Assembly: GCA_041661545.1 (NCBI GenBank)
Contig: JBAZUH010000001.1
Coordinates: 467,877 to 531,876 of the forward strand
DNA from: Candidatus Staskawiczbacteria bacterium
GTDB taxonomy: Bacteria; Patescibacteriota; Minisyncoccia; Minisyncoccales; Staskawiczbacteraceae
DNA length: 64,000 bases
Direction of reading: 5' to 3'
Of the stretch, positions 1-64,000 are shown one piece after another. Under the pieces are notes generated by a model. The model saw nothing but the letters and a program-made list of their open reading frames with translations, was not told the origin of the DNA and did not search any database. Both the position numbers and the translations under genes were made by a program. Each line of letters begins with the position of its first letter. Position 1 is the stretch's first letter.

Positions 1-984
1 CACTACGACTGCAACAATTATTACTATAATAATCATCAGTCCAGATTGGTTTGATTTGTCTATTTCTTTAACTATCTCTGGTGCTACTACAACTTTTACT
101 TGGTAATTTTGAACTGATCCATCTTTAGCGGTAACTTTATAGATTACAGGATTAGTAAAATCTTGCACAACAAAAGATTCTGGTTGAATGGTAGTTTCTG
201 GAGTTACAACTATTCTTGGAGCTAAATTTTTTATATCTGTGCCATAAGGAACAGTTAATGTAATTACATAATTTTCATAATCTAATTCTCCTACAACTTC
301 GGGGTCTGAAATAAGATGAAAAGATGTAATTAATTTTTGACTATCTAAAACTTGCTGGTCTCCTGCTGGCAAATTTTCATCTACCGCCGGGGATCCATCG
401 GGATTTGCTTGGTCTTGGTTATCTGGAGTCAAGGGTGCTGGTGATATATTTGGCAAATAATCAAATATACTTTTATCTAATACAAGCGAAACATTAAATT
501 CTGTTCTTGCAGCCTCTCCCAAAGAGGAGCTAAAAGTTCCCACACTACTTACATATTTATTTTCTTCAAGAATTGCCACCTGTCTAGAAAAAGCATCCAT
601 ATCATCAGCTTCTCCAGTAAGTTGAAGCGCACTGTTTCTTTGATCTAAGTTAAATTGACTAAACCAAATATTAGGCATTGTTTGAGCCTGCATAAAAGCA
701 AAAGCATTAGAAGCAAATTCATGATTTTTTAATAACAAAGAAAAATCTCCAATTTTCTTCTGATAAACCATTACTTCTTTTTCATGTTCTTTTTGCATCA
801 ATGTTCCTACTTCTTGCAATTTTGTCATTTCTTCTTCTATTTGCATCTTTACCATTCCATTTTTAAATAAAAAAATAAAATATAAAAACACCGTGGCCAC
901 CAATGAAGAAACCACAAAATAAAAGATAACATCTAGCCACCAAAATTTCTTAGTTCGTAGTTGAAAAATTACAGAAAAATCCAT
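1..984 (-). CDS. PilN-like type IV pilus assembly membrane protein (partial, 3' end runs off the window)
   Basis: Own minus-strand translation: ATG at 984..982 preceded by an in-frame TAG. The protein starts MDFSVIFQLRTKKFWWLDVIFYFVVSSLVATVFLYFIFLF (short tail plus TM helix), followed by a coiled-coil-like segment and an Ig-like C-terminal part. The frame is open to position 1. It lies directly downstream of the pilM-like gene. It is absent from the ORF track because it has no stop codon in the window. Confidence 0.6.
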   Translation of the reverse strand, partial: MDFSVIFQLRTKKFWWLDVIFYFVVSSLVATVFLYFIFLFKNGMVKMQIEEEMTKLQEVGTLMQKEHEKEVMVYQKKIGDFSLLLKNHEFASNAFAFMQAQTMPNIWFSQFNLDQRNSALQLTGEADDMDAFSRQVAILEENKYVSSVGTFSSSLGEAARTEFNVSLVLDKSIFDYLPNISPAPLTPDNQDQANPDGSPAVDENLPAGDQQVLDSQKLITSFHLISDPEVVGELDYENYVITLTVPYGTDIKNLAPRIVVTPETTIQPESFVVQDFTNPVIYKVTAKDGSVQNYQVKVVVAPEIVKEIDKSNQSGLMIIIVIIVAVVV

Positions 985-1057
985 CTAATAAATTTAACTA
1001 TTTTTATTACTTTATTATACCTGCCTACCGTGGGGCAGGCAACAAATTTTATACACA

Positions 1058-2182
1058 CTATGTTTCTAATCCACCTAACGCCACCCCTGTTGCCACCGAA
1101 AAGCTTGGGGCTATTTTTTCTAAAGTATCTCCTAAAATTGGCGGGTACAAAAGCTCTGAAAAACAATTGGGAATTTCCACTTTTTTCTTTAAAACTTCTG
1201 AAAAATATTCTTTAAGGCCGGGCAATTTAGAAGTGCCACCAGTTAAATAAATTACATCTATATCTTTGCCCTCTTGTTGATAAACATCAGACATTACTCT
1301 TTTTATTTCAACTATTAATGGATCTATTAATAAATATAATGTTTTAGAAATTTCTTCTTTGGTAGAGGTTAAACCTTCTCTATTTTTTAATTCCTCTGCC
1401 TGATCATGTCCTAAGTCTAAAACCGAAGCAATACTATAAGTTAGCTGACCTCCTGCAAAATCAAAACTATAACTTTTCTTTAAAGAATTTTTATAAACTA
1501 TACTAATAGTTGTGCTTTGCACTCCTATATCTACTAGACAAGCATAGTTTCTATTTTCTTTAATTAAAGACCTAACCAATCCCATTGCTTCGGCTTCTAC
1601 TGCATATAAATCTACGCCTGCTAGCTGAGCGATTTTTTGATAGTCTTGTATTATTTGATTTGGTATTGCAACTAAAAATATTTTCAAAGCCGAGTGCTTA
1701 TCTCCAGGAGTTCCACCAGTTAATTGCCAGTCTAATGTTGTTTCAGCCACTGGCAATGGTATATATTGCGAAGCGTTATAATAAACTGCATCTTTTATTT
1801 CGTTAGCATTCATTGGAGGCAACTCAAAAGAAGTACAAAAAGTTGAAAAATCAGGAATTGAAAATATAGCTGCCTTAGTTCTTATTTTTGCTTCATCTAA
1901 AATTGCTCTAACTGCCCTAGAAACAAAATAATTAGAAAGCAAATAGCTTCCTTTTTCAACGCCATGAAACGGCTCTTTATAAAGGGCCGAGGATTTAATT
2001 TCTCCGTAGTTTTCTAATGTTTTTCCCTGACCCCATCTTGAAAGTTCAACTATTTTAATGCCCGCAGTACCAACATCAATGCCTACCATTTTTTTAGGAA
2101 AAAACATCTTCAAGGGATTGGAGAAAATATTTAACTTTTTAATCGATTCTATATTAAAACTGGACAAAGGATTTGAACTCAT
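1058..2182 (-). CDS. pilM: Type IV pilus assembly ATPase-fold protein PilM (actin/FtsA-like)
   Basis: Actin-fold motifs GIDVGTAGIKIVEL, DIGVQSTTISIV and LTGGTSKLPGL. About 370 aa, followed by a TM/coiled-coil PilN-like gene. An internal start (MFFPKKMVGIDVG) is possible. Confidence 0.7.
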   Translation of the reverse strand: MSSNPLSSFNIESIKKLNIFSNPLKMFFPKKMVGIDVGTAGIKIVELSRWGQGKTLENYGEIKSSALYKEPFHGVEKGSYLLSNYFVSRAVRAILDEAKIRTKAAIFSIPDFSTFCTSFELPPMNANEIKDAVYYNASQYIPLPVAETTLDWQLTGGTPGDKHSALKIFLVAIPNQIIQDYQKIAQLAGVDLYAVEAEAMGLVRSLIKENRNYACLVDIGVQSTTISIVYKNSLKKSYSFDFAGGQLTYSIASVLDLGHDQAEELKNREGLTSTKEEISKTLYLLIDPLIVEIKRVMSDVYQQEGKDIDVIYLTGGTSKLPGLKEYFSEVLKKKVEIPNCFSELLYPPILGDTLEKIAPSFSVATGVALGGLET

Positions 2183-2221
2183 AATTAATTAATTATACAA
2201 TTAAATAAATAAAACAACACT

Positions 2222-2971
2222 GTGGATAAGTCACCTAACAAATTTAAAGAATTTACTAAAGATTTGCTTTTTCCAAAGTCGTGTTTAGGGTGTCAAAAAG
2301 AAGGCCTTTATCTTTGCGATGATTGCCGAACTATTTTAGATATTAATGAATTTGATTATTGTCTTTGTAGCAAAAATCCTATTCGATTTTTGCCCGAACA
2401 AAAAATGGGCACGTGCAATAGGTGCCAAAATAGAAAACTTTCTGGTCTTTATTGTGCTCTTTCTTATAAAGACAAGCAATTAACGAAAAATTTAATTTAC
2501 CAATTTAAATATCCCCCACATTTAAAAGACTTAGCAAAAACATTAGCATCAATTTTAATTGAACATTTTGTGATTTCTGGCAAAAATACAAATGAAATTT
2601 GGGAAAACTCTATTTTGATTCCTGTTCCATTAGATAAAAATAAATTAAAAAATAGAGGGTATAATCAAGCCGAAGAATTAGCAAAAGAATTATCAAAAAT
2701 TTTACAAATTCCAGTAGTTTCTGATGTTTTAACAAAAATAAAACTCACTAAGGCTCAAGCAGAATCTAATAAAGAAGAACGAGAGAAAAATTTGCTGAAC
2801 GCTTTTTGTGTAAACAAAAATTTGGCTAAGTCGGACTTAGCCAAATTTTATAAAGTTTTTTTGGTTGATGATGTTTACACTACTGGCTCTACAATGGAAG
2901 AATGTGCTTCTGTTTTACGCCAAGCCGGTGCCAAACAAGTTTGGGGCATTTGTTTGGCACGCGAAGACTAA
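2222..2971 (+). CDS. comF: ComF family protein (phosphoribosyltransferase domain, competence-associated)
   Basis: N-terminal Cys pairs (CLGCQ..CDDC, CNRC) and a C-terminal PRTase motif VFLVDDVYTTGSTMEE. GTG start. Confidence 0.85.
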   Translation: MDKSPNKFKEFTKDLLFPKSCLGCQKEGLYLCDDCRTILDINEFDYCLCSKNPIRFLPEQKMGTCNRCQNRKLSGLYCALSYKDKQLTKNLIYQFKYPPHLKDLAKTLASILIEHFVISGKNTNEIWENSILIPVPLDKNKLKNRGYNQAEELAKELSKILQIPVVSDVLTKIKLTKAQAESNKEEREKNLLNAFCVNKNLAKSDLAKFYKVFLVDDVYTTGSTMEECASVLRQAGAKQVWGICLARED

Positions 2972-2973
2972 TT

Positions 2974-3366
2974 TTAAATTTTTTCTACAGTTGTCCAGTC
3001 ACCATCTACCCACAACATTACTATTTCAATTGGAAAACCAAATGAACCAATAACTTCTTTGCATTTTTTAAGTTGTTCAATTTGTTCTTCTTTTTCAGCT
3101 GGATTTCCAGCACATCCAAAGTGCCCAACAATTGCTAACTGCTTAGAACCGTGATGATGAACTGAAATTTCAACTCTTTTTTTAATATCATCAATAACTG
3201 CCATATCGCAATCATTTTTTTCGCATAAAATTTTATTTGGACCAGGCTCGGTTATCATGTCTACATAATCAACGCCATAATTTTTTTTCATATAATCTTT
3301 AACCGCATCTTGAACCCTACCGTCCATACAATTTATTGCACACGCAAAAGTTTTATCTGTTGTCAT
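2974..3366 (-). CDS. Hypothetical small protein with beta-carbonic-anhydrase-like CxDxR / HxxC motifs
   Basis: 130-aa ORF with host-like composition. Motifs NCMDGR and GHFGCAG are present. The functional call is tentative. Confidence 0.55.
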   Translation of the reverse strand: MTTDKTFACAINCMDGRVQDAVKDYMKKNYGVDYVDMITEPGPNKILCEKNDCDMAVIDDIKKRVEISVHHHGSKQLAIVGHFGCAGNPAEKEEQIEQLKKCKEVIGSFGFPIEIVMLWVDGDWTTVEKI

Positions 3367-3463
3367 AATTTAAAATTTAATTTTATATAAATAAAAATAT
3401 CATAAAAACTAATATTTTACAAATTGACTTTAGTGTATTTTGGGGTTAGAATAAAAACCACTT

Positions 3464-3548
3464 GGAGGAGTCGCATAGTGGCTATTGCACCGGTCTTGAA
3501 AACCGGAATCCTTCACAGGATTCGTGAGTTCGAGTCTCACCTCCTCCG
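3464..3548 (+). tRNA. tRNA-Ser(UGA)
   Basis: Hand-folded cloverleaf: acceptor GGAGGAG/CTCCTCC, anticodon loop CTTGAAA, long variable arm, T-loop TTCGAGT. Confidence 0.9.
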
Positions 3549-3613
3549 CCTTCGCCTCGCTGAAGCTCGGCTTCGGCGAGACAAAGTCCGCCGAGTTGAA
3601 AAAAATAAAAAAT

Positions 3614-3697
3614 GGAGAGGTCGTATAATGGTTATTACAAGAGATTGCTAATCTCTGCCCCTCACGGGGCCTGTGGGTTCGAGTCCCACCCTCTCCG
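3614..3697 (+). tRNA. tRNA-Ser(GCU)
   Basis: Acceptor GGAGAGG/CCTCTCC, anticodon stem-loop AGAGA-TTGCTAA-TCTCT, long variable arm GCCCCTCACGGGGCC, T-loop TTCGAGT. Confidence 0.9.
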
Positions 3698-3704
3698 CAC
3701 TGAT

Positions 3705-3776
3705 GCGCCCGTAGCTCAACGGATAGAGCGCAGCCCTGCGAAGGCTGAAATACCGGTTCGATTCCTGTCGGGCGCA
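3705..3776 (+). tRNA. tRNA-Arg(GCG)
   Basis: Acceptor GCGCCCG/CGGGCGC, anticodon stem-loop CAGCC-CTGCGAA-GGCTG. The T-stem has one C-T mismatch. Confidence 0.8.
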
Positions 3777-3810
3777 CACTTCGATAGGCTCAGCATAAAC
3801 TTAAAAATTT

Positions 3811-4548
3811 ATGAACTCAAAAAAAACTATCGTCTCGTTTATAATTTTTGTTGCTGTAATAATAGCAGGCGTTTTTGTATTTCAATCATATAAAGAAAAC
3901 AAGATTGAAAATATGTCTGGGTTGCTTAAAAAAATAACTATTGAAGACAAAAAAATAGAAGACAACACAAAGCCTTTTAAAATAAACGTTGTTTACCCCC
4001 AAATACCTGACGCAGAGGAATTTAATCAAATAGCAAGAGACCTTGTTAATAAAGAAATAGATAATTTTAAAAATAATTCTTTAGAAAACGATTCTTCTGT
4101 TGCAGAAACAGATCCAGAAAACTATGCTAGTTATCCCAGAGAATATGAGTTAAATATTTCTTATGAAAAAGGAGATGATTTAGACAACAATATTATTAGT
4201 ATAGTTTTTAACATTTATAGCTTTGAAGGTGGCGCCCATGGAGCTAGCTATTTTATACCGCTAAATTATAATTTAAAAACAAAAAGTAAAATTGCACTAG
4301 GCGATATATTCAAAAATCAGCCAAATTATGTGCAAAAAATATCTGAATTTTGCATTAAAGATTTAACAAGTCAAATAACTTCTAAATTGGGCAATACCGA
4401 GGGCACATGGATAGAACAAGGTGCTGGCCTAGAAGAAGAAAATTTTGCCGTATTTTTAATAAACAAAAAAAATATCGTTTTTTACTTTCCTCAATATCAG
4501 GTAGCTTTTGGCGCCGCCGGCGACTTCCGCGTCTCAATGCCCCGCTGA
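3811..4548 (+). CDS. DUF3298/DUF4163-like (RsiV/PdaC C-terminal-like) membrane-anchored protein
   Basis: N-terminal TM helix, FEGGAHGASY motif and C-terminal QVAFGAAGDF, as in DUF3298-type proteins. Confidence 0.65.
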   Translation: MNSKKTIVSFIIFVAVIIAGVFVFQSYKENKIENMSGLLKKITIEDKKIEDNTKPFKINVVYPQIPDAEEFNQIARDLVNKEIDNFKNNSLENDSSVAETDPENYASYPREYELNISYEKGDDLDNNIISIVFNIYSFEGGAHGASYFIPLNYNLKTKSKIALGDIFKNQPNYVQKISEFCIKDLTSQITSKLGNTEGTWIEQGAGLEEENFAVFLINKKNIVFYFPQYQVAFGAAGDFRVSMPR

Positions 4549-4609
4549 TCCCACACCTGTGCACCGGAGCACGGGTGCGCGCCGATATTATCTAAAATTT
4601 AAAAATACA

Positions 4610-4647
4610 AAAAAACCGTGCTGAGTTTATCGAAGCACGGTTTTTTG
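4610..4647. terminator. Bidirectional intrinsic terminator between convergent genes
   Basis: aaaaaaCCGTGCTgagtttatcgaAGCACGGtttttt. Confidence 0.8.
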
Positions 4648-5010
4648 TTACCTAGAAACGAATATTTTCTTTTTACCAAACTCTAAAAGTATGAGTGATA
4701 TAATACCTAAAATTATGCCAACAATTTTTGAAGCTGTAACTTCTTCCCCAAAAATCAGAACTCCCACAATTGTTAAAATTGTAACATTAAACATTACCAA
4801 AATAATTGAAGCCACTGGAATATCTTCGCCTTCATAACTTTTAATTAAAATTGCCATAGCAATTATATAAAAAATCATTGTTATAAAGTATAAAAATAAG
4901 CTTCCGCTGACTCTAACCCATTCTGTTGCAAATATATCTCCTAAAGTTAAAATTGCTCCTCCTATAAGAAGCATAATTAACGGGGATAATTTTTTCTTAT
5001 TTTTTTTCAT
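4648..5010 (-). CDS. Small 4-TM membrane protein, SMR/DMT-like (paired with the next gene)
   Basis: About 120 aa and highly hydrophobic. The start is placed at MKKNKKKLSPL (cat at 5008..5010), which avoids overlap with the upstream paralog. Confidence 0.55.
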   Translation of the reverse strand: MKKNKKKLSPLIMLLIGGAILTLGDIFATEWVRVSGSLFLYFITMIFYIIAMAILIKSYEGEDIPVASIILVMFNVTILTIVGVLIFGEEVTASKIVGIILGIISLILLEFGKKKIFVSR

Positions 5011-5018
5011 TTTTAAAT

Positions 5019-5324
5019 TTATAAAATAATAACGGCTATTAAGCCCACTATAATACCGCACAATTCAGTTTTTGTTATATTTTCTTTAAACAAAAACTTA
5101 CCAGCTATGGTTAAGGTTAATATATTAAAAATCTCCAAGGTGATAGAAGCTACAGCAATATTTTCAAATTTATAACTAAATATTAAAAAAGTTAATCCAA
5201 TTATATAAAAAACCATTACTGATAAATACAGCAATTTGGTTTTAGATTTTATGTATTTACCGGCAATTAAATCACCTATGGTTAAGGCGATTCCGCCAGC
5301 TAATAATAAATAAATGGGAAACAT
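5019..5324 (-). CDS. Small 4-TM membrane protein, SMR/DMT-like (paralog of the previous gene)
   Basis: 101-aa hydrophobic protein with the same LTxGD motif in TM1 as its neighbour. The layout is a tandem pair, as in heterodimeric SMR or ArnE/F-like systems. Confidence 0.55.
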   Translation of the reverse strand: MFPIYLLLAGGIALTIGDLIAGKYIKSKTKLLYLSVMVFYIIGLTFLIFSYKFENIAVASITLEIFNILTLTIAGKFLFKENITKTELCGIIVGLIAVIIL

Positions 5325-5380
5325 TAATATATTATAACATATTTATTGTTTTAATCCCCCACTTTTGATAAAATATATTT

Positions 5381-7591
5381 ATGATTACGTTATCAACAAA
5401 AATCGAAGAAATTCCAAAAGTTGGAACAGCTTACGCAAAAAAATTAAAAAAATTCGGCATAAAAACTGTGCAGGATTTGCTTTTTTATTTTCCTGCAAGA
5501 TATGACGATTTTTCAGAAATAATTTCTATTAAAAATGCCAAACAAAGATTAGGCGATACTGTTTGTGTGCAAGGAAGAATTACAAATATAGAAAGCACTC
5601 ATACTTTTAAAAAGTTTATGAACTTAACCGAGGTAACCATACAAGACGACACCGCAGAAATTAATGTTGTTTGGTTTAACCAGCCATATTTAGCAAAATC
5701 ACTCAAAGAAGATGATTTTATTTGTGTAGCTGGAAAAATAAGTTTGGGCAAAGATGGTATTTATTTTAACAGCCCAGCATATGAACGAATAAACCAAACA
5801 GCTGAAAAAGAAGAACTTACTCATACCGGTAGAATTGTGCCAGTTTATGCAGAAACAAGAGGTGTTACCTCGCGCTGGCTAAGATATGTAATAAAACCTT
5901 TGCTTTATCAATTTTGTGACCAAATACAAGAATCTTTACCAAAAGAAATCATAAAAAAATATAAATTTTTGCCTATACAAGAAGCTGTTTGGCAGTTACA
6001 CTTTCCCGATTCTTTTGAACATGCAGATGCTGCCAAAGCTAGATTTTCTTTTGAAGAATTATTTTTAATTCAACTTAATGTTTTAAAAGAAAAAATAAAA
6101 CTAATGGTAAAAAAGGCCCACGCCTGCCCAATGGATAATGACTTATTAAAAAAATTTACCGATTCTTTACCATTTCAGCTTACAGATTCACAAAAAAAAT
6201 GTGCCTATGCTATTTTAAAAGATTTAGAAAAAACAGTTCCAATGTCGCGGTTGCTAGAAGGAGATGTTGGAAGCGGTAAAACAGTTGTAGCAACAATGGC
6301 TATATTAAATGTGGTAAAAAGTAAACCAAACCTGCCTGCCGGCAGGCAGGTAGCTTTTATGGCACCAACAGAAATTTTAGCAAAACAACATTTTAAATCT
6401 GTTTCTGAAATGCTAAAACCATTTAATATTACCGTGGGCATGCTAACCGGCAAAGATGCTAGAATTTTTAGAGATGGCGAGGTTTTTGAAGTTTCTAAAA
6501 AAAGTTTTAACGGCGATTTAGAAAACGGGCAAATAGACGTGGCTATTGGCACACACTCTTTAATTCAAAAAAACATAAATTTTAAAGATTTAGCCTTAGT
6601 AGTTTTAGATGAACAACATCGTTTTGGCGTAGAACAAAGGGATCACTTAATAAAAAATAAAAAACTCGTGCCCCATTTATTATCTATGACTGCAACTCCA
6701 ATTCCTAGAACCCTGGCTTTAACTGTTTATGGCGATTTAGATCTATCTTTAATTGATGAAATGCCAGCTAACAGAAAAAAAATAAAAACAGTTATTGTTG
6801 AGCCTTCTCAAAGACAGGAAGCTTACAATTTTATTAAAAAAGAAGTAAGTGAGGGCAAAGGAGTTTTTGTTATTTTCCCTAAAATAGAAAGCGCTGCTTC
6901 AAAATTAGCTGAAACAATAAAAGAAAAAGGCGGAGTTATTGGTTCGGCAGGGTTTAATGTGCAAAACTATTCCCCGCTTTCTTTATCATCACTGGCTATT
7001 AACGAGGTTAAGGCTTTGAAAGAAGAGTATGAAAAATTATCAAAAGAAGTTTTTCCAGATTTACGAATAACTATGCTTCATGGAAAAATGAAATCCCCAG
7101 AAAAAGAAAGAATTATGTTAGATTTTAAGAGAGGCGAAATTGATATTTTACTTTCTACTTCGGTAGTAGAAGTTGGAGTTGATGTTCCAAGAGCTACTAT
7201 TATGATGATTGAAGGGGCTGAACGTTTTGGACTTAGCCAACTTCATCAGTTTCGCGGACGAGTTGGCCGAAGCGATATGCAATCTTATTGTTTTTTATTT
7301 ACCACAGACCCTAGTATGCTAAACAGAAAAAGATTAAAAGCCTTAGTAGAATCAAATAATGGCTTTGAATTAGCTGAAAAAGATTTGGAAATAAGGGGCC
7401 CAGGAAGTCTTTATGGCACACAGCAATGGGGCATTCCCGATATGGCTATGCAGGGTTTAAGTAATATATTTTTAGTTGAAAAAACACGAGCTGCTGCCAA
7501 AGAACTTTTAGAAAAAGACCCTGCGCTAAAAGATTACCCCGAGCTAAAAGAAAGATTAAAAGAGTTTGAAAAAAGAATACATTTTGAATAA
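5381..7591 (+). CDS. recG: ATP-dependent DNA helicase RecG
   Basis: GDVGSGKT (Walker A), DEQHRFG, MTATPIPRT, QLHQFRGRVGR, and an N-terminal wedge/OB region. It carries an in-frame palindrome insertion (LPAGRQV). Confidence 0.95.
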   Translation: MITLSTKIEEIPKVGTAYAKKLKKFGIKTVQDLLFYFPARYDDFSEIISIKNAKQRLGDTVCVQGRITNIESTHTFKKFMNLTEVTIQDDTAEINVVWFNQPYLAKSLKEDDFICVAGKISLGKDGIYFNSPAYERINQTAEKEELTHTGRIVPVYAETRGVTSRWLRYVIKPLLYQFCDQIQESLPKEIIKKYKFLPIQEAVWQLHFPDSFEHADAAKARFSFEELFLIQLNVLKEKIKLMVKKAHACPMDNDLLKKFTDSLPFQLTDSQKKCAYAILKDLEKTVPMSRLLEGDVGSGKTVVATMAILNVVKSKPNLPAGRQVAFMAPTEILAKQHFKSVSEMLKPFNITVGMLTGKDARIFRDGEVFEVSKKSFNGDLENGQIDVAIGTHSLIQKNINFKDLALVVLDEQHRFGVEQRDHLIKNKKLVPHLLSMTATPIPRTLALTVYGDLDLSLIDEMPANRKKIKTVIVEPSQRQEAYNFIKKEVSEGKGVFVIFPKIESAASKLAETIKEKGGVIGSAGFNVQNYSPLSLSSLAINEVKALKEEYEKLSKEVFPDLRITMLHGKMKSPEKERIMLDFKRGEIDILLSTSVVEVGVDVPRATIMMIEGAERFGLSQLHQFRGRVGRSDMQSYCFLFTTDPSMLNRKRLKALVESNNGFELAEKDLEIRGPGSLYGTQQWGIPDMAMQGLSNIFLVEKTRAAAKELLEKDPALKDYPELKERLKEFEKRIHFE

Positions 7592-7628
7592 AAAAAATCC
7601 GTTGAAATAATCTCGGGACGGCTACAAA

Positions 7629-7859
7629 TTAAGCAATTATCTCTATACGACCCCCGTCATTGCTCTGAATCAACTCGATATCTTCGGGGTGTAAAACATC
7701 CTCCACTGCGGTTAACTCCTGCTCAGGGTGACCTATGTCAAATATTCCATGAGACTTATCATGAATATTGACATGAAAGCCCCTCGCTCGAATATACTGC
7801 AAAAAATGCCTTATATTATATAGTAAATCGTCTGGCATGTGAACTCGAAGCTTACTCAT
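7629..7859 (-). CDS. Hypothetical small protein (76 aa), mid-GC orphan
   Basis: The ORF is visibly GC-richer than its flanks. On the minus strand, TTGACA-17-TAGAAT overlaps the upstream terminator hairpin. No recognisable motif. Confidence 0.4.
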   Translation of the reverse strand: MSKLRVHMPDDLLYNIRHFLQYIRARGFHVNIHDKSHGIFDIGHPEQELTAVEDVLHPEDIELIQSNDGGRIEIIA

Positions 7860-7888
7860 GAGGATCTTTGTTGCTTGTTTCTAATTGT

Positions 7889-7920
7889 AAAAGGGCGTGC
7901 TTATTCTAGCACGTCCTTTT
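7889..7920. terminator. Intrinsic terminator after giant gene 1
   Basis: aaaaGGGCGTGCTtattctAGCACGTCCtttt. Confidence 0.7.
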
Positions 7921-7938
7921 AACTTTGTCAAAACCCTT

Positions 7939-10900
7939 TTACTGACCTGCAAGATATAAGCTGACTAACGACACTAGCGCAGTTATAATTCTTTGATAAA
8001 TATTTATTATGACAATTCTATTTTCTTCTGTAGTTGGAGGAGTGGTTGGTGGAGTTGTTGGCTGTAAATTTGTTGGAGGTGGAGTTGTTGGCTGTGTGGG
8101 TATTTTATTGCTTGTGCCAAATAAGCTTAAAATAGATAATCTAATTTGATTTAAAGATTGGCCTATATAATCAAGTATTGCTTGAGGTGTAGTTTGGGTT
8201 GCAACTGGAATAATCGTAATAATTGGTTGACCTGGCGTTGCCCCACTACTTACGACCGTCTCTGTACAAGCATTGTTTGTACATGCAAATCCAAATTCAC
8301 AATCATCATCAACTGCACACGAGGTTCCTGCTCCGCCCACTGTTACCGTAATCTCTTCTTCACCATAAACAGCCGAGCCATCATTTGCCGTAGCTCGCAC
8401 AGTAACTGTTCCTACATCAGTAGCTGTCAATAAACCTGTTGAAGAATTAATGGTAGCAGACCCTGTTCCATTTGTTACAGACCACGTTACTGTTTTATCA
8501 TTTGCAATTGCTGGTAATACAGATTCGCTCATTTGCAAAGTTGCGCCGTTAACAACTTCTGTAGCATTGCCTGCGCCAGCAACTGTTATGCTTGTTACCA
8601 AGTAATTATAATAATTAACAGTTCCGTTGGCTGTTCCACCAATAGGATTTTCTGAAGGACTATAAACCTCGGCGTCATCAACTATTCCATCGTTATAAGC
8701 AGAATTTTTAAACGTGGCAACGCCTGTTACAATTCCAGTAGAATCGTTATATGTAGAAGCATAAAATGTAGCTGTTCCACCAATTGACCCTGCGTTATAC
8801 GCTGTATCGGTTCCATCTAAAACTCCAAAAACCGCGTTACCGGTTATAATTCCTGTAGCACCATTATATGAAGAAACTCCGGTACCCGTAAAAGTGTTCG
8901 TATCTGTAGTCCCATTATTTTTCTTTATTATTCCTAAGTTTGTTGTAACTGCTCCATTATTTGTGGTAACAGTTTTGCCCGAATTGTTAGTTACAACAGT
9001 CCCCGTATCAGAATTGGTTGTAACAGTTCCGTTGTTGGTGGTTACTGTAAGGTTGTTGGTAGTTACAGTTCCGCTGTTAGTAGTAACTATTCCGTTATTC
9101 GTGGTAACTGATCTACTCAAATTATTAGTTACAACAGTTCCTGTATCAGAGTTAGTTGTGACTGTTCCGTTGTTTGTAGTTACTGTGAGATTATTTGTGG
9201 TAACAATTCCGCTGTTAGTTGTAATAATTCCATTATTTGTGGTAACAGTTTTGCCTGAATTGTTGGTTACAACAGTTCCTGTAGCAGAATTGGTTGTAAC
9301 AGTTCCATTGTTTGTAGTTACTGTGAGATTATTTGTGGTAACAATTCCGCTGTTAGTGGTAACAGTAAGATTATTTGTAACAACTGTTCCCTCAGATGCG
9401 TTTGTAGTAACTATTCCATTGTTGGTGGTAACAGTAAGATTGTTGGTGGTTACTGTGCCTGTGGCAGAATTAGTTGTGACAGCTCCATTGTTTGTAGCTA
9501 CTGTAAGATCGTTTGTAGTAACTGTTCCATCAACACCGTTAGTTGATACAACCCCGCTGTTAGCGGTAATTGTGCTATTGTTGGTTGCTACAACGCCCGT
9601 AGCTCCATTTGAATTAAGCACCGCACTATTTGTTATAATATTTCCTAAGTTTGCGTTAGTTACTGCTCCTAAATTGTTTGTAATGGTTGCATCATATGGG
9701 TTTGTAGTAACAGTTCCTGTAGCAGAGTTGGTTGTAACAGTTCCGTTGTTGGTGGTTACTGTAAGGTTGTTGGTGGTTACGGTTCCGCCCGAATTGTTAG
9801 TTACGACAGTTCCGTTGTTGGTGGTAACTGTTCCATTATTTATGGTTATAATACCTGTAGCACCAACACTACAACTTCCTGTACCAGATAATTCTCCTAC
9901 TGTTCCCGTAATGGTTGTAACGGTACCATTATTATTATAAAGACCAATGCCAGCACCGTTATTAAGCAACAAGGTTCCACTAATATCTGTAATAGTGCCA
10001 ACATTATGTATTCCATAATTACTAGTATTATTATTTAAAGTTCCACTAATGTCAGTTATTATGCCCCCAGAATAATTAAATATTCCAGAAGTGCCATTAT
10101 TATTATTCAAAGTTCCACTAATATCAGCTATAACACCTTCGTTATAAATACCATAGCTGGCACTGTTATTATCAAAGGTTCCTGTAATATCAACAATTGT
10201 CCCTTGGTTTGTGATATAATATCCATTTGAAATAGCCACGTTACCAAGAGTAACCGAATTCCCATTTAGAATGAAAGGGCCATTAGAACCAGCACTAATT
10301 TCTACCGTAGCACCGTCTGAAGGCACTTGATTTTCTTGCCAATTACCTGCGGTGTTCCAATCTGTGGTGTCGCTACCATCCCAATGATAAGTAGGTTCTG
10401 CATCTACTGCTGTTATGTCAATTGTTAAGCCACTTCCATCTAATGCAACGCCCGTTGCCACACTATATCCAGTTCCTGGAGCACTTATGTCAATAGATGA
10501 GATAACCCCAGTCGTATCTACTGAATCCACATTTACTGTGCAACTATTCCCTGATCCACCAGATGTTGAAATGCCCGAACCTACGTTATATCCTGATCCT
10601 GCTGTATTTATTGAAACTGCTGTAACCATCCCAAGAGCTACGCCATTTATATCAACAGAGAAATCGTTATTCCCGCCACCATTTGTTGCTATCATAGACC
10701 CTGTACTATAGCCAGAACCTACAGAAGTCAACGTCCAGGCAGTTACCTCTCCACTCCCGCCCACACTATCAACATAAATAGTTGCATTATACGAACCAGC
10801 TTGAATTGTTAAAGTTTCACCACCTAAATACCCAGAACCCTGAGAATATGTTACTACAGATACAACAGCTCCAACAATACCATCAACACTATCAACATTA

Positions 10901-12708
10901 ACATAACCATTAAAGCTATCCGCATATACATTTAAAACATCACCCTGTTGATAACCAGAGCCCCCCGAGCTAAGAGACACGCTTGTTATTGCGTTAGTGG
11001 CTGAATTAGTTGCTGTTACTATAACGCTACCATCATTATTGCCCCCTGGCACTGAAAAAGTTTGACCTATTGGATAATTACTATATCCCGCATTACTCAA
11101 CGAAACACTCACCAATCCATTTGTATAAACTGGGTCTACAATATAATCAAAATCAACACTGCCTATTACTTTTAAATCAAACAGGTCTGTGGGGGTTTGA
11201 AGATTGGTTAATAAAACTTTTTGAGTTTTGGCTTCAGCAATGTTTTCAAATGTTGCAACTAGTGGGCCGTGAGTAACATTTCCATTTTCATCTGTGTACG
11301 CAGGGTAAACTTCAACTTTACCTGGGTTATTTAGGTTGGTTGCTTTAGCATGAATTGTATTATCTTTTGTATTGTCTAAAATGCCATCAAAGGTAACTCT
11401 TACATATTGATTGTTGGTGATGGTGATATAATTGTTGTCTTGGAATCTTACTGTATCATATATATCAGCTAGTATATTTTGTTGTTCATCTAAGTGGAAT
11501 GCTTGGGAGATAAAGATAATATTAAATACTTGGGTTGATAAATGAGGAACTGTCCATTCAACATAGTCTAGTTTACCATTGTTATCTGTGTCGTAGGCAT
11601 GAAATGCAACCTGCTGATTGCTTTCATTTTCCCATTGGATTTGTATTCTATTCTCTTGACCTACTTTAAATATTTCAGGAATCTTGGTTGAGGCTAATAC
11701 GTCGGTAATTGGAGCTGCTGGGTTTTCTTCTACCGAGGAAACTGTTACTTGTTGACCCAAGTCTGTAATTTCTGAAATTATTTCCGTAGTTTGAGTAATA
11801 TATTCTACAGCTACAAAATTTTCTTCTATGATTGGGTCTTCAGTTATGATTGGGTCTTCGGTTATTTCAGGAGCTACTATTGATTCTTCTATCGAAGTTT
11901 CCTGAACTGTTACTTCAGTTGATATTTCTGGTATTATTGGCTCTTCAGTTATAGTTTCTTCTGAAGTTATTGGTGAAACTTCTTGTTCGGTTGTTGGCAA
12001 AACTTCTTGTTCGCCTAAATTTTGTTCTAATAAAATTTCTGTAGGCAAGGCTTCAACAACTTCAGTTATTTCTGAAACTTCTTGTGATATATCAACATAT
12101 GTGGCCTCTGAGGTTTGAATAATTTCTTGAGCTTCTGAGTTGTTAGTAATTACTTCTGTGGCATTTTCTATAGATTCTGACAAATCAGCCGAGAAGTATT
12201 CATAAACATTATTTAAAAACCCCCAAATATCCTTATAAATAGGACTTAATGAAAACATAAATCCTTGATTATTTGAATTTTTCGATGGATATATTGCTAG
12301 CTGTTGTCGTTGAGCTAAAGATAATATATTTGTTGGCTTAGACAAAAGAATTTTATTTGCTGCATCTTTAGTAACTAAAGCTGTTTTTATATTCTTTGCA
12401 TCTTGGGGAAGCTTTACTAAATATTTTCCCTGCATAACTTCGCTCTTAGCTACTAGAGTAGTATATTTTACTTGCTGGCCTACTACAACTTGCTCTTGCA
12501 GTATGGTAGTTCCTGTTGCTATTTTATCTTTTGGTATTTTAGGAAGAAAAATAAAAACACCTATAATTAAAAACATTATTACAGATAGTGAAAATGTAGA
12601 GAGTAGAATGCGGTTGTTTCGTGTTTTCTTTTTTTGATAATTTCCAACAATATCTACAGAAGATATTTCTTTTGAAAATTTTTGATTTTTTATTTTTTTA
12701 TTTAACAT
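7939..12708 (-). CDS. Giant cell-surface protein 1 (N-terminal TM anchor, Thr/Asn-rich tandem repeats, Big_2-like Ig domain, conserved C-terminal tail)
   Basis: 1589 aa from the ATG at 12708 (the track ORF starts at a TTG at 12717). It has a TM helix LLSTFSLSVIMFLIIGVFIFL, about 46-aa TNNGTVTTNS repeats, a Big_2-like segment (ATLQMSESVLP..TVTWSVTNGTGSATINSSTGLLTA) and a Cys-rich knot CAVDDDCEFGFACTNNAC. Confidence 0.9.
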   Translation of the reverse strand: MLNKKIKNQKFSKEISSVDIVGNYQKKKTRNNRILLSTFSLSVIMFLIIGVFIFLPKIPKDKIATGTTILQEQVVVGQQVKYTTLVAKSEVMQGKYLVKLPQDAKNIKTALVTKDAANKILLSKPTNILSLAQRQQLAIYPSKNSNNQGFMFSLSPIYKDIWGFLNNVYEYFSADLSESIENATEVITNNSEAQEIIQTSEATYVDISQEVSEITEVVEALPTEILLEQNLGEQEVLPTTEQEVSPITSEETITEEPIIPEISTEVTVQETSIEESIVAPEITEDPIITEDPIIEENFVAVEYITQTTEIISEITDLGQQVTVSSVEENPAAPITDVLASTKIPEIFKVGQENRIQIQWENESNQQVAFHAYDTDNNGKLDYVEWTVPHLSTQVFNIIFISQAFHLDEQQNILADIYDTVRFQDNNYITITNNQYVRVTFDGILDNTKDNTIHAKATNLNNPGKVEVYPAYTDENGNVTHGPLVATFENIAEAKTQKVLLTNLQTPTDLFDLKVIGSVDFDYIVDPVYTNGLVSVSLSNAGYSNYPIGQTFSVPGGNNDGSVIVTATNSATNAITSVSLSSGGSGYQQGDVLNVYADSFNGYVNVDSVDGIVGAVVSVVTYSQGSGYLGGETLTIQAGSYNATIYVDSVGGSGEVTAWTLTSVGSGYSTGSMIATNGGGNNDFSVDINGVALGMVTAVSINTAGSGYNVGSGISTSGGSGNSCTVNVDSVDTTGVISSIDISAPGTGYSVATGVALDGSGLTIDITAVDAEPTYHWDGSDTTDWNTAGNWQENQVPSDGATVEISAGSNGPFILNGNSVTLGNVAISNGYYITNQGTIVDITGTFDNNSASYGIYNEGVIADISGTLNNNNGTSGIFNYSGGIITDISGTLNNNTSNYGIHNVGTITDISGTLLLNNGAGIGLYNNNGTVTTITGTVGELSGTGSCSVGATGIITINNGTVTTNNGTVVTNNSGGTVTTNNLTVTTNNGTVTTNSATGTVTTNPYDATITNNLGAVTNANLGNIITNSAVLNSNGATGVVATNNSTITANSGVVSTNGVDGTVTTNDLTVATNNGAVTTNSATGTVTTNNLTVTTNNGIVTTNASEGTVVTNNLTVTTNSGIVTTNNLTVTTNNGTVTTNSATGTVVTNNSGKTVTTNNGIITTNSGIVTTNNLTVTTNNGTVTTNSDTGTVVTNNLSRSVTTNNGIVTTNSGTVTTNNLTVTTNNGTVTTNSDTGTVVTNNSGKTVTTNNGAVTTNLGIIKKNNGTTDTNTFTGTGVSSYNGATGIITGNAVFGVLDGTDTAYNAGSIGGTATFYASTYNDSTGIVTGVATFKNSAYNDGIVDDAEVYSPSENPIGGTANGTVNYYNYLVTSITVAGAGNATEVVNGATLQMSESVLPAIANDKTVTWSVTNGTGSATINSSTGLLTATDVGTVTVRATANDGSAVYGEEEITVTVGGAGTSCAVDDDCEFGFACTNNACTETVVSSGATPGQPIITIIPVATQTTPQAILDYIGQSLNQIRLSILSLFGTSNKIPTQPTTPPPTNLQPTTPPTTPPTTEENRIVIINIYQRIITALVSLVSLYLAGQ

Positions 12709-12785
12709 AAACAACAATATATTCTTATTATATTATCATATAATAATTTTAAAAAGGAAGCAACAAATTTAAATATACAATTTCT

Positions 12786-12814
12786 TTGACATAATACAAA
12801 TAAAAGTGTAATAT
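12786..12814 (+). promoter_or_regulatory. Sigma70-type promoter of the C39-like/PEP-CTERM gene
   Basis: TTGACA (12786..12791), a 17-nt spacer, then TAATAT (12809..12814). Confidence 0.6.
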
Positions 12815-12871
12815 AAAGTTGCTTTTCTCGCCTCTTTGAAAATTCAACAACTAGAATGAAAGGAACGCTTT

Positions 12872-13675
12872 ATGAAACATAAGCATATGGTAGCGCTAGC
12901 AATGGCGCTAATGATTTCTTCGGCGAACGCCGTTGTAATAACGGGAGTACCGTCTTACACAAACTATCACGGCTGCTCACCAACTTCTGTCGGCATGATC
13001 CTGGGCTACTGGGATTTACAAGGTTATAGCAACCTTTTTACTGCCTCGGGTAGTGACGTGATGCTGACAACCAACGTCCAGGGCCAAATCTCCTCTGATG
13101 ATCACAATCTCAGATATGATTCAACTCCCGACAACACCACCATCCCAATTTCCTACACAAGCATCGCCGACTATCTTGGGACATCTGTTGATCCATTAGG
13201 ATATGGCGCAAGCTCAGTTGCTACTACAGGGGCAGCTACAGTGGCCTATGCTTCATCGCGTGGGTATACATTCACAACAGCAAACAAAACGTTTTCCAAC
13301 ACTTGGAATGCTCTTGTCGCAGAAGTCAATGCTGGACGGCCAATGCTGTTATTTGTTGATTCTAATGGCGACGGAACAGTTAACCATACCGTGACTGCCA
13401 TAGGTTATGACACCAACTACAATGGAAATGGACAATATTATTTCTGCTACAACACGGGGCATGAAGATGAAGCCATCGTTGATGCTTATAAATTTCAAAG
13501 CTATGTTGGTGGAGGTAAACCATTCGGAGTTTATGGTGGCATCACCGTTAACCCCGGAGTTATTCCCGAGCCAAACACTGCGATGGTTCTCATTGTTACC
13601 GCGATGGGACTTTCATTCATACGGCATCGTGCCGTTTCCCGGACCAACCTCAAGGCCCGGGCTTTTTTTAAATAA
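12872..13675 (+). CDS. Secreted papain-like (peptidase C39-like) protein with a PEP-CTERM-type C-terminal anchor
   Basis: Signal peptide MKHKHMVALAMALMISSANA. Candidate Cys motif GCSPTSVGMILGYW and His motif HTVTAIGYD. The C-terminus IPEPNTAMVLIVTAMGLSFIRHR follows the pattern PEP + TM + basic. Mid-GC composition. Confidence 0.65.
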   Translation: MKHKHMVALAMALMISSANAVVITGVPSYTNYHGCSPTSVGMILGYWDLQGYSNLFTASGSDVMLTTNVQGQISSDDHNLRYDSTPDNTTIPISYTSIADYLGTSVDPLGYGASSVATTGAATVAYASSRGYTFTTANKTFSNTWNALVAEVNAGRPMLLFVDSNGDGTVNHTVTAIGYDTNYNGNGQYYFCYNTGHEDEAIVDAYKFQSYVGGGKPFGVYGGITVNPGVIPEPNTAMVLIVTAMGLSFIRHRAVSRTNLKARAFFK

Positions 13676-13684
13676 ATATACATC

Positions 13685-13721
13685 AAAAAAAATACCCTGA
13701 CTTTACGTTAGGGTATTTTTT
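13685..13721. terminator. Bidirectional intrinsic terminator
   Basis: aaaaaaaATACCCTgactttacgttAGGGTATttttt. Confidence 0.8.
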
Positions 13722-13736
13722 ATTAAATTATAATAA

Positions 13737-16700
13737 TTATTGTGCAGACTCCCCACCAATATACATACCTAATATAGAAATTAAGGTATTTATAATTTTT
13801 TCATAAATATTTATAACTGCTGATCTATTTTCTTCGGACGTTGGTGTTGATGTTGGTGTTTGATTTAAAGGAAGCGTATTGGGTTGTAAATTATCAGGAC
13901 CAGTTGTTGGTTGAGCGGGCGTTATAAAGTTTAATCTTAACAAACCAATAGATTTTCTAATTTCGTCTAAAGCTTGGCCCATATAGATCATTATTGATTG
14001 AGAAGTAGTTTGAATTGCATCTATTGCTAATGGAACTATTGAAGTTGCTGTGTAAGAACCGCCGCCTCCACCACCAACTGTTGGAACTGTTATGGTGGCT
14101 GTAGCAGTATGGTCTCCGTCTGTGGTAGTTACTGTTATTGTGGCTGTTCCAGCTGATATTGCTGTTACTAATCCTGTGTCGCTAACTGTGGCAACCGATG
14201 TATTGCTTGAAGACCAGGTTACACTTGAGTCTGTTGCATTGTCTGGAGCAACTGTGCTTGTGAGTTGGTGAGTTGCATCAACTAAGATGCTGGCTGTGCT
14301 GTCATCTAATGTAACTCCTGTGACAGAAATATTTAAAGTTGTTACTGTAATTTCTAATTCTCCATATACATTAGAACCATCATTAGCTGTTGCTCGCACT
14401 GTTACTGCTCCTACGCCTGTTGCTGTTAACAACCCAGAAGAATTAATTGTAGCGGTTCCTGTTCCATCTGTTTTTGACCATGTTACAGTTTGGTCTGTTG
14501 CATCTACAGGTAAAATTGATACAGACATTTGTAAAGTTGAGCCGTTAACAACTGTTGTTGCTGATTCTGCGCCAGAGACGGTGATGCTAGAAACTAATGT
14601 ATCTTCTGGTGCAATTTCTGCACAAACCCCATCTGCGCATTCTAATCCAAAATCGCAATCATCATTAATTGCGCAAACCGAGCCTGCACTCATGTCTGAA
14701 CAATAACCATTGCTAGTGCAAAAAGCTGAACTACAATCACCTCCCACTGTACATGCTTCACCATTTGCTGCTGGTGGAGCAGGAGGTATCTCCACGCATT
14801 GATTTGTATCCCATGTATAACCCTCTGAACACAAATATGTTCCACTATAATCGGTTACTGTGGCGCCGGTAAAATCTGGAGGGCCATAAGCAGATCCGGT
14901 CATATCAATTGTTCCATAATTATCTACTGTGCTTGTATATGTTCCACCGTAAATAGTTCCTACGATTTGGTTAATTGCACTTACAACATAATTTCCTGCA
15001 TAGATATCACCCGAATTATCAATCCCCCAACCATCTCCCGTGTTAGTTAGTGTGCCCGTAATATTTGCGATACTTCCATGATTATCAATGCCATAACCAG
15101 TGAGAGTATTTGCAACAGTTCCCGAAATATCAGTAATTGCACCACCATTATAAATACCAGATCCGTTGTCACTATTATTAATGGTTCCTGAAATATTGGT
15201 GATAGTGCCACCATTAAATACGCCGTAGCTAGTATCACCGCTACTATTTATTGTTATAGAAGCAATTGTAACTCCCGTAACACTACCTGAAACATATACT
15301 CCACGGCCACTGCCTGATACATTAATAGAATATGAACTACCTCCACTCAACGTAACGTTGCTTGCGCTAATAACAATACAATTTCCACTAGATACAGACA
15401 AATCTGTGGTTAAGGTGTAAGTACCTGATGAAGTTATTGTTCCACAAGTGCCAACGCTAGTGGTAAGAGGCAATACACACATTGCGTTGCTTAAGTTATC
15501 TGCGCCCAACACTTTATTGATACTTGTACAATCAAAGCTAGTTACAGGGGTAACTGTTCCACTGTTGTTAGTAATTGTTCCAACAATTGTAAGGCCCGCA
15601 TTAAGGTTAAGAGTTCCAGCAGCTTCTACGGTTATATTGCCTGTAATAGTGCCCGCCCCATTAACAACCCCATCATAAACAACAAATCCCACCCCACTAC
15701 TAGTATTATTTATTGTAGCTGTATTGGTGACTGTAATTGTGCCAGAATTATATACACCATAGCCTGCACCACTGTTAGTAACTGTTCCTGAAATATTAGA
15801 AATCGTAGCACCATCATTATTCACAATACCATAACCACTTGCATCGGTGTTTTCAACAGCTCCTGAAATATTGGTAATTGTTCCCAAGTTATAAATACCA
15901 TAGTTATTGGCATTATTGGTGAAGGTTCCCGAAATGTCGGTGATAACAGCATTAGCGTTATTAGTAATACCAACGACACTAGTATTAGTAAATGTTCCTG
16001 AAATATCTGTAATGGTGCCGTAGTTACTAATACCACCATTAGAATTTATAACTGTTCCTGAGATATCGGTGATAATAGCATAAACATTGTTGACAATGCC
16101 ATTACCGCCACCACTAATTGTAAGAGCCCCTGAAATATCAGTTATTGTGCCATAGTTACTAATAATGTTACCTGCACCGCTATTTGTAATAGTGCCCGTA
16201 ATATCAGTAATAATTCCAGAGGTGTCATTATAAATACCAATATTACCAGAACTATTATCAAAAGTTCCGCTAATATTTGTAATTAATCCTTGGTTTAAGA
16301 TAGCTTGACTGGCCGAACCAGTAAAAGAAATCGTTCCGGTTATATCAACAATAGTGCCCTGGTTGATAAGATAATATCCCGATGAACTACTAATAGTTAA
16401 ATTTAAAATTGTGACTGAGGTACCACTTGGAATAACAGGGCTATTCATTGCACTATCTACAATTTGTACTGAAGTGCCCTCTGGAGGGACAACATAATCT
16501 TGCCAATTTGATGAATCGTTCCAATCTGTACTATAAGAACCTACCCAAGTGTAAAGGGGTTCTGCATCTACTGCTGTTATATCAATTGCTAAACCATTCA
16601 TATCTAACGAAACGCCACTTGTTACTGAATATCCAGTTCCCGGGGCACTTATTGAAATAGATGATATAGTTCCAGCAATAGAATCTATATTTATTGAACA

Positions 16701-18911
16701 GTCTGACCCAGAGCCACCAGTTGCTGAATTAGAACCTGTGCCATAGTTGCTTCCCCCAGAAGATAATGAAATACCAGTTACTGTTCCCTGACCTGCTGAT
16801 ATACTAACTTCAAATCCAGAACCACTCCCGCCAGACGTACCAACAAAGCTATTAGAAGAATAATTAGTTCCGCCGTATGATACTGAAAATGATGTTACCT
16901 CACCACTACTGCCCACGCCACTAATGTAAATCGTAGCGTTATAGTCTCCTGAACTAATTGTAACTTCATTGCCCTCAGTATAGCCACTTCCTGCCATATA
17001 GGTACTTGCATCATAAACTACGCCATAAGGTCCATCCACAGATGTTACAGTAACATATCCATCATAATTACCGCCTTGAACAGTCAAAGAATCATTTTCT
17101 TGGAACCCATAACCACCTGAGTTGAGAGAAACGCTTGATATGCTACCTGTTCCTCCAGAAATTTCTGCTACGCTTATACTGCCGTCGCTATTCCCACCTG
17201 GGACTGAAATAACTTGACCTACTGAATAATAGCCATATCCTGCACTATTTAACGAAACACTCACCAATCCACTTGTATAAACAGGGTCTACAATATAGTC
17301 TATGTCAACACTTCCGATAATTTTTAAGTCAAATAAGTCGGTGGGGGTTTGGAGGTTGGTCAATAAAACTTTGTGGGTTTTGGCTTCAGCAATATTTTCA
17401 AACGTTGCAACTAGTGGGCCGTGTGTGACATTTCCGTTTTCATCGGTGTATGCAGGATAAACCTCTATTCTAGCTGGGTTGTTTGGGTCAGTTGCTTTGG
17501 CATGAATTGTATTATCATTTGTATTATCTAAAATGCCATCAAATGTAACTCTTACATATTGATTGTTGGTGATGGTGGTATAGTTGTTGTCTTGGAATCT
17601 TACTGTATCATATATATCAGCTAGTATATTTTGTTGTTCATCTAAGTGGAATGCTTGGGAGATAAAGATAATATTAAATACTTGGGTTGATAAATGAGGA
17701 ACTGTCCATTCAACATAGTCTAGTTTACCATTGTTATCTGTGTCGTAGGCATGAAATGCAACCTGCTGATTGCTTTCATTTTCCCATTGGATTTGTATTC
17801 TATTCTCTTGACCTACTTTAAATATTTCAGGAATCTTGGTTGAGGCTAATACGTCGGTAATTGGAGCTGCTGGGTTTTCTTCTACCGAGGAAACTGTTAC
17901 TTGTTGACCACTGTCAGTTACTTCGGCCACTATTTCGGTAGCTACAGTAGTATATTCTATGGCTACAAATTCTTCTGGAACATTTTCAACCACTGGGGTT
18001 ATTGCTAATTCTTCGGCTGGTGCTTCAATAGGTGTTTCTGTTGATGTTCCAACAGAAGTTTCTGATGATATAGGCTCCTCGGCCTGCACTTCTTCGGCTG
18101 GAACTTGTGCTAACATTTGTTCCGGTATTTCTGGCATTATCAATTCTTGGGTTGTAGCTTCTTCTAAAACTGGGGCTTCTGTTTCTTGCTCACTTGAATT
18201 TTGCTCTAATATAGCCTCAACAATTGGGGTTGTTTCTATTTCTGGTGCAATAGTTGTTGCTTCCAACGATATATCAACATAAGTGGCTTCTGGGGTTTGA
18301 GTAATTTCTTGTGTTTCTGAGTTGTTAGTAACTACTTCTGTGGCATTTTCTATGGCCTCTGACAAATCAGCAGATAAATATTTATAAACATTATTTAAAA
18401 AACCAGATAAAAATTTAAAAGAAGGACTTAACGATGCTGAAAATATTTGATTATTATTATTTGTTGGCAAAATTGCCAATTGTTGCCTTTGTGCTAAAGA
18501 CAATATTTTATTTGGCTTAGATGATAAAATTTGATTGGCTGTATTATTATTAATTGTGCTTACCTTAATATTCTTTGCATTTTGAGGAAGTTTTGCTAAA
18601 TATTTTCCATTTATAACTTCGCTTTTTGCTACTAAAGTAGTATATTTTACTTGCTGGCCTGCTACAACTTGCTCTTGCGGTATGGTAGTTGAACTAGCCA
18701 CCTTGTCTTTGGGTATTTCAGGAAGAAAAACAAAAACACCAGCCACTAAAAATGCAACCAAAGATAATGAAAACGTTGAAAACAGAGTGCGGTTGTGCTG
18801 TTTTTTTTCTTTTTTATACTTATAGGCCTGGACTAACTCATCGGGTATAACTATCTCATCAGAGGATAAATTTATATTAGTATCTATTTTTTTATTTTTT
18901 TCAGAAGTCAT
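13737..18911 (-). CDS. Giant cell-surface protein 2 (paralog of giant gene 1; beta-helix-like ITDISGT repeats, two or three Big_2-like domains, Cys-rich knots)
   Basis: 1724 aa. The N-terminal 560 aa or so are homologous to giant gene 1, including a 326-nt identical block. Repeats of about 20 aa (GTITDISGTxTN), Big_2-like segments and the same type of C-terminal tail. Confidence 0.9.
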   Translation of the reverse strand: MTSEKNKKIDTNINLSSDEIVIPDELVQAYKYKKEKKQHNRTLFSTFSLSLVAFLVAGVFVFLPEIPKDKVASSTTIPQEQVVAGQQVKYTTLVAKSEVINGKYLAKLPQNAKNIKVSTINNNTANQILSSKPNKILSLAQRQQLAILPTNNNNQIFSASLSPSFKFLSGFLNNVYKYLSADLSEAIENATEVVTNNSETQEITQTPEATYVDISLEATTIAPEIETTPIVEAILEQNSSEQETEAPVLEEATTQELIMPEIPEQMLAQVPAEEVQAEEPISSETSVGTSTETPIEAPAEELAITPVVENVPEEFVAIEYTTVATEIVAEVTDSGQQVTVSSVEENPAAPITDVLASTKIPEIFKVGQENRIQIQWENESNQQVAFHAYDTDNNGKLDYVEWTVPHLSTQVFNIIFISQAFHLDEQQNILADIYDTVRFQDNNYTTITNNQYVRVTFDGILDNTNDNTIHAKATDPNNPARIEVYPAYTDENGNVTHGPLVATFENIAEAKTHKVLLTNLQTPTDLFDLKIIGSVDIDYIVDPVYTSGLVSVSLNSAGYGYYSVGQVISVPGGNSDGSISVAEISGGTGSISSVSLNSGGYGFQENDSLTVQGGNYDGYVTVTSVDGPYGVVYDASTYMAGSGYTEGNEVTISSGDYNATIYISGVGSSGEVTSFSVSYGGTNYSSNSFVGTSGGSGSGFEVSISAGQGTVTGISLSSGGSNYGTGSNSATGGSGSDCSINIDSIAGTISSISISAPGTGYSVTSGVSLDMNGLAIDITAVDAEPLYTWVGSYSTDWNDSSNWQDYVVPPEGTSVQIVDSAMNSPVIPSGTSVTILNLTISSSSGYYLINQGTIVDITGTISFTGSASQAILNQGLITNISGTFDNSSGNIGIYNDTSGIITDITGTITNSGAGNIISNYGTITDISGALTISGGGNGIVNNVYAIITDISGTVINSNGGISNYGTITDISGTFTNTSVVGITNNANAVITDISGTFTNNANNYGIYNLGTITNISGAVENTDASGYGIVNNDGATISNISGTVTNSGAGYGVYNSGTITVTNTATINNTSSGVGFVVYDGVVNGAGTITGNITVEAAGTLNLNAGLTIVGTITNNSGTVTPVTSFDCTSINKVLGADNLSNAMCVLPLTTSVGTCGTITSSGTYTLTTDLSVSSGNCIVISASNVTLSGGSSYSINVSGSGRGVYVSGSVTGVTIASITINSSGDTSYGVFNGGTITNISGTINNSDNGSGIYNGGAITDISGTVANTLTGYGIDNHGSIANITGTLTNTGDGWGIDNSGDIYAGNYVVSAINQIVGTIYGGTYTSTVDNYGTIDMTGSAYGPPDFTGATVTDYSGTYLCSEGYTWDTNQCVEIPPAPPAANGEACTVGGDCSSAFCTSNGYCSDMSAGSVCAINDDCDFGLECADGVCAEIAPEDTLVSSITVSGAESATTVVNGSTLQMSVSILPVDATDQTVTWSKTDGTGTATINSSGLLTATGVGAVTVRATANDGSNVYGELEITVTTLNISVTGVTLDDSTASILVDATHQLTSTVAPDNATDSSVTWSSSNTSVATVSDTGLVTAISAGTATITVTTTDGDHTATATITVPTVGGGGGGSYTATSIVPLAIDAIQTTSQSIMIYMGQALDEIRKSIGLLRLNFITPAQPTTGPDNLQPNTLPLNQTPTSTPTSEENRSAVINIYEKIINTLISILGMYIGGESAQ

Positions 18912-18935
18912 TGATTTAGTATTTAATAATAAAAA

Positions 18936-19424
18936 CTATTTTGTTATAATATTGCATTCATTTTCACTAAAAAATATTTTACACATATTATTTAACAAAC
19001 TCATTGTACTTTCTATTGGTAAATCGTTAGTGTTGGCCACTTCTTCTAATGATAACATCCCTTTTTGCAAATTTTCTAAAGAAATAATTTTTAAATTATC
19101 TAATCTTACCCACCCGGCTTTTTCAGACCAAACCCATCCAGAAACCATGCCATCTAAATTAACGCTTGCGCCTCCGTAATTAGGGTTAAAATTAATCCAT
19201 CCAACATTTTGCGAATATCCATAACCAATTAAATTGTTTTCGTTATCTTTTATAATTTTATAATCAATTAAATTACATGAATCTGTGTTTAAACAATTTA
19301 AAGATATCCAGCCTGCATTTTCAGAATAAATATACCCTACTATATCTTGGCTATTTGCGCTAACAAGAAAAGCAAAACTAATACTTATTAGTATAAAGAA
19401 TAATAGAATAGTTAATTTTGGCAT
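18936..19424 (-). CDS. Secreted repeat protein (SENxGWIxxN repeats)
   Basis: Signal peptide followed by three repeats: SENAGWISLN, SQNVGWINFN and SEKAGWVRLD. Confidence 0.55.
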   Translation of the reverse strand: MPKLTILLFFILISISFAFLVSANSQDIVGYIYSENAGWISLNCLNTDSCNLIDYKIIKDNENNLIGYGYSQNVGWINFNPNYGGASVNLDGMVSGWVWSEKAGWVRLDNLKIISLENLQKGMLSLEEVANTNDLPIESTMSLLNNMCKIFFSENECNIITK

Positions 19425-19516
19425 AAGTATAATTTTTATAAAAAACTTTTAAATATATTATATTATTATACGTCCTATATATTTTTTAGCAAGCATTACA
19501 CCTGTGCATAAACTAT

Positions 19517-19541
19517 AAAAAAACCCCGCTAAGCGGGGTTA
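19517..19541 (-). terminator. Intrinsic terminator of the GT2 gene
   Basis: Minus strand reads CCCCGCttagGCGGGG followed by a T-run. The same CCCCGCTAAGCGGGG core recurs at about 29900. Confidence 0.7.
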
Positions 19542-19563
19542 ATATTTTTTATAATATAGAAAA

Positions 19564-21102
19564 TTATTTCCTTACCTTCTCGGTAACCCAAAATCCCATG
19601 TATTTGCCTAACATTAAACGAATTTGTGCATCTAGCGCGGGCATAGAACCAAAAACAATTAAAGTAATGGGCAAAAATAGCCACTGCAAAAATACCGATG
19701 ATTTTTTAAACCATCTTATATACCACTTCATATTTTTGGGCACAGGGGGCAAAAGCATTGTACTTAAAATTGCAGAAATAAGCATGCCCACCATTGAAAA
19801 TGTCATAATTTGACCAGTTAAAATTGGTAAATTAAAAGACAAAACAGAAAAGTTAAATTGATTGCCACCTAACAATATAGGCAACCAACCTAACAAAAAT
19901 AAAAGTAAAGCAGCGGTTGCCCAAGACCAAAAACCGTCAATAATTGTATAAAGATGGCCTATTTTTTCTTTTAAAGGTATTTCTTTATTGTTTAAAAAAG
20001 CAAACATCAAATAAGGAATTTCGGCGCAACCCCATGCCCAGCGTTTTTGTTGCTTATATTGATTTAAAACTGTTTTCCATGAATTTTTTGCCATTACCGC
20101 ATCCATAGAAACCAAATAATATATAGGAACCACTCTATAATTTCCGTTGTAATACAAATAAGCTCGCCAAAAAATTCTAGAGTCATCTGAAACAACATTT
20201 GCAGGATATCCAACTTCAAAAAAAGTTTTTGCTGGCGTTGAGTGCGAAGAATAAGTTGTAAGTTTTTCCTCTCTTTCTTGCTGTATCATTTGCCAAAAAG
20301 TATTAGAAGTAGAAACCACTCTAGAAAAAAAGTTAACTGTCCAAATATTGTTATTATAAACTGGCACTGGCTGATAACTGGCAAATTCAGCATCTTTTTC
20401 TGTTAAATAATACCAAGTTAAGCAAGCAAAATACTGTGGAAAAATTTTTGTATCAACATCAAATGTTGAAATTAAAATATTTTCATAAGGAATATTTAAT
20501 TTATCTATAATTTTTTCTTTAACTTCTTTTCCTGCATGTGCAGTATTTGACCCCTTGCCACTTATTTCGCCCACCAATCCATCTGGATGTACAGAAACTA
20601 AAAATTTATAAAATTTGGTTGAATATTTATTAGCAATAATGTTGGCTTGGTCTTCAAAAAATTTTCCAGCTCTTTGTTCTACAGCTAAAACTATTATCAT
20701 TCTTTCTTTAGGATAATTAGATTCTATTAAAGTATTTAAACTCTCCTCTATAAGTTCTTTTCCTTCTCCATAGGTTGGAAGAATAATTACATGATAAATA
20801 TCTTTCCATCGTAACTGCTTTAAATCTTTTAACCAATCTTTTTTCATATGCAACTTAACTTTAAAATAACCTACTACTTGATGCAAAGAAAAATAAAAAA
20901 CTCTAAAAAGATAATAAAAACAAAAACATATAACAAAAATTGCCACTCCCGAAGGAAATAACCATGAAAAAACAAACACACCTAAAAGTGTGCCCAAACT
21001 TAACATTGCAGGAATCATTTCAAAAAATCTATATAATCTCCTGTCTTTTTTATTTTTTATATCTGAAGCTTTAGAAATGTCCAGATAATCTTTTTTCTCC
21101 AT
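19564..21102 (-). CDS. Processive family-2 glycosyltransferase (cellulose/chitin-synthase-like, multi-TM)
   Basis: VIILPTYGEG, FDVDT and the QQKRWAWG (QxxRW) motif, with flanking TM helices. Confidence 0.8.
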   Translation of the reverse strand: MEKKDYLDISKASDIKNKKDRRLYRFFEMIPAMLSLGTLLGVFVFSWLFPSGVAIFVICFCFYYLFRVFYFSLHQVVGYFKVKLHMKKDWLKDLKQLRWKDIYHVIILPTYGEGKELIEESLNTLIESNYPKERMIIVLAVEQRAGKFFEDQANIIANKYSTKFYKFLVSVHPDGLVGEISGKGSNTAHAGKEVKEKIIDKLNIPYENILISTFDVDTKIFPQYFACLTWYYLTEKDAEFASYQPVPVYNNNIWTVNFFSRVVSTSNTFWQMIQQEREEKLTTYSSHSTPAKTFFEVGYPANVVSDDSRIFWRAYLYYNGNYRVVPIYYLVSMDAVMAKNSWKTVLNQYKQQKRWAWGCAEIPYLMFAFLNNKEIPLKEKIGHLYTIIDGFWSWATAALLLFLLGWLPILLGGNQFNFSVLSFNLPILTGQIMTFSMVGMLISAILSTMLLPPVPKNMKWYIRWFKKSSVFLQWLFLPITLIVFGSMPALDAQIRLMLGKYMGFWVTEKVRK

Positions 21103-21115
21103 ATAAAAATGAAAG

Positions 21116-21190
21116 TGGCCCTACCGGGATTTGAACCCGGGTTTTATGCTTGAAAAGCACGCGTCCTAGACCAGGCTAGACGATAGGGCC
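21116..21190 (-). tRNA. tRNA-Glu(UUC)
   Basis: The reverse complement folds with acceptor GGCCCTA/TAGGGCC, anticodon loop TTTTCAA and T-loop TTCAAAT. Confidence 0.85.
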
Positions 21191-21269
21191 ATGTCTAATA
21201 TCTCATTAACAATAAATAAATCTTAACTTAAAAATTGAAAAAAGGCAAGTTCTATAGTATAACTACCCT

Positions 21270-22442
21270 ATGAAAATCCTATCAATAGAAACATCTTGCG
21301 ACGACACAGGAATTGCCGTTTTAGAAATCTCAAAAAATGGCGATTTTAACATTTTATCAAATATTGTTGCTTCTCAAATAAAAGTTCACCAAAAATATGG
21401 CGGGGTTTATCCTGCAATGGCAAAAAGAGAACACCAAAAAAATTTAATACCAACCTTTATTAAAGCCCTAAGAAAATCTAATTTACTAAAAAATAACGAG
21501 CTAAAACAAAATTTTGATTTTCAAAGTTTAAATAATATTTTAGAACGTGAGCCAGAACTATACAAAAACTTAGTTTCTTTTTTAAAAAAATACACAAAAC
21601 CAAACATAGATTTAATTGCTGTAACTAATGGCCCAGGTTTAGAGCCATGTTTATGGGTTGGAGTTAATTTTGCAAAAGCTATTTCTTTTGCATGGAATAT
21701 TCCCGTTGTGCCAGCAAATCATATTGAAGGTCATATTTTAGTTAACCTTCTAAACCCTAAACCCTACACCCTAAACCCTACTCTATTCCCTGCTATTGCA
21801 TTAGTGGTAAGCGGAGGTCATACGCAAATTATTTTGGTAAAAAAGATTGGCAGCTATAAAATACTTGGCGAAACAAGAGACGATGCAGCCGGAGAATGCT
21901 TTGATAAATGTGCAAAAATTTTAGGATTAGGTTATCCTGGCGGACCAATTATTGCTAAAATGGCAGAAAAAGTCGGTGGGATGTCGGACGTCCCACCGCT
22001 TCCACGCCCAATGATTAATACAAAAGATTACGATTTTAGTTTTTCTGGATTAAAAACTGCAGTTTTATACGCAGATAGAAAAGTTGACCCTTCGACACGG
22101 CTCAGGGCGAGCTATAAACGTAAAATGTCTGCCGAAGTTCAGCAAGCCATAATTGATGTTTTAATTAAAAAAACAATTAAAGCTGTAAAAGATTTTAAAG
22201 TAAAGTCTTTAATTTTAGGAGGAGGAGTTTCAGCTAATCAAGAATTAAAAAAACAATTTCAATTAGAAATTGAAAAAAATAAACTAAAAGTTAAATTAAT
22301 ATATCCAGCGCCTAATTTATCAACAGACAACGGAGCAATGATAGCAGTTGCAGGATTTTATCACCTGCCTGCCGGCAGGCAGGTAAAAAAACTCGCCAAC
22401 TGGAAAAAAATTAATGCCAATGGTAATTTACGAATAGATTAA
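21270..22442 (+). CDS. tsaD: tRNA N6-adenosine threonylcarbamoyltransferase TsaD (Kae1/Gcp)
   Basis: ILSIETSCDDTGIAV, HIEGH, VVSGGHTQI and GGGVSAN. It carries several GC-rich in-frame inserts. Confidence 0.9.
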   Translation: MKILSIETSCDDTGIAVLEISKNGDFNILSNIVASQIKVHQKYGGVYPAMAKREHQKNLIPTFIKALRKSNLLKNNELKQNFDFQSLNNILEREPELYKNLVSFLKKYTKPNIDLIAVTNGPGLEPCLWVGVNFAKAISFAWNIPVVPANHIEGHILVNLLNPKPYTLNPTLFPAIALVVSGGHTQIILVKKIGSYKILGETRDDAAGECFDKCAKILGLGYPGGPIIAKMAEKVGGMSDVPPLPRPMINTKDYDFSFSGLKTAVLYADRKVDPSTRLRASYKRKMSAEVQQAIIDVLIKKTIKAVKDFKVKSLILGGGVSANQELKKQFQLEIEKNKLKVKLIYPAPNLSTDNGAMIAVAGFYHLPAGRQVKKLANWKKINANGNLRID

Positions 22443-22445
22443 TTC

Positions 22446-24632
22446 GTGATAAAATTTAAAAATATGGAACTACCATCTTCTTATAACTCAAAAGAGGTTG
22501 AAGATAAAATTTATCAGCTTTGGGAAAAAAGCGGTTTTTTTAATCCAGACAAACTTGGCAAAAATTATAAAAAACCGTTTACAATAATAATGCCTCCAAC
22601 TAATGCCAACGGAAACTTACATGCCGGGCATGCTTTGGTTATGACAATAGAAGACATAATGACCCGCTATAAAAGAATGCAAGGTTTCAAAACTTTGTGG
22701 TTGCCAGGATTAGATCATGCTGGTTTTGAAACACAAGTAGTTTATGAAAAACAACTAGAAAAAGAAGGTAAAAGTAGATTTAAAATGACCCCCGAAGAAC
22801 TTTATAAAGAAATTGCTGAATTTACAGATAAAAATAAAAAAAATATCAATTCACAAGTAAAAAAAATGGGTTCTTCTTGCGACTGGTCACGAGAAAAATT
22901 TACATTAGATACTGATATAATAAAAATTGTTTACAATACGTTTGAAAAACTATATAAAGATAACTTAATTTATAAAGGTAAAAAAATAATAAATTGGTGC
23001 CCAAAACATCAAACTTCCCTATCAGATTTAGAAACCGCAGACACAGAAAAAAATGATAAATTTTATTATTTAAAATATGGGCCATTTACAATTGCCACCG
23101 CCCGTCCAGAAACAAAATTTGGTGATAAATATGTTGTAATGCATCCAAAAGATAAAAGATATTCAGATTATAAAAACGGTCAAAAAATAGAATTAGAGTG
23201 GATAAACGGGCCAATAACCGCCACCATTATAAAAGATGAAGCCATAGATATGGATTTTGGAACAGGAGTTATGACAATTACTCCTTGGCATGACGCCGTA
23301 GACTTTGAAATTGCCCAAAGACATACTTTAGAAAAAGAACAAATTATAGATTTTTATGGAAAACTTTTACCAATTGCAGGAGAGTTTTCTGGCATGAAAA
23401 TTTTAGAAGCCAGGCCATTAATTATTGAAAAATTACAAGCAAAAGGTTTGGTAGAAAAAATTGAAGAGAATTATAAACACGTTGTAAAAACTTGTTATAA
23501 ATGCAATTCATTAATTGAGCCTCAAATAAAAGAACAATGGTTTTTGAAAATGAAACCATTGGCTGAACCAGCTATAAAAGCCATAGAAAAAAATCAGATA
23601 AAAATTATTCCCGAGCATTATAAAAAAATTGCCCTGCATTGGCTAAATAACATTATAGATTGGAATATATCACGACAAATTGTTTGGGGCATACCAATAC
23701 CTGCAAAAACCTGCGAAAAATGTAAAGAAATTTATATTGATATTGAAAATAAATTCACAGAGTGCAAAAAATGTGGAGGAGCTCTAAAAAAAGAAACAGA
23801 TACTTTTGATACTTGGTTTTCTTCTGGGCAATGGCCTTATGCTGTTTTAGGTTTTCCAAAAAATAAAGATTTCAAAACTTTTTATCCAACCGATGTTATG
23901 GAAACCGGAGGAGATTTAATTTTCTTTTGGGTAAGCAGAATGATTATGTTTTCACTTTATAATACAGGCAAAATACCATTTAAAAATGTTTATTTGCACG
24001 GTTTGGTTATGGATGCCAAGGGGCAAAAAATGTCCAAATCTAAAGGAAATGTTATTAATCCTTTAGATTTAACGGAAAAATTTGGCACCGATGCTTTAAG
24101 AATGGCTTTAGTGGTTGGAAATACTCCTGGCACTTCCCTTCCATTAGATGAAAATAGAATAAAAGGATACAGAAATTTTGCCACAAAAATTTGGAACGCT
24201 TCAAGATTTGTATTAATGAATTTAGATGGCTACCCTTCGGCAAGCTCAGGGCAAGTAAAAATACTGTTTAGCGCAAATGACAAAAAATTAATAAGTGATT
24301 TTAAAAAACAATCAAAACAAATAACCAAAGAAATGGATGGTTTTAAATTTTATGTAGCATCAGAAAAAATATACCATTATTTTTGGCATACATTTTGCGA
24401 TAAAATTATTGAAGAGCAAAAACCACGATTATTGGGGCAAGACAAAAAAGAACGCATGGCTAGCCAGCATCTTTTAATTACCTTGCTATCTGAATCTTTA
24501 AAAATTTTACATCCCTTTATGCCTTTTATAACCGAAGAAATTTATCAACAGCTTCCTGTTAAGAACCTGCCTACCGGCAGGCAGGCAAAAAAAAGTTGCC
24601 TAATGATAGAAAATTGGCCTGCGACAAAATAA
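22446..24632 (+). CDS. valS: Valyl-tRNA synthetase (short form without the C-terminal coiled coil)
   Basis: PPTNANGNLHAGH (HIGH-type), DWNISRQIVWGIPIP and KMSKSKGN. An alternative ATG start exists at 22464. Confidence 0.9.
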   Translation: MIKFKNMELPSSYNSKEVEDKIYQLWEKSGFFNPDKLGKNYKKPFTIIMPPTNANGNLHAGHALVMTIEDIMTRYKRMQGFKTLWLPGLDHAGFETQVVYEKQLEKEGKSRFKMTPEELYKEIAEFTDKNKKNINSQVKKMGSSCDWSREKFTLDTDIIKIVYNTFEKLYKDNLIYKGKKIINWCPKHQTSLSDLETADTEKNDKFYYLKYGPFTIATARPETKFGDKYVVMHPKDKRYSDYKNGQKIELEWINGPITATIIKDEAIDMDFGTGVMTITPWHDAVDFEIAQRHTLEKEQIIDFYGKLLPIAGEFSGMKILEARPLIIEKLQAKGLVEKIEENYKHVVKTCYKCNSLIEPQIKEQWFLKMKPLAEPAIKAIEKNQIKIIPEHYKKIALHWLNNIIDWNISRQIVWGIPIPAKTCEKCKEIYIDIENKFTECKKCGGALKKETDTFDTWFSSGQWPYAVLGFPKNKDFKTFYPTDVMETGGDLIFFWVSRMIMFSLYNTGKIPFKNVYLHGLVMDAKGQKMSKSKGNVINPLDLTEKFGTDALRMALVVGNTPGTSLPLDENRIKGYRNFATKIWNASRFVLMNLDGYPSASSGQVKILFSANDKKLISDFKKQSKQITKEMDGFKFYVASEKIYHYFWHTFCDKIIEEQKPRLLGQDKKERMASQHLLITLLSESLKILHPFMPFITEEIYQQLPVKNLPTGRQAKKSCLMIENWPATK

Positions 24633-24713
24633 TGGGCTAGCTCTTGCACATATTTTGCAATTTACCTATAATAAAATAAAGATTATAAGCTAATAAACTT
24701 AAAAAATAAAATC

Positions 24714-25178
24714 ATGCCAAGAAAAACAAAAAAAGCAATCTTAGTTGAGGAACCAGAAACACCAACTGACGATACTACAACTACGCCAGTTGAAACACCA
24801 GTAGAAGCGCAAAGCGCTACTTCACCCGAAGGCATATTTGATCAAGACGGAGAACTTGTAGTAGATGTTTTTGAAACAAAAGCAGATTTTGTTGTTTTAG
24901 CAGCCATTGCTGGAGTGCAAATAAAAGATCTTGATATATCTTTAGAAAAAGAAATGATGATTATTAAAGGAAATAGGTGCGATCCAAACTCACATCCAGA
25001 TAAAAAATATTTTTATCAAGAATGTTATTGGGGGCCATTTTCCCGAAAAGTTGTTTTGCCAGAAAATATTGATATAGATGGTGCTGATGCACAAATTGAT
25101 AAAGGAATTTTAACAATTAAAATACCTAAAAACGAGCCCACCAATGGAAATGGAAAAATTGGCATAAAAGTAAGCTAA
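24714..25178 (+). CDS. Hsp20/alpha-crystallin family small heat-shock protein
   Basis: The ACD core (DVFETKADFVVLAAIAGV..., FSRKVVLPENID, GILTIKIPK). Confidence 0.9.
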   Translation: MPRKTKKAILVEEPETPTDDTTTTPVETPVEAQSATSPEGIFDQDGELVVDVFETKADFVVLAAIAGVQIKDLDISLEKEMMIIKGNRCDPNSHPDKKYFYQECYWGPFSRKVVLPENIDIDGADAQIDKGILTIKIPKNEPTNGNGKIGIKVS

Positions 25179-25225
25179 ACTTAAAAAAAATTCAAAAAGT
25201 CACTTTTAAAAGTGGCTTTTTATTT

Positions 25226-25310
25226 TGGTGCTCCTGAGAGGACTCGAACCTCTAACCCTTGCGGGACGTGCTTCTAAGGCACGCGCGTATACCAATTCCG
25301 CCACAGGAGC
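25226..25310 (-). tRNA. tRNA-Leu(UAG), CCA encoded
   Basis: Acceptor GCTCCTG/CAGGAGC, anticodon stem-loop CGTGC-CTTAGAA-GCACG, long variable arm. Confidence 0.9.
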
Positions 25311-25392
25311 AAAATAATAACTATTAAACATAGTATAACAAAATAAATAAATTTTATCAATTAAAATCATAAAAAAATAGATATAAAAATAC

Positions 25393-25422
25393 TTGACAGT
25401 TAAACATATAATATGATATAAT
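25393..25422 (+). promoter_or_regulatory. Extended -10 sigma70-type promoter of GC-rich cassette gene 1
   Basis: TTGACA (25393..25398), an 18-nt spacer, then TGaTATAAT (ending at 25422). It is followed by a leader hairpin TTTCTGACcagtgcGTCAGAAA. Confidence 0.65.
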
Positions 25423-25492
25423 CACACATCGTGGTTCATTGACATAAATAAAAGCTTTACCTTTTTCTGACCAGTGCGTCAGAAAGCTTTCC

Positions 25493-27289
25493 ATGCCAAC
25501 GAACCAACCCCAAACCGAAACCATGAAAACCATGATCCAATTGGCGACTTCGATCGCCCTGATGATCATTCTTGGTGCCTGCGGCCCTCGAGGTAGCAGC
25601 ACCAACAACGGCGACGAGAGCGGTGACCCCGCCCTCGCGAGAATCAACAACGACCTCAACAACCTGAGCAGGCGCTCCGAAGCCGCCACCTCAACGGTGG
25701 CCGAGCGGTCAAATGACGAACGGTTTGCGGCTCTCCAGCTGCAGCTGGCCGTCATTTCAAACCAGCTCGCCGTCAGTGGCGTCGCAGTTTCGCCGGTGTC
25801 GGACACCGACGAACTCATCATCGCCTCCTCCGCAACCCCCGCCGAACGCGGCATCGTGTTGGCCGGAACCGGTGATACGGTTCCAGGTGAGAATCGACCA
25901 AGATTAGGCACAGCCGCGGGCGGATTGATTCCGTCCCAGGCCACCCAAATCCCGGTTGCCGCAACAACGCCAACTGCACCAACCCAAACCGCACCGCAGC
26001 CAACCCCAACCGCACCAGCCGCGAGAACGGTGGTCCAAGCATGGACCTACCCAGTTGCACAGGGAGACACATACGAGGGCTTAGCCAAAGCCTTCGGCAT
26101 TCCCGAAGCCGCGCTTCGGCGGGCAAACAACGACGTGGTGCTCGAAGTCGGGCGCGTAATCGTTGTACCGATGCCGTTGGACACTACCGCCACCGCCACC
26201 GCCAACAACACCGAGCTAATTCGCGAAATCCGGGGCGGCAACATCGCCATCCTGGAGGTGCTGGAGGCGCTACGGGCGCAACAACAACAGGCTCAGCAAG
26301 CGCTGGCTCAAACGGAGAGACTGGGTGACCAGTCCTTCCGCGGGGTCTCAGCGGCCGAATACGCCGCCTGCCCAACCTGCCAAGCGGCACGGCAACCGAC
26401 GTATTATGCGCCGGAGCCGTCGTACGCCCAGCCGTATCAGCAACCCTACTGTCAGCCGAGCTACGGCTACCAACGGCCATATTACCAGGACTACGGCAGT
26501 TACGGTGGTGGCTACGGTGGAGGAAACAGCATTAGTATCAACTTGTCGCAGTCGCAACAGCAACAGCAACAGGGGTACTACCCCCAGCCGTGCCCAACGC
26601 CGACACCACAACCCCAACCGTACGATCCCTGCCCACCCGGCTCGCCGAGAAATCGGCAGTTGGGTTGGCAACCAGGTGATGGCCAATGGTGGAATAACGG
26701 CACCGGCAGGAATGCCGGAGCCGTGGCAGCGAGCTTAACCCCATACAGCAGCGGGGACTACCTCGCCGCTGCAAGCAGGTCAAGCTCCTCCAGCCCATCC
26801 GTTTCGGCATTGTCGCCAGGCGGAACGCCTTCACCAACCCGCCTAAATGGGGGCCTCAGAGCTCTCAACAACGGCGGAACTGGTGCGGCACCAACAGCGC
26901 GCGGTGGTGGTTACGACTACCGTGCAGCTTTGGCCAGCAGAACTCCGGCCGCAAGTCGGAGCACCGCAACGGCCAATAAGCCGGCAAGTCGGGTACAAAC
27001 CTACAAGCCGGCGACGAAGCCGTCAACGGCACGCGCGACACCCAGTCGTGCGGCACCCAGTCATGCGACATCGAGTCGGCAGACGATGAGTCGGGCGACA
27101 CCAAGTCGTACAACGATGAGTCGTGCACCCAGTAGGACTCCGAGTCGGCAGACGATGAGGACACCCAGTCGCACTCCGAGTCGGCAAACGATGAGGACCC
27201 CGAGTCGTGCGACAGTCAGTCGGGCACCGAGTCGTGCTCCGACGATGAGTCGGGGATCGTCAAGCGGCGGCATGATGCGCCGCAGGTAA
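25493..27289 (+). CDS. GC-rich LysM-domain lipoprotein with Gln/Tyr/Pro-rich and Ser-Arg repeat regions
   Basis: Lipobox MKTMIQLATSIALMIILGAC (alternative start at 25523). LysM-like segment YPVAQGDTYEGLAKAFGIPEAALRRANNDVVLEVGRVIVVP. C-terminal TPSRQTMRTPSR repeats. The opposite-strand ORFs are GC artefacts. Confidence 0.75.
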   Translation: MPTNQPQTETMKTMIQLATSIALMIILGACGPRGSSTNNGDESGDPALARINNDLNNLSRRSEAATSTVAERSNDERFAALQLQLAVISNQLAVSGVAVSPVSDTDELIIASSATPAERGIVLAGTGDTVPGENRPRLGTAAGGLIPSQATQIPVAATTPTAPTQTAPQPTPTAPAARTVVQAWTYPVAQGDTYEGLAKAFGIPEAALRRANNDVVLEVGRVIVVPMPLDTTATATANNTELIREIRGGNIAILEVLEALRAQQQQAQQALAQTERLGDQSFRGVSAAEYAACPTCQAARQPTYYAPEPSYAQPYQQPYCQPSYGYQRPYYQDYGSYGGGYGGGNSISINLSQSQQQQQQGYYPQPCPTPTPQPQPYDPCPPGSPRNRQLGWQPGDGQWWNNGTGRNAGAVAASLTPYSSGDYLAAASRSSSSSPSVSALSPGGTPSPTRLNGGLRALNNGGTGAAPTARGGGYDYRAALASRTPAASRSTATANKPASRVQTYKPATKPSTARATPSRAAPSHATSSRQTMSRATPSRTTMSRAPSRTPSRQTMRTPSRTPSRQTMRTPSRATVSRAPSRAPTMSRGSSSGGMMRRR

Positions 27290-27318
27290 AAGCAACCGAG
27301 GGGTAGCCCCCTCAATAT

Positions 27319-27356
27319 GGGCGGTCCAACAACGATGTTGGCCGCCCCCTTTTTTT
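27319..27356 (+). terminator. Intrinsic terminator
   Basis: GGGCGGTCCAACaacgatGTTGGCCGCCCcc followed by T8. Confidence 0.8.
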
Positions 27357-27513
27357 GAGTGCGGAATATATTTTTTCCTTACCCGCACGAAACCCCTTCA
27401 CCATTTTTACTGGTGATTTTTTATTACCACAATGACAGCCGAAGGCGCTTCGCAGATATAATTTTGTATTATTTATTACACAGATGAAAATGGTGTGGGG
27501 TTGTTTCCATCTC

Positions 27514-27542
27514 TTGACACGCGTCAAGTTATATGATATAAT
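27514..27542 (+). promoter_or_regulatory. Extended -10 sigma70-type promoter of GC-rich cassette gene 2
   Basis: TTGACA (27514..27519), a 17-nt spacer, then TGaTATAAT (ending at 27542). The -35 element lies in the inverted repeat TTGACacgcGTCAA. Confidence 0.65.
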
Positions 27543-27631
27543 AAAATTATTAGATGAGCATGATCGCTCATTGAAAATTCAACCAACCCCAACCACACCA
27601 ACACCAACCGCCCAAAACAGGGTATACGATT

Positions 27632-28540
27632 ATGGCAAGCAAGAAAAAAACCTCGCCGGCAGGGACGCCGGCAACACCACCGGCGAAACCGGCCCCCCGG
27701 CGACGCCCAGCGTCGTTGGCACCGGCGGCAACATCGCCGCTCGTGGCGACGACAACCCCGACACCCCCGCTACCCGCGGGGACAATCAGGCGGACGCCGA
27801 CACCGGCGCCCTCGGGTGCCACAACCCCAACTCCAACCCCGACGCCGCCAGCGCCCACTCCGGCACCGGCACCCGCAACGTTGACGACGGTGGCAACACC
27901 GGCGACAGCACCGGTACCGCCTGCGCCAACAACCCCAGCAGTAACACCGCCATCGCCGACTCCGGCACCCGCCGTCACCCCGACCCCGCCCGCCGCGGTC
28001 ACACCGCGCAGAGCAGGGAGACGAATGGTCGTCACCCGGGTTGTAGGTTTAGTGTTCGTCGTGCTGTTGATAAAATGGGCCTTCAGGTCCGACGAACCGG
28101 CGGCAACGGCGACAACCACCAACAACGCGGCGTACGTCACGGCGTTGGAAAAAGCCACCGCGCTCCTGAAAAAGCAAGCGGTGGAAATGGACCGCCTAAC
28201 GGCGGAGGTTGAAGCCCTCAAAAAGGGCAACACAACCCCGCCCAAGGGCGGCACCACCGCTGGTACTGGTGGCACCGGTACTACCAACCCCAACCCCCAA
28301 CCCCCAACCCCAGTAAACTATCGTCGGTCGGCACCGACGATAGAATCCGCCCATGTCCGCCAACTCCAGGCGGATATCATGGCCATGAAGGTCAAAGCTG
28401 CCCGGACTGTTCGGGCAGCTGCATGGGGTCCAATGGACCCCGACTCAAGGGCAGCAGCACAAGATCAGGTCAACGCCCTTGAAGTGGAGTTGGCCAATAT
28501 GGAGGCCGTCCTGGCTCACGCCAGGGCAACAGGAATGTGA
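27632..28540 (+). CDS. GC-rich Pro/Thr/Ala-rich single-pass membrane protein with a C-terminal coiled coil
   Basis: Basic N-terminus MASKKK, a long PTPAP-rich region, TM helix MVVTRVVGLVFVVLLIKWAF, and heptad-like ALEKATALLKKQAVEMDRLTAEVEALKK. Confidence 0.7.
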   Translation: MASKKKTSPAGTPATPPAKPAPRRRPASLAPAATSPLVATTTPTPPLPAGTIRRTPTPAPSGATTPTPTPTPPAPTPAPAPATLTTVATPATAPVPPAPTTPAVTPPSPTPAPAVTPTPPAAVTPRRAGRRMVVTRVVGLVFVVLLIKWAFRSDEPAATATTTNNAAYVTALEKATALLKKQAVEMDRLTAEVEALKKGNTTPPKGGTTAGTGGTGTTNPNPQPPTPVNYRRSAPTIESAHVRQLQADIMAMKVKAARTVRAAAWGPMDPDSRAAAQDQVNALEVELANMEAVLAHARATGM

Positions 28541-28563
28541 GAGGTTCTACCCCTCTCACTTAT

Positions 28564-28610
28564 GCGCCCCGAGATCGCCTAGCCAGCGAAATCGAGGGCG
28601 CCCTTTTTTT
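28564..28610 (+). terminator. Intrinsic terminator
   Basis: GCGCCCCGAGAT...ATCGAGGGCGC stem followed by T7. Confidence 0.65.
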
Positions 28611-28672
28611 AAATGAAAATCCCCAAAAATAGCGTTTTTTGACACAAAAAATGCTACCATTTTTGAGGGATA
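28611..28672 (+). repeat. Bulged hairpin repeat R1 (subfamily A)
   Basis: aaatgaaaATCCCCAAAAATAGCGTTTTTTGacaCAAAAAATGCTAccaTTTTTGaGGGAT. Confidence 0.85.
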
Positions 28673-28678
28673 AATAGG

Positions 28679-28741
28679 CATCCTTCCAAATATCGATTTG
28701 CGACACGCAAATTGATACCATTTGGGGGGATAAAATTTTTT
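28679..28741 (+). repeat. Bulged hairpin repeat R2 (subfamily B)
   Basis: CATCCTTCCAAATATCGATTTGCGacaCGCAAATTGATAccaTTTGGGGGGAT. It matches R3 at 51 of 52 positions. Confidence 0.85.
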
Positions 28742-28796
28742 GTAATAAAAATGGCCCGCAATAAGCAGGGCCATTTTAAAAAATAATATAAAATAA

Positions 28797-29156
28797 TTAT
28801 GTACCTTGTTCTAGGGCACTCTTTACTATGCCTTCTATTACTTTATAACTCCCAGCTGCAATTACTATCAAAACAGTTCCTATAATTGCTGCTATCATTG
28901 CTTGTTTAGCTGTTTTTACTTTTCCTGGATCACCTGCGGCCATTAAATATAAGATTCCTGCGATTACCCATCCTATAACCACAATTGCTCCTCCAAGCGT
29001 TACCATTAATGCTTGTATATTTGTTGCAATTTTGGTAGCTGTATCACCACCATTTGCAGTGTTCTCAAAAGCATTAGGATCTTGACCCAAAACTAATACA
29101 GGAGCTACTAACATTCCAAGCAATAAAATTGAAAATAATATTTTTTTATTCACCAT
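28797..29156 (-). CDS. TrbC/VirB2-like small pilin paralog 1
   Basis: Signal peptide, two TM helices and the conserved motif LMAAGDPGKVKTAKQAMIAAIIG. Confidence 0.6.
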   Translation of the reverse strand: MVNKKILFSILLLGMLVAPVLVLGQDPNAFENTANGGDTATKIATNIQALMVTLGGAIVVIGWVIAGILYLMAAGDPGKVKTAKQAMIAAIIGTVLIVIAAGSYKVIEGIVKSALEQGT

Positions 29157-29215
29157 TATTTTAGCAAACTTATATTATTATAAATTTCGTTTGCTATTTT
29201 TTATTATATAATTTT

Positions 29216-29539
29216 TTATTCTACGTTAATATTAAAAGCATTTCCAACTAGATAAACTGCAGATGAAGCCACTATAATTAATATTGTTCCAATGATTGAT
29301 GCAAATAATGCTTTTTTAGCCAAAGTAAGTTTTGATGGATCGCCCAGGGCTGTTAAAAATAAAATGCCTGTTACAACCCATAAAATAACCACTATGGCCC
29401 CACCAATATAAAGCGCTAACATTACGGCTGCGTCAATCATACTTTGAATTGTTATTCCTTCTCCTTGGGCTAAAACCATTCCCGGCAAAGCTAAGACACT
29501 TAAAATAATTAGAAACAATATTTTTTTATTCATATTCAT
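29216..29539 (-). CDS. TrbC/VirB2-like small pilin paralog 2
   Basis: The start is set at MNMNKKILFLIILS, by analogy with the paralogs. Motif LTALGDPSKLTLAKKALFASIIG. Confidence 0.6.
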   Translation of the reverse strand: MNMNKKILFLIILSVLALPGMVLAQGEGITIQSMIDAAVMLALYIGGAIVVILWVVTGILFLTALGDPSKLTLAKKALFASIIGTILIIVASSAVYLVGNAFNINVE

Positions 29540-29547
29540 ATTTATAA

Positions 29548-29877
29548 TTAATAAGTTGTTAAAACTCCTCCAATTATCCATAATATAGAGTAAGCAACAA
29601 TTCCAACTACCACTCCAGCAATTCCCCAAATTAAAGCAGACTTAGCTATTTTTAATTTTGCGGGGTCACCCATTGCTGTTAAAAAGAAAATGCCCGCAAT
29701 GACAAAACAAACTAATACAATAAATGCAAATATAACCCATATAGCCCATTCTAAAGAATATATAAAATCTTCGATTGTCATTGGCTCTAGGCCGTGAGAT
29801 ATTTGACCTAAAGAAACCAAGGGCATAGCCAAGGCCCCTAAAACTATTAAAAACAATATTTTTTTATTGATATTCAT
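29548..29877 (-). CDS. TrbC/VirB2-like small pilin paralog 3
   Basis: Starts MNINKKILFLIVLG. Motif LTAMGDPAKLKIAKSALIWGIAG. Confidence 0.6.
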   Translation of the reverse strand: MNINKKILFLIVLGALAMPLVSLGQISHGLEPMTIEDFIYSLEWAIWVIFAFIVLVCFVIAGIFFLTAMGDPAKLKIAKSALIWGIAGVVVGIVAYSILWIIGGVLTTY

Positions 29878-29950
29878 ATATTAAAAAATCGGTAGGTTTT
29901 TGCCCCCGCTAAGCGGGGACAAAAACCAAAATTCATACAATAAAAATTGA

Positions 29951-30283
29951 CTACACTCCCAACGCGGCACCTATTATATTCAATATCGAGAAGGCTAAAA
30001 TTCCAACTACCACTCCAGCAATTCCCCAAATTAAAGCAGACCTTGCTGCTTGAACTTTTTCTGGTTGTCCTTGAGCTGTTAAAAATAAAATACCAGCAAC
30101 AATAAACATAATAACTGCAATAGCACCAAACACCATCCACATAAGAATTTCTATCTGCTCTATTAATTTTGGCAAATCCTGTATTGAAGCTTCTCCAGGG
30201 GGATAATTTTTATCAAGAGCAAAAACTACAACTGGTAAAGTTAGTGCGGTGACTAAAATTGAATTTAATGTAAATTTATTCAT
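29951..30283 (-). CDS. TrbC/VirB2-like small pilin paralog 4
   Basis: Motif LTAQGQPEKVQAARSALIWGIAG. A long hairpin (core CCCCGCTAAGCGGGG, about 29893..29925) lies downstream. Confidence 0.6.
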   Translation of the reverse strand: MNKFTLNSILVTALTLPVVVFALDKNYPPGEASIQDLPKLIEQIEILMWMVFGAIAVIMFIVAGILFLTAQGQPEKVQAARSALIWGIAGVVVGILAFSILNIIGAALGV

Positions 30284-30295
30284 TTTTTAGATAAA

Positions 30296-30347
30296 CATCC
30301 TCCCAAATATCGATTTGCGACACGCAAATTGATACCATTTGGGGGGA
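30296..30347 (+). repeat. Bulged hairpin repeat R3 (subfamily B)
   Basis: CATCCTCCCAAATATCGATTTGCGacaCGCAAATTGATAccaTTTGGGGGGA. Its minus strand reads ...TTTGGGAGGATG, 13 nt upstream of the start of pilin paralog 4. Confidence 0.85.
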
Positions 30348-30393
30348 ATATTTCTACTTATTTTTATAATTTGTGTAATCGACCTTTATAAAA

Positions 30394-30945
30394 TTATTGA
30401 GTAATTTCTTTTAGTATAGCAACAATTGTATTGGCTGCCAACCCTACGGCAATACCAATAATAGAATATATTAAAGCTGTTTTAGCAGTTTTTATTTTTT
30501 GCGGATCGCCAGCCGACAAAAGGTAAAGAATTCCAGAAACAATGATCATTATAGCTCCGGCTGCCACCATAACAATTCCAAACTGAGTAGCTATGCTTTC
30601 AATAATCTTTTCAATGGTTTCTCCCTTCACTCCTGTTTCTATTATTTCAACTATTGCTTGAGCAGTAAGACCAACTACTATACCTATTATTGCATAAGTT
30701 AAAGCTGATTTAGCAGTTTTTATTCTCTGTGGGTCACCAGCTGAAATTAAATATAGAAAACCAGCCACTATAATCATTAACCCTCCTAAAACTGTTATAA
30801 ATGCACCCAATTTTCCAGCTATACCTGCAAGAAGATCTGGAAAACTTGTATAACTTGTTGTCGGCTCAATTTGAGCAAAAGTTAAAGGAGCTATACAAAA
30901 TAGGCTGATAAATAGAATTAAACCGAAAGCATAAAGTTTTTTCAT
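30394..30945 (-). CDS. Tandem-fused double TrbC/VirB2-like pilin (two pilin modules in one ORF)
   Basis: The start is set at MKKLYAFGLILFISLF (cat at 30943..30945). The motif occurs twice: LISAGDPQRIKTAKSALTYAIIG and LLSAGDPQKIKTAKTALIYSIIG. Confidence 0.6.
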   Translation of the reverse strand: MKKLYAFGLILFISLFCIAPLTFAQIEPTTSYTSFPDLLAGIAGKLGAFITVLGGLMIIVAGFLYLISAGDPQRIKTAKSALTYAIIGIVVGLTAQAIVEIIETGVKGETIEKIIESIATQFGIVMVAAGAIMIIVSGILYLLSAGDPQKIKTAKTALIYSIIGIAVGLAANTIVAILKEITQ

Positions 30946-31024
30946 ATTATATATATTATACAACTTTACACAAAAAATATGCAATGTTTCTAGCTGTGAA
31001 TAAAACCTAAGCCGGATCGACGGG

Positions 31025-33715
31025 CTAGTCTTTGAGGCATGCCCCCGATGCAACTTTGTCTCCTTCATCTAATCTCATTATTCTAACTCCTTGGGTATCT
31101 CGCCCTAAAAGAGATATAGACTTTATACTTGTTCTTATAACTTGCCCTTGCTGAGAAATAACAATTAAATCTTCCTCTTCTGCTACATCTTCTACAATAG
31201 CCGACATAATAATATGGCCTGTTTTGCTTGTTATTTTTGCTGTTTTAATTCCCGAGCCTCCCCTGCCTTGAGTTTTATATTGCCCAATATCTGTTCTTTT
31301 ACCATAACCATTTTCCATAACAATCAAAAAATATTTCTTTATTTTTTTTCCTTTGTCCGCCGTAGCTTCAGCGGAGGAGGATACAACATCCATTCCAATT
31401 ACTTCATCACCCTTTTTCAAACTAATACCTTTAACCCCGGCAGCTCCTCGGCCCATTGGTCTTATATCTTTTTCTTTAAATCTAATAGAAATTCCATTTT
31501 TAGTTGCTAAAATTAGGTCATCTTCACCAGTTGTTTTAACAACTTTTTTTAACGCATCTCCTTTTTCTAATTTTATAGCAATAATTCCACTTTTTCTAAC
31601 ATTTTCAAATTCTGACAAATCAGTTTTTTTGATTCTGCCATTTTTTGTAATCATTACCAAAAATTTATCTCCGCTTTGTTGCCTGGCTTGCCCCGCCGTA
31701 GCTTTAGCGGAGGAGGGCATTGGAATTAATGACAAAACTTTTTCTTCGTTTGATATTTCTAAAAAGTTTAGCAAACCTCGGCCACGAGCAACTCTATTGC
31801 CTTCTGGTATTTCATAAACTTGTGTTTGAAAAACTTTTCCAGAATCAGTAAAAAACATTAAATTATCATGGGTTGAAGCAGTCAAAAAGTGCTCTACAAT
31901 ATCATCTTGCATTGTTTTCATACCCATTAAACCCTTTCCTCCTCGTTTTTGTAATTTATAAGTAGCTGGATTTATTCTTTTTATGTAACCGCCTGTAGTT
32001 AAAGTTATAATTGTTTCTTCTAGTGGAACCAAATCAACTTCGGTAATTTCTCCCAGTTTCCCTTTAACAACTTTTGTTTTTCTTTTATCACCAAACTTTT
32101 CTCTTATATCTAAAAGCTCTTTTTTGATAATGGCTTTTAATTTTTCTGGACTTTTTAAAATAGCCAATAATTCTTTTATTGCTTCTAAAATTGCTTTTAG
32201 TTCGTCTTCTATTTTTTTTCTTTCTAATCCTGCTAATGTTTGCAACCTCATTTCTAAAATTGCTACTGCTTGCCTTTCGGTTAATTTAAATTTTTTAATT
32301 AAATTAGCTCTTGCTTCTTCTTTATCTGCAGATTTTTTAATTGTTTGAATAACTGCATCAATGTTTTTTAATGCAATCATTAAACCCTCTAATATATGGG
32401 CTCTTTCTTTGGCTTTTTCTAAATCAAATTGTGTTCTGCGAGTAACAACCTCTTCTCTGTGTTTAATAAAATATTTTAAAACATCGGCCAAAGATAAAAT
32501 TTCTGGCTGAATGCCATCTACTAATGCCAACAAATTTAAGTGAAAAGTTTTTTGAAGGCTAGTAAACTTGTATAATCTATTTAAAATTCTTTGTGGCTGA
32601 TAGCTTTTTTTAACATCAATTACAATGCGCATGCCTTCTCTGTCAGATAAATCTCTTATATCTTTTATTCCCTCAACCTTTTTTTCAGAAACCAATTCTG
32701 CCATTTGCTCTACCAAAGTAGATTTTAAAACTTGATAAGGAATTTCTGTAATTATAATTTGTTCTGCTCCATCTTTTTTTTCTACAACATCTGCTTTTCC
32801 ACGCATTAAAATAGCCCCCTTACCCTGAGAATAAGCAGTAATTATTTCTTTTTGGTCATAAATTATACCACCAGTTGGAAAATCAGGGCCCTGCACAAAT
32901 TCAAACAAATCTTCTGTTTCTGCTTTTGGGTGCTCTAGCACATATATAGAGGCATCAACAACTTCGGTTAAATTATGAGGTGGAATATTTGTTGCCATGC
33001 CAACGGCAATGCCCAAAGAACCATTTAAAAGCAATTGTGGCAATGGACTTGGCAAAACAGTTGGCTCGGTTGTCATGCCGTCATAGTTGTCAACAAATTT
33101 TACAGTATCTTTTTCAATATCTTTTAACATTTCGTCTCCTAGCTTTGTTAGCCTACATTCTGTATACCTAGCAGCAGCAGCTCCATCACCATCTATAGAA
33201 CCAAAGTTTCCTTGGCCATCTACCAATGTGTATCGCATATTAAAATCTTGCGCCATACGCACCAAACTTTCATAAACAGCTGTATCACCATGAGGGTGAT
33301 AACTTTTCAAAACCTCTCCAACTACCGCCATAGACTTTCTGTGTTTTGTGTTAGACCTTAAACCAGATTGCATCATTGCATATAAAATTCTTCTGTGAAC
33401 TGGTTTTAAACCATCTCTAACATCGGGCAGAGCACGTGCAACAATAACCGACATTGCATAATCAATGTATGATTCTTTAAGCTCGGTTACCATTTCGCGC
33501 TGAGTCACATTTCCCCTATTACTGTCGCCATGTTTTCCATCTTCTTGAGCTTTAGCCCTCGATTTTTTTTCTTCGCCCTTTTCTTCCTTATCTCCCTTTT
33601 CTTCACTTTTTTCATCCTTCTCCTCGGCTTCCTCGCCCGCCGAAGCCTCGGCGGAGGCTGGGTCTATTTCATCGTCAAGCTCCTCGTTAGATTTTGATTT
33701 TTTTATTTTGGCCAT
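31025..33715 (-). CDS. gyrA: DNA gyrase subunit A
   Basis: YAMSVIVARALPDVRDGLKPVHRRILY and C-terminal beta-pinwheel repeats. There is an acidic N-terminal extension and three in-frame GC-rich hairpin inserts. Confidence 0.95.
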   Translation of the reverse strand: MAKIKKSKSNEELDDEIDPASAEASAGEEAEEKDEKSEEKGDKEEKGEEKKSRAKAQEDGKHGDSNRGNVTQREMVTELKESYIDYAMSVIVARALPDVRDGLKPVHRRILYAMMQSGLRSNTKHRKSMAVVGEVLKSYHPHGDTAVYESLVRMAQDFNMRYTLVDGQGNFGSIDGDGAAAARYTECRLTKLGDEMLKDIEKDTVKFVDNYDGMTTEPTVLPSPLPQLLLNGSLGIAVGMATNIPPHNLTEVVDASIYVLEHPKAETEDLFEFVQGPDFPTGGIIYDQKEIITAYSQGKGAILMRGKADVVEKKDGAEQIIITEIPYQVLKSTLVEQMAELVSEKKVEGIKDIRDLSDREGMRIVIDVKKSYQPQRILNRLYKFTSLQKTFHLNLLALVDGIQPEILSLADVLKYFIKHREEVVTRRTQFDLEKAKERAHILEGLMIALKNIDAVIQTIKKSADKEEARANLIKKFKLTERQAVAILEMRLQTLAGLERKKIEDELKAILEAIKELLAILKSPEKLKAIIKKELLDIREKFGDKRKTKVVKGKLGEITEVDLVPLEETIITLTTGGYIKRINPATYKLQKRGGKGLMGMKTMQDDIVEHFLTASTHDNLMFFTDSGKVFQTQVYEIPEGNRVARGRGLLNFLEISNEEKVLSLIPMPSSAKATAGQARQQSGDKFLVMITKNGRIKKTDLSEFENVRKSGIIAIKLEKGDALKKVVKTTGEDDLILATKNGISIRFKEKDIRPMGRGAAGVKGISLKKGDEVIGMDVVSSSAEATADKGKKIKKYFLIVMENGYGKRTDIGQYKTQGRGGSGIKTAKITSKTGHIIMSAIVEDVAEEEDLIVISQQGQVIRTSIKSISLLGRDTQGVRIMRLDEGDKVASGACLKD

Positions 33716-33717
33716 TT

Positions 33718-34266
33718 TTATTTTTTTATGAATTTATCACTAGCTTGCAAGTTTAATGGTGCGAGCTTTTCCCATGTTATATTATAAGATTTATCTAAAG
33801 AAAACAACAAGTCTCCATTGTTGTGCTTTGCAGATTGCCCATTTTGGGATTTATAAGAATCAAAAAATACATTTATCTTATTATCGGCCTCTAATATATA
33901 AGCATTAGCGCTAAAATAATATTGAATACCATATGCCTCCAAGTTCGCCTTTAAACTAGACGTATTAGGGTCGTTATAAATCTCTAAATTATAAAATCTA
34001 GATTCATCCCCAAAAGAAGATACTTCCTCATTTTTATAAGTCCCTACCCAATTAAACTCTTGAGGTATTTGGCTCTGATCATCAACAGACAAATCTGGAA
34101 TAAATTGTGCTTCGCCTATTTTAGAAAAAGTATTTAAAGCTCCATTAATCCAAAAAAATAACATTGGCAAAGCTATAATCACAACAATTGTCCACAAAAT
34201 AATTTTCTTCTGCGTGTCAGGAAGATTTTGAAGTTTATTTAAAAATTGAGAAATTGAAAAATTCAT
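33718..34266 (-). CDS. Hypothetical membrane-anchored protein
   Basis: 182-aa ORF with an N-terminal TM helix (ILWTIVVIIALPMLFFWI) and host-like composition. It abuts the gyrA start. Confidence 0.6.
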   Translation of the reverse strand: MNFSISQFLNKLQNLPDTQKKIILWTIVVIIALPMLFFWINGALNTFSKIGEAQFIPDLSVDDQSQIPQEFNWVGTYKNEEVSSFGDESRFYNLEIYNDPNTSSLKANLEAYGIQYYFSANAYILEADNKINVFFDSYKSQNGQSAKHNNGDLLFSLDKSYNITWEKLAPLNLQASDKFIKK

Positions 34267-34301
34267 TGAAAATTGAAAATTATAAATTGAAAATTCAGTC
34301 G

Positions 34302-34961
34302 TTACGGCTGTAATACTACTATTTCCATTGCTCCTTCTTTTGGCATTGTGCTTTCTTTAACTATTAATTTATCTTGCGGTGCAACAGATTGCTTTCCCAT
34401 GGCTTTTAAAAATTTTGAAACATCATCTAAATCCACTTTTAATTTAGGTAAATTATAATGCATAGGAATTACAATTCTTGGTTCTATTTCAGAAATTATT
34501 TTTTGTGCTGCCGAAGAATCAATTGTATAACCACCACCAACAGGAATCATTAAAACATCAATTCCATCTATTTTTTCTAACTGTTCATCTGTTAATTCTT
34601 TTTGACCCAAATCTCCCAAATGGCAAAATTTCATATCTTCGGCCTCAATTATATAAATTGTATTTTTGCCTCTTTCTTTTCCCTCTTTATCATCATGATA
34701 TGAAGTAATGCCTCTTACAAAAATGCCCTTTATTTCATATTCACCAGGTCCATCTATAACAATGGGGTCACCTTTTACATCTTTTACATTATTATGGTCA
34801 TGATGATCGTGAGATACTAAAACCATATCAGCTGAAAAATTAGGAATTTTAAGTCCTGTTTTTTCATCAAAAGGATCAATTACTATATCTGCTGAATGAT
34901 CTCTTGAGTTAGAAACTGAAATTTGAAAGCAGGATTGCCCTGCCCAATAAATTTTTGCCAT
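34302..34961 (-). CDS. Metallo-beta-lactamase-fold hydrolase (UPF0173-like)
   Basis: VLVSHDHHDHNN (HxHxDH motif), 219 aa. Confidence 0.8.
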   Translation of the reverse strand: MAKIYWAGQSCFQISVSNSRDHSADIVIDPFDEKTGLKIPNFSADMVLVSHDHHDHNNVKDVKGDPIVIDGPGEYEIKGIFVRGITSYHDDKEGKERGKNTIYIIEAEDMKFCHLGDLGQKELTDEQLEKIDGIDVLMIPVGGGYTIDSSAAQKIISEIEPRIVIPMHYNLPKLKVDLDDVSKFLKAMGKQSVAPQDKLIVKESTMPKEGAMEIVVLQP

Positions 34962-34973
34962 GAATTATTTTTA

Positions 34974-35252
34974 TTATCTGTTTATTTCTTTCTTTACAAC
35001 CACAAATCTTTTAATGCCGTATGAAAATAATACTACCCCTAGCATTATCGCTATAGTTGATAAAAGCGTAGAATATATTGAAGGATAAATTTTAAATACA
35101 AAAAAACCTAAAGCAAATAATGCTAAAGATGTTCGCAAATAAGACAAACATGTTCTCTCATTGGCTAAATGAGTTCTATACTTTGCCAATACATTTATAT
35201 TATAAATATCTTCCATTTTTATTATTTTATCATAAACTATTTTCCACTTCAA
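34974..35252 (-). CDS. DUF202 (YidH-like) small membrane protein
   Basis: LANERTCLSYLRTSLAL motif followed by two TM helices. An internal start at MEDIY is possible. Confidence 0.65.
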   Translation of the reverse strand: MKWKIVYDKIIKMEDIYNINVLAKYRTHLANERTCLSYLRTSLALFALGFFVFKIYPSIYSTLLSTIAIMLGVVLFSYGIKRFVVVKKEINR

Positions 35253-35355
35253 CCCCCAAAATCTTAGTCAATATTTTTTTAAAAAAAGAAGCCCACATAA
35301 AGCAGGCCATTAGAAGAAGCTGATCGGCTATCAGCAATCAAAATCATGTCCGAAT

Positions 35356-35541
35356 TTAATGACCTGGTTGAAGAGAAAGCTCCCTGTCAACCTCGGCTAC
35401 AAGCACATCAATTGCCAAGGCGACGCTTTCATGCCCCATTCCGTGGAAAGTCGTATCTGCTTTTTTCGTCAAGTAATCTCTGACAATCCTCAACTCATCT
35501 TTCTTGCTCAATATTCTTCTTATGGCATTTATGGGATTCAT
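35356..35541 (-). CDS. Hypothetical small protein (61 aa), mid-GC, paralogous N-domain to the next gene
   Basis: KKDELRIVRDYL...LVAEVDREL aligns with KREKLQIVKEWL...ELVDREI of 35581..35964. Confidence 0.45.
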   Translation of the reverse strand: MNPINAIRRILSKKDELRIVRDYLTKKADTTFHGMGHESVALAIDVLVAEVDRELSLQPGH

Positions 35542-35580
35542 GACAGTTTTTTTGTTTTGTGCTTTGGAGGCAGAGCGTTT

Positions 35581-35964
35581 TTAAGGGCTATGTGCGGGCG
35601 CTTGGACGGGTTGCTCGGGCAACAATTCAAATTCGTCTAGTGTAACAGCCCTCGACTCTTCTTTAATGCGGTAAAAATCGCGCCCTATCAAAGTACTAAT
35701 TGTTACTGTTTGTCCCATCAGATGGCAAATACAAGTTCTATTTCCAGAAATATGATGACAAGCTCCGCAATGTATTATCTTTGCCTTTCTACCAACAAAA
35801 TCGCCCTTGTCGACATTCTTGGTTGCTTCTAGCTGTTGAGTAATCTCGCGGTCAACGAGCTCTATTAACAAACCAATTGTTTCCTTATGGCTACAACCCA
35901 ATCTCTGCAACAACAACCACTCCTTAACTATCTGGAGCTTTTCGCGCTTGCTAATTGTGTTCAT
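35581..35964 (-). CDS. Hypothetical protein (127 aa), mid-GC, Cys/His-rich centre
   Basis: HCGACHHISGNRTCICH cluster. No recognised family. Confidence 0.5.
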   Translation of the reverse strand: MNTISKREKLQIVKEWLLLQRLGCSHKETIGLLIELVDREITQQLEATKNVDKGDFVGRKAKIIHCGACHHISGNRTCICHLMGQTVTISTLIGRDFYRIKEESRAVTLDEFELLPEQPVQAPAHSP

Positions 35965-36193
35965 GATATTTTTCTTTCAGTTATTTTGTGATTTTCGCTC
36001 AATATTTACCTGACAACGAGCTACTTGCACATTACATTAAAAAATATTTTTTGTAAAGAATACTTTGGGGTTGCAAAAATTATTAAATAGTGTATATTAA
36101 GTACATTAGTAAATTAACACTGCTGGCCTGCAGCAGAACCCCGCCTTGGCGGGGGAAACAAATAAACAGGTGTTTTTTATTCTATAAAAAATT

Positions 36194-37267
36194 ATGATAA
36201 AAGATACAAAAAAAATAGACGACGCAAATGCCCCTCTTAATATTGGTTCAACCGTAGAGGGCAAAGTTGTGGCCAGAGATAGGTCTTCTCTTTATATTGA
36301 TTTAGGAATTCACGGCACTGGTATAATATATGGCCGAGAATTTTACAATGTAAAAGATATGGTAAAAAATTTAGAAACAGGAGATAAAGTTTTTGCCAAA
36401 ATTGTTGAAATGGAAAATGATGAAGGCTATAAAGAGCTTTCATTAAGAGATGCCACCAAAGAAATTGGCTGGCAAAGATTAAAAGATTTACGAGATGCTG
36501 GCACAATTTTAAGTGTTAGAATAAGTGGCGTAAACAAAGGCGGATTATTAACAAGTTTAGACGGCATACAAGCATTTTTGCCTGTTTCTCAATTGTCTGC
36601 TGAGCACTACCCTCGCGTGGCTGATGCTGACAAAGCAAAAATTTTAAAAGAATTACAAAAATTTATTGGCAAAACATTAGAAGTAAAAGTTTTAGATTTG
36701 TTAGCTGAAGAAAATAAATTAATTCTTTCAGAAAAAGCCAAGTCCGAAGAGAAAACAAAAGAAACTCTAAAAAATTATAAGAAAGGTGATATTGTTGAAG
36801 GACAAATAACTGGTATTGCTGATTTTGGAGCTTTTATAAAATTTCCATTTCCAATAGAAGATGAAAATGAACAAATTGAAGGATTAATTCATATTTCAGA
36901 ATTAGATTGGCAATTGGTTGAAAACCCAACCGAAGTTGTAAAAGTTGGTGAAGCTGTTAAAGCTCAAATTATCAACATAAACAATAATCAAGTTTTTCTT
37001 TCATTAAAATCTTTAAAGAAAAATCCTTGGGAAGAAATTGAAAAAGAATATAAAAAAGACGATGTTATAAAAGGAAAGGTAACTAAGTTTTCAACATTTG
37101 GAGCTTTTGTAGAAATTGCGCCAAAAATTAGAGGGCTTTGCCACATTTCTGAATTTGAGAGCAAAGAAAAAATGGAAGAACAATTAGAAATTGGCAAAAC
37201 TTATAACTTTCAAGTTATATCAATAGAACCAAGAGAACACAGAATGAGTTTAAAACTCGTAAAATAA
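36194..37267 (+). CDS. rpsA: 30S ribosomal protein S1 (short, four S1 domains)
   Basis: Four repeats of the S1 OB-fold pattern (GxxVxGxVxxxxxxGxFVxL...G..HISE). Confidence 0.85.
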   Translation: MIKDTKKIDDANAPLNIGSTVEGKVVARDRSSLYIDLGIHGTGIIYGREFYNVKDMVKNLETGDKVFAKIVEMENDEGYKELSLRDATKEIGWQRLKDLRDAGTILSVRISGVNKGGLLTSLDGIQAFLPVSQLSAEHYPRVADADKAKILKELQKFIGKTLEVKVLDLLAEENKLILSEKAKSEEKTKETLKNYKKGDIVEGQITGIADFGAFIKFPFPIEDENEQIEGLIHISELDWQLVENPTEVVKVGEAVKAQIININNNQVFLSLKSLKKNPWEEIEKEYKKDDVIKGKVTKFSTFGAFVEIAPKIRGLCHISEFESKEKMEEQLEIGKTYNFQVISIEPREHRMSLKLVK

Positions 37268-37282
37268 ATTACTTACGAAAAC

Positions 37283-37312
37283 AAAAAAAATGGGCACTCG
37301 CCCATTTTTTTT
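37283..37312 (+). terminator. Intrinsic terminator of rpsA
   Basis: aaaaaaaaTGGGCactcGCCCAtttttttt. Confidence 0.85.
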
Positions 37313-37323
37313 ATCTGCAGACC

Positions 37324-37352
37324 TTGACAATTTTTGAATATATTGATACATT
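37324..37352 (+). promoter_or_regulatory. Putative promoter of the NYN cassette
   Basis: TTGACA (37324..37329), a 17-nt spacer, then TACATT. The leader contains the direct repeat GAACCAGCCCGAC twice. Confidence 0.5.
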
Positions 37353-37409
37353 AAACAAGTTCACTTGCAATTTGACAAATAGAACCAGCCCGACAGAACC
37401 AGCCCGACC

Positions 37410-38009
37410 ATGAATATATTTAAAAAACGACCAACCTTGAGCCAGTTCGGGTTCCCTACTTCAAAGGAAGAACAAGTAATCTGGCTTATTGATTGGGAGA
37501 ACCTTTGGTACAGCTTAATGACACAATTTGGAGTTGAAGGCATAGATCTTAGCAGAAGAATTCAGGCTGTAAAAACTTGGCTCAAAAAAATTGGGGACTT
37601 ACTGGGTGGGCATGGATATGTTTTTGCACCCGAGCACCTTTCTGCAGTTCACCAGCAAATTTGCGTTGACAATGGGTTGTGGATTATAACTTGCCCCAAA
37701 AAGCAGTTACTTATTCCGCAAGAAAACCCTAAAACCGGTAGGCTGGAAGAACGGGTTGACACTGTTGACCAAACTATCATGGATTTTGCCAAGGCTTGGT
37801 TGGGCCATCCAAACTTTAAGACAATTTGTCTGGTTTCAGGAGACAAGGACTACATTCCGCTCTTTGAAGAACTTGCCCAGCATGGCATAAGAAGGGCTTT
37901 GGCTTTACCAACGCTTGGTTCTTTGTCACGCGACAAAAAGCTACTTGATTCGGTTGATACAAACCTAGCAACGGGCAGAAAAATGCTTTTGATGCTCGAC
38001 CGGGTTTAA
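37410..38009 (+). CDS. NYN-domain (LabA/DUF88-like) predicted ribonuclease
   Basis: VIWLIDWENL, TVDQTIMDFA and ICLVSGDKDYIPLFEELAQHGIR match the NYN acidic-residue pattern. Confidence 0.7.
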   Translation: MNIFKKRPTLSQFGFPTSKEEQVIWLIDWENLWYSLMTQFGVEGIDLSRRIQAVKTWLKKIGDLLGGHGYVFAPEHLSAVHQQICVDNGLWIITCPKKQLLIPQENPKTGRLEERVDTVDQTIMDFAKAWLGHPNFKTICLVSGDKDYIPLFEELAQHGIRRALALPTLGSLSRDKKLLDSVDTNLATGRKMLLMLDRV

Positions 38010-38018
38010 CTGAGGTAT

Positions 38019-38050
38019 GCGGCGATGAAAATTTCACGCTGCTTTTTTTT
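38019..38050 (+). terminator. Intrinsic terminator
   Basis: GCGGCGatgaaaatttcaCGCTGC followed by T8. Confidence 0.6.
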
Positions 38051-38065
38051 AAATGAATATCCCCC
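38051..38065 (+). repeat. Truncated 5' stub of a subfamily A hairpin repeat
   Basis: AAATGAATATCCCCC matches the first 14 nt of R5 and R1, then runs directly into the next promoter. Confidence 0.6.
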
Positions 38066-38075
38066 GCTCAAACTA

Positions 38076-38103
38076 TTGACATCTTTCTATTTTTATGTAT
38101 AAT
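38076..38103 (+). promoter_or_regulatory. Sigma70-type promoter of the GC-rich 503-aa gene
   Basis: TTGACA (38076..38081), a 16-nt spacer, then TATAAT (38098..38103). Confidence 0.65.
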
Positions 38104-38207
38104 TAAACTAGCTCATTTACTCATATAACGTTTTGATAAACACCGTCAGCCTACAGACACCCAACAAACCAACAACACCAACAACCGCCCGCAAGGGCCC
38201 TACCAAA

Positions 38208-39716
38208 GTGAAAGCAACCAAAAAAGCCGCGAAACAAGCGGCAGACACCAACGCCGTGCAAGCGGCGCCCGCAGAAGAAACCACCCCCGTGGTGGCCACC
38301 AAGACCAAGCCAGTTGCCAAGGGTGGCGCGAAAGCCCGCCCCAAAACGACTGTGCTCAGCAGTGCCAACTCCAACCCGTTCGCCAACTTGGGTGACGCCT
38401 TGACCGAATTGAGCCTCGGCGTGCCCGACCTCGACTCGCTCGCCGACGTTGACAGCGTTGGGCAAGGCCTCGAGGCCAAGAAGGCCGCCGCCGTCAAAGT
38501 GCGCGAAGGCATCGCCAATGCCCTCAAGTTCCTGCTTGGTCTTTTCCGCCGGCTTGCCGGTTGCGAAGACCGCATCGAGAAGCGGTTCATCCAGGAGGAG
38601 CTCCAAGAGTCGGAAGACAATGCCCGGGGTTACTTGGGCAAAGTGCTCAACCTCAAGGGCGCCCTCCGCACCATCGCCGCCGGCACGTACCTCAAAACCG
38701 TGCTCACCATGGACTACTCCTCGCCCGACGAGGTCGCCATGATGCTCCGGAATTTGGTGGACAATGGGCTCATCGTCTCCAAGGGTGAAGGCCCCTGCGT
38801 GACCATTGGGTATCAGGTGTATCGCCTTGGTGACTTCGGCTTCGACGCCGAGGATGTCAGGGAAATCACCGGCGTGATTGAGCAGTTCTCCCGCGTGGTG
38901 AAAACGAAGGAACGCGAACGGAGGGCGCAACTCCAGAAGGAAATCGCGGGGCAATCCCAGATTTCCCTGCAAGAAGCGCTTGACGGGAAAACCGGCAAAT
39001 GCCTGGTGACTGTTCCGGCCGAATCGTTCATCGACCGCTCCACCAAAAAGCCCGTGTGGCGTGGAGGTGGCGAGGTCCTATTCGACTTTGCCGACAAGCT
39101 CATCAAACCAATCCGCGCCAGCGGGTCGGTGGAACGCTTGGTCGGCGACCTCGCTGACCGTGGTGGGAGAATCACCCGCCACTCGCTTACGTGGGAGAAG
39201 GCCTCCGGACTGAACGGACTGGCGCAGGGCATCCAGCGGAAACTGGATGTCTCATGGAGTGATGCCCAGGATTTGGCCCGCGACTTCCTCACCATTTGGC
39301 ACCTCCTCAACCGTGGCATTCGCCACGCCGAGGAAGTCGTCAAGCAGGCTGACGAGCTGGCCCAACTGACTGCGAAGGCCGAGATCACCGCCGTGCAGTT
39401 CTTCGGGCTCAACGGCACCAAGGACGGCAAGCCCATCGAGGGCAAGCCTGCTCTCCTGCAACTCCAGGGAGTGGTCCGCTTGGAGGACCGCAACCTGTAC
39501 AATCCGTTCTTTCTCGCCAGGAGGATGACGGAAGAAGGCAAGGAGCTCGTCGAGGCGCTGGAAATTCCGGCATACCTCGAGGGATACCTTGAAACCGGGA
39601 AGAAATTCCCAATCGATCGCTGGAACACCCCTGTCGGCGACCTGATTCAAAAGATCAAGGGGCAAACCGAGATGACTGTCGCGACCGCGGCCGCCATCGC
39701 CAACCCGGCCGAGTGA
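38208..39716 (+). CDS. GC-rich protein of unknown function with a Lys/Ala-rich (histone H1-like) N-terminus
   Basis: The long ORF opens at a TTG at 38133. GTG at 38208 is favoured because the CCAAC-rich leader plus AAGGG resembles the leader of 27632. Amino-acid composition is balanced on the + strand. The minus-strand ORFs are GC artefacts. Confidence 0.7.
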   Translation: MKATKKAAKQAADTNAVQAAPAEETTPVVATKTKPVAKGGAKARPKTTVLSSANSNPFANLGDALTELSLGVPDLDSLADVDSVGQGLEAKKAAAVKVREGIANALKFLLGLFRRLAGCEDRIEKRFIQEELQESEDNARGYLGKVLNLKGALRTIAAGTYLKTVLTMDYSSPDEVAMMLRNLVDNGLIVSKGEGPCVTIGYQVYRLGDFGFDAEDVREITGVIEQFSRVVKTKERERRAQLQKEIAGQSQISLQEALDGKTGKCLVTVPAESFIDRSTKKPVWRGGGEVLFDFADKLIKPIRASGSVERLVGDLADRGGRITRHSLTWEKASGLNGLAQGIQRKLDVSWSDAQDLARDFLTIWHLLNRGIRHAEEVVKQADELAQLTAKAEITAVQFFGLNGTKDGKPIEGKPALLQLQGVVRLEDRNLYNPFFLARRMTEEGKELVEALEIPAYLEGYLETGKKFPIDRWNTPVGDLIQKIKGQTEMTVATAAAIANPAE

Positions 39717-39763
39717 TCGGCCACCCTCGTAGAGCTGACTCAACCAGTTAGCCTGCGACCTAT

Positions 39764-39807
39764 GGGGATGTGCGCGTAGCAATACGCGTGCATCCCCCCT
39801 TTTTTTG
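39764..39807 (+). terminator. Strong intrinsic terminator
   Basis: GGGGATGTGCGCGTAgcaaTACGCGTGCATCCCCcc followed by T7. Confidence 0.85.
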
Positions 39808-39813
39808 CACAGG

Positions 39814-39866
39814 CATCCTCCCAAATAGCATTTTTTGACACAAAAAATGTTACCATTTGGGGGGAT
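39814..39866 (+). repeat. Bulged hairpin repeat R4 (subfamily B)
   Basis: CATCCTCCCAAATAGCATTTTTTGacaCAAAAAATGTTAccaTTTGGGGGGAT. Confidence 0.85.
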
Positions 39867-39952
39867 TTTTCATTTATAGAAGACTTTCGTATAATATTTG
39901 AATAAATTTAAAAATTATGATAAACTATATTTATTAATACAGAAAAAAATAT

Positions 39953-41821
39953 ATGAAAAAAGTACAGACAAATTTACTTTTAAAAAATTTTATATTTGTT
40001 GTTTTAATAATTTTAGTTATTGGAGCAATTTTTAGTTTACTTTATTATCCTGCTACAACTCCCAACGAAATATCTATTACTAAATTAATATCTGATATAA
40101 ATAGCAATAATGTTAAAAAAATTACTACTGCAGGAGATGTTTTAAACATTACTTATACAGATGATAAAACTGCTACTTCATTAAAAGAATCTGGAGTTGG
40201 CATAACTGATTTATTAATAAATTTAAATGTTAATAAAGATAGCCTATCAAAAGTTGAAATATCAAACGAAGTTGCAAAAGAAGATTTATGGTCATGGCTA
40301 ACCCCCATTTTAATTTTTGGAATTTTGCCTTTAGTTGTGTTTGGATTCTTTTTCTGGACAATGATAAAACAAGCAAAAACAGGAGCTGGTCAAGCATTTG
40401 ATTTTACAAAAGCAAAAGCAAGATTATTTGGAGCCGAAGGTCATGGAAAAGAAAAAATAACCTTTAAAGATGTTGCAGGATTAAAAGAAGCAAAAGAAGA
40501 ATTAGTTGAAATTGTAGACTTTTTAAAATTTCCAAAAAAATATTTGGCAATGGGAGCTAAAATTCCAAGAGGAGTTTTGCTTGTAGGAAGTGCTGGAGTT
40601 GGAAAAACTTTATTGGCAAGGGCTGTTGCAGGAGAAGCTAATGTTCCCTTTTTATCAGTTTCGGGATCAGAGTTTGTAGAAATGTTTGTAGGTGTAGGTT
40701 CAGCCCGTGTAAGAGACTTATTTGCCACAGCAAAAAAATCTTCTCCTTCTATAATTTTTATTGACGAATTAGACGCAATAGGCAGACACAGAGGTGCAGG
40801 AATTGGCGGTGGCCACGACGAAAGAGAGCAAACTTTAAACCAAATTTTAGTTGAAATGGATGGTTTTGAAAAAGAAACAGGAGTTATAATTTTAGCTGCC
40901 ACAAACAGACCAGATATTTTAGACCCTGCCCTATTAAGACCAGGCAGGTTTGATAGAAAAATTGTTTTAGATCCACCAGATGTTCACGACAGAGAAGAAA
41001 TTTTAAAAATTCACTCAAAAGATAAACCTTTAGGAAAAGATATTAATTTTAAAGAAACCGCAGAAAGAACTCCTGGATTTTCTGGAGCTGATTTAGCAAA
41101 TGTTGCAAACGAAGCTGCTTTGTTAGCTGCCCGTCAAAATAAAACACAAATTGACCAAAGAGAATTTTTAGAAGCAATTGAAAAAGTTTTACTTGGACCA
41201 GAAAGAAAATCACATATTTTGTCTAAAAAAGAAAAAGAAATTACCGCTTACCACGAAGCAGGACACGCTTTAGTTTCTACATTTATGCCAGACACCGAGC
41301 CCGTAAGAAAAATATCTATTATTGCACGTGGCATGGCCGCAGGATATACATTGCAAGTTCCTTCAGAAGCTAGAAAAATGAAAACAAAAACTGGTTTTAT
41401 ATCAGAAATTGCCACACTTTTAGGAGGATGCTCAGCAGAAAAAATAAAATTTGGAGAAATGACAACAGGCGCTTCAAATGATTTGATGCGTGCTTCTGAA
41501 ATGGCCAGAAAATTAGTAAAAGAATACGGCATGTCTTCGCTAGGACTTATTGCATTTGGCGAAAAAGATGATATGGTATTTTTAGGAAGAGAAATTTCTG
41601 AACAAAGAAATTACTCTGAAAAAATTGCCGAAAGAATAGACAATGAAGTTGATATCATTATAAAAGAAGCTCAAAAACAAGCAGAAATAATTTTGATAAA
41701 GAATAAAGTATTATTAGAAAAAGTAGCAAAAGCATTGGTTGAAAAAGAAATAATAGAAAGAGAAGAATATGAAAAATTAGTAGGAAAAGTAGGCAATTTA
41801 AAAGACGGCAGAAAAGCCTAA
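39953..41821 (+). CDS. ftsH: ATP-dependent zinc metalloprotease FtsH
   Basis: AAA+ Walker [10 protein letters not shown], an SRH region and the HEAGHAL zinc motif, with two N-terminal TM helices. Confidence 0.95.
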
Positions 41822-41948
41822 ATTTATTTAGGCCAAGGGCGCATAGCTCCCGCCTTTGGCGAGGCTCGCCCCGCTTTGCAGGGCGGCAGTTGGCACCCTA
41901 AAGAATTTTAATAGCAATAAAAGCCGTATCTGATAAATATTCAAATAC

Positions 41949-42021
41949 GGGCGCATAGCTCAGTTGGTAGAGCGCGGAGCTTATACCTCCGTGGTCCTAG
42001 GTTCGAGTCCTAGTGCGCCCA
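41949..42021 (+). tRNA. tRNA-Ile(UAU)
   Basis: Acceptor GGGCGCA/TGCGCCC, anticodon stem-loop CGGAG-CTTATAC-CTCCG (anticodon TAT). Confidence 0.8.
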
Positions 42022-42032
42022 CTCGTTAATTC

Positions 42033-42105
42033 GGGCGGTTAGCTCAGTTGGTAGAGCATCTACTTGACGTGTAGAGGGTCATAGGTTCGAGTCCTATACC
42101 GCCCA
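42033..42105 (+). tRNA. tRNA-Val(GAC)
   Basis: Acceptor GGGCGGT/ACCGCCC, anticodon loop TTGACGT. Confidence 0.9.
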
Positions 42106-42107
42106 CA

Positions 42108-42812
42108 ATGGATATAAAAATAATTTATGAAGATAGCAATGTTTTAGTTGTTGATAAACCAGCAGGAATTGTTGTATTTCCAGAAGGCAAAACTACCGAA
42201 TATACACTAATTGATGAGCTAGTTAAACAATTTCCTAAACTAAAAGATGTTGGAGAAACACCTAGATATGGAATTGTGCACAGATTAGATAAAGACACTT
42301 CGGGGGTTTTATTAGTGGCAAAATCGGGACAGGGCTTGATTTTTTTGCAAAAACAGTTTAAAAATAGAGAGGTAGAAAAGAAATATGTTTGTTTGGTAGA
42401 AGGGGTCATAAAAACTGATTCTGGAAGAATTGAAACATTAATAGGCAGGGCTCCTGGTGACAAAAGAAAACAAAAAGCTTATTCCCTGGGCGATCCCAAC
42501 CCTATTGGAAAACGAGACGCAATTACAAAATATAAAGTTTTAAATCGCTATCAAGACTACACATTGTTAGAAGTTGAAATTAAAACAGGTAGACGTCACC
42601 AAATAAGGTGTCATTTTTCTTATTTACAGCACCCAATTGTAGGAGATAAATTATACGCTTTTAAAAATTCGAAAATCCCGGCAGGACTAACAAGACAATT
42701 TTTACACTCGGCATATTTAAAAATCCAATTGCCAAGCGAAGAAACTAAAGAGTTTAAGTCAGAACTGCCAGAAGAATTAGAACAAGTAATTAATAATTTA
42801 GTGAAACAATAA
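42108..42812 (+). CDS. RluA/RluD-family pseudouridine synthase (no S4 domain)
   Basis: [15 protein letters not shown] and KTGRRHQIR. The ATG lies 2 nt after the tRNA-Val end. Confidence 0.9.
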
Positions 42813-42816
42813 TATT

Positions 42817-43275
42817 ATGACAACATTATTAGAAAAATTTAATAAAGACCAAGAGAAAAAAGTTCCAGATTTAAAACCTGGCGATACAATTAAAGTACAC
42901 CAAAAAATTAAAGATGGCGACAAAGAAAGAATCCAAATATTTGAAGGAATAATTATTGCTAAAAAACATGGCAAAGGAATTTCTGGCACAATAACTGTTA
43001 GAAAAGTTGTTGATGGTGTTGGAGTTGAAAGAATTTTTCCAATTAACTCCCCTGCTATAGAAAAAATAGAAGTTGTAAGACATGGAAAAGTAAGAAGATC
43101 AAAACTTTATTACTTAAGAACAGCCAAAGGTAAAAAAGCAAAATTAAAGAGAAAAGATTTTGCAGCAGCAATTGCTCCAGAGCCCGAACAAAATTCTTTA
43201 GATGCTGAAACCAACGAAGAGCCAGCTGTTTCTGAAAAAACTGAAACAACCGAAACAAAAGAAGTAGCAGAATAG
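42817..43275 (+). CDS. rplS: 50S ribosomal protein L19 with an acidic C-terminal extension
   Basis: [31 protein letters not shown]...[10 protein letters not shown]. Confidence 0.95.
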
Positions 43276-43341
43276 AATATTGCTTTTACAAACAATATGG
43301 CGGACTTTGTCTCGCCGTAGGTTCGCTACGGCGAACCGTAG

Positions 43342-43422
43342 GCGGACGTGGCGAAATGGCATACGCACTACCTTGAGGTGGTAGCGCCGCAAGGCATGAG
43401 GGTTCGACTCCCTCCGTCCGCA
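43342..43422 (+). tRNA. tRNA-Leu(GAG)
   Basis: Acceptor GCGGACG/CGTCCGC, anticodon stem-loop CTACC-TTGAGGT-GGTAG, long variable arm. Confidence 0.9.
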
Positions 43423-43447
43423 CAAGGACATATTGCCATGCCTTTTA

Positions 43448-43520
43448 GGACGATTAGCTCAGTTGGTAGAGCATCTCATTTACACTGAGAGGGTCACAGG
43501 TTCGAGTCCTGTATCGTCCA
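43448..43520 (+). tRNA. tRNA-Val(UAC)
   Basis: Acceptor GGACGAT/ATCGTCC, anticodon loop TTTACAC. Confidence 0.9.
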
Positions 43521-43555
43521 CACTTCCTGCATCAGTGCAGGCACAAATAAAAAGC

Positions 43556-43630
43556 GCCGGGGTAGCTCAGTGGTAGAGCACTGCTCTGAAAAAGCAGTGG
43601 TCGAAGGTCCGATTCCTTTCCCCGGCACCA
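43556..43630 (+). tRNA. tRNA-Phe(GAA), CCA encoded
   Basis: Acceptor GCCGGGG/CCCCGGC, anticodon loop CTGAAAA, T-loop TCCGATT. Confidence 0.9.
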
Positions 43631-43689
43631 TGTGATTATCGCCTTCGCAAATTCTGGCGGGCTTTGCCCGCCGAAGCTAGCAAGCGTAG

Positions 43690-43761
43690 GCGGGTGTCGT
43701 ATAGTGGCTATTATGTAACCTTGCCAAGGTTAAGACGGCAGTTCGATTCTGCTCACCCGCT
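43690..43761 (+). tRNA. tRNA-Gly(GCC)
   Basis: Acceptor GCGGGTG/CACCCGC, anticodon stem-loop TAACC-TTGCCAA-GGTTA. Confidence 0.9.
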
Positions 43762-43762
43762 C

Positions 43763-43925
43763 AAAGAAAAAAATCCAGAGTATTTCTGGTTTTTTTTATT
43801 TGATTGAGCAGAATCGAACTGCAGGATGGGGTCGGGAAGGAGACATCCTTCCCGTATAGGAAATTATTCAAAACCGAGGGTTTTGAAAGAGCGAAGCGAC
43901 AAGTTCCATTTCTGCTCACCCGCTC
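43763..43925 (-). mobile_element. Miniature insertion bounded by a 16-nt direct repeat of the tRNA-Gly(GCC) 3' end; conserved structured core, copy A
   Basis: TTCTGCTCACCCGCTC occurs at 43747..43762 and 43910..43925. The interior holds a terminator hairpin, an inverted T-arm fragment (43805..43824), hairpin CGGGAAGGAgacaTCCTTCCCG (43833..43854) and hairpin TTCAAAACCgagGGTTTTGAA (43867..43887). Confidence 0.6.
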
Positions 43926-44007
43926 CAATAAAAACCGCCTAATTTTAGGCGGTTTTTTGTTGTTTTTGTCCACTTGACAGCTGACCATATTTTATGTTGT
44001 AACTATT

Positions 44008-44041
44008 GACACAGAGCCCTTTCTATGCTAATATATACCCA
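44008..44041 (+). promoter_or_regulatory. Putative promoter of the 3D-domain gene
   Basis: TTGACA, a 17-nt spacer, then TAATAT. An SD-like AAGGGAG lies upstream of the ATG at 44067. Confidence 0.55.
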
Positions 44042-44066
44042 TACTTCCGAAAGGGAGTTTTTAATT

Positions 44067-44561
44067 ATGAATACATTAAAACACGTAAAAAATAGCCTTG
44101 CTTTAGTGGTCAAAACCCGCTTAGCTGGCTCTATATTTGCAAGCATTGTAATTGCTATTTGCGCTGTAGGCATAATCTTGCCTCAAGCCATATATGCTGA
44201 CCCTGCCAATACAGCAAGCGCTTCTTATGTGGCAAAAAATAGTAATGAGATAAAATCAAATGCTATTAAAACTATCAAGGTTAAGGTTACTGCTTATTCA
44301 AGCACTGCAGACCAAACTGATGATACTCCCTTTATAACCGCCTCAGGTAAAAGGGTAAAAGATGGTATAATAGCAAACAACTTATTACCTTTTGGAACAA
44401 AAATTAAAATTCCAAAATTATATGGTGATAAAATATTTACCGTGCAAGATAGAATGAATAAAAAGAAAGGCAACTTCCATATAGATATATGGATGCCAAC
44501 TAGAGGATTGGCACTTAACTTTGGATCCAAAACTGCTGAGATATTAGTTCTAGCAGATTAA
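44067..44561 (+). CDS. 3D-domain (MltA/RlpA-like fold) secreted cell-wall protein
   Basis: VTAYSSTADQTDDTPFITASGKRVKDGIIANNLLPFGTKIKIP...FTVQDRMNKKKGNFHIDIWM. The start is set at MNTLKHV because the upstream ATG at 44025 lies inside the promoter. Confidence 0.8.
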   Translation: MNTLKHVKNSLALVVKTRLAGSIFASIVIAICAVGIILPQAIYADPANTASASYVAKNSNEIKSNAIKTIKVKVTAYSSTADQTDDTPFITASGKRVKDGIIANNLLPFGTKIKIPKLYGDKIFTVQDRMNKKKGNFHIDIWMPTRGLALNFGSKTAEILVLAD

Positions 44562-44608
44562 GCAATAAACAAAAAACACCCCGACTTGCGTCGTGGGTGT
44601 TTTTTTAT

Positions 44609-44776
44609 GTGCCCGAGGCGGGACCGCTACGCTAGAACCCGTCGCTCTGCTCCTTCAAAACCCTCGGTTTTGAATAATTTCCTACACGGGAGGAAATGCT
44701 TTCCTCCCGACCCCTCCTTGGGGTTCGACTCCCGCACATTTAAAAAGAACACTATAAATAGTGTTCTTTTTTAATG
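44609..44776 (+). mobile_element. Miniature insertion bounded by a 15-nt direct repeat of the tRNA-Leu(UAA) 3' end; conserved structured core, copy B
   Basis: GTGCCCGAGGCGGGA occurs at 44609..44623 and 44777..44791. Hairpins TTCAAAACCctcGGTTTTGAA (44654..44674) and CGGGAGGAAAtgcTTTCCTCCCG (44687..44709), a T-arm fragment at 44720..44737 and a terminator hairpin at 44741..44773. Confidence 0.6.
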
Positions 44777-44860
44777 GTGCCCGAGGCGGGAGTCGAACCC
44801 ACATGAACTTTCGCTCAAAGGATTTTAAGTCCTTCGTGTATACCATTCCACCACTCGGGC
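44775..44860 (-). tRNA. tRNA-Leu(UAA), CCA encoded
   Basis: Acceptor GCCCGAG/CTCGGGC, anticodon stem-loop AAGGA-CTTAAAA-TCCTT, long variable arm. Confidence 0.9.
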
Positions 44861-44877
44861 ATAAATTTTCAATTGTG

Positions 44878-44949
44878 AGGCCGAGGCGGGAATTGAACCC
44901 ACGTATAAGGGATTTGCAGTCCCTTGCATTACCACTTTGCTACTCGGCC
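44878..44949 (-). tRNA. tRNA-Cys(GCA)
   Basis: Acceptor GGCCGAG/CTCGGCC, anticodon stem-loop AGGGA-CTGCAAA-TCCCT. Confidence 0.9.
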
Positions 44950-44973
44950 ATTAAATATAATTTACCAGTTTTT

Positions 44974-45333
44974 TTATTCTTTTTCAATATCTAAATACTT
45001 ACTATCTTTTGCAAGCAGCTCTTCAATTCTGGCGGCACTAGCAATTTCTTTTTCTTTTATAAATCTTATTTTAGGAATTGGTCGCATTTTCAAAATTCTG
45101 TTTATTTCATATTGGATATCATAAACTGATTTTTGTAATGCATTTAAAATTCCGTCTAATTTTTCTTCAGGAAAAACAGAAATATATGCTTTAGCATCTA
45201 TCATATTTGAAGAAGTTTCAACCCTAGTTAAAGTAACTAAAATATCTGGCGCAAAAGTAAAGTCCCTGCGGATAATTTTCCCCACTTCATGTTCTAACAA
45301 TGAATTTACTTTTTCAACTCTATTCGTTGACAT
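44974..45333 (-). CDS. rbfA: Ribosome-binding factor A
   Basis: MSTNRVEKVNSLLEHEVGKIIRRD...LTRVETSSNMIDAKAYISV. The start is set at cat 45331..45333. Confidence 0.85.
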   Translation of the reverse strand: MSTNRVEKVNSLLEHEVGKIIRRDFTFAPDILVTLTRVETSSNMIDAKAYISVFPEEKLDGILNALQKSVYDIQYEINRILKMRPIPKIRFIKEKEIASAARIEELLAKDSKYLDIEKE

Positions 45334-45399
45334 TTTATTTATTATTTTATATTGTATAATTAGCTTCATTAACAATCAATTGCAGAAAGAACCACGCTC

Positions 45400-45645
45400 A
45401 TGTCACTCACCATAGAAGACATCAAGACCATTGCAAAAGAAGTTATTTCTCCAGTTCACCCACTTAGGGGGTGTTCGCTGATTGATCCACCCTTGTGCCT
45501 GCGTTGTCAAAAAAAATATGCTAGCGCCGTTAAAAGGGGTGACATTGTCCATGTGGACATCTTTGATCCTGACCAATCACCCCACGCTGTCCATCTTATG
45601 GAAAAAAGCATCTGGGCCCCAGTTGAAAACTTCGAGCTTACGTAA
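45400..45645 (+). CDS. Hypothetical small protein (81 aa), mid-GC orphan
   Basis: The ORF is visibly GC-richer than its flanks and is followed by its own terminator and hairpin repeat R5. It contains a CSLIDPPLCLRC cluster. Confidence 0.45.
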   Translation: MSLTIEDIKTIAKEVISPVHPLRGCSLIDPPLCLRCQKKYASAVKRGDIVHVDIFDPDQSPHAVHLMEKSIWAPVENFELT

Positions 45646-45652
45646 TCCTTTG

Positions 45653-45679
45653 TCCAGGCACATTGTCTGGATTTTTTTT
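45653..45679 (+). terminator. Intrinsic terminator
   Basis: TCCAGgcacattgtCTGGA followed by T8. Confidence 0.75.
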
Positions 45680-45740
45680 AAATGAATATCCCCAAAAATA
45701 GCGCTTTTCGTCACGAAAAGTGCTACCATTTTTGAGGGAT
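45680..45740 (+). repeat. Bulged hairpin repeat R5 (subfamily A)
   Basis: aaatgaatATCCCCAAAAATAGCGCTTTTCGtcaCGAAAAGTGCTAccaTTTTTGaGGGAT. Confidence 0.85.
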
Positions 45741-45743
45741 GCT

Positions 45744-47264
45744 TTAAAGTTCTCCTTTTTTACGTTCTTCAATATAAGCTACTATAATATCTCCTTTTTC
45801 AATTTTTATATTACCCTCAAAAAGTATTCCTGCTTCGTCACCCTTTCTAAGTTTGTCTATATCTTTTTTATCACGTTGTAAATTAATTATTCTTCCCGAA
45901 CCCACTTTTATGCTCTCTCTCATAACTTCTAATTTTAAACCTTTTTTAAATTCTCCTTCTGTAATTTTTCCTCCCACAATTTGTCTATTTTTTTCTCCCC
46001 AAAAAACTAATATTGTTCTTAGTTTTCCAACATCTGTTCTTACAATTTCTGCTTCTAATGTTTTTTCTAAACTATTTCTTACGTCTTGTATTAACTCATA
46101 AATTACACTAAAGGTTTTAATTCTCAATTTTTTTTCTGTATCATTTTTCATAAACTGCACAACTGTTGGGCTAATTTTAACCCTAAAACCAATTATTATA
46201 GATTTCGACATCTCAGCTAATTTTGCGTCAGATTCTGAAATATCTCCAACTTCTGATTTTAAAATACGCAAAATAACTTTATCTTGAGGAAGACTTTTTA
46301 ACATAGCCTCAACTGCTTCTAATGAACCAAAAACGTCTCCTTTAACAATTATATTTAAAACTTTTTTGTTGGGATCATTATCTAAAACAGTCTGGCCAAT
46401 TTCTCTTTTAGGAGCTTCTTTTTTTATGTTAGCTAAAGCTTCTTCTGCAGTTTTGTAGCTCTTAAATTTTTCTCCTACTGCAGGCACAGACTCAAAACCT
46501 AAAATAATAACAGGTTGCGAAGGATGAGCTTCTTTTATGGGCAACCACTTAAAATCTTCTAAATGTTTTACTTTAGCCATGGCTAAATCTGTAGCAATAA
46601 TATCTTTATCTCTTAAAATACCTTTTGTTACAATAGCAGTTGCTATGGGCCCTTTTTTACCATCCATATAAGACTCAATAATTAAGCCTTGTGCTGGCAC
46701 ATCTATTTCAGCTTTCAATTCTTGTAATTCAGCCACCAATAATATAACTTCTAATAATTCATCAATTCCTGTTTTTTCTTTTGCCGAAACTTCTACCGAT
46801 GGTATTTTACCACCAAAAGATTCTACTAAAACATCTATTTTAGATAATTCTCCAATTATTTTTTGGGGGTTAGCATTGGGTAAATCAATTTTATTTAAAA
46901 CAACAATCATAGGAATTTCAGCCCTTTTTATAGCCATTATTGCCTCTTTTGTTTGCGGTTGCACACTTTGAGCTGCATCTACCACTAACAATGCAATATC
47001 AGCCACTTCGGCGCCTCTGGCACGCATTGCAGAAAATGCTTCGTGCCCAGGAGTATCAATAAACGTTATTTTGTGCCCCTTGTCTTCCACCTCATAAGCT
47101 CCAATATGTTGGGTAATTCCACCCGACTCTTTTGCAGTTATTTTAAAATCTCTTATAGCTTCCAAAAGCGAACTTTTTCCGTGGTCAACATGCCCCAAAA
47201 CAACCACCACCGGTGGTCGAGATTGTAAATTCTCTTTATTTTTTGGTTGTTTTTTTGCTACCAT
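45744..47264 (-). CDS. infB: Translation initiation factor IF-2 (short N-terminus)
   Basis: VVVVLGHVDHGKSSLLEAIR, DTPGHEAF and LNKID, with the C-terminal IF-2 domains. Confidence 0.95.
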   Translation of the reverse strand: MVAKKQPKNKENLQSRPPVVVVLGHVDHGKSSLLEAIRDFKITAKESGGITQHIGAYEVEDKGHKITFIDTPGHEAFSAMRARGAEVADIALLVVDAAQSVQPQTKEAIMAIKRAEIPMIVVLNKIDLPNANPQKIIGELSKIDVLVESFGGKIPSVEVSAKEKTGIDELLEVILLVAELQELKAEIDVPAQGLIIESYMDGKKGPIATAIVTKGILRDKDIIATDLAMAKVKHLEDFKWLPIKEAHPSQPVIILGFESVPAVGEKFKSYKTAEEALANIKKEAPKREIGQTVLDNDPNKKVLNIIVKGDVFGSLEAVEAMLKSLPQDKVILRILKSEVGDISESDAKLAEMSKSIIIGFRVKISPTVVQFMKNDTEKKLRIKTFSVIYELIQDVRNSLEKTLEAEIVRTDVGKLRTILVFWGEKNRQIVGGKITEGEFKKGLKLEVMRESIKVGSGRIINLQRDKKDIDKLRKGDEAGILFEGNIKIEKGDIIVAYIEERKKGEL

Positions 47265-47282
47265 ATTATTCTAAAACTAATT

Positions 47283-47747
47283 TTAACCTCTAATTGCCTT
47301 ATTGACTGCTTCTACTTCTTCTTCAGAAAGTGTATGATCTGATTTTCCCTGCTTTATAGACTTGGCATAAACTCTATTGCTATCGTTTACAAATAAACTA
47401 GAAATTATAAACCCATTATTTTTATTATCTAACATAGCCACAATAAAGCTTTGATTTCCACCCATATTATTAAAAGGATTAAATCTTACTACACCTACTT
47501 TTCTTATGGTAATTTCCGATATATTTTCTAAATTTTTAATTTTTAAAAAAGCCTCTTTGATCTGCTCTTCAAGGCTGTCATTTTTATTCTTTTGTGATAA
47601 AAAAACTTCTTTAAATTCTTTAATTTTCCCTTTTTCCAATAAATTATCAATTTGTTTAGTGGTTCTGTAGAAATAAGTAAGCAAAAAGATATTAACTATT
47701 AACATAGCTACTCCCAATATAATTAAAAAAATAAGGAGAATATCCAT
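47283..47747 (-). CDS. DUF4446-like membrane-anchored protein
   Basis: N-terminal TM helix, then VGVVRFNPFNNMGGNQSFIVAMLDNKNNGFIISSL...VYAKSI. The start is set at MDILLIF. Confidence 0.65.
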   Translation of the reverse strand: MDILLIFLIILGVAMLIVNIFLLTYFYRTTKQIDNLLEKGKIKEFKEVFLSQKNKNDSLEEQIKEAFLKIKNLENISEITIRKVGVVRFNPFNNMGGNQSFIVAMLDNKNNGFIISSLFVNDSNRVYAKSIKQGKSDHTLSEEEVEAVNKAIRG

Positions 47748-47792
47748 ATTTGATATAATACAACAAATTTGATAAAACTTCAACCCCTAAAT

Positions 47793-48806
47793 TTATTTTA
47801 ACGTAGCCCAAATTTCAGGGTCTTCTACGCCTAAAACCCATGCTGAGAAACCTCTAAAGTTGTTTTGCTTTGTAATATCTAGTTTATTTTGAAAGCTTTG
47901 TTTATCTTGATACCAAAGCTTATATTGTCTGTCTTGCCAAAAATATGTTAACCAAGATGCTCCCAAAGAAGCGTCGTAACCTTTACTATGTTGAAAATTA
48001 TTCATTATGCCCGACAATCTACTATAAGACCCAGATGCTGTTATTTTTTTAAATGGATCTGTGCTCCACCCCCAATAATATAAGGGTATTCCAAACGATA
48101 ACTTATGAGATGGAATTTTATTTTTTACATAAGCTAAAACATTATTAATAAATGGCAAAGAAGCTACGGGCCCTATAGAGCTAGGGTCGTCATAGGTCAT
48201 TAAACTTATAAAATCAACTGCCTCAGCTAGCCTTGCATAATCAAAAACTCCACTCCAATTTTTAAAAGCAACTGTATTTTCATAATCTACATATCTAGAC
48301 ACAACAGCCACACTCAAAATTAAATTATTTTTATGAAAAGCTTTGGCTGTTTTTTCAACAAACGCAGAATATAAATCTTTATCTTTATAACTTATATTTT
48401 CAAAATCAAACTGCCAACCAATATATTTTTCTTTTTTAGCTATATCAACCAAAGATTTAATTATCTTGTCTTGTGCCTTAGGAGATTTTAATAAATTGTG
48501 AATAACACTTTGTTTAAATCCAGCATTAGCCACCAAAGGCATTACCTTTAAATTTTTATTTTTAACTTGAGCCTGTTGAATAGTCTTTTTTAAATTATCA
48601 TCCAAACCACCCTCTAATTTTAAACTACTAGAAACTCCATAAAATTGCGGAGCTATAATATCAATTTTATCTGCATTCTTTTCTAAACTAATAATCCCCT
48701 CTTTTTCCTTTAGGTTAGACATATAAAATATATTCTCTCTAGCCAAACCAGAAAACGGTATCGCAAATAATACAAAAAATAAAATTAAAATAAAATATTT
48801 CTTCAT
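47793..48806 (-). CDS. Glycoside hydrolase family 18-like secreted protein
   Basis: Signal peptide. YIGWQFDFENIS matches the GH18 DxxDxDxE region. TIM-barrel-sized. Confidence 0.7.
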   Translation of the reverse strand: MKKYFILILFFVLFAIPFSGLARENIFYMSNLKEKEGIISLEKNADKIDIIAPQFYGVSSSLKLEGGLDDNLKKTIQQAQVKNKNLKVMPLVANAGFKQSVIHNLLKSPKAQDKIIKSLVDIAKKEKYIGWQFDFENISYKDKDLYSAFVEKTAKAFHKNNLILSVAVVSRYVDYENTVAFKNWSGVFDYARLAEAVDFISLMTYDDPSSIGPVASLPFINNVLAYVKNKIPSHKLSFGIPLYYWGWSTDPFKKITASGSYSRLSGIMNNFQHSKGYDASLGASWLTYFWQDRQYKLWYQDKQSFQNKLDITKQNNFRGFSAWVLGVEDPEIWATLK

Positions 48807-48901
48807 ACTTATATTATACTAAAAAATCGCCAGCTAGGCGAATCATTGAGCTTCTCAACAGTTTATGATAATATTTTTATAGAACCTTTCCAACTGACAT
48901 C

Positions 48902-49303
48902 ATGAAAATTATCGTCAAATTCTGTCTTGCGGGCATACCGGGGGTAATTTTATACTACCTGGTCCTATGGGCACTAACTGATCTGATGGGTCTTTGGTAT
49001 ATGTTTTCAGCTATTATAGCTTCCATAATCAACCATACATCCAATTTTATTCTTCAAAAAATTTGGACATTCGAAAATAAAAACATCAAACATATTCACA
49101 AACAGGCCGTTAAATATTTCTTACTAGCCTTGTTTCAATTTACAACTAACCTAGTTTTGCTCAACAGACTGGTTGAGTGCTTACACCTTTGGTACCTCGC
49201 CGCCCAGGCCATAGTCACCGTGGTACTAACAATAACTAGCTTCATCATCTCAAAGAAAATTTTCAACCACCAGCCTCAATTGCTAAATTCCATCAGTAGT
49301 TGA
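48902..49303 (+). CDS. GtrA-family small membrane protein
   Basis: Four TM helices and the GtrA-like motif NFILQKIWTF. Confidence 0.7.
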   Translation: MKIIVKFCLAGIPGVILYYLVLWALTDLMGLWYMFSAIIASIINHTSNFILQKIWTFENKNIKHIHKQAVKYFLLALFQFTTNLVLLNRLVECLHLWYLAAQAIVTVVLTITSFIISKKIFNHQPQLLNSISS

Positions 49304-50320
49304 GGATTTTTTTTGGAAATTTTTAATTACCTTTCTAGCCTCTTTAGTGTTTTTTACTTTCATAAGTTGGTCGCGCAAGTCTTTGGCACCATAGAAACCT
49401 TTTGTATAGGCGTGAAAATGTTTTTTTAAGCTCTCAAATCTTTTATAATGGCCATTTATTACTTTTTCGTCTTTGTGTAATTTATCGAAAATTTCCGCAT
49501 GCTCTATTATAGCTTTTAATCTTTCTTTTACACTGGGGAACCCCACTTCGCCAAGGCTTCGCGGAGCAAAGAACCACGGGTCACCAATAAGCGCCCTACC
49601 TATCATAATGCCATCTAAGTTTAAGTCTTTAGCCATTTTTTTAGCTTGCTTTAAAGATTTAACATCGCCATTTCCAATAATTAAAGTTTCTGGTGAATAT
49701 TTATCGCGCAATTTTAATATTTCTTTAGCTAATTCCCAATTAGCACTGGTTGCATAAGTATCATTTCTAGTTCTAAAATGAACAGTTAAAACAGCTGGCT
49801 GTTCTTTTAAAATTTCTGGAATCCATTCTTTAATCTGATTTTTATTATAGCCAATTCTTGTTTTCACAGAAACCGGCATGCTAACCTGTTTACCCTGAGC
49901 GCCTCGAAGGGCGCCCCGTTTAGTTGCTCTTATAATTTCTCTGGCCAAACTAGGACTTTTAATTAATGCTGCCCCTGCCCCCTTATTTTCTATAGCCCTG
50001 TCTGGGCACCCCATATTAATATCAATGCCGTCAAAACCCAACTCTTGCATTAAGCAAGCTGATTTTTCAAAGCATAGCGGGTCAGATCCAAATAATTGAG
50101 CTACAATAGGTTTTTCTTTTCTAGAAAATTCTAAAACTTTCATACAAAACTTTCTCCCCCTTGGATGAAGCAACCCTTCAGCTGAAGCAAATTCTGTCCA
50201 AAAAACATTGGGCCTGCCATACTTTAAAAGCATAAGGCGAAAAGCTTCGTCTGTTACCCCAGACATTGGGGCCATTACCATAATTGGCTTCTTTAATTTT
50301 TTCCAAAATCCTAATTCCAT
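49283..50320 (-). CDS. dus: tRNA-dihydrouridine synthase
   Basis: MAPMSGVTDEAFR, DINMGCP and the TIM-barrel flavin pattern. It carries two GC-rich in-frame inserts. Confidence 0.9.
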   Translation of the reverse strand: MELGFWKKLKKPIMVMAPMSGVTDEAFRLMLLKYGRPNVFWTEFASAEGLLHPRGRKFCMKVLEFSRKEKPIVAQLFGSDPLCFEKSACLMQELGFDGIDINMGCPDRAIENKGAGAALIKSPSLAREIIRATKRGALRGAQGKQVSMPVSVKTRIGYNKNQIKEWIPEILKEQPAVLTVHFRTRNDTYATSANWELAKEILKLRDKYSPETLIIGNGDVKSLKQAKKMAKDLNLDGIMIGRALIGDPWFFAPRSLGEVGFPSVKERLKAIIEHAEIFDKLHKDEKVINGHYKRFESLKKHFHAYTKGFYGAKDLRDQLMKVKNTKEARKVIKNFQKKSSTTDGI

Positions 50321-50324
50321 AAAT

Positions 50325-51521
50325 TTAAATTATTGTTTGGTCATTTTGAGCTTTTACCCCCACATCAAATTTATCCATTTTCTTTCTATTAAAATATAAA
50401 ATTGCCAAAGAAATTAAAGAAAATATTCCGCTAAAAATGAAAGGGAGATTACTATAATATATAAAAAGTGCACCAGCTAGAAATGGCCCCGCAATCATTG
50501 CCAAAGACATGATTGAAGTCATTGCTCCGAATATCTCTCCCTTTTTTTCAGAAGCATTTCCAACAATTTGCGATGTTAAGACTATTCGTAAAATTGACTG
50601 ACCAAAAGTTACTCCAATAAGACCTACTATAAATATACCTAGCACAGAGGTGCTTAACAAAAAGAAACCCGTAGCAAAAACTAGCATCATAAAAATCTCT
50701 AAATCTTTTTCTTTAAATTTTTTTAACCAAAAATTTGATAATAATAATCCTTGGTTCAAAATAATAATAATTCCTACGCCAGTCATAAAAATTCCCGAAG
50801 CAAATGCTCCTAACAGAAATTCCTTGCCCAAATACAAAGCGAAAACCGCTTGTTGGATATGAACTGCCAAGCCAAACAAAAACCAAACTAAAAACCCTGG
50901 CAATATTTTTTTATCATTTAGAATGTTTACAATTGGAACAAAAGGATTCAATGAAATTTTAGTATTTTTATTTCTGTTTAAATGAGACTCTGGCAAATTA
51001 AAATATGCATTGATAGCATTTAACATGGCTAATGCACCAACAAACCAAAATGGAAATGTTGGAGAAATTTGACTTAACAGCCCTCCCAATGCAGGCCCCA
51101 CAATTAAGGCTACACCAAAAGTTGCTCCAATTACACCTAAATTTTTTGTTCTTTCTTTGTCATCTTTAGCAATATCTGTTAAATAACTTTGCGCAGTAGA
51201 AAAATTCCCAGCAGCTATGCCATCTATAGACCTCCCTAAAAATAAAAACCAAATATTTTGAGCACTAGCAAAAACTAACCAGCCCAAAGCAGTACTGCAA
51301 ATGCTTAATATCATTATTGGCCTACGACCAATTTTATCAGACAAAGATCCTAAAAATGGAGCACTAAAAAATGCAAAAAATGCAAAAATAGAGAATAAAA
51401 GCGTTACGGTTAAAGCAGATGCACCAAAAGATTCCACGTAAAATGGCAAAGTAGGTATAATGATACCCATGCCAAGCACATCTATAAAAACAGTGGTTAT
51501 AATAATAAATTTTTTACTCAT
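50325..51521 (-). CDS. MFS transporter (12 TM, DHA1/TetA-like)
   Basis: GSLSDKIGRRP loop motif and 12 predicted TM helices. Confidence 0.85.
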   Translation of the reverse strand: MSKKFIIITTVFIDVLGMGIIIPTLPFYVESFGASALTVTLLFSIFAFFAFFSAPFLGSLSDKIGRRPIMILSICSTALGWLVFASAQNIWFLFLGRSIDGIAAGNFSTAQSYLTDIAKDDKERTKNLGVIGATFGVALIVGPALGGLLSQISPTFPFWFVGALAMLNAINAYFNLPESHLNRNKNTKISLNPFVPIVNILNDKKILPGFLVWFLFGLAVHIQQAVFALYLGKEFLLGAFASGIFMTGVGIIIILNQGLLLSNFWLKKFKEKDLEIFMMLVFATGFFLLSTSVLGIFIVGLIGVTFGQSILRIVLTSQIVGNASEKKGEIFGAMTSIMSLAMIAGPFLAGALFIYYSNLPFIFSGIFSLISLAILYFNRKKMDKFDVGVKAQNDQTII

Positions 51522-51523
51522 AT

Positions 51524-52408
51524 TTATATAGAAAATTTTCCTAATTTTGTTCTTTTAATAGAAAAAGCTAAGGCTGGTATACCAATTTTTTCTCCCAAAG
51601 AGTTGGCTATTGCCCGCATATAAGTTCCGCTTGTGCATTTTATTCTAAAATCCGCAACATAAAATATATTTCTATTACACAACTTTTTTTTCCAAATTCT
51701 TAATATTTCTTTTTGCCTAAAATCACCTTTTACTTTTTTAATCCTTTTCTCAATATTTTCTAGTAATTTTTTATTATTAATTTTTCTAATTTTTTCTAAA
51801 TTTATTTTTTTAATAAGAATATTTCTTTCTGGAATCTCAACATCCTCTCCGCTTCTTGCATAACTAAAAAGGGGTTTTCCCTTTACTGTTTTAGAAGAAT
51901 AAATGGGATATTTTTGTTTTAATTTACCTTTAAAATATTTTAAATTCTTTTTTATAAGCGAGCCAAATAAATTTTTGCCCGAAGCGAGATAATGAATTCG
52001 AAGCGTACCCTGCAGGCAATTTTGTTTGGTCCCGCGAAGCGGGAAAATTGCCGAAGCCTGAGTGAGCCCGCGCTGGTGGGCGAACGCTAGCGGAGAATCA
52101 TTATCGAGCAAAGAAAAGAACTCATTGCCGAGCGGCCTTTCGACGACTTTTCCTAAAATATCATACGTGTCTGTGCTAAAACCAAACAAAACACTAAAAT
52201 TATACTCTTTATCTAAAGCTAAATATTTTTCTTTATTTTTTGCTTCTTCTCCAGCCAACAAAACTAACACCCCACTAGCCATTGGGTCTAACCTGCCAGC
52301 ATAAGTTATGGGTATATTAAAATATTTAGGATTTTTCTTCCTAAAGTTTTCAAGAGCAGAAAGAGGCGTCTCTCCTTCTTTTTTATTTAGTATAATTACT
52401 TTTTTCAC
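51524..52408 (-). CDS. truB: tRNA pseudouridine-55 synthase TruB with a GC-rich insertion of about 45-58 aa
   Basis: GRLDPMASGVLVLL and YPIYSSKTVKGKPLFSYARSG. The insert spans about 51965..52138. Confidence 0.85.
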   Translation of the reverse strand: MKKVIILNKKEGETPLSALENFRKKNPKYFNIPITYAGRLDPMASGVLVLLAGEEAKNKEKYLALDKEYNFSVLFGFSTDTYDILGKVVERPLGNEFFSLLDNDSPLAFAHQRGLTQASAIFPLRGTKQNCLQGTLRIHYLASGKNLFGSLIKKNLKYFKGKLKQKYPIYSSKTVKGKPLFSYARSGEDVEIPERNILIKKINLEKIRKINNKKLLENIEKRIKKVKGDFRQKEILRIWKKKLCNRNIFYVADFRIKCTSGTYMRAIANSLGEKIGIPALAFSIKRTKLGKFSI

Positions 52409-52412
52409 AAGG

Positions 52413-52497
52413 CGGAGGGGGTGAGATTCGAACTCACGAGGCTCTTGCGAGCTACGGTTTTCGAAACCGTTCCATTGAACCGCTCTGGCACCCCTCC
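52413..52497 (-). tRNA. tRNA-Ser(CGA)
   Basis: Acceptor GGAGGGG/CCCCTCC, anticodon stem-loop ACGGT-TTCGAAA-ACCGT, long variable arm. Confidence 0.9.
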
Positions 52498-52525
52498 AAT
52501 GAATTTATATTATCACACTTTTATT

Positions 52526-52559
52526 AAAAGTGCTCCGACGTTACATCGGAGCACTTTTT
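52526..52559. terminator. Bidirectional intrinsic terminator
   Basis: aaaaGTGCTCCGAcgttacaTCGGAGCACttttt. Confidence 0.8.
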
Positions 52560-52571
52560 GAATATCAATTT

Positions 52572-52991
52572 CTAATTTGCTTCTTTTTTTATAAAAACTT
52601 TATGCCAATCATTAAAATCATACATATCATGAGCAATAATTCCTATTACTACTCCTAAAAAGAATCTTGGAAGATAAAAATAATCAAGAACTCCTGCAAG
52701 TATCAACAGCAATGTTCCTAAAATCCAATGATGCAAGTGTAGCTTATATTTACCGCAATCTATATATATACAATCAACTTTTCCGCTTTCAAGTAAATAT
52801 TTTGAAAATATTTTTGAACCAATATACCCCAAGGCTAATCCTAATGCTATAAGCGAAGAATAATAGAACACTCCTACCATTACAACTGCTGGTAAATACT
52901 TCCTAACTTTTGAATTTTTATTGTCGCTTTTTGCTAGCTCTAAATCTATTAACTTGTCGTTTATATCGTTTAATTCACCGCTATTTTCCAT
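52572..52991 (-). CDS. Hypothetical multi-TM membrane protein
   Basis: 139-aa ORF with three or four hydrophobic helices and host-like composition. Confidence 0.55.
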   Translation of the reverse strand: MENSGELNDINDKLIDLELAKSDNKNSKVRKYLPAVVMVGVFYYSSLIALGLALGYIGSKIFSKYLLESGKVDCIYIDCGKYKLHLHHWILGTLLLILAGVLDYFYLPRFFLGVVIGIIAHDMYDFNDWHKVFIKKEAN

Positions 52992-53136
52992 AAAATAATG
53001 TCAGTTTCCTCATAGAAACTGTCTAATTTTTGCTACTCTAACGTTAAATTTACTATTAGACTATTTTATCATCTATAAGCGCCCCTGTCCAGCATCAGGG
53101 GCCCTTTTTATCCCCACCTCAAAACAGGTGAAAATG

Positions 53137-53208
53137 TGCCCTCACCAGGAATCGGACCTGGATTTGCTCGTTAGGAGTGAGCTGTTCTATCCATTGAACT
53201 ACGAGGGC
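53137..53208 (-). tRNA. tRNA-Arg(CCU)
   Basis: Acceptor GCCCTCG/TGAGGGC (one G-U pair), anticodon loop CTCCTAA, T-loop TCCGATT. Confidence 0.8.
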
Positions 53209-53290
53209 CATTTGCTGTATGTTAACAAAAATTTGGCTTGTTTTCAATGGTGGTTCTGTTATAATAAATAAAAATTAAAATTCACAAAAT

Positions 53291-54307
53291 ATGAAATCTT
53301 CAATTGTTTCTATAGCCAAAAAAGTTTGCCCTGCAGTTGTCACGGTTATTGTTTCAAAAAATTTACCTAAAGCCGAAAGTTTATATTCTCTTCCCTACTC
53401 TGAAAAAGAACAAAAATCGCCAAAAGGTTTTTCTTTACAAAAAACACAAATTGGTGGTGGCTCTGGCTTTATTGTTTCAGAAAATGGTTATGTTTTAACT
53501 TCAAATCATGTAGTTTCAGACACAACTGCCGACTATACTGTAATTTTAGATCCAAAACACAAATATCATGCAAAGGTTTTATCTCGCAATCCTATTAACG
53601 ACACTGCTGTTTTAAAAATTGAAGGAAATAAATTTCCATATTTAAAAATGGCAGATTCTAATAAAATTGAACTGGGCGAAAGTGTTGTTGCAGTTGGAAA
53701 CGCATTGGGCGAATTTACCGACACTTTATCAACTGGAATTGTTTCTGGATTATCAAGATTTATAACTGCTTTTGGCGGAGTTGACCATCAAATGCAAAAC
53801 TTGCGAGGTTTGATACAAACAGATGCTGCAATTAACCCCGGCAATTCTGGTGGACCATTAATTAATATGAATTGTAAGGTTATAGGAATTAATACGGCTA
53901 TGATAGCAGGAGCCCAAAATATAGGGTTTGCAATTCCTATAGGTTATGCCAAAAAAGACTTAGAAGAAGTTAAAAAATATGGGAAAATAATGATGCCATT
54001 TTTAGGAGTAAAATATGTTTTAATTTCTAAAGATATAGCAGAAGCAAATAAATTACCCGTAAATGATGGCGCTTTAGTAGTAAGAGAACAATTGGGCGAG
54101 CCACCAGTAATAAAAGGCTCTTCTGCAGATTTAGCTGGAATTAAAGAATGGGACATAATTACAGAATGCAATAATGAAAAAATTACAATAAAAACTCCTT
54201 TGGCAGAAATTTTACAAAAATGTAAAATTGGCGAAAAAACCAACTTAACTGTTTTGCGCGATGGCCAAACTTTAAATTTAGCCGTAAAATTAGAAGAAAA
54301 AAATTAA
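53291..54307 (+). CDS. htrA: HtrA/DegP-family serine protease (trypsin-like domain plus PDZ)
   Basis: GSGFIVSENGYVLTSNHVV, TDAAINPGNSGGPLIN and a C-terminal PDZ-like region. Confidence 0.9.
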   Translation: MKSSIVSIAKKVCPAVVTVIVSKNLPKAESLYSLPYSEKEQKSPKGFSLQKTQIGGGSGFIVSENGYVLTSNHVVSDTTADYTVILDPKHKYHAKVLSRNPINDTAVLKIEGNKFPYLKMADSNKIELGESVVAVGNALGEFTDTLSTGIVSGLSRFITAFGGVDHQMQNLRGLIQTDAAINPGNSGGPLINMNCKVIGINTAMIAGAQNIGFAIPIGYAKKDLEEVKKYGKIMMPFLGVKYVLISKDIAEANKLPVNDGALVVREQLGEPPVIKGSSADLAGIKEWDIITECNNEKITIKTPLAEILQKCKIGEKTNLTVLRDGQTLNLAVKLEEKN

Positions 54308-54331
54308 TTAACAGGAGGTTATCTCAAAATT

Positions 54332-54796
54332 ATGCAAGAAAACAAATTAGAAAATTTTTTCAAAGGGAACAAACCAAAAATTATTATTTGGATTGTTGTA
54401 GTAATTGTTATAATCGCAATTGGGTATTATTCAACTATTGCCTATTTGCAATGGAAAATTAAAACTAGCTACGAAACATTACAAACCGAATGTGCTAAAA
54501 TATCTGAAAACTTTACAAAAGAAATGCAAAAAGATGTTAGCAACATAAAATATACCCAAACCAGCCACTACAGCACAAATCTTAGCAAATGTTACACTTT
54601 AATTCATGGCGAAGGAATTATTGAAGTTGGAACTACCGACATATTAATAGACCTTTCGGCCAGCAAAGATGTTGCTATTTGTGAATCGCACTCCACTGCT
54701 CCAGAAATAGACTATTGTAAATATAACGAGTCAAAAAGTGCCTACAACATTAACGACTTCAATAATTTTATTAAGTCGTATATGGAAAATAAATAG
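54332..54796 (+). CDS. Hypothetical membrane-anchored protein
   Basis: 154-aa ORF with an N-terminal TM helix (IIIWIVVVIVIIAIGYY). Confidence 0.55.
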   Translation: MQENKLENFFKGNKPKIIIWIVVVIVIIAIGYYSTIAYLQWKIKTSYETLQTECAKISENFTKEMQKDVSNIKYTQTSHYSTNLSKCYTLIHGEGIIEVGTTDILIDLSASKDVAICESHSTAPEIDYCKYNESKSAYNINDFNNFIKSYMENK

Positions 54797-54802
54797 ATTG
54801 TT

Positions 54803-55993
54803 TTAATTTTGACCAGGAACAGCTGTTTGTGTATAAATATTAGCCGCATTCCACAACATAAAACCATTATATTGGCCTCCTAGTGCGTCCTGAGTAGCTT
54901 TTATTTCAGCTTTTATCATGTCAGCTGTGTAGCTTGCTCCCATATCAAAATCTTGAAGCCATGGCCTAAATTTTGACCTAATAACAAGTGGGTCTTTTTG
55001 ATTATAAAAAGTATTTTGTCTTGCCAAAGCAGTGCTCATTGCGTATTTTACCACTTCATATGGATGTTCGGCGGGATTAGCAAATTTCATAAAATTTTTA
55101 ACGTAATGTGAAGGATAAATCATTGGCGAAATATAATCAAAATTTTCAAAAGAACTTTCTAATAATTGCCCTATTCCCATGTCATCTTTATTGGTTGTTA
55201 CTTGACCAAACAAATCTACTGAAATTTTTTCTCTGGCCAATTGCTCTCTTAAATAATGAAAAAACTCATTTATAACATCTGATTTTAACTTTACTCTGTC
55301 CCAAAATGGATATCCAGCTTCTTTTGTTTTGCCATCAGAAGGAAATCTAACATAATCAAAATTAATTTCATCAAATCCGTGATAAAACGCATCTTTGGCT
55401 AAGGCTATATTATAATCCCATGCATCTTTTGAAGCTGGGTCTAACCAAAATAATTTGTTATTATCTTGCCACAAAGTTAAATTATTTTTATCATAAACTG
55501 CTATTTCTGGTCTTGCTTTTGCATATAAAGGGTCTTCAAAAACAGCTATTCGGCCTATTACATAAATATTTTTTTCGTGGAAAAATTTAACTAAGTTATC
55601 TATATTTTTAATGGCCCCTCTATATAAATTATACTTTTTAACATCGGGCACTCCCGAGGCATAAAAAACCTCCCCACTACTTCCTTTTATATCAATTACT
55701 ACTGCATTTATTTCTGTGTTTATAAAAAGGTTACTTAAATAATTAAGATATTTTTTAGAACCAGCCGAATATCCTGTAACATAAATAGCTTTTATAATTT
55801 CTGGAGGGTTACTTAATTTTTGAGGTGGTGTATATTTAAAAGCATTACTGCTTACAGTTTTTATACTTTCTGAAACAGCTGCTACCTGATCTGAGAAATT
55901 GCTATTATTATTTAAAATTAAAGAAAAATCAACTGCTAAAATTTCAAGCACCATAAATGCTACCAAAAAAATTTTCCACCTAGAAAATTCCAT
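54803..55993 (-). CDS. Putative glycoside hydrolase (DUF4015/GHL-like TIM barrel)
   Basis: N-terminal TM helix, then AVVIDIKGSSGEVFY and FDEINFDYVRFPSDG. Confidence 0.6.
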   Translation of the reverse strand: MEFSRWKIFLVAFMVLEILAVDFSLILNNNSNFSDQVAAVSESIKTVSSNAFKYTPPQKLSNPPEIIKAIYVTGYSAGSKKYLNYLSNLFINTEINAVVIDIKGSSGEVFYASGVPDVKKYNLYRGAIKNIDNLVKFFHEKNIYVIGRIAVFEDPLYAKARPEIAVYDKNNLTLWQDNNKLFWLDPASKDAWDYNIALAKDAFYHGFDEINFDYVRFPSDGKTKEAGYPFWDRVKLKSDVINEFFHYLREQLAREKISVDLFGQVTTNKDDMGIGQLLESSFENFDYISPMIYPSHYVKNFMKFANPAEHPYEVVKYAMSTALARQNTFYNQKDPLVIRSKFRPWLQDFDMGASYTADMIKAEIKATQDALGGQYNGFMLWNAANIYTQTAVPGQN

Positions 55994-55996
55994 TTA

Positions 55997-56395
55997 TTAT
56001 TCTGTTGTTTTACCGTCAAATTCTGGACCATTTGCTTCGGCCTCGGCTTTTGTTTTTCTTACAACTCCATCTTGGTGATGAGCTGGGCAATAAATTGTAT
56101 AAAGTTTCAAGCTATCACTTGCAGAAGTATTCACAACATTATGTTGGGCTCCCGAGGGCACGATAACTGCAGAACCATCAGAAACTTGGTATTCATTGCC
56201 GTCAATAATAACTTTTCCTTGCCCTTTTTCAAATCTAAAAAATTGGTCGTTGTCTGCGTGAGTTTCCACTCCAATTTCTTCATTTGGTAAAAGCGTCATT
56301 AAAACTAATTGACTGTGCTTTCCTGTATATAAAACTTTTCTAAAATTCTCATTTTCTAAAGTATCTTTTTCTATATTTGAACAAAATCCCTTCAT
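55997..56395 (-). CDS. Cupin-domain protein
   Basis: GVETHADNDQFFRFEKGQGKVIIDG...VIVPSGAQHNVVN. Confidence 0.8.
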   Translation of the reverse strand: MKGFCSNIEKDTLENENFRKVLYTGKHSQLVLMTLLPNEEIGVETHADNDQFFRFEKGQGKVIIDGNEYQVSDGSAVIVPSGAQHNVVNTSASDSLKLYTIYCPAHHQDGVVRKTKAEAEANGPEFDGKTTE

Positions 56396-56434
56396 ATATT
56401 TTGTGTATCGTTAATATTAATAATTATTTATAAA

Positions 56435-57136
56435 TTAAGACTTAAAACTTTCTGGCATATCTTTTCCATATAAAACGCGGTAAAGCTCTTCAAAATCTTC
56501 TTCTTTCCACATGAAAAATCCCTCTGCTTTGCCCCTTCTTGCCTTTGATGAAAACATTATTTGATTATTATAAAGCCAACTACTATCCCCGATATTTTTT
56601 ATTTCCGGCAGAAGTTCTTTAATTTTTTCTTTTACTGTTCCGCTGGCAGATTTTGCTCTTTCTTTAATATCTTTAATTGTTTTACCATCTCTTTCCCGTT
56701 TTTCTGGTTTAACTTTTTCGAGTTTTTCAGAACCAATAGCGTCGTGTTGCTTACCACCACCATATAAAACATCGCGAAGCTCTTCTATCTCTTCTCTACT
56801 CCAATCTGAATAGTGTTCTTGTATTATAGAGTCGTCATCAAAATCACTCTGAATTCTCGATAGCCAATCCCCGGCCACCTTACCAAGATCCATTATTCTC
56901 GAAATAAATCTTTCTTCTACTCTTTGTTTTACTTTTTCGCTGGCAGACTCTGCTCTTTTTCTAATTTCCTTAATCAATTTAGTATCACTGGGCTTTTCGC
57001 CCTCTCCCTCTTTTTTAGCTTGTGGCTCAACCGCTTCTCCTCGCGCCATTTGTTGTAACTGCTCAGAAACCGCTTTTTGCTCAGCAGTTTCACTTGAATC
57101 ATTTTCTGGCGTTTCTATTTTTTCTTGGTCTACCAT
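56435..57136 (-). CDS. Hypothetical protein with an internal two-fold duplication
   Basis: IKEIRKRAESASEKVKQRVEE...WSREEIEELRDVLYGG and IKDIKERAKSASGTVKEKIKE...WKEEDFEELYRVLYGK. Confidence 0.55.
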   Translation of the reverse strand: MVDQEKIETPENDSSETAEQKAVSEQLQQMARGEAVEPQAKKEGEGEKPSDTKLIKEIRKRAESASEKVKQRVEERFISRIMDLGKVAGDWLSRIQSDFDDDSIIQEHYSDWSREEIEELRDVLYGGGKQHDAIGSEKLEKVKPEKRERDGKTIKDIKERAKSASGTVKEKIKELLPEIKNIGDSSWLYNNQIMFSSKARRGKAEGFFMWKEEDFEELYRVLYGKDMPESFKS

Positions 57137-57153
57137 AGATTTATTTTTTAGTA

Positions 57154-57639
57154 TTAATGATTAATTATAACATGCTTTAATAAAAAACGGTGGCCTTCGG
57201 GGAGGCGAAATTTTTCTAGTTCTTCTGAACTCAACCAAACGCACTCATGATTTTTTTGCTCATCTTCCGAAATAGGTTCTCGCTCATCATTTTCTAATTC
57301 AAAAAGAAATGAGCAAAAATGAGCAAAACGATTAACGCCTTTTGGATGGTGATAAAATTTAGAATGAAATCTTGGCAATTCGGCAATTAGTTTTAAATTT
57401 TTATAACCAGTTTCTTCTAAAACTTCTGCGCGCGCTGCTTGTTCTGGAGTTTGTCCAGGCTCTACGCCACCAGTAACAAAAGTATCCCAATCTACTTTTT
57501 TCCATTTTAACCCAAGATATTTATTTGTTTTTGGGTCAAACACAATTGCAGTAATCGCTTGGCGTTCCACAAAAGGAAGTTCTACGCGTGGCGTATCATT
57601 CCCCTCTGCCACAAACAACGGCTCATTATTATATTCCAT
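57154..57639 (-). CDS. NUDIX hydrolase
   Basis: Nudix box GGVEPGQTPEQAARAEVLEETGY. Confidence 0.9.
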   Translation of the reverse strand: MEYNNEPLFVAEGNDTPRVELPFVERQAITAIVFDPKTNKYLGLKWKKVDWDTFVTGGVEPGQTPEQAARAEVLEETGYKNLKLIAELPRFHSKFYHHPKGVNRFAHFCSFLFELENDEREPISEDEQKNHECVWLSSEELEKFRLPEGHRFLLKHVIINH

Positions 57640-57643
57640 AATT

Positions 57644-58255
57644 TTATAAATCTAAAGTTTTTATATAATCTAAAAAAGATTCTGCATTTGTATATAGAAA
57701 ACCATTAATCCCTAAATTTATCGCTCCATCAATGTTTATTTGACGGTCATCAATAAATAAAGATTCTTCTGGTTTTGAATTAATTTTGTTAAGACCATAT
57801 AAATAGATATCTTTGCCGGGCTTTGTCATCTCCACTTCAGAAGAAATAATAATTTCATCAAAAAGACTTTTAAATTGCGGGTATTTAGAATAAACCAACC
57901 GATTAAAAAAAGAAGCGTTTGCATTAGACAAAAGCATTGTTTTAAAACCTTTATTTTTTAATTCCAAAATAATATCCGCCAGTTTAACGTCTAATTTTAA
58001 ATAACTGTCTATGTCTTTTCTAAGTTCTTCTCTGGTAGCATTAATGCCCTCATATTTTAAAAAATATGAAAGAAGACTATCTTCAGATATTTTTCCTAAA
58101 TCAAATTGTTCTAAAATAGCCATTAAATTTTCATCTACTTTTCCGCGCTTTATCATATTGTCTTTATACCAGGCACCCACAACCGAGCCACAAATAACGC
58201 CAAAGCAATCAAATATAAAAGTATTTATTTTTTTATTCATAAAATTATTATTCAA
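57644..58255 (-). CDS. HAD-superfamily hydrolase-like protein
   Basis: FIFDCFGVI (motif I variant), LLSNAN and FIDDRQINIDGA. Confidence 0.7.
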   Translation of the reverse strand: MNNNFMNKKINTFIFDCFGVICGSVVGAWYKDNMIKRGKVDENLMAILEQFDLGKISEDSLLSYFLKYEGINATREELRKDIDSYLKLDVKLADIILELKNKGFKTMLLSNANASFFNRLVYSKYPQFKSLFDEIIISSEVEMTKPGKDIYLYGLNKINSKPEESLFIDDRQINIDGAINLGINGFLYTNAESFLDYIKTLDL

Positions 58256-58306
58256 TTATCTTATCAAAAAAGCGTCCCGATGTACATCGGGACGCTTTTA
58301 AAAATG

Positions 58307-58379
58307 GGCGGCTAACGGGATTCGAACCCGTACTGGGACTGCCACAGAGTCCTGTGCTAACCATTACACCATAGCCGCC
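58307..58379 (-). tRNA. tRNA-His(GUG) with an encoded G-1
   Basis: G-1 followed by GCGGCTA/TAGCCGC, anticodon stem-loop GGACT-CTGTGGC-AGTCC, discriminator C. Confidence 0.9.
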
Positions 58380-58380
58380 A

Positions 58381-58455
58381 TGGTGCCCTCGGTTGGAATC
58401 GAACCAACATCTAAACCTTAGAAGGGTTCTATTCTATCCATTGAACTACGAGGGC
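58381..58455 (-). tRNA. tRNA-Arg(UCU), CCA encoded
   Basis: Acceptor GCCCTCG/CGAGGGC, anticodon loop CTTCTAA. Confidence 0.9.
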
Positions 58456-58500
58456 ATAAACCTTTCTGATTAACTAATATATTATCATGAAAATCTTCCT

Positions 58501-58529
58501 TTGACAATATGCCTTTTTTGAGATATTAT
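58501..58529 (+). promoter_or_regulatory. Putative promoter of the tRNA-Pro/tRNA-Gly operon
   Basis: TTGACA (58501..58506), a 17-nt spacer, then TATTAT (58524..58529). Confidence 0.55.
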
Positions 58530-58553
58530 CTATAATATACATTAAGTATATAT

Positions 58554-58624
58554 CGGGGTATTGTGTAACGGTAGCACGAATCGTTTGGGACGATTTAGTC
58601 TCGGTTCAAATCCGAGTACCCCGA
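58554..58624 (+). tRNA. tRNA-Pro(UGG)
   Basis: Acceptor CGGGGTA/TACCCCG, anticodon stem-loop AATCG-TTTGGGA-CGATT. Confidence 0.9.
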
Positions 58625-58635
58625 CATAAATTAAC

Positions 58636-58706
58636 GCAGGTATCGTATATCGGTATTACCTTAGCTTTCCAAGCTAATGAGAGGGGTTCGACTCCCCTTA
58701 CCTGCT
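58636..58706 (+). tRNA. tRNA-Gly(UCC)
   Basis: Acceptor GCAGGTA/TACCTGC, anticodon stem-loop TTAGC-TTTCCAA-GCTAA. Confidence 0.9.
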
Positions 58707-58708
58707 CA

Positions 58709-58966
58709 ATGTATTCAGTATATATTTTACAAAGCTTAAAAGACAATAAAACATATACCGGATTTTCAGAAAATGCGCACGCTAGATTAATTGAGCACAA
58801 TTCTGGTAAAGTTGATGCGACCAAAAATAGAAGGCCGCTTAAAATTTTATTTATCGAAGAGGCAGAATGCCTAAGTATTGCCAAAAAGCGAGAGAAATAT
58901 TGGAAAAGCGGCGCAGGCAGGCGCAAATTAAAGATTTTTTTTGAAAAGGGGTTCCCGCCCATTTAA
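58709..58966 (+). CDS. GIY-YIG nuclease-domain protein (UPF0213-like, 85 aa)
   Basis: YSVYILQSLKDNKTYTGFSEN...RLIEHNSG...KREKYWKS. The ATG lies 2 nt after the tRNA-Gly(UCC) end. Confidence 0.8.
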   Translation: MYSVYILQSLKDNKTYTGFSENAHARLIEHNSGKVDATKNRRPLKILFIEEAECLSIAKKREKYWKSGAGRRKLKIFFEKGFPPI

Positions 58967-59023
58967 ATGGGCGAGGCTCGCTCAAATTATATAATTTGAG
59001 CGGCGACTCCCCTTACCTGCTCA
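58709..59023 (+). mobile_element. 315-bp GIY-YIG insertion bounded by a 20-nt direct repeat of the tRNA-Gly(UCC) 3' end
   Basis: CGACTCCCCTTACCTGCTCA occurs at 58689..58708 and 59004..59023. The interior holds perfect palindromes GCCCATTTAAATGGGC (58957..58972) and GCTCAAATTATATAATTTGAGC (58980..59001). Confidence 0.7.
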
Positions 59024-59061
59024 CTTAAAAACAACACCGCAAAAGGCGGTTTTTGATTATT

Positions 59062-60078
59062 ATGATTCCAAATAAAAAAACAAAAGTTATCGCAACAATT
59101 GGGCCATCATCAGAACAAGAAAAAATATTAGAAAAATTAATTTCTCTTGGTATTGATTGCGCAAGATTAAATTTTTCTCATGGAAGCCATCAAGAACAAG
59201 GCAATAGAATAAAACTTATAAGAAAACTTGAAAAAAAATTTAAAAGAAGCGTTGCTATAATTGCCGACATTCAAGGGCCCAAAATAAGAATAGGAAATTT
59301 ACCAGAATGCGGAATAGAACTAAAAAATGGCCAAGAAATAACCATTGATACTGGCACTAGAGAGTATTATAGCAACAGAATCCCCCTCCCATCATTAATG
59401 TTTCGTGATGGAACAAAAGAAGGTCATCTTATTTTATTAGATGACGGAAACTTACAAATTAAAATAACTAGCAAATATGGAGGGCTCTTCAAAGCTATTG
59501 TAACCAGGGGTGGTACTTTATTTTCTAAAAAAGGGGTCAATGTTCCCGATTTAGACAACAATTCTTCCATTCTAAACGCCAAAGATAAAGCCGACATACA
59601 ATTTGCAGTAAAATCTAAAGCAGATTATATAGCTCTTTCTTTTATAAGAACTGCAAAAGATCTTAAAGGAGTAAAAAAGTTTTTAGGAAAATCAAAAATA
59701 AAAATAATTGCTAAAATAGAAAGACCAGAAGCACTTTACAACCTAGAAGAAATTATAAACGAGGCTGATATGGTAATGATTGCCCGAGGAGACCTAGGTA
59801 TTGAAACCCCACTTTGGGAACTTCCCGTAAGACAAAAAGAAATAATAGAACTCGTAAAAAAAGGAAAAAAACAGGTAATTGTGGCCACGCAAATGCTTGA
59901 TTCTATGATAAGAAATCCCATTCCCACAAGAGCTGAAGTTTCCGATGTAGCAAATGCTGTTTTTGAAGAAGCTGATTATGTTATGCTCTCGGGAGAAACG
60001 GCCTCTGGCAAATATCCACTTGAAGCAGTGGCAATGATGAAAAAAATCATAGACTCAGCCCAAAAATACCATTTCTAA
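59062..60078 (+). CDS. pyk: Pyruvate kinase, truncated form lacking the C-terminal regulatory domain
   Basis: KTKVIATIGPSS, ARLNFSHGS, MIARGDLGIE and MLSGETASGKYP. It is 338 aa from the ATG at 59062 (the track ORF starts at a TTG at 59053). Confidence 0.85.
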   Translation: MIPNKKTKVIATIGPSSEQEKILEKLISLGIDCARLNFSHGSHQEQGNRIKLIRKLEKKFKRSVAIIADIQGPKIRIGNLPECGIELKNGQEITIDTGTREYYSNRIPLPSLMFRDGTKEGHLILLDDGNLQIKITSKYGGLFKAIVTRGGTLFSKKGVNVPDLDNNSSILNAKDKADIQFAVKSKADYIALSFIRTAKDLKGVKKFLGKSKIKIIAKIERPEALYNLEEIINEADMVMIARGDLGIETPLWELPVRQKEIIELVKKGKKQVIVATQMLDSMIRNPIPTRAEVSDVANAVFEEADYVMLSGETASGKYPLEAVAMMKKIIDSAQKYHF

Positions 60079-60175
60079 ATCCTATCTATTTGTGTATTAT
60101 TATCTATCTCATTTTTTATCTTGATTAAGATAAGTTTTTGGATTAATATAAAATATACTAATTAATTAAAAACTT

Positions 60176-60709
60176 ATGAATAAATATTTAGATTTATATG
60201 ACTTTATAGACTTTGCCAAGGGCAACAGAAAATACCCCGAAAATACGGCCAATGGCTTAAAGTCTGCATTAAAAATATTTGAAAAGGAGCTCAATATAGA
60301 TGAGCTTGGCTCTGTAGATTTAGTTGAAGATAATATAGAAGAAATTTTTGTAAGCGTAGTAGGCAAAAATAAAGATAAAAGTATTGGATCTTTAAACACT
60401 TATAAAGCCCGCATATTAAAAGTAATAAAAGACTATCAAAGATATGGCACTAATCCAAGCAAAATACAGGGTTGGAACACAAAAATAAACAAGCCCGCCG
60501 AGCCAAAATTACCAAAGATAGATAATCAAGATAAAAATACAGATAAATCCCAGATAGCTCTATCTGACCATATTAACACCCCTGTGCATAAGATTGAGCT
60601 ATCCCTACGCGATAATGTAAAATCTGTAATAATAGTGCCAAAAGATATAACAGCCAAAGAAATCAAAATTTTCAAAAACATGCTCGATTCTCTAGTTACC
60701 GATGACTAG
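60176..60709 (+). CDS. Hypothetical protein
   Basis: 177-aa ORF with host-like composition and no recognised motif. Confidence 0.5.
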   Translation: MNKYLDLYDFIDFAKGNRKYPENTANGLKSALKIFEKELNIDELGSVDLVEDNIEEIFVSVVGKNKDKSIGSLNTYKARILKVIKDYQRYGTNPSKIQGWNTKINKPAEPKLPKIDNQDKNTDKSQIALSDHINTPVHKIELSLRDNVKSVIIVPKDITAKEIKIFKNMLDSLVTDD

Positions 60710-60787
60710 CCAAAGTTTTTACACTGCCTGCCCTGAATGCCAGTTGAAGGGAGCTTACCAAGGTGCTAAAATACATAAACATATTAA

Positions 60788-61558
60788 ATGAATATCTATT
60801 CTGCCATCATTCCATTTTTATTAACTTTGCTAGCCGGCTTATCAACCGTTTTGGGCAGTTTTATTTTTCTTAATAATATTTTTCGTGGAAAAAAATTTCT
60901 TGGATTTTTTTTAGGACTCTCTGCTGGAGTAATGGTTTCACTCTCTTTTTTAGAATTACTACCATATGCTATAAAAATTATAGGTTTTACCAACGCTAAT
61001 ATCTTTTTTTTCTTAGGCATTATATTTATGGCTTTAATTGACTTTTTTATTCCTCACCGATATTTAGAAGAAAAAGTATATCAACAGAATAGCACAATTA
61101 ATCGTAAAATGTTATCTACTGGATTGGTTGTTACTATTGGGCTCGCTATTCATAATTTTCCAGAAGGAATGGCCGTTTTTTTAAGCTCATTTTCTGATAT
61201 TAAGCTCGGAGTTCTTTTAGCGTTGGCTATAGCTGTTCACAATATTCCAGAAGGAATTGCTGTGGCCGCTCCAATATTCCATGCAACACACAATAAGATG
61301 AAAGCAATAAAATATGCTTTTATTGCTGGCATGGCCGAACCTCTTGGAGCGATTATTGCATATTTTATACTTGCTCCATATTTATCTCAAAATACTTTAT
61401 CATATATTTTTGCTTTAGTGGCAGGAATTATGGTATATATTAGTTTTGATGAACTTCTGCCAGCATGCTTTAAAGACGAATGCGGAAATGGTCATCGTTC
61501 AGTTTTAGGAGTTATGATTGGAATGGGAATTGTTTCTTTAAGCTTATTATTTTTATAA
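60788..61558 (+). CDS. zupT: ZIP-family zinc transporter ZupT
   Basis: HNFPEGMAVF and HNIPEGIAVA, with 8 TM helices. Confidence 0.9.
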   Translation: MNIYSAIIPFLLTLLAGLSTVLGSFIFLNNIFRGKKFLGFFLGLSAGVMVSLSFLELLPYAIKIIGFTNANIFFFLGIIFMALIDFFIPHRYLEEKVYQQNSTINRKMLSTGLVVTIGLAIHNFPEGMAVFLSSFSDIKLGVLLALAIAVHNIPEGIAVAAPIFHATHNKMKAIKYAFIAGMAEPLGAIIAYFILAPYLSQNTLSYIFALVAGIMVYISFDELLPACFKDECGNGHRSVLGVMIGMGIVSLSLLFL

Positions 61559-61586
61559 TCAAAAATTAATTTAAAAATTTTTTAAT

Positions 61587-61925
61587 ATGGACGTAGAAAA
61601 AACCGCAGAAGAAAGAATTACAAAAACAATCGAACATTTAAAACAACTAAACGCATGGTCAGATGAAGTGCCCAATGAAATTTTAGATGGCTCTATGGGG
61701 CCCCTAGAATTTAAAGTTAGAAAAAATTGGTGGCATGGGCTTTATAACGATCTTGATGTTTTAATAGAAAGCGGGAGATTACCGCAAGACATTGCCAAAG
61801 ACGCTAAAGACTTGATGGTAAAAATTAAAAGCAACGAATTTATGGATAGGCTTACAACAGCAACAGATATCACCGAGGCCAATGCCATTATTGCTAAAAT
61901 ATTAGAGGCAGAAAAAGAAACATAA
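61587..61925 (+). CDS. Hypothetical protein
   Basis: 112-aa ORF followed by a strong terminator. Confidence 0.5.
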   Translation: MDVEKTAEERITKTIEHLKQLNAWSDEVPNEILDGSMGPLEFKVRKNWWHGLYNDLDVLIESGRLPQDIAKDAKDLMVKIKSNEFMDRLTTATDITEANAIIAKILEAEKET

Positions 61926-61938
61926 AACTTCATAAAAT

Positions 61939-61967
61939 AAAAAACCGCCCGAGAGGGCGGTTTTTTT
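61939..61967. terminator. Bidirectional intrinsic terminator
   Basis: aaaaaaCCGCCCgagaGGGCGGttttttt. Confidence 0.85.
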
Positions 61968-62086
61968 GTTTAGCTTGAGCGAGGCAATGAGATTTTTCGA
62001 AGCTTGTTGTGCGAAGCGAATAAGTGCGTAGAAAAATTTTATTGCCGAGCGAAGAAAATAGCAAAACATTGAAAACCAGGAGGTCT

Positions 62087-64000
62087 CTAAGGTGCTATGT
62101 ATCTAATAATAAGTTTAGGATGTTGAGTGGCTGTTGCTGCTTCACCAGAAGCAAATTGTTCACCATCACCAGTAGCCAAATCAGTTGCCTCAAGCAACCA
62201 TCCATAATTAGTATATGTTCCACTAACCCATCCCTGAACAGTTGCAAGGCTCATGTTATTCCTAACAGTAGCAACAATAGTATCAAGAGTAATTCCATTA
62301 CGATTATCTTCAGCAGTAGCAGCCTCAACATCATCATTATCAACTCCAGCAGTCAAAGAGTTATAAGTGCTACTTTCATTCCAATCAACAAGCATTCTAT
62401 GTATCTTCCAACCCTGACCTTCGGTTGATATGTATAAATCTAATTCAACGCCAACTATTGTTGACCCAGCTGGAATACTTGAAATATCAAATTTAAGAAG
62501 ACCCTTGCGCTGATCAGTTTCAACTCCAACAGCTGGGTCTACAACAAATGAAGTTGCTGTGCCATAATCAACAGCTGGATTTGTATCCCAAATATATGTA
62601 TCTAAAGTTCCAGCATATCCTGCTGTTGGGTACACACCATCTTGAAACGTGACAGTAGTTGGCGTTCCTGATAACCTGTTATATTTAAACAAAGGATAAC
62701 GTGTGGCGGTAGAGCCCTCAGTAGAAACATATTCTGATGCTGTATAATAATTCTCACCATTATAATCAAAAGTAACTGCTTCGCCTTGAGGTTCTTGAGA
62801 AGGATGAGATCTTCTAAAAGTTGTAGAACCACCACCAACATATCCGTCAACAGTTGTTGGAGTTGCTTGTAAAGCTTGCATAATTGTTTGCGTATTTTTA
62901 TCGCGAGAGAATAAATACATTACGTTATAACTTTTTACAAGTATTTCTTTGCCACTAGGAGAAATGTTACCTCCCACAGCATTACCAGTTGCAGACACAG
63001 ATGCAAAATCGGGAATATCATACATATCTCCCAAATCAGTCATTGTTTGAGTTCCAGCATAACTTGCAGCATGAGCTAAATAATAGACGCCAGGAACAGC
63101 TTCTCGTTTTGTAATAACATACATATCACCCGTGTCAGGATCAACTAAAAGAGTTTCTGCATCTTTATGCGGGGGCAAACTTCCTGCTGGATATTCCATA
63201 GTAATTGTTTCAATATCTTCAACAGGAACAGTGTCATTGCTACCTGTTACTGCTGGTTCTTTTATCCTATAAATAATTATGGTGCTTCTTGCATTAGCAT
63301 TGTCGCCAAAATCAGCTAAATAAATATATGACTGACTATTTACTCTTGCACTAGATAAATCTTCATAATCAACTCCATTAATACCAGTCAATGTCCATTC
63401 TCCTTGATTAGAAGCATTAACCGTAGAAACAGCAAAAAGCTTATCAACAGAACCATCAGATTGCATCCATAAATAAGAAGAATTGGCAACTAAGGTTGAT
63501 TGGGTGATACCACTAATCTCCTGCCAATCTGCTGTTGAAGTTAAATTTCCTACTGATGCACCATCTGCCCAATAAGGAAGATAATCTGTCGCAGGAAATA
63601 CAGCTGTAATCACTCCAGAGTCAGCAGAATTTGTAGCTGATCCAGTTGTGCCAGCAATTGTAAATTGATTTTCAGTTACACCTGTTAAAGTATATCCCTC
63701 TGTGGCAGTAAGACTAATTGTAGCAGTGTAAACTGTGGCTGGAGCAAAAGTTACAGGGTCTCCATTCCAAGTAACAGTGCCCGTATAGCCTGTGCCAGCA
63801 GTAACAGTTGTTACTGGCGTAGCACCAGTAACAGGAGGCGTGACTCCAGCAATGGCTGTGGCAGAGATAATGGTGGCGGCGGTCGCAGGAAATACAGCTG
63901 TAATCACTCCAGAGTCAGCAGAATTTGTAGCTGATCCAGTTGTGCCAGCAATTGTAAATTGATTTTCAGTTACACCTGTTAAAGTATATCCCTCTGTGGC
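62087..64000 (-). CDS. Large secreted/surface protein (5' end outside the window): 98-aa repeats, a central beta-propeller-like region and a C-terminal DNRLRE-like domain
   Basis: The frame is open to the window edge. The ITAVFPAT...TGYTGTVTWNGDPVTF repeat unit is present at least twice (294-nt period). The C-terminus has DQRKGLLKFDISSIPAGSTIVGVELDLY, as in DNRLRE-type domains. Confidence 0.75.
   Translation of the reverse strand, partial: ATEGYTLTGVTENQFTIAGTTGSATNSADSGVITAVFPATAATIISATAIAGVTPPVTGATPVTTVTAGTGYTGTVTWNGDPVTFAPATVYTATISLTATEGYTLTGVTENQFTIAGTTGSATNSADSGVITAVFPATDYLPYWADGASVGNLTSTADWQEISGITQSTLVANSSYLWMQSDGSVDKLFAVSTVNASNQGEWTLTGINGVDYEDLSSARVNSQSYIYLADFGDNANARSTIIIYRIKEPAVTGSNDTVPVEDIETITMEYPAGSLPPHKDAETLLVDPDTGDMYVITKREAVPGVYYLAHAASYAGTQTMTDLGDMYDIPDFASVSATGNAVGGNISPSGKEILVKSYNVMYLFSRDKNTQTIMQALQATPTTVDGYVGGGSTTFRRSHPSQEPQGEAVTFDYNGENYYTASEYVSTEGSTATRYPLFKYNRLSGTPTTVTFQDGVYPTAGYAGTLDTYIWDTNPAVDYGTATSFVVDPAVGVETDQRKGLLKFDISSIPAGSTIVGVELDLYISTEGQGWKIHRMLVDWNESSTYNSLTAGVDNDDVEAATAEDNRNGITLDTIVATVRNNMSLATVQGWVSGTYTNYGWLLEATDLATGDGEQFASGEAATATQHPKLIIRYIAP

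Follow-up and report, generated by a model that had tools for sequence, protein, structure and literature searches.

Small structured DNA elements with target-derived ends at tRNA genes and other gene boundaries of Patescibacteria

Tyrosine integrases use att sites in the T-loop or at the 3' end of tRNA genes, and protein genes can be used as well, as icd is by phage 21 and e14. Like the islands and prophages that integrate at tRNA genes, the elements described here adjoin the 3' terminus of a tRNA gene or a conserved gene, are bounded by attL/attR-like direct repeats of the terminal segment of that gene and leave the gene intact. Unlike those islands, they measure 110-170 nt, carry no integrase and occupy dozens of unrelated targets, 5' ends included; their repeats vary in length, the target is copied a further time, in inverted orientation, and the structured core is conserved. 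A second set of likenesses is to target-primed reverse transcription by eukaryotic SINEs and LINEs and to the retro-mobility of bacterial group II introns, whose class C members insert behind terminator hairpins. Shared with these systems are a non-autonomous character, a structured RNA-like core, serial insertions, target duplications of variable length, microhomology at the junctions and a site at terminators and gene ends. However, the present elements have no A-tail, Pol III boxes or intron ribozyme domains (no Rfam intron match), their duplications reach 87 nt, the inverted target copy recurs throughout and any reverse transcriptase partner is hypothetical.

Bacterial MITEs, REP/BIME, Correia/NEMIS, RUP and Rickettsia RPE sequences are likewise short, non-coding, multi-copy, intergenic and foldable. 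MITEs, however, have terminal inverted repeats of their own and short target duplications of fixed length, whereas here the direct repeats span 15 to 87 nt, what serves as "inverted repeat" derives from the target and changes from site to site, and the interior is conserved across differently named CPR lineages. Finally, in quasipalindrome template-switch or fork-stalling events a nascent strand copies itself and then re-engages upstream, so that a hairpin, often a terminator, is extended by an inverted copy and followed by a direct duplication. Such events resemble our junctions but, unlike the element, insert no conserved foreign sequence and do not recur at hundreds of sites.

Two copies beside tRNA genes and their empty sites

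The window, a stretch of 64,000 nt from a Candidatus Staskawiczbacteria bacterium, was originally predicted to hold two inverted copies of a structured element, each bounded by a direct repeat of a different tRNA 3' end. We found the 16-nt repeat TTCTGCTCACCCGCTC at 43747 and 43910 (repeat family D1) and the 15-nt repeat GTGCCCGAGGCGGGA at 44609 and 44777 (repeat family D2), and recovered the proposed inverted T-arm copy beside each tRNA (I2, 33 nt at 79%; I6, 15 nt at 100%). The cores of copies A and B are an inverted repeat of each other (57 nt at 89%, family I1); as had been proposed, hairpin 1 is the same in both and hairpin 2 differs through compensatory changes. A 31-nt stretch shared exactly by A and B has no other occurrence in the window (0 matches expected by shuffling), and folding of the two copies beats that of shuffled sequences (z = -4.2 and -4.5). 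By the covariance model R1, the window holds only these 2 copies. The features of the locus are collected in Table 1. A base-by-base comparison places the inverted copy of A (segment T') across the junction position in the T-loop, and a promoter/terminator scan gave no promoter for copy A on its own strand.

Table 1. Positions of the two copies, their tRNA targets, terminators and the intervening gene in the window
Feature	Position	Strand	Evidence or remark
tRNA-Gly(GCC), target of copy A	43690..43762	+	ARAGORN; Rfam tRNA 57.9 bits
Gene-side direct repeat, copy A	43747-43762		Last 16 nt of tRNA-Gly; D1
Copy A, whole element	43763-43925	- (element strand)
tRNA-proximal spacer, copy A, with bidirectional terminator hairpin (43775-43789)	43763..43804		Terminator scan on both strands; empty-site alignment
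Copy A segment T', inverted copy of tRNA-Gly T-arm	43805..43824	-	CTGCAGTTCGATTCTGCTCA on - strand; I2
Copy A core	43823..43891	-	R1 88.1 bits, E = 4e-18; folds
Copy A core parts	P2 43867-43887; linker J 43855-43866; P3 43833-43854; tail Y' ~43824-43831
Copy A 5' region	43888..43909	-	Short P1 (GTCGCTTCGCTC, - strand) and degenerate T-loop (ATGGAACTT)
Copy A outer direct repeat (T-left)	43910..43925	+	Second tRNA-Gly 3' end; D1
Original bidirectional terminator of tRNA-Gly	43929..43958		Orthologous to the single terminator directly 3' of tRNA-Gly in L118/L119
Secreted-protein gene	44067..44561	+	Own promoter 44006-44034; outside the element
Original bidirectional terminator between the 44067-44561 gene and tRNA-Leu(TAA)	44570..44607		Positional orthologue is the single L118 terminator
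Copy B, whole element	44609-44776	+
Copy B outer direct repeat (T-left)	44609..44623	+	Antisense to tRNA-Leu(TAA) 3' end; D2
Copy B 5' region	44624..44653	+	Degenerate T-loop with 10-nt insert (CCGCTACGCTAGAACCC), then short P1 (GTCGCTCTGCTCC)
Copy B core	44650..44719	+	R1 90.9 bits, E = 9e-19
Copy B core parts	P2 44654-44674; J 44675-44686; P3 44687-44709; A 44710; tail Y' 44711-44719
Copy B segment T', inverted copy of tRNA-Leu T-arm	44720..44735	+	GGGGTTCGACTCCCGC; I6, 15 nt at 100%
tRNA-proximal terminator hairpin, copy B	44742..44773		I5; missing from the empty site
tRNA-Leu(TAA), target of copy B	44775..44860	-	Gene-side direct repeat 44777-44791

Both sites are empty in two syntenic metagenome relatives, L118 and L119. 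These loci keep the tRNA order of the window, the terminator found behind copy A in the window comes directly after tRNA-Gly, and in L118 tRNA-Leu(TAA) is followed directly by one terminator and a homologous convergent gene; the R1 model found no element in either locus. Since the same tRNA sites are empty in relatives, A and B are insertions of ~165 nt, as read from a comparison of filled and empty sites in which insertion and precise loss look alike. The spacer between tRNA-Gly and the inverted copy is also missing from the aligned empty sites, and may either have arrived with the insertion or be a diverged copy of the original terminator, duplicated in the process. In the window the tRNA-proximal terminators are unlike the distal ones, which counts against simple duplication unless divergence is fast. 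A third locus, L035, carries an additional copy at tRNA-Val, a site that bears none in the window. Copies at orthologous sites keep an intact structure, which could equally mean a host function.

The gene between the copies had been labelled a 3D-domain gene, a label that stays unconfirmed: Pfam gave no significant match for its product, and NCBIfam only a weak one, to EntC, a cell-wall-binding protein, at its C-terminus (E = 0.03). Its L118 homologue lies between the same tRNAs in a locus free of any element. The gene is thus incidental to the element, and its flanking by A and B is, judged by this comparison, a coincidence of two convergent tRNA clusters.

A conserved core and its variants

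The exact 22-nt core pattern was scanned in bacterial genomes, one genome per species, and at least 117 loci match it, so that many further copies exist. Among the matches listed, nearly all hosts are Patescibacteria/CPR-named or unnamed MAGs, the exceptions being single short contigs labelled Gastranaerophilales and WS2, and the largest copy numbers are 8 (JAUYJZ01) and 7 (MHOR01); viral contigs gave 0 matches to the pattern. The record names of these loci suggest that the family is confined to Patescibacteria/CPR, and a core of ~70 nt is kept almost unchanged across many CPR lineages. A and B most likely belong to an extensive family of small (~110-170 nt) insertion elements that are non-coding and non-autonomous. 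Within it, the 10-nt insert CCGCTACGCTAGAACCC marks a subfamily common to copy B and L041, L052, L054, L062 and L079. A search for truncated copies with nhmmer was set aside: most partial matches are the palindromic P2 read on the opposite strand, and the match at 302-347 of L098 belongs to a full copy with an internal insertion.

The core consists of a variable hairpin P1, an invariant-looking helix P2, a conserved linker of 12 nt, the purine-rich P3 and a 3' pyrimidine tail. The covariation first noticed between A and B holds with more copies: both sides change at 5 P2 pairs and 8 P3 pairs, and 97% of cells are paired, observed values that 0 of 500 shuffles reached. In 93.9% of its cells the tail is complementary, in parallel register, to the 5' strand of P3; shuffles give 76%, and sliding the partner by a single column gives 73-76%; a separate count gave 74%, against a mean of 44% and a maximum of 54% over 2000 shuffles. 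Because the tail covaries in parallel register with the purine strand of P3, we suggest from this covariation that it forms a triple helix with P3. A third strand that covaries in parallel with a purine strand is likewise found in ENE/MALAT1-type helices, the telomerase pseudoknot, SAM-II and preQ1-II. The putative helix of the element differs from these in that a single A separates its 3' tail from the hairpin, C.G-C predominates among the implied triples, beside U.A-U and some A.A-U, and it has no A-rich tract, ligand pocket, sequence similarity or Rfam match.

Inserted hairpin modules occur at loops, and a circularly permuted form follows promoters: it lies directly after -10 boxes, at the transcript starts of metK, corA, a PBP, a protease and tRNAs. 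A riboswitch reading of this form was prompted by metK and corA, and we rejected it since the downstream genes are unrelated. Circular permutation likewise led us to consider the self-cleaving ribozyme class, and the elements have no Rfam match to hammerhead, twister, pistol, hatchet or HDV. Clues to the strand from wobble pairs, loops and promoters are mixed. Permuted copies follow -10 boxes on the core strand, on which P3 has 19 G.U against 10 A.C; about two-thirds of copies are antisense to the local operon, and the conserved GTC...TCC at the base of P1 gives tandem G.A pairs only on the opposite strand.

The core matches no Rfam family. An Rfam 15 cmscan over 43200-45100 at E <= 10 returned only six tRNAs above the gathering score and, on the elements, sub-threshold hairpin-type (microRNA-like) matches, and ARAGORN found no tRNA or tmRNA gene in 43763-43925 or 44609-44774. 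Likeness to tRNA is limited to the termini of the element (T-arm and acceptor strand), which copy the adjoining tRNA, and nothing tRNA-like is seen in copies at protein genes. The small ORFs that cross the core share the peptide SKPSVLNNFL because the DNA is identical, and were rejected as coding. The original prediction knew of no described element with this layout, and neither Rfam nor the literature yielded a counterpart: no paper contained the core sequence, none on CPR structured RNA, repeats or MITEs was relevant, and a paper on Patescibacteria tRNA group I introns, the TIGR-Tas paper and a survey of prokaryote MITEs describe no such element.

Target-derived ends and models of insertion

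Across 26 anticodons, the termini copy whichever tRNA adjoins them. Just under half of the evaluable copies (56/113) are convergent to a tRNA, with the repeat beginning at the tRNA 3' end. The view that the element can retarget different tRNAs is supported, but its targets are wider than tRNAs: the remaining copies border conserved protein genes, at either the 3' or the 5' end, S9, L11, dnaX and pth among them, with the same anatomy. At all targets a copy of the gene end is followed by the core, by an inverted target copy that runs across the junction and by the intact gene, which is always on the inner side of the element, at protein genes too. The outer end repeats the terminal 15-87 nt of the target gene in direct orientation, and the inner end is an inverted copy of 10-20 nt across the insertion point; since the outer copy is direct and the inner one inverted, the intact gene survives on the inner side. 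The inverted copy crosses the junction by 2-6 nt and agrees with the intact target copy, and in the young copies L081, L062 and L032 only 0-4 nt separate it from the right repeat. Compensatory change to keep a closing stem between outer repeat and inverted copy was considered and rejected (of the double changes, 16 were compensated and 9 broken). Directly established are the family and its structure, the sites in filled and empty state, and the derivation of the ends from the target.

We favor, with moderate confidence, a model in which these are non-autonomous mobile elements that acquire their target-derived ends through primed synthesis with template switches. Insertion would be of the copy-and-paste type. 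A 3' end at the gene boundary would fold back and copy a stretch of the gene end, giving the inverted copy; synthesis would next copy the element from a single-stranded template, RNA or ssDNA, and would last re-engage the target within the gene, giving the direct repeat. The enzyme would be supplied in trans and could be a reverse transcriptase. From the anatomy of the junctions we infer the sequence of steps, the kind of template and the enzyme. Counted for synthesis are the variable repeat length (15-87 nt), microhomology of 0-3 nt at the 5' junction, serial insertions at a single site (L060, L113) and the partial outer units of L092, L010 and L108, in which the 5' part of the core is missing and the tail, inverted copy, terminator and repeat are kept. 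IS200/IS605-type, hAT/V(D)J hairpin, XerCD/CTX-like and simple staggered-cut models were rejected: none produces the observed order of repeat, core, inverted copy and repeat, with the gene always on the inner side.

A more specific version, which we put forward tentatively, is a CPR-specific system in which a small triple-helix RNA or ssDNA would be written at gene boundaries, with both of its ends copied from the target by a polymerase of the host or of a partner. Copying of the ends in the same event would amount to retargeting by "self-programming", with no described equivalent, and the promoter-linked permuted copies would be expressed master genes.

Alternatively, the element could be a structured RNA module that is useful to the host and serves the neighbouring gene, for instance as regulator, stabiliser or processing signal. 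The 5' arm would be antisense to the terminal 15-25 nt of the gene and the 3' arm would mimic that segment; arms and real target would compete in pairing, in the manner of a toehold or attenuator, and mobility would explain arrival only. Conservation of the core and covariation of its helices across many lineages are consistent with this idea, as are compensatory P1 changes in orthologous tRNA-Gln copies of five genomes and the placing of the permuted form after -10 boxes at transcript starts. In nearly all cases the outer repeat matches the acceptor/T-stem strand of the tRNA perfectly, the inverted copy keeps a proper T-arm, and in the 5' leaders of dnaX, pth and L16 the inverted copy can pair with the first codons. 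However, copies at 3' and 5' gene ends lie in opposite senses relative to the neighbouring gene, and one RNA function therefore cannot explain both. Furthermore, the neighbouring genes are functionally unrelated, relatives do without the element at the same tRNAs, only 2 of the 19 tRNAs in the window bear it, and at protein genes the outer repeats decay. We consider this explanation unlikely.

The original prediction offered a miniature integrative element as one reading, and of this the retargetable insertion is supported. A tyrosine or serine recombinase acting in trans would treat the repeats as attL and attR, with crossover in the T-loop and a replacement 3' end carried by the element. Direct repeats that run from T-loop to tRNA 3' end, restoration of the gene and precise empty sites would fit, as would L008 and L071, whose outer repeat matches another tRNA version than the adjoining one and looks imported; because of this mismatch, the outer repeat can partly be carried by the element. 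A classical integrase is nonetheless improbable, since the more than 40 target sequences have no motif in common and no recombinase gene lies nearby: the 5-kb surroundings of 119 copies contain housekeeping genes only, with no mobilising gene, and within +/-2.5 kb of these copies recombinase families are not enriched and no reverse transcriptase is present. The repeats vary from 15 to 87 nt, the same core sequence stands at different targets, classical att sites make no use of an inverted target copy, and a double-stranded circle of ~150 bp is hard to form.

We regard guide-directed insertion as very improbable. Here the two target-matching arms would direct an RNA-guided nuclease or recombinase, as do IS110 bridge RNAs or TIGR-Tas tandem spacers, and the arms are indeed complementary to opposite target strands, together bracket the junction, which is always within the conserved gene. 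Yet the 5 kb around the 119 copies contain no associated protein gene, the arms are of 10-25 nt rather than 4-12 nt, and arrays and box C/D-like motifs, as described for TIGR (PMC12045711), are absent. IS110 and TIGR systems make no long target duplications, and the arms would need rewriting at each new target, which the model leaves unexplained. Simple local duplication, or decay of a tRNA or tmRNA, is suggested by the resemblance of the element's ends to tRNA parts and is refuted by the failure of the core to match tRNA, tmRNA or Rfam and by its presence at at least 117 unrelated loci, protein-gene ends included.

Implications for CPR genomes

The CPR/Patescibacteria make up a large share of bacterial diversity and have very small genomes, thought to be poor in repeats and mobile elements. 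The previously undescribed element reported here reaches at least 8 copies in genomes of ~1 Mb, at tRNA genes and the ends of essential genes. It would represent a new class of mobile DNA with unusual protection of its target, a new widespread structured RNA, or both, and it offers a candidate for a natural triple helix in which C.G-C triples abound. For annotation, its duplicated gene ends yield pseudo-tRNA 3' ends and false short ORFs. The element is also a marker of strain-level variation in CPR populations, and may, by way of co-occurrence searches, lead to a new activity of the polymerase or reverse-transcriptase kind.

Two copies of one element beside tRNA genes

The original prediction, that two inverted copies of a structured element lie behind two different tRNA genes and that each is bounded by a repeat of its own tRNA's 3′ end, is borne out by a repeat search. 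The direct repeats of 16 nt (43747 and 43910) and 15 nt (44609 and 44777) are present, the cores of copies A and B are inverted copies over 57 nt at 89% identity and a further 36 nt, and at both tRNAs an inverted copy of the adjacent T-arm lies beyond the terminator hairpin. A stretch of 31 nt is identical in the two copies and unique to these two places (expected matches, 0), and each copy folds better than its shuffles. We define the core strand as the one reading TTCAAAACCnnnGGTTTTGAATAATTTCC, plus for copy B and minus for copy A. A covariance model built from 37 copies matches only these two in the 64-kb window. The window is low in G+C and its genes include FtsH, RluD-like, L19, RbfA and a short IF-2, features consistent with a Patescibacteria genome near Staskawiczbacteria; the element adjoins only two of its 19 tRNA genes, which form several clusters. 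Purely mechanical translation gives ORFs of 75 and 62 aa across the copies, and these have SKPSVLNNFL in common because the core DNA is identical; we rejected them as a conserved small protein and regard them as a by-product that risks being miscalled.

Features of the window and of related loci (L numbers denote loci from other genomes and metagenomes)
Locus	Positions	Strand	Feature
window	43521-43556		plain 34-nt spacer, tRNA-Val(TAC)/tRNA-Phe
window	43690-43762	+	tRNA-Gly(GCC), neighbour of copy A
window	43761-43988	-	ORF, 75 aa
window	43763-43925	-	copy A
window	43888-43900	-	P1 base
window	43929-43958		terminator beyond copy A
window	44067-44561	+	gene between copies
window	44586-44774	+	ORF, 62 aa
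window	44609-44776	+	copy B
window	44641-44653	+	P1 base
window	44775-44860	-	tRNA-Leu(TAA), neighbour of copy B
L035	6876-7063		full copy, tRNA-Val(TAC)/tRNA-Phe
L118	4380-4740	-	small gene
L060	3280-3500		two subfamilies in series
L113	7220-7790		three copies
L010	500-760		outer unit
L092	200-420		outer unit
L108	170-350		outer unit
L008	850-1080		mismatched outer repeat
L071	3600-3780		mismatched outer repeat
L014	2115-2400	-	extra hairpins in P3 loop
L025	2394-2700	+	extra hairpins in P3 loop
L010	2469-2535	-	second copy, insert between P2 and J
L098	205-345		insert between P2 and J
L057	414-468		permuted copy
L065	4775-4833		permuted copy
L105	1730-1784		permuted copy
L114	6438-6497		permuted copy
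L082	1601-1672		permuted copy
L056	5737-5796		permuted copy
L056	5607-5646		permuted copy
L020	2555-2624		permuted copy
L034	5748-5815		permuted copy
L112	230-288		permuted copy
L025	5812-5869		permuted copy

When metagenome contigs were scanned for the tRNA-Gly site in its predicted empty form, two matched, L118 and L119. L118 spans the entire neighbourhood: tRNA-Cys and tRNA-Leu(TAA) are there, as is a homologue of the gene between the copies. L119 has the tRNA order Leu(GAG, partial)-Val-Phe-Gly. In both, tRNA-Gly is followed directly by the terminator AAAAACCgCC...GGcGGTTTTT that the window carries beyond copy A; tRNA-Leu(TAA) of L118 is followed by one terminator and then the convergent gene. 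The covariance model has no match in either locus. Relatives with empty sites, which the original prediction proposed to seek, thus exist for both tRNAs (L118) and for tRNA-Gly (L119), and the window has 163-168 nt of extra DNA by alignment (A4, A5). Judged from this comparison, copies A and B are insertions. The gene between them is, on the same grounds, a bystander, because L118 has its homologue at the same place without the element; the 3D-domain label once given to it found no significant support in Pfam or NCBIfam. Between the tRNA-Gly terminator and this homologue L118 has a small gene (MIREPGEPKQ..., ~125 aa) with no counterpart in the window. L035, a Staskawiczbacteria MAG that shares this gene order, has the tRNA-Gly copy and an additional one in the tRNA-Val/tRNA-Phe gap; the cores of its two copies are identical, a sign that the element spread recently inside that genome or underwent gene conversion there.

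Distribution and targets

One genome per species was searched with an exact 22-nt pattern from the core. At least 117 stretches match, which extends the element well beyond the window. The matches listed are in Patescibacteria/CPR MAGs or unnamed MAGs, apart from two otherwise labelled short contigs; named groups among them are Staskawicz-, Berkel-, Wolfe-, Wildermuth-, Lipton-, Yanofsky-, Nealson-, Colwell- and Adlerbacteria, Paceibacterota and Saccharibacteria-labelled genomes, with at least eight copies in JAUYJZ01, seven in MHOR01 and five in JBAZTS01. The only matches listed outside named CPR lineages, L033 (Gastranaerophilales-labelled MAG, 4.7-kb contig) and L011 (candidate division WS2-labelled MAG, 8.6-kb contig), probably represent CPR DNA that was binned wrongly, not true occurrences, because both contigs are short. 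The covariance model adds a few more diverged copies in the collected loci. Viral contigs had no match to the core pattern, and a literature search with the core sequence found no paper.

A tRNA lies on the opposite strand 40-160 nt downstream in 56 of the 113 evaluable copies, and in all 56 the repeat begins at the tRNA 3′ end. The termini copy whichever tRNA adjoins, as predicted, across 26 anticodons. Three further copies precede a tRNA 5′ end, and the junction in tRNA targets is always in the T-loop or T-stem. The remaining copies adjoin protein genes. Some lie at 3′ ends of conserved genes on the opposite strand, among them S9 (four genomes, with the junction at one and the same codon), L11 and genes for a PolX-like protein, a 529-aa membrane protein and an ABC substrate-binding protein; others lie at 5′ ends on the same strand (dnaX, pth, L16). 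In every case the junction is inside the gene and the intact gene is on the side of T′, the inverted target copy; orientation counts are 87 vs 14. No common motif is visible among the targets compared, and the gene families enriched near copies are housekeeping genes only.

Anatomy and folded structure

Along the core strand the element opens with T-left, the outer direct repeat, a target copy of 15-87 nt. Next comes a short 5′ segment that is characteristic of the subfamily (ATCTCAC or TAGAACCnGTCG) and may hold a 10-nt insert. It leads to three helices: P1, which varies in length and is closed at the base by GTC...TCC; P2, TTCAAAACC / GGTTTTGAA; and, after the conserved linker J (UAAUUUCCUACA), P3, with a purine-rich 5′ strand. 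One A separates P3 from the pyrimidine tail Y′. T′ then copies, inverted, 10-20 nt of target beside the insertion point, crossing it by 2-6 nt, and a spacer (0-4 nt in young copies, L081, L062 and L032; containing the terminator in older tRNA copies) precedes T-right, the gene-side repeat, which continues into the intact gene. The P1 base is conserved in all standard copies and is often doubled, as GCTCGC...GCTCGC. Read on the core strand it gives U.C/C.U mismatches. The complementary strand would have tandem G.A pairs there, which are common in RNA, and this is at odds with the other hints as to the strand that folds.

Over 103 distinct copies, 97% of helix cells are paired, and two-sided changes occur at five P2 and eight P3 pairs (the seed set was also examined), so the covariation holds with more copies. 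No shuffle or slid register approaches the observed P2/P3 pairing. P2 seems invariant because the search pattern fixed its sequence; diverged copies (L024, L060, L040, L010) carry compensatory variants. Y′ has no Watson-Crick partner. Its sequence instead complements the purine strand of P3 in parallel orientation, with C facing G, and U or occasionally A facing A, as in GGGAGGAA with CCCTCCTT (copy B), GGGAAAAA with CCCTTTTT and GAAAACTT with CTTTCAAG. The rule applies in 93.9% of cells, whereas shuffles give 76% and sliding the register by one column gives 73-76%; a wider separate count gave 74% against a shuffle mean of 44%. This covariation suggests the footprint of a strand in the P3 major groove, that is, a triple helix, in either RNA or single-stranded DNA. 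Two loci carry three or four extra hairpins within the P3 loop, and two an extra hairpin or 55-nt insert between P2 and J; such insertions are the usual way in which structured RNAs vary.

Twelve copies are circularly permuted, in the order P3 3′ strand (Y), A, tail (Y′), P2, linker (J), P3 5′ strand (R). They begin with ACGATCACAC, in many copies a few bases past a −10 box (L112 has the promoter TTGACA-17-TACAAT), and are followed by an AT-rich conserved AAATTT hairpin. Downstream lie metK, corA, PBP, C-terminal protease, secreted protein and GIY-YIG genes and tRNAs. The permuted form resembles a small RNA or a leader that is transcribed, and may be the expressed form of the element.

Insertion and the nature of the element

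Identical cores occur at different targets, so T-left and T′ would both normally have to derive from each new target. Across the junction T′ agrees with the intact target, and where the repeats differ (L053) it sides with T-right, not T-left; where a terminator is inside the duplicated segment, T′ merely extends that hairpin. Repeat length varies widely and the 5′ junction overlaps by 0-3 nt. We envision that a 3′ end of DNA immediately beyond the gene would fold back and copy the gene end, yielding T′; synthesis would then move to a single-stranded copy of the element and return to the target inside the gene, leaving the direct repeat. Such three-step primed synthesis with template switches, probably the simplest reading, is reminiscent of target-primed reverse transcription and snap-back or template-jumping synthesis, unlike cut-and-paste transposition or site-specific recombination. 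One site can be hit repeatedly: two different subfamilies stand in series at an S9 gene end (L060), and three copies lie between convergent tRNA-Gly and tRNA-Lys (L113). Two of these three form a series at tRNA-Lys, flanked by duplicates of the original terminator. L010, L092 and L108 likewise have serial or tandem copies at one target.

Several features fit this three-step reading poorly. The tRNA-proximal terminators in the window are unlike the original ones, and outer units in L010, L092 and L108 lack the 5′ core part while keeping tail, inverted copy, terminator and repeat. The outer repeats of L008 (tRNA-Asp) and L071 (tRNA-Leu) match another tRNA version than the adjacent gene, as does the inverted copy of L008. 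This suggests that the donor can template some of T-left, or that the element carries some of it, and that transfer took place from one genome or isoacceptor to another. The evidence on the strand is divided and likewise a poor fit.

A role for the element as a host RNA is a less likely reading, but some features favour it. Copies at orthologous sites retain structure by compensatory changes, T-left is in most copies perfectly antisense to the acceptor/T-stem strand of the tRNA while T′ retains a proper T-arm, and the permuted form has its RNA-like appearance. A single RNA function is made improbable by three things: the sense of the element is opposite at 3′ and 5′ gene ends, the genes beside it have unrelated functions, and relatives do without it. 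An Rfam search at E ≤ 10 returned tRNAs only, with no credible match for the cores; an Rfam family or a decayed tRNA or tmRNA, the identities that the original prediction had set against itself, was not what the core proved to be. The element fails the defining tests of a decayed tRNA or tmRNA, and also those of MITEs, known ribozymes, dual-guide RNAs and, except for att-like repeats, integrase-type islands. It has footprints in common with SINE-type retro-insertion and template-switch rearrangements. With its mechanism partly resolved, we conclude that this is a real, widespread and previously undescribed element.

Follow-up and report, generated by a model that had tools for sequence, protein, structure and literature searches.

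Insertion in the truB gene

The window analysed here, a 64-kb stretch of DNA from Ca. Staskawiczbacteria (Patescibacteria/CPR), contains on its minus strand a 294-aa ORF encoding the tRNA pseudouridine-55 synthase TruB. The product matches the NCBIfam TruB equivalog TIGR00431 (E=4.9e-37) and the Pfam profile TruB_N (PF01509; E=1.4e-29), the latter match being split into two stretches, and retains the catalytic GRLDP motif as well as every invariant column of the ortholog alignment A1, so that both the profile match and the catalytic Asp motif place it in the TruB family. An identical protein (100%) is present in a Ca. Staskawiczbacteria MAG. The gene and the components of the segment inserted in it are the following:

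51524..52408, minus strand: truB, tRNA pseudouridine-55 synthase (ORF list, Pfam, NCBIfam, alignment A1)
51958..52134, minus strand: whole truB insertion, 177 nt or 59 codons, TruB residues 92-150 (ortholog alignments, GC)
52111..52134, minus strand: outer (shell) 5' arm, sense CGCTCGGCAATGAGTTCTTTTCTT (homologous arms in other loci)
51958..51982, minus strand: outer (shell) 3' arm, sense TCGGGCAAAAATTTATTTGGCTCGC (ortholog comparison)
51983..52110, minus strand: core element, 128 nt, full-length family member (covariance model R1, sequence identity to other copies)

The original prediction of a GC-rich in-frame insertion in the normally short TruB linker was borne out. In alignment A1, the extra residues sit between DTYDILGKV and IKKNLKYFKGK; the linker measures 78 aa here versus 28-35 aa in most of the 82 related loci (ortholog linkers being mostly ~50 aa shorter and the orthologs themselves typically 245-256 aa long), and in the comparison with E. 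coli TruB (1r3f) query residues 93-156 correspond to just chain positions 101-112. The GC content of the insertion is 0.52 (52%) versus 0.27 in the remainder of truB, reaching 0.57-0.60 in 52000..52149, with flanks of 0.16-0.30. The insertion is, accordingly, confirmed as first observed; its limits, initially placed at 51965..52138, shift to 51958..52134, and the peptide quoted for it corresponds to TruB residues ~94-148. The translation of the insert includes the peptide GLTQASAIFPLR. In the AlphaFold2 model, the TruB core is confident, whereas the insert is a low-confidence loop (pLDDT <50 for residues 105-142). With a net charge of +2, the insert peptide is not notably basic, and the notion of an added basic RNA-binding loop is unsupported for the truB copy. 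Inspection by eye for a mimic of the tRNA T-arm, as might serve TruB autoregulation, revealed the sequence UUCGAAU without a closing stem, and this candidate was rejected as well.

The insertion has a composite architecture, whereby the 128-nt core is nested between two shell arms. Homologues of the shell arms border the insert in L001, L003, L084 and L085, and likewise the intergenic copies L097 and L109. A regular expression for the arm motif recovered nine inverted pairs versus 0.15 expected, but was discounted as circular because the pattern came from the same elements; a simpler expression for the tips yields 0.5 chance matches per window.

The truB sequence derives from a MAG and the segment in question is a repeat, a combination that could in principle reflect misjoining of the repeat into truB during assembly. 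We assign a negligible probability to such an artefact, given that the same element occupies the same truB position in the independent assembly GCA_026395215.1, that copies in another gene, mnmA, were recovered in ENA, JGI and Logan assemblies, and that the reading frame is intact.

Proposed relatives of the insertion in the window

The truB insertion had also been proposed to be related to a palindrome located near 62 kb, and sequence comparison supports this relationship:

61978..62051, minus strand: short intergenic relative, 74 nt (R1 match, colinear k-mers, fold)

This segment lies between the stop codon of a minus-strand gene (62087..63907) and a bidirectional terminator (61939..61966). 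The covariance model R1, when built without it, places it second among the matches in the window (17.2 bits, E ~0.007), by virtue of the shared termini. The termini CGCTCGGCAAT... / ...ATTGCCTCGCT and a UC/UC bubble are common to the two elements, and CGCTTCGC and GCTTCGAA recur inside both in identical order and on the same strand; the 62-kb relative therefore resembles a family member that has been shortened internally. The shared k-mers on which the proposal was based are real and colinear, although two of their coordinates were off by one: ATTGCCGAGCG occurs in the window at positions 52124 and 62041 only, TTCGAAGC at 51997 and 61996 only, and GCGAAGCG at 52034 and 62011 but also at 1768 and 43891. 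The colinear chain of the three scores 27, a value reached by just one of 5064 control segments. Taken alone, as originally argued, the k-mers are not significant: searching the window by blastn-short with the insert and with the 62-kb element returned just an 11-mer (E=2.3), and a local-alignment scan ranked the pair third in the window, so neither search serves as proof of relatedness.

The smaller GC-rich segments of dus, tsaD and valS had been put forward as further relatives and fared differently:

22088..22107, plus strand: 20-nt repeat in tsaD, read PSTRLRA (repeat search, frame)
24233..24251, plus strand: 20-nt repeat in valS, read PSASSGQ (repeat search, frame)
49886..49911, minus strand: 8-codon insertion LRGAQGKQ in dus, overlapped by the 20-nt repeat at 49893..49911 (Dus ortholog alignment, repeat search)
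49541..49558, minus strand: GC-rich 6-codon insertion in dus, SLGEVG (Dus ortholog alignment; only in the genome studied)

The segments in tsaD, valS and dus (49893..49911) represent a separate 20-nt repeat, CCCTTCG-N4-5-GCTCAGGG, with three copies in the window versus 0.00 expected and no detectable relationship to the truB element. The dus insertion LRGAQGKQ is common to L001 and does not occur in three other orthologs. The second dus segment (49541..49558) is a genuine 6-codon insertion relative to the Dus orthologs, and the tsaD segment placed at 21965..22010 does contain a small palindrome (21974..21998), albeit a separate one.

A dispersed family with a conserved fold

The core element is a full-length member of a dispersed family: R1 matches it at 146 bits (E=1e-43) over model positions 1-129. 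Family members are uniform in length (126-131 nt) and are characterized by conserved termini and a conserved internal core; other, different cores bear the same termini. One copy occupies the same truB site in a second genome (L083). Further genic copies reside in mnmA (proteins P0121 and P0122) and, in antisense orientation, in a MiaB-like gene, giving at least three different host genes, whereas intergenic copies were found at ~18 sites in several CPR genomes; in all, 24 metagenome loci carry a copy, and one contig (L086) has two, 6 kb apart. The truB core is 86-90% identical to the L083 truB copy versus 77-78% in the flanking coding DNA (102/114 versus 494/639 identical positions; Fisher p=0.0014). 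Conservation of the interior across the family is, however, largely inflated because the metagenome copies were retrieved by an exact 20-mer. Within the window, a single full copy is accompanied by one short relative, and no copy was found in 79 other truB loci; therefore, the copy number per genome may be low. A scan of viral contigs produced 0 matches, and a phmmer search with the frame-b peptide against 1.84 billion representatives retrieved spurious tandem-repeat proteins only.

Near relatives have differing inserts at the same spot of truB, and in many Paceibacteria the linker contains perfect palindromes with stems of up to 21 bp, which outscore all control segments of their own gene in 22 of 84 truB loci. 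Unrelated perfect palindromes in so many lineages, along with the nesting and repeated arm motifs of the window insert and the compensated arm changes at orthologous sites, would be compatible with palindromes growing in place at a fragile truB site, by replication template switching or hairpin-primed repair, without transposition. Nevertheless, the core is 84-90% identical in mnmA, in the MiaB-like gene and at the ~18 intergenic sites of other genomes. Because such dispersed copies cannot arise independently in place, this scenario is largely refuted for the core and, as an account of the insert, appears very unlikely; in-place growth could still contribute to the turnover of the arms.

Comparison of 19 copies supports a four-helix fold (P1-P4), the elements of which map to the truB copy as follows:

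52095..52105, minus strand: terminal stem P1, 5' arm, sense GATAATGATTC, pairs with 51988..51999 (inverted repeat, fold)
51988..51999, minus strand: terminal stem P1, 3' arm, sense GAATTCATTATC (inverted repeat, covariation, fold)
52066..52081, minus strand: hairpin P2, sense GCCCAC-CAGC-GCGGGC (alignment A2, pair counts)
52015..52052, minus strand: P3 stem GGCAATTTT / AAAATTGCC, enclosing hairpin P4 (inverted repeat, alignment A2)
52031..52043, minus strand: hairpin P4, sense CCCGC-TTC-GCGGG (stem covaries; loop UUCG-like)

In this fold, 96.3% of cells are paired and 17 pairs show double (compensatory) changes; none of 500 shuffles was as good (0/500), and slid controls were at most 50% paired. 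Covariation is seen in P1, P2 and P4. All copies have a terminal stem P1 of 12 bp, its arm sequence being variable except for the tips GCTCG / CTCGC, and double changes affect 9 of its 12 pairs; between the window and L083 truB copies alone, both sides changed in five pairs, four of which are still standard pairs. P2 combines an invariant CAGC loop with a stem that varies among copies, and was preferred over the alternative P2 pairing of RNAalifold (CGCU.G.G with CCAGCG), which was dropped, whereas at the inner end of P3 L083 displays a compensatory T-A to C-G change. Folding of the 231-nt region as a single RNA was uninformative (z=-0.97). The fold of the 129-nt element, despite its strong covariation, is absent from Rfam: the whole window gave no match at the gathering score and 51900..52200 gave nothing relevant at E up to 10, group I, group II and ribozyme families included.

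Probable translation of the genic copies

The five genic copies measure 128, 129, 129, 128 and 130 nt, and the host ORF is continuous through every one of them. In the window insert, the used frame has 0 stops and the other five frames have 1-3 stops. The genic copies differ in the frame that is used, three or more frames being represented, of which one is antisense; for instance, the frame +2 peptide of the window insert, SVRPPARAHSGFGNFPASRDQTKLPAGYASNSL, is the in-frame insert of the ortholog P0087, and a second type of insert, in the TruB orthologs P0009, P0006 and P0005, uses all three frames. Indels in P2 and P4 shift the frames between copies, and because of the resulting scrambling a profile from concatenated six-frame peptides was abandoned. 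Given that the genic copies are open in different frames, they are most likely translated rather than excised, as judged from their sequences.

A compact, stable, GC-rich element with conserved ends in an AT-rich gene does call to mind a segment that is removed, through intron-like RNA excision or translational bypassing, to leave a TruB protein lacking the insert. However, the host frame is open in all five genic states even though most element lengths (128-130 nt) are not divisible by three, against a chance expectation for an open frame of ~(2/9) per state, and excision at the model boundaries would disrupt the frame in three of the five cases. Since group I, group II and ribozyme families yielded no match, and the lengths and continuous ORF oppose excision, membership among introns or self-cleaving ribozymes was rejected, and removal by any of these routes is highly improbable.

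Two Staskawiczbacteria genomes retain the insert, open and in phase with the host gene, as would be expected of a lineage-specific TruB domain or functional loop under selection at the amino acid level. Yet the two genomes use different frames of the same DNA and thus encode unrelated peptides, the same DNA is also intergenic, and the predicted model is disordered, with the low net charge given above. Because of the frame switching, we regard this explanation as already refuted and its probability as close to nil; the inserts of similar length in orthologs are the same DNA repeat in other frames and not a homologous domain devoid of repeat similarity.

Origin of the element

Approximately 17 of the 18 intergenic copies are co-oriented with the neighbouring genes and begin 0-20 nt past a stop codon (binomial p <0.001). 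The preceding genes are housekeeping and highly expressed (for example fusA, lepA, eno, pgk, glyA and iscS), and one site lies upstream of groEL. This arrangement would befit a host-useful structured RNA (a 3'-UTR or intercistronic stabiliser, a processing signal or a protein-binding site) that was multiplied, with the genic copies as by-products. Such a role would be consistent with the strong conservation of the internal sequence, with the covariation of three helices, with core conservation exceeding that of the flanking coding DNA, and with the excess of G-U over A-C cells on the sense strand (43:12, or 24:12 without one invariant pair). However, the 24:12 ratio falls short of significance (p=0.065), promoter or terminator signals at the element are not above chance, Rfam contains no matching family, and the adjoining genes have no common function. 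Furthermore, an antisense copy is tolerated within the MiaB-like gene, for the 62-kb relative it is the opposite strand that gives the much more stable fold (-31.1 kcal/mol, z=-6.1, versus -13.8), and strand-specific insertion combined with gene-strand bias could also produce the orientation bias. Overall, we consider a multiplied host RNA unlikely.

More probably, the truB insert represents one copy of a palindromic repeat, small and non-coding, that is comparable to a MITE or a Rickettsia palindromic element (RPE), and it is nested in an older, shorter relative from the same superfamily. Such an element would spread as DNA via an enzyme recognising a folded single strand, probably by way of the GC / UC-UC bubble / GC motif that is conserved at the foot of the terminal stem. 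The landing site in truB would be an insertion-tolerant surface linker, a hot spot of palindromes across the class, where the element would be transcribed and translated within TruB as a disordered loop of ~59 residues, and selection on a genic element might be limited to the stop-free, in-frame state. Several observations weigh against a mobile repeat. No transposase was found in ~1.6 Mb of loci plus the window, and the same sequences, a small fraction of each genome, yielded no IS-sized partner with the same ends (ends 0.4-3.5 kb apart); in the flanks of ~18 copies no variable direct repeat was seen beyond the conserved tips, although a target-site duplication of just 1-2 nt might have escaped notice. 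In addition, variable terminal arms around a conserved interior are the inverse of a classical MITE, the co-orientation of the intergenic copies suits an RNA-level role at least equally well, and copies are few in the window and lacking from the 79 other truB loci.

All three genic hosts of the core element, TruB, MnmA and the MiaB-like enzyme, are tRNA-modification enzymes, and in the window GC-rich repeats occur in four of five tRNA-acting enzymes (truB, dus, tsaD and valS) versus 2 of 52 other ORFs. Rather than ordinary selfish DNA, the element might be an orientation-specific structured RNA module spreading in CPR genomes, whose genic insertion or retention is linked to RNA-binding enzymes. 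We deem this rather improbable; if true, either some mechanism would target the element to genes of tRNA enzymes, or a feedback would exist whereby these enzymes bind hairpins of their own mRNAs, and the truB linker hairpin, with its unrelated sequences across Paceibacteria, would be the clearest case.

To our knowledge, the tiny, streamlined genomes of CPR/Patescibacteria are usually assumed to be poor in repetitive DNA, and full-text searches of a paper library brought up no account of genes of theirs that contain palindromic repeats. The present results point to repeated colonisation of conserved CPR housekeeping enzymes by hairpin repeats, and the probable multi-frame translation of one DNA repeat would offer a clean natural case of protein loops born from non-coding DNA. 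Alignments of CPR proteins, phylogenetic markers and structure predictions are inflated and distorted by inserts of this kind, and the covariance model of the family can be used for masking or studying them. Should the orientation bias or the preference for tRNA enzymes prove real, it would point to a new mobilisation or regulatory mechanism.

Comparison with known systems

The truB element may share with REP/BIME elements, which are mobilised by RAYT, and with IS200/IS605-derived palindromic elements a mobility or recognition based on single-stranded hairpins rather than double-stranded terminal repeats, in which case a strand-specific orientation is expected. REPs are extragenic, 20-40 nt long and have a GTAG head, whereas the truB element is 128 nt long, has the tips GCTCG / CTCGC and is also genic, setting it apart from REP/RAYT systems; in IS200/IS605 elements each end has its own subterminal hairpin and the two do not pair, unlike the ends of the truB element. 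No Y1/HUH transposase gene was seen in the gene lists near element copies. Integron attC sites are reminiscent of the truB element in its position after stop codons and its structural conservation, but an attC site is an imperfect palindrome adjoining the 3' side of a cassette ORF, with R''/R' core sites (GTTRRRY) and an integrase in the vicinity, instead of which the truB element has the tips GCTCG / CTCGC, a sequence-conserved interior and core housekeeping neighbours.

Reviews on bacterial MITEs (ERIC, Correia/CREE, BOX, RUP and Nezha) describe small, dispersed, terminally complementary elements in transcribed intergenic DNA, sometimes genic (PMC10969869; PMC2229807). The truB-element family resembles them in small size, terminal complementarity, dispersed copies and the nesting of copies. 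At 126-131 nt, with no conserved ORF and stops in several frames, its members fall within the limits of small (<~500 bp), non-coding elements, and P1 provides terminal inverted repeats, albeit with an arm sequence that differs between copies except at the tips. In a classical MITE, the transposase reads conserved terminal repeats; in the truB element, these are unconserved except for 5-6 nt per tip, the length is very uniform, and neither a target-site duplication, in the flanks of ~18 copies, nor a parent IS with the same ends and a transposase, in the ~1.6 Mb of loci plus the window, was detected.

The mobile GC clusters and 'byp' elements of yeast mitochondria are likewise short, GC-rich and hairpin-forming, and they interrupt protein genes in a genome that is very AT-rich. 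Byps are bypassed by the ribosome and need be neither open nor in frame; the truB element, unlike byps, invariably keeps its host gene open and in phase, an argument in favour of read-through translation.

Rickettsia palindromic elements (RPEs) are palindromic non-coding repeats of ~100-150 bp in a small AT-rich genome, found between genes and in frame within unrelated housekeeping genes, the products of which gain a peptide but are not destroyed; RPEs are not known to have a transposase, and each RPE encodes a conserved peptide (PMC10969869, citing Ogata et al. 2000 and 2002). The truB element is likewise a palindromic repeat within that size range, both intergenic and genic in frame. It differs in its Patescibacteria/CPR host, its GC-richness in an AT-rich host, its terminal arms that vary and covary around a conserved interior, and the strong orientation bias of its intergenic copies; furthermore, whereas each RPE has its conserved peptide, host genes of the truB element use three or more of its frames, including an antisense one. 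By analogy rather than by membership, RPEs thus appear to be the closest known counterpart of the truB element.

The insertion in truB

The GC-rich in-frame insertion that had been predicted in truB from the sequence alone is borne out by GC contrast, ortholog alignment and linker length. Within the AT-rich window (36.5% GC), positions 52000..52149 have a GC fraction of 0.57-0.60 against 0.16-0.30 on either flank, and the insert is 52% GC compared with 27% for the remainder of the gene, whose product matches Pfam TruB_N (E=1.4e-29) in two separate stretches as well as the NCBIfam TruB equivalog. TruB orthologs mostly have 245-256 aa; a 24-sequence alignment places the additional residues between DTYDILGKV and IKKNLKYFKGK, residues 93-156 correspond to residues 101-112 only of the E. 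coli TruB chain (1r3f), and the linker spans 78 aa, against 28-35 aa in most of 82 related loci from species-representative genomes. The AlphaFold2 model (core confident, mean pLDDT 76.5) assigns residues 105-142 a pLDDT <50, which suggests that the insert is a disordered excursion. Its 177 nt (59 codons) form a composite, in which outer arms surround a core:

51524..52408, minus strand: truB, ORF of 294 aa, product 100% identical to a protein of a Candidatus Staskawiczbacteria MAG (Patescibacteria/CPR)
52134..52111, coding strand: outer 5' arm, CGCTCGGCAATGAGTTCTTTTCTT
52110..51983, coding strand: core, 128 nt, between the outer arms
51982..51958, coding strand: outer 3' arm, TCGGGCAAAAATTTATTTGGCTCGC

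On the coding strand, the core comprises a terminal stem (P1; GATAATGATTC / GAATTCATTATC), a side hairpin (P2; GCCCAC-CAGC-GCGGGC), an inner stem (P3; GGCAATTTT / AAAATTGCC) and an apical hairpin (P4; CCCGC-TTC-GCGGG). The frame in use is the sole stop-free frame of the insert, with 1-3 stops in each of the other five; shuffled inserts remain open in 11% of cases.

One DNA element in different frames, genes and genomes

The insert is a DNA element and not a protein domain. Translated in frame +2, the window insert yields SVRPPARAHSGFGNFPASRDQTKLPAGYASNSL, which is what the ortholog P0087, encoded in another Staskawiczbacteria genome, carries as its in-frame insert; DNA alignment confirms that the two genes carry the same core, with indels in the flanks shifting the frame in which it is entered. 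Core identity between these genomes (102/114) exceeds that of the flanking truB coding DNA (164/210 and 330/429; Fisher p=0.0014). A second type of insert at the same truB site is likewise read in all three frames (P0009, P0007 and P0020; P0006; P0005).

Searching with the six-frame translation of the insert retrieved two TruB proteins and two MnmA proteins, P0121 (E=1e-4) and P0122, which carry the element in other frames, as MnmA DNA confirms. The 20-mer AAATTGCCTGCAGGGTACGC, common to these four copies, has exact matches in 24 JGI metagenome loci, where full copies span 126-131 nt with a single exception of 164 nt. Most reside in short intergenic gaps next to a co-oriented gene, either starting 0-20 nt past its stop codon or lying just upstream of it, and adjoin lepA, fusA, eno, pgk, glyA, iscS-nifU, groEL, hisS, rplL, nusG and murB, among others. 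One contig has two copies, 6 kb from each other and of distinct subtypes. Another copy lies antisense within a radical-SAM methylthiotransferase gene (best score MiaB), between the two domains, and would be translated within its host gene. No copy was found in the viral contigs scanned or in 79 other truB loci.

The three genes that host the core all encode tRNA-modification enzymes, and in the window, a GC-rich repeat occurs in 4/5 tRNA-acting enzymes compared with 2/52 other ORFs (Fisher p ~2e-4, post hoc). The genic copies measure 128, 129, 129, 128 and 130 nt, and in every one the host ORF passes through the element and on into a conserved downstream domain. Removal at the boundaries of the family covariance model (R1) would break the host frame in three of the five. 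Were the element excised or bypassed, chance would give, per case, openness in about 2/3 of sense frames and frame retention in 1/3. From these patterns we infer that the genic copies are probably translated by read-through.

A conserved four-helix fold

Across 19 aligned copies (alignment A2), the four-helix model accounts for 96.3% of 708 cells as standard pairs, with both-sided changes in 17 of the 39 pairs (78 cells). None of 500 shuffles matched these pairing and covariation values, and sliding the partners lowers pairing to <=50%. Covariation resides in P1, P2 (with an invariant CAGC loop) and P4 (UUCG-type loop); P3 is invariant and hence gives no such signal, part of it having been fixed by the search pattern, so that interior conservation is over-estimated. 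In all copies, the base of P1 consists of GC, a 2x2 UC/UC bubble and GC, which is why the tips read as a 'direct' CTCG at both ends. Among copies at orthologous sites, P1 differences are compensated; between the window copy and that of locus L083, five pairs are altered on both sides, four of them remaining standard. An intergenic copy that precedes groEL (L109) has the same P1 arms as the window copy, and its outer 5' arm is arranged alike. An Rfam search returned no matching family.

The 62-kb relative and shared tips

The original prediction also related the truB insert to an intergenic palindrome near 62 kb, and this kinship holds on colinear k-mers and R1 rank, plain similarity being weak (11-mer E=2.3; local alignment third-best in the window). 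The three k-mers then noted are colinear and on the same strand in the two elements, with a chain score of 27 equalled by 1/5064 control segments. R1, built without the 62-kb element, was applied to the entire window with its filters disabled; its E-values are rough.

61978..62051, minus strand: 62-kb element, R1 rank 2 after truB, 17.2 bits, E ~0.007

The match runs through the termini CGCUCGGCAA... / ...UUGCCUCGCU, and the interior retains CGCTTCGC (P4 loop region) and GCTTCGAA (junction ahead of the 3' arm). We read it as a putative internally shortened family member, whose arms seem to be of one kind with the outer arms around the truB core. It lies in the 3' region of a minus-strand gene (62087..63907), ahead of a bidirectional terminator (61939..61966), and folds at -31.1 kcal/mol (z=-6.1) on the plus strand versus -13.8 on the other. 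Similar outer arms surround the L001, L003, L084 and L085 inserts, as well as some of the intergenic copies. In other short intergenic elements (L086, 15080..15217; L091, 3560..3658; L083, 16573..16627), unrelated interiors are enclosed by a long terminal stem with the family's tips (GCTCG...CTCGC), which suggests a superfamily that may have only its ends in common.

Other repeats in the window

Shorter GC-rich patches in dus, tsaD and valS had been proposed as further relatives of the truB element. R1 detected none of them in the window scan. Among them is a 20-nt repeat, CCCTTCG-N4-5-GCTCAGGG:

22088..22107: copy in tsaD
24233..24251: copy in valS
49893..49911: copy in dus

These three copies, against 0.00 expected, differ in reading frame, and another lies in truB of a relative (L001, 2439-2457). 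The dus copy overlaps an 8-codon insertion common to L001 only; a second dus insertion (6 codons, 49541..49558) belongs to this genome alone, and the flagged tsaD patches amount to just 2-4 extra residues relative to E. coli TsaD. We treat these repeats as a separate family.

The GC-rich, 20-22-nt palindrome ACCTGCCTGCCGGCAGGCAGGT, present in recG (6330-6351), tsaD (22363-22384) and valS (24566-24585), makes up a third in-frame hairpin-repeat family; it is read in one frame in all three genes (LP(A/T)GRQ). TsaD further carries an AT-rich 35-residue insertion relative to E. coli TsaD (residues 74-108; 21489-21593), located between two aligned segments and absent from the original flags. Three GC-rich hairpins of the CCGCCGWAGC...GCGGAGG type lie in gyrA (31357-31380, 31663-31700, 33637-33654); related 56-nt segments (3537-3592 and 43299-43354), 77% mutually complementary with a 19-nt perfect inverted match, adjoin tRNA-Ser and tRNA-Leu.

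A 60-68-nt intergenic repeat with an internal palindrome TAGCGTTTTTTGACACAAAAAATGCTA and the end TTTGGGGGGA is present in five copies, two in tandem (28604-28730, 30282-30349, 39800-39867, 45673-45740), three of them directly after GC-rich blocks or pilin-like genes. Three blocks of 60-64% GC in this 36% GC genome (25543-27359, 27582-28609, 38158-39824), open on both strands, encode one LysM-domain protein and two ORFs without Pfam match; these blocks could be acquired DNA or outliers in composition. Four tandem paralogous small genes (28797-31068) have internal DNA repeats in common (families D17 and D18); three weakly match the pilin-like conjugal-transfer Mbov_0395 family and the fourth (29216-29629) has no match to it. 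Inverted repeats of 57 nt (43850-43906 and 44635-44691; 89% complementary) enclose a 730-nt segment with a 178-aa ORF (44025-44561) lacking a family match; flanked by a tRNA cluster on each side, this segment could be a small cassette, invertible or mobile. ARAGORN called a tRNA-Ile with anticodon TAT (41949-42022), unusual in bacteria, where AUA is normally decoded by a lysidine-modified CAT tRNA.

A palindrome hot spot in the truB linker

The truB linker is a class-wide palindrome hot spot in Paceibacteria. Over 84 loci, the best perfect stem of a linker hairpin has a mean of 6.6 bp (4.9 for control segments taken from the respective genes) and a maximum of 21 bp, and in 22 loci it surpasses every control. 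Since, in addition, the linker palindrome GCTAGGCAAGACCTAGC (read ARQDLA) recurs in another gene in several genomes, the linker appears to accumulate whichever hairpin repeat each lineage has. In L041, L054, L026, L060, L014 and others (~10259-10400 in each locus), the linker palindromes are perfect, have 12-21-bp stems and are unrelated in sequence, for example TCTCATTCTTACATTCTC|GAGAATGTAAGAATGAGA, with both arms translated.

Nature of the element and known systems

It is firmly supported that the element is a multi-copy, structure-constrained repeat able to reside in genes. By our count, copies are co-oriented with their neighbours at ~17/18 intergenic sites (binomial p=0.0007, test run on 17/19), a bias that fits either strand-specific insertion or RNA-level selection. 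The main rival explanation, a host-useful RNA module, strikes us as rather unlikely. The preferred reading, which we consider likely, is a selfish palindromic repeat that a permissive loop of TruB tolerates. As to which strand folds, cells read on the gene-sense strand are more often G-U than A-C (43:12; 24:12 once one invariant pair is set aside, p=0.065), and the core in the window folds to a similar degree on either strand.

Over about 1.6 Mb of loci, no transposase, target-site duplication or IS-sized parent was found. Compared with a classical MITE, the element is reversed: its arms vary and covary, whereas the tips and interior are conserved, which suggests that what is recognised is a single strand, of DNA or RNA, in its folded form. 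The literature searched gave no description of such palindromic elements in CPR/Patescibacteria. The closest analogue is provided by the Rickettsia palindromic elements, repeats of ~150 bp often found in frame within unrelated genes (PMC10969869); the host phylum differs, and the element described here works alike, as an analogue.

Follow-up and report, generated by a model that had tools for sequence, protein, structure and literature searches.

A tRNA-attached GIY-YIG nuclease gene with a double-hairpin module in Staskawiczbacteria: a candidate minimal mobile element

Why would a gene for a predicted nuclease of only 85 residues lie between a bacterial tRNA gene and the terminator of its operon, followed by a second copy of the end of that same tRNA? 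This question is raised by a tRNA-Gly(UCC) locus in the window, i.e., the whole stretch of 64,000 nt from a Candidatus Staskawiczbacteria contig that was analyzed (Table 1). The original prediction described the locus as a minimal selfish element with a homing-type nuclease that targets the tRNA gene, duplicates 20 nt of it and regenerates it.

An insertion in a tRNA transcription unit

The intact tRNA-Gly(UCC) has a lineage-specific acceptor stem (GCAGGTA/TACCTGC) and is separated by a single base from the ATG of the 85-aa GIY-YIG ORF, which lies directly after the tRNA as originally described and matches Pfam. No Shine-Dalgarno sequence precedes the ORF, and the promoter-like site upstream of tRNA-Pro is the only plausible promoter for both tRNAs and presumably also for the ORF, because the gap between tRNA-Gly and the ATG leaves no room for another one. 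The insert of 315 bp contains this single ORF, whose stop codon falls inside the first of two palindromes, and the last codons (GFPPI, stop) are encoded by a T-arm fragment together with the 5' arm of hairpin 1. Both the exact 20-nt second copy of the tRNA end and the operon terminator behind it are present as predicted; the repeated sequence occurs exactly twice, and no such match arose in 100 shuffles even with 3 mismatches allowed. Since the tRNA is complete up to its 3' end before the ORF begins, it should stay functional, in agreement with the proposed regeneration of the gene. The insert is surrounded by pyk and two ORFs resembling HAD-type and NUDIX-type hydrolases (by sequence motifs alone), and inspection of the ORFs of the locus revealed neither an integrase nor any other mobility gene inside the element or nearby.

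Table 1. Features of the tRNA-Pro/tRNA-Gly locus and of the second module, in coordinates of the window
Feature	Position	Strand	Remarks
Promoter-like site	58501..58529	+	TTGACA, 17-nt spacer, TATTAT; 11/12 matches; upstream of tRNA-Pro
tRNA-Pro(UGG)	58554..58625	+	First gene of the transcription unit shared with tRNA-Gly
tRNA-Gly(UCC), intact, host gene of the proposed insertion	58636..58707	+	ARAGORN; Rfam tRNA 57 bits
Repeated tRNA segment, copy 1, uninterrupted	58682..58708	+	T-arm 5' half AGGGGTTC (58682-58689), then GACTCCCCTTACCTGCTCA
20-nt repeat, copy 1	58689..58708		CGACTCCCCTTACCTGCTCA
Proposed insert	58709..59023		
GIY-YIG ORF (predicted nuclease), 85 aa, Slx1/UPF0213-like, catalytic domain only	58709..58966	+	
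Short homology segment "S", T-arm 5' half copy 2	58947..58954	+	AGGGGTTC; read from sequence
Double-hairpin module	58955..59003	+	C, hairpin 1, AGGCT, hairpin 2, G
Palindrome 1 (hairpin 1)	58956..58973		CGCCCATTTAAATGGGCG
Near-invariant module core	58971..58981		GCGAGGCTCGC
Hairpin linker	58974..58978		AGGCT
Palindrome 2 (hairpin 2)	58979..59002		CGCTCAAATTATATAATTTGAGCG
Long homology segment "L", tRNA 3' end copy 2	59004..59023	+	CGACTCCCCTTACCTGCTCA
Intrinsic terminator of the tRNA operon	59036..59055	+	Stem 59036-59050 plus T run; now 3' of the insert
Pyruvate kinase gene (pyk)	59062..60078	+	Host flank defining syntenic filled and empty sites
Second module copy, ORF-less	41837..41893	+	The real tRNA-Ile follows 55 nt downstream, at 41949

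The same tRNA-Gly 3' end was found in 52 metagenome loci, and at about 19 of these the tRNA is followed by pyk without any ORF in between. At these empty sites, pyk begins some 10 to 140 nt after tRNA-Gly(UCC), the tRNA is directly followed by terminators of the same kind as in the operon, and the tRNA-Gly(UCC) sequence is the same as at filled sites. The junction of the empty site would read ...CCTGCTCA, then terminator. Three independent filled tRNA-Gly/pyk sites (window, L081, and L140) carry a perfect repeat of 19 to 20 nt. The ORF is kept here in three species-level lineages, and it is missing at this site from most close relatives. The pyk genes of three empty sites (L135, L088, and L118) are 82% to 84% identical to that of the window and the pyk of filled site L081 is 78% identical, while the nearest pyk relatives of L081 are empty sites as well (among filled sites, this comparison covered the window and L081). 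Because about 19 related contigs lack the insert, and some of them are closer to the window than other filled sites are, sequence comparison identifies 58709-59023 as an insertion into the tRNA-Pro/tRNA-Gly transcription unit whose presence is polymorphic among relatives. Its removal would leave a simple tRNA-terminator junction, as had been proposed. The original prediction had asked for such empty sites and would have been given up if all relatives carried the gene with no duplication; empty sites exist, and the repeat is present. No near-identical (i.e., recent) pair of filled and empty sites was found among the sites compared: L140 and L088 resemble each other in the terminator but are not closely related in nucleotide sequence, and the divergence of the ORF between filled sites (81% at the amino acid level) resembles that of the hosts (pyk 78%).

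A displaced tRNA copy split by a double-hairpin module

The 8 nt of the T-arm 5' half are also duplicated directly before the palindromes, and the repeated tRNA segment is therefore about 28 nt long, not 20 nt, with the layout AGGGGTTC, module, GACTCC...CA. This displaced copy is split in the T-loop, at position 56/57, by an insert of 48 to 49 nt that forms two hairpins. The two perfect palindromes in the original prediction are thus real (each extends one base pair further on either side than claimed), but they are not incidental, as they make up a conserved module that is found with this protein lineage only and is better conserved than any other non-coding part of the element. Its stems and the repeat are unchanged between the window and L081 despite a dS of 1.34 (synonymous sites saturated), and the class of palindrome tracks the protein clade, not the type of tRNA. 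Among 42 instances of the module we found 39 distinct hairpin-1 arms with almost wholly Watson-Crick pairing. The hairpin pairs across all modules (561 Watson-Crick, 4 G-T, and 1 A-C) and the many loop-less palindromes disfavor a function at the RNA level, and the module folded as single-stranded DNA gives a z-score of -5.8. Hairpin 2 was rejected as a terminator, with no U-tract after it and the real terminator further downstream. Rfam searches of 58500-59100 with E up to 10 matched the two tRNAs only, and Rfam gave no match for the second element type or for the module-containing conserved region in L015.

The origin of the repeat differs from what had been proposed. The presence of the 20-nt copy stands, but a simple target-site duplication upon insertion does not: the closest homolog (L139, 84% identity) has the 20-nt end of the window's tRNA behind a different tRNA and beside a different neighbor gene, and at tRNA-Leu loci a Leu(UAA)-type fragment lies behind Leu(UAG) or Leu(CAG) genes, so that in both cases the downstream fragment differs in origin from the tRNA next to it. 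Because of L139, we conclude that the tRNA fragment is carried by the element, and these comparisons indicate that ORF, module, and tRNA fragment travel together. The 20-nt segment "L" is perfectly kept in L081 and L140, and GGGTTC is found at the position of segment "S" in all type-B relatives. A match to the tRNA acceptor 5' strand in the conserved SGAGRRK coding region was rejected, as the partial match GCAGGCA is forced by Ala-Gly codons and the match is absent in tRNA-Leu loci.

The second module in the window mirrors this architecture : it lies within the D-loop of a duplicated 19-nt stretch from the 5' end of tRNA-Ile(UAU), with the layout GGGCGCATAGCTC, module, AGTTGG, and probably represents a remnant.

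An Slx1/UPF0213-like protein and its tRNA-attached family

The ORF product matches the Pfam GIY-YIG domain (PF01541) over residues 1 to 71 with an E-value of 3.4e-12 (46.9 bits, cut-off 22.6). The catalytic residues, whose loss would have spoken against the original prediction, are invariant in 34 homologs (Y5, Y16, R26, H30, and E62) and align with their counterparts in UPF0213 protein BH0048. An AlphaFold2 model (pLDDT 96.7) predicts an alpha/beta fold with a three-stranded sheet (strands 2-9, 15-20, and 44-52) for which Foldseek returned 1zg2, Slx1 (TM 0.67, RMSD 1.6 A), and the catalytic domain of I-TevI. By these sequence and model matches, the protein belongs to the GIY-YIG superfamily and is a predicted nuclease. 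Its best matches in sequence and fold, with the same Y-Y-R-H-E set, are the UPF0213 proteins BH0048 (PDB 1zg2) and EF2693 (PDB 1ywl) and the Slx1 domain, and the closest solved relatives are UPF0213 proteins and Slx1, a structure-specific nuclease. The label of a homing-type nuclease was not borne out, as a single Pfam domain covers the 85 aa without any separate DNA-binding domain, the nearest relatives are Slx1/UPF0213, and the NCBIfam model of group I intron endonucleases scores 14 bits against a cut-off of 56. Slx1 itself carries a zinc-finger domain at its C-terminus and works with a partner protein, Slx4. The matched Slx1 chains are 260 to 320 residues long and align over only 68 to 74 columns (the nuclease domain), and the 85-aa protein ends after this domain without the C-terminal zinc finger (RING/PHD-like) of Slx1. 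A dN/dS of 0.08 against L081 (dS 1.34) indicates strong purifying selection. We know of no reported linkage of UPF0213 proteins to tRNAs or hairpins.

With a profile built from homologs of the ORF, 3,279 clusters at 50% identity were retrieved at E <= 1e-10. In 80 genomes we found 87 copies of the ORF, 7 of them at contig ends, and 61 of the 80 assessable copies adjoin an intact co-oriented tRNA (46 upstream, 10 downstream, and 5 on both sides). A hairpin-interrupted partial tRNA copy is often located on the other side of the ORF. Exact copies of 18 to 22 nt starting from the T-loop CGAnTCC follow the ORF at tRNA-Gly, tRNA-Cys, and tRNA-Phe, and mirror forms consist of a hairpin-interrupted 5' copy, then the ORF and then the intact tRNA (seen also in a complete Cytophagales chromosome). 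We found no description of this architecture in the literature on GIY-YIG proteins near tRNA genes. Judged by sequence, these elements appear to be a new variant of free-standing homing-type elements that form a large tRNA-attached family with no prior description found.

How the element may spread

We favor, with a probability of roughly 60%, that nuclease, hairpin module, and partial tRNA copy form a three-part selfish element spreading by a nuclease-made break and host recombination. As we infer the mechanism from sequence comparison, the ORF would be transcribed by read-through from the tRNA promoter, and processing of the tRNA 3' end would leave an almost leaderless ORF mRNA. The nuclease would then make a break, and host recombination would copy the unit into tRNA genes with the tRNA-derived segments beside the module acting as homology. 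Cognate events would yield a long exact repeat, ectopic events would involve microhomology only and carry the old tRNA fragment along, and the direct repeat would also permit precise loss. Several observations weigh against this model. With the same tRNA at filled and empty sites, a tRNA-cutting nuclease would have no obvious self-immunity, and since filled sites retain an unaltered intact tRNA, destruction of the recognition site is doubtful. An 85-aa domain without a DNA-binding domain would also be a poor candidate for recognizing a long target sequence. The element could equally well be old, inherited vertically and precisely lost several times, because there is no recent pair of sites and the divergence of the ORF is like that of the host. 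A gene that benefits its host would likewise account for the strong purifying selection, given a genome of about 0.74 Mb. Because a non-coding, ORF-less element of about 150 nt (L105 and L125) uses the same tRNA, T-loop position, and repeat start base, the nuclease may not determine the insertion site. Finally, the model leaves unexplained why, in loci of the "module upstream" type, the tRNA end of each host serves as the template for one arm of a hairpin.

Alternatively, but in our view unlikely, the nuclease may work like a transposase and act on its own palindromic module (as cruciform or single-stranded DNA hairpins) instead of the empty target, with the tRNA segments next to the cut steering the liberated end or copy into tRNA genes through homology. 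This would remove the problem of self-immunity and agrees with the closest structures being Slx1 and UPF0213 and not I-TevI, with the module as the most conserved non-coding part, with hairpins whose Watson-Crick pairing, lack of G-T excess, and loop-less palindromes favor a DNA-level structure, and with each protein clade having its own palindrome. A distant clade (L047, L049, and L050) even has 16-bp inverted repeats flanking the ORF, resembling a minimal transposon. However, physically linked parts would be expected to co-vary simply through shared descent; a break in the module, with direct repeats on both sides, would favor loss of the ORF via single-strand annealing; and the observed product with the hairpin retained does not follow from any simple recombination scheme that begins with a cut module. 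To our knowledge, no GIY-YIG transposase acts alone, which also counts against this reading. We would likewise be hesitant to rank these loci (about 300 bp, with a nuclease of 85 aa) as smaller than any autonomous mobile element known and to read from them a new transposition principle, with a structure-specific Slx1-like nuclease acting on its cognate module, tRNA segments as interchangeable homology "addresses" into tRNA loops, and ORF-less modules and the 150-nt element as non-autonomous passengers.

A repeat running from the T-loop to the 3' end and regenerating the tRNA is an established sign of integrase-mediated insertion in tRNA genes (reportedly treated by Williams in 2002 in Nucleic Acids Res). 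A recombinase of the tyrosine integrase/Xer type encoded elsewhere might therefore act at the T-loop, with the GIY-YIG gene as cargo or in some other role. This would be consistent with the unrelated ORF-less element that repeats from the same base of the same tRNA and with tandem arrays of module plus tRNA-end units, and tyrosine-integrase elements likewise show a loop-to-end direct repeat, a regenerated tRNA, and tandem accretion at the same tRNA. Yet we consider it improbable: in contrast to those elements, there is no integrase in or near an element of about 300 bp in total, the putative attP core (T-arm) is split by the 49-nt module, which is incompatible with a 6-8-bp overlap flanked by core sites, mirror forms occupy the tRNA 5' side, and the repeat varies across the family from 8 to >40 nt, following tRNA content and sometimes taking in non-tRNA host flank (L061 and L055). 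In addition, the linkage of the ORF to such tRNA sites is tight and specific across hundreds of genomes. The absent recombinase and the split core also led us to reject the remnant of an integrase-driven island.

There is similarly little probability that nuclease and structured 3' sequence serve the host as a domesticated gene, e.g., in RNA processing or stability of the tRNA operon or in DNA repair, and that the repeat goes back to an old rearrangement and has been maintained by gene conversion. The low dN/dS, retention in very small genomes and at the same site in three species-level lineages, and the inferred co-transcription with tRNAs would fit such a role, as would the stable folding of module and flanks as RNA and the potential base pairing, within the whole transcript, between the 5' strand of the tRNA and its downstream copy. 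On the other hand, the gene is missing here from most close relatives, has moved to other tRNAs and genomes along with a foreign tRNA fragment, and occurs as several diverged paralogs at different tRNAs inside single genomes, while the hairpins lack G-U pairs and the module is conserved without a template for gene conversion and is not a terminator.

The remaining candidates fall quickly: an assembly artefact, by recurrence of the architecture in four independent assemblies (window, L081/L082/L083, L139, and L140); a group I/II intron or split tRNA, by the intact tRNA and the absence of any Rfam intron match in 58500-59100; a phage origin, by the lack of relatives in IMG/VR and of a PHROG match for the protein; a defense system, by the lack of a PADLOC match; and an insertion sequence, by palindromes at one end only, a variable repeat, and GIY-YIG as the only protein.

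The favored model of a selfish three-part element has precedents outside bacterial chromosomes. The mobile endonuclease ORF of Allomyces atp6, reportedly described by Paquin et al. in 1994, is said to insert at the 3' end of its host gene and to bring a replacement 3' end. It likewise leaves the host gene intact via a duplicated end and displaces the original end downstream, but its target is a mitochondrial protein gene instead of a bacterial tRNA gene. The mitochondrial DNA of Allomyces also contains double-hairpin elements (Paquin et al. 2000, cited in PMC2800124), which are reported to be short, GC-rich, dispersed, and associated with mobile DNA, but the module described here differs by its invariant core, fixed place in a tRNA loop, and linkage to an ORF. 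Neither Allomyces system is related in sequence to the present element. Phage T4 SegB is encoded by a free-standing GIY-YIG homing endonuclease gene in a phage tRNA gene cluster (PMC2330249). SegB-like genes are similarly stand-alone GIY-YIG genes beside tRNA genes, optional between relatives, and spread by double-strand-break repair with co-conversion of flanks, as favored for our element. In contrast, Seg/I-TevI-type enzymes have about 200 to 250 aa and a DNA-binding domain, and the phage genes are neither chromosomal in Patescibacteria nor equipped with a hairpin-interrupted copy of the target gene end. Measured against homing genes, the element thus shows optional presence at a conserved site (about 19 empty versus 3 filled) and no separate DNA-binding domain; measured against integrative elements, it has the tRNA-regenerating repeat and no tyrosine or serine recombinase of its own. 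In CPR bacteria, rRNA genes contain non-intron insertions that encode GIY-YIG proteins (PMC11270868) and share phylum, protein superfamily, a structural RNA target, and the lack of a group I/II intron with the present element; the text of that paper matching "GIY-YIG" or "tRNA gene" makes no mention of tRNA genes.

If the element is active, an 85-residue nuclease and about 50 nt of hairpin DNA would suffice to maintain and spread a selfish element in the most reduced bacterial genomes, hidden in tRNA transcription units and with the invaded gene repaired. The strategy of inserting and bringing a replacement gene end would then extend from organelles and phages to bacterial tRNA genes, part of the large uncharacterized UPF0213-like branch of the GIY-YIG superfamily would gain a function, and the layout of module plus address could be a compact programmable targeting system. 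Such activity would also account for partial tRNA copies and for unusual extensions at the N- or C-terminus of proteins predicted from Patescibacteria genomes.

Filled and empty sites behind tRNA-Gly(UCC)

The arrangement described in the original prediction, a tRNA followed by an ORF, palindromes, a 20-nt copy of the tRNA end and a terminator, is borne out by ARAGORN, Rfam, Pfam and a repeat search. The repeat CGACTCCCCTTACCTGCTCA occurs exactly twice in the 64 kb, and shuffled sequence gave no comparable repeat even with three mismatches permitted. Two features had been overlooked: the stop codon of the ORF falls within the first palindrome, and the eight bases directly before the palindromes (AGGGGTTC) repeat the 5' half of the T-arm. 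Because this half is duplicated as well, the displaced tRNA copy measures around 28 nt, with its T-loop broken between positions 56 and 57 by a two-hairpin insert of 48-49 nt. A fold of 58636-59055 as a single RNA joins the tRNA-Gly 5' acceptor strand to the downstream 3'-strand copy in the minimum-energy and centroid structures alike, enclosing the ORF and the hairpins; this pairing is expected from the repeat and is no evidence of function.

Features of the tRNA-Gly(UCC) locus (window positions)
Feature	Position	Evidence or remark
Promoter-like site, upstream of tRNA-Pro	58501-58529	11/12 matches
tRNA-Pro(UGG)	58554-58625	ARAGORN and Rfam
tRNA-Gly(UCC)	58636-58707	ARAGORN and Rfam
tRNA-end repeat CGACTCCCCTTACCTGCTCA	58689-58708 and 59004-59023	exact copies
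GIY-YIG ORF, 85 aa	58709-58966	Pfam GIY-YIG, 46.9 bits (cut-off 22.6)
Copy of T-arm 5' half AGGGGTTC	58947-58954	repeats 58682-58689
Palindrome 1 CGCCCATTTAAATGGGCG	58956-58973	perfect; between ORF and second tRNA-end copy
Palindrome 2 CGCTCAAATTATATAATTTGAGCG	58979-59002	perfect; between ORF and second tRNA-end copy
Terminator	59036-59050	3' of second tRNA-end copy

Real genomes contain the simple tRNA-terminator junction that deletion of 58709-59023 was predicted to restore. The tRNA 3' end GGTTCGACTCCCCTTACCTGCTC was found at 52 loci in a scan of metagenome contigs. In about 19 of these, within roughly 10-140 nt of the tRNA and often past a terminator hairpin, comes the same pyruvate kinase gene (pyk) that lies downstream of the insert in the window, with no GIY-YIG ORF in any of the 19 or so. 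Only one of the 52 loci is filled, on the same contig as the filled locus L081. The nearest relatives of the window by pyk identity are empty sites (83.8%, 83.3% and 81.7% for L135, L088 and L118, compared to 78.3% for L081), the nearest pyk relatives of L081 are likewise empty (L088 83%, L097 82%), and L140 brings the filled sites at this tRNA/pyk junction to three. The core interpretation of an insertion at a tRNA gene thus stands, and the insertion is polymorphic among relatives. The pattern requires either several gains or several precise losses, and the direct repeat would permit precise loss.

A family of elements at tRNA genes

We surveyed 80 genome loci encoding relatives of the ORF, mostly labeled as Patescibacteria with a few Bacteroidota, Omnitrophota and other phyla; the label "uncultured Gammaproteobacteria" on about a sixth of them is taken to be unreliable bin labeling. 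Leaving out 7 of the 87 ORF copies found, which lie at contig ends, the search for further GIY-YIG copies beside tRNAs revealed an association: an intact co-oriented tRNA adjoins 61 of the 80 assessed copies (46 upstream within 200 nt, 10 downstream within 150 nt, and 5 on both sides). Genomes of about 1 Mb contain a few dozen tRNA genes, and by this rough reckoning chance adjacency should reach no more than a few percent.

At loci where, as in the window, the ORF stands immediately behind the tRNA, the tRNA end recurs 56-63 nt past the stop codon as an exact copy of 18-22 nt beginning at the T-loop CGAnTCC; this was seen for tRNA-Gly (L008 and L019), tRNA-Cys (L055, labeled Bacteroidetes) and tRNA-Phe (L080). 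More distant homologs show a mirror form that opens with a partial tRNA 5' copy, its D-loop, anticodon loop or T-loop broken by a GC-rich palindrome, and continues through the ORF to the intact tRNA; at L061 the repeat takes in 17 nt of non-tRNA flank. On a complete Cytophagales chromosome (OZ254083.1; L074, 2940-3600), two near-identical tandem units stand directly before an intact tRNA. In each unit, a tRNA 5' copy leads into the hairpin CCTGCCTGCCGGCAGGCAGG, and 9 nt of tRNA separate this hairpin from the ORF. The design is thus present outside Patescibacteria and in a finished genome. Common to these forms are three parts: the ORF, a tRNA left intact, and a partial copy of a tRNA with a palindrome breaking one of its loops. 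The element is a member of a large tRNA-associated family; the protein family as a whole numbers 14,742 clusters at 50% identity at E <= 1e-3, or 3,279 at E <= 1e-10.

The double-hairpin module and the parts that travel together

The two palindromes of the window are one instance of a recurrent module with the formula C, [CGC…GCG], AGGCT, [CGC…GCG], G, whose core GCGAGGCTCGC is found twice in the window (0.14 expected) and in most loci of the closer protein clade. Hairpin 1 has 39 different arms among the 42 clean instances; outside the three-base clamp their mean identity is 0.46, yet they are paired throughout. The 31 stricter instances (both hairpins scoring well) contain 561 Watson-Crick pairs with only 4 G-T and 1 A-C, and many of the module hairpins are loop-less palindromes, which favors a structure at the DNA level over an RNA under selection to pair. 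For 58940-59030, the fold predicted for single-stranded DNA is a three-way junction that the T-stem closes (z = -5.8). In a neighbor-joining tree of the ORFs, the palindrome class (core module GCGAGGCTCGC, CCTGCCTGCCGGCAGGCAGG, a longer AT-rich hairpin, or 16-bp inverted repeats flanking the ORF) tracks protein clade and not tRNA type.

The ORFs of the window and L081 share 79% nucleotide identity (dN 0.108, dS 1.34, dN/dS 0.08), and their module stems, core and 20-nt second copy are unchanged, with differences at the hairpin tips only. Conversion by the tRNA could in principle maintain the second tRNA-end copy. The module is conserved although no such template exists for it, so the non-coding part has a function for whatever selects on the unit.

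These parts also move together. At L139, which encodes the closest homolog of the window's ORF (84%), the ORF, GGGTTC, the module and CGACTCCCCTTACCTGCTCA stand behind a different tRNA-Gly(UCC) with the T-arm GCCAGTTCGACTCTGGT, the acceptor end ATCCCGCTCA and another next gene. Similarly, several loci (L003-L006, L039) carry a fragment with a self-consistent T-stem and a Leu(UAA)-type acceptor end behind tRNA-Leu(UAG) or tRNA-Leu(CAG), where only microhomology such as AGCACAAA is left of the true repeat; at L013, whose tRNA-Leu(UAA) is the cognate one, the exact repeat measures 19 nt. Because the fragment is foreign to the adjacent tRNA at L139 and the tRNA-Leu loci, the ORF, a short T-arm piece, the module and the tRNA end read as one mobile unit. 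The 20-nt "target duplication" is thus real as an exact repeat but not simply made at insertion, and a better description of the element names three parts: the nuclease, the double-hairpin module and a tRNA fragment carried along with them.

The module also occurs in other arrangements. Most tRNA-Gly loci (L001, L009-L046; e.g., L040 at 2930-3000, L017, L022) have it between tRNA and ORF, with the tRNA's own 3' end and trailer, often including the native terminator, as the 5' arm of hairpin 1. Its 3' arm is the exact complement and tracks host variants (…CA, …CCA, …TA, and …GACCA for tRNA-Pro), and only AGGCT, hairpin 2 and G are constant; this inverted copy appears to be templated in place and is accounted for by none of the models considered. 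At L033, L043, L045, L046, L011, L025 and L038, at least two tandem modules separate tRNA and ORF, and in those inspected the short tRNA-Gly end CCCGCT[C] follows each copy, some copies being degenerate, as though from repeated insertion events. An ORF-less module in the window (41837-41893) breaks a 19-nt copy of the tRNA-Ile(UAU) 5' end in the D-loop, 55 nt upstream of the real gene, and is probably the remnant of a mirror-type element. Modules at L015 (around 4794-4804), L034 (around 5079-5089) and L036 (around 4705-4715, minus strand) lie inside a common conserved non-coding sequence (…GGATACTTTCACC, module, CACAAGGATCATTCGGTG…) for which Rfam gave no match at the gathering threshold and, for L015, none at E up to 1.

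The nuclease, its possible mode of spread and related elements

The catalytic residues Y5, Y16, R26, H30 and E62, on which the GIY-YIG assignment depended, are present and invariant in 34 homologs. A profile search of solved structures retrieved BH0048 and EF2693, both UPF0213 proteins, at E about 1e-9, followed by Slx1. The best superpositions of the confident AlphaFold2 model (pLDDT 96.7) are with UPF0213 and the Slx1 nuclease domain (TM 0.67, RMSD 1.6 Å), the I-TevI catalytic domain fitting more poorly. By alignment and model, this is a bona fide GIY-YIG catalytic domain. Homing enzymes of the I-TevI/Seg type carry a DNA-binding domain. No second domain is present in the 85-aa protein, which scores 14 bits on the NCBIfam group I intron endonuclease model (cut-off 56) and falls outside the I-TevI/Seg type; the label "homing-type" is not supported. 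It has no matches in PADLOC or PHROG and no relatives in IMG/VR. Database gene calls of the family commonly have N-terminal extensions, which in the two homologs examined (P0040 and P0073) look like translated tRNA T-arm (…GSTPTPS…), while the C-terminal extension GRGS(L/P)K of others is translated module core GGGCGAGGCTCGCTCAAA; these are annotation artifacts betraying the tRNA and module context.

A gap of 1 nt separates the tRNA and the ATG in the window, compared with 0-11 nt in most close relatives. Neither a promoter nor a ribosome-binding site lies ahead of the ORF, which should therefore be transcribed from the tRNA promoter. Processing of the tRNA 3' end would then create the 5' end of an almost leaderless message. 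The nuclease may make a break that is repaired by copying from a filled locus, with the upstream tRNA as left homology and the carried tRNA end as right homology, which would regenerate the tRNA and yield the repeat. At a non-cognate tRNA, homology would be limited to the universal short matches in the T-loop and at the 3' end, and the old fragment would be imported. A target-cutting enzyme would have no obvious self-immunity, since the intact tRNA is identical in filled and empty sites, and the tandem units of L074 are what re-invasion would give. We put the probability that the element in the window is a mobile or selfish insertion belonging to this tRNA-associated family at roughly 80%, and offer the specific copying mechanism only tentatively.

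A domain this small (85 aa) probably could not read a long sequence. As the chief alternative to target cutting, the enzyme may be structure-specific, like Slx1, and act on its own palindromic module, but we could derive no recombination scheme for this reading that leaves the hairpin in place. Movement by a trans-acting recombinase is less consistent with the data, given that none is present at the element and the core is split, and so is a domesticated host function.

Among known systems, free-standing homing endonuclease genes come closest in concept; T4 SegB, which lies among tRNA genes, is an example (PMC2330249). Integrases that target tRNAs show the same kind of repeat, whereas the element here has a split core and no recombinase. 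A closer likeness than SegB is a mitochondrial mobile endonuclease ORF that brings a replacement 3' gene end, as reportedly found in Allomyces atp6. Dispersed double-hairpin elements are also cited for Allomyces (Paquin et al. 2000, as cited in PMC2800124). A paper on rRNA insertions in CPR/Patescibacteria notes GIY-YIG proteins in non-intron insertions (PMC11270868); the parts of it and of a paper on Patescibacteria tRNA introns (PMC13011429) reached by term searches mention neither this architecture nor anything like it. Full-text search found no description of the tRNA-ORF-module arrangement, which within the searchable literature is not previously described and is kin to known kinds of elements.

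Other small elements were seen alongside. A second type of insert at tRNA 3' ends lacks an ORF (window 43747-43925, plus strand, and 44609-44800, minus strand; L105 and L125) and consists of tRNA, terminator, inverted T-arm copy, a conserved non-coding core of about 95 nt (GGGGTCGGGAGGAAA…CCGAGGGTTTTGAA…GCGAC), GGGTTC, the mini-hairpin TAGCGAAGCG, a tRNA 3'-end copy and a second terminator, with no match in Rfam. The window's two copies stand behind tRNA-Gly(GCC), where the repeat measures 16 nt, and tRNA-Leu(UAA), where it measures 15 nt; at L105 and L125 the insert occupies the same tRNA-Gly(UCC) site as the GIY-YIG element, and the repeat starts at the same T-loop base. At a contig end, L103 (around 14710-14800) has an ORF-less mini version at the same tRNA-Gly(UCC), with 27 nt, GGGTTC, two different hairpins (GCCCTATC…GATAGGGC and GCCCCGTC…GACGGGGC, without the GCGAGGCTCGC core) and then GACTCCCCTTACCTGCT. 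Finally, in the protein clade of L047, L049 and L050 (around 2980-3300) there is no tRNA close by, and the ORF lies between 16-bp inverted repeats, ATACCCCGTAGGAAAT / ATTTCCTACGGGGTAT, in a layout of about 330 bp resembling a minimal transposon; at L049 the right inverted repeat adjoins the left repeat of a further unit.
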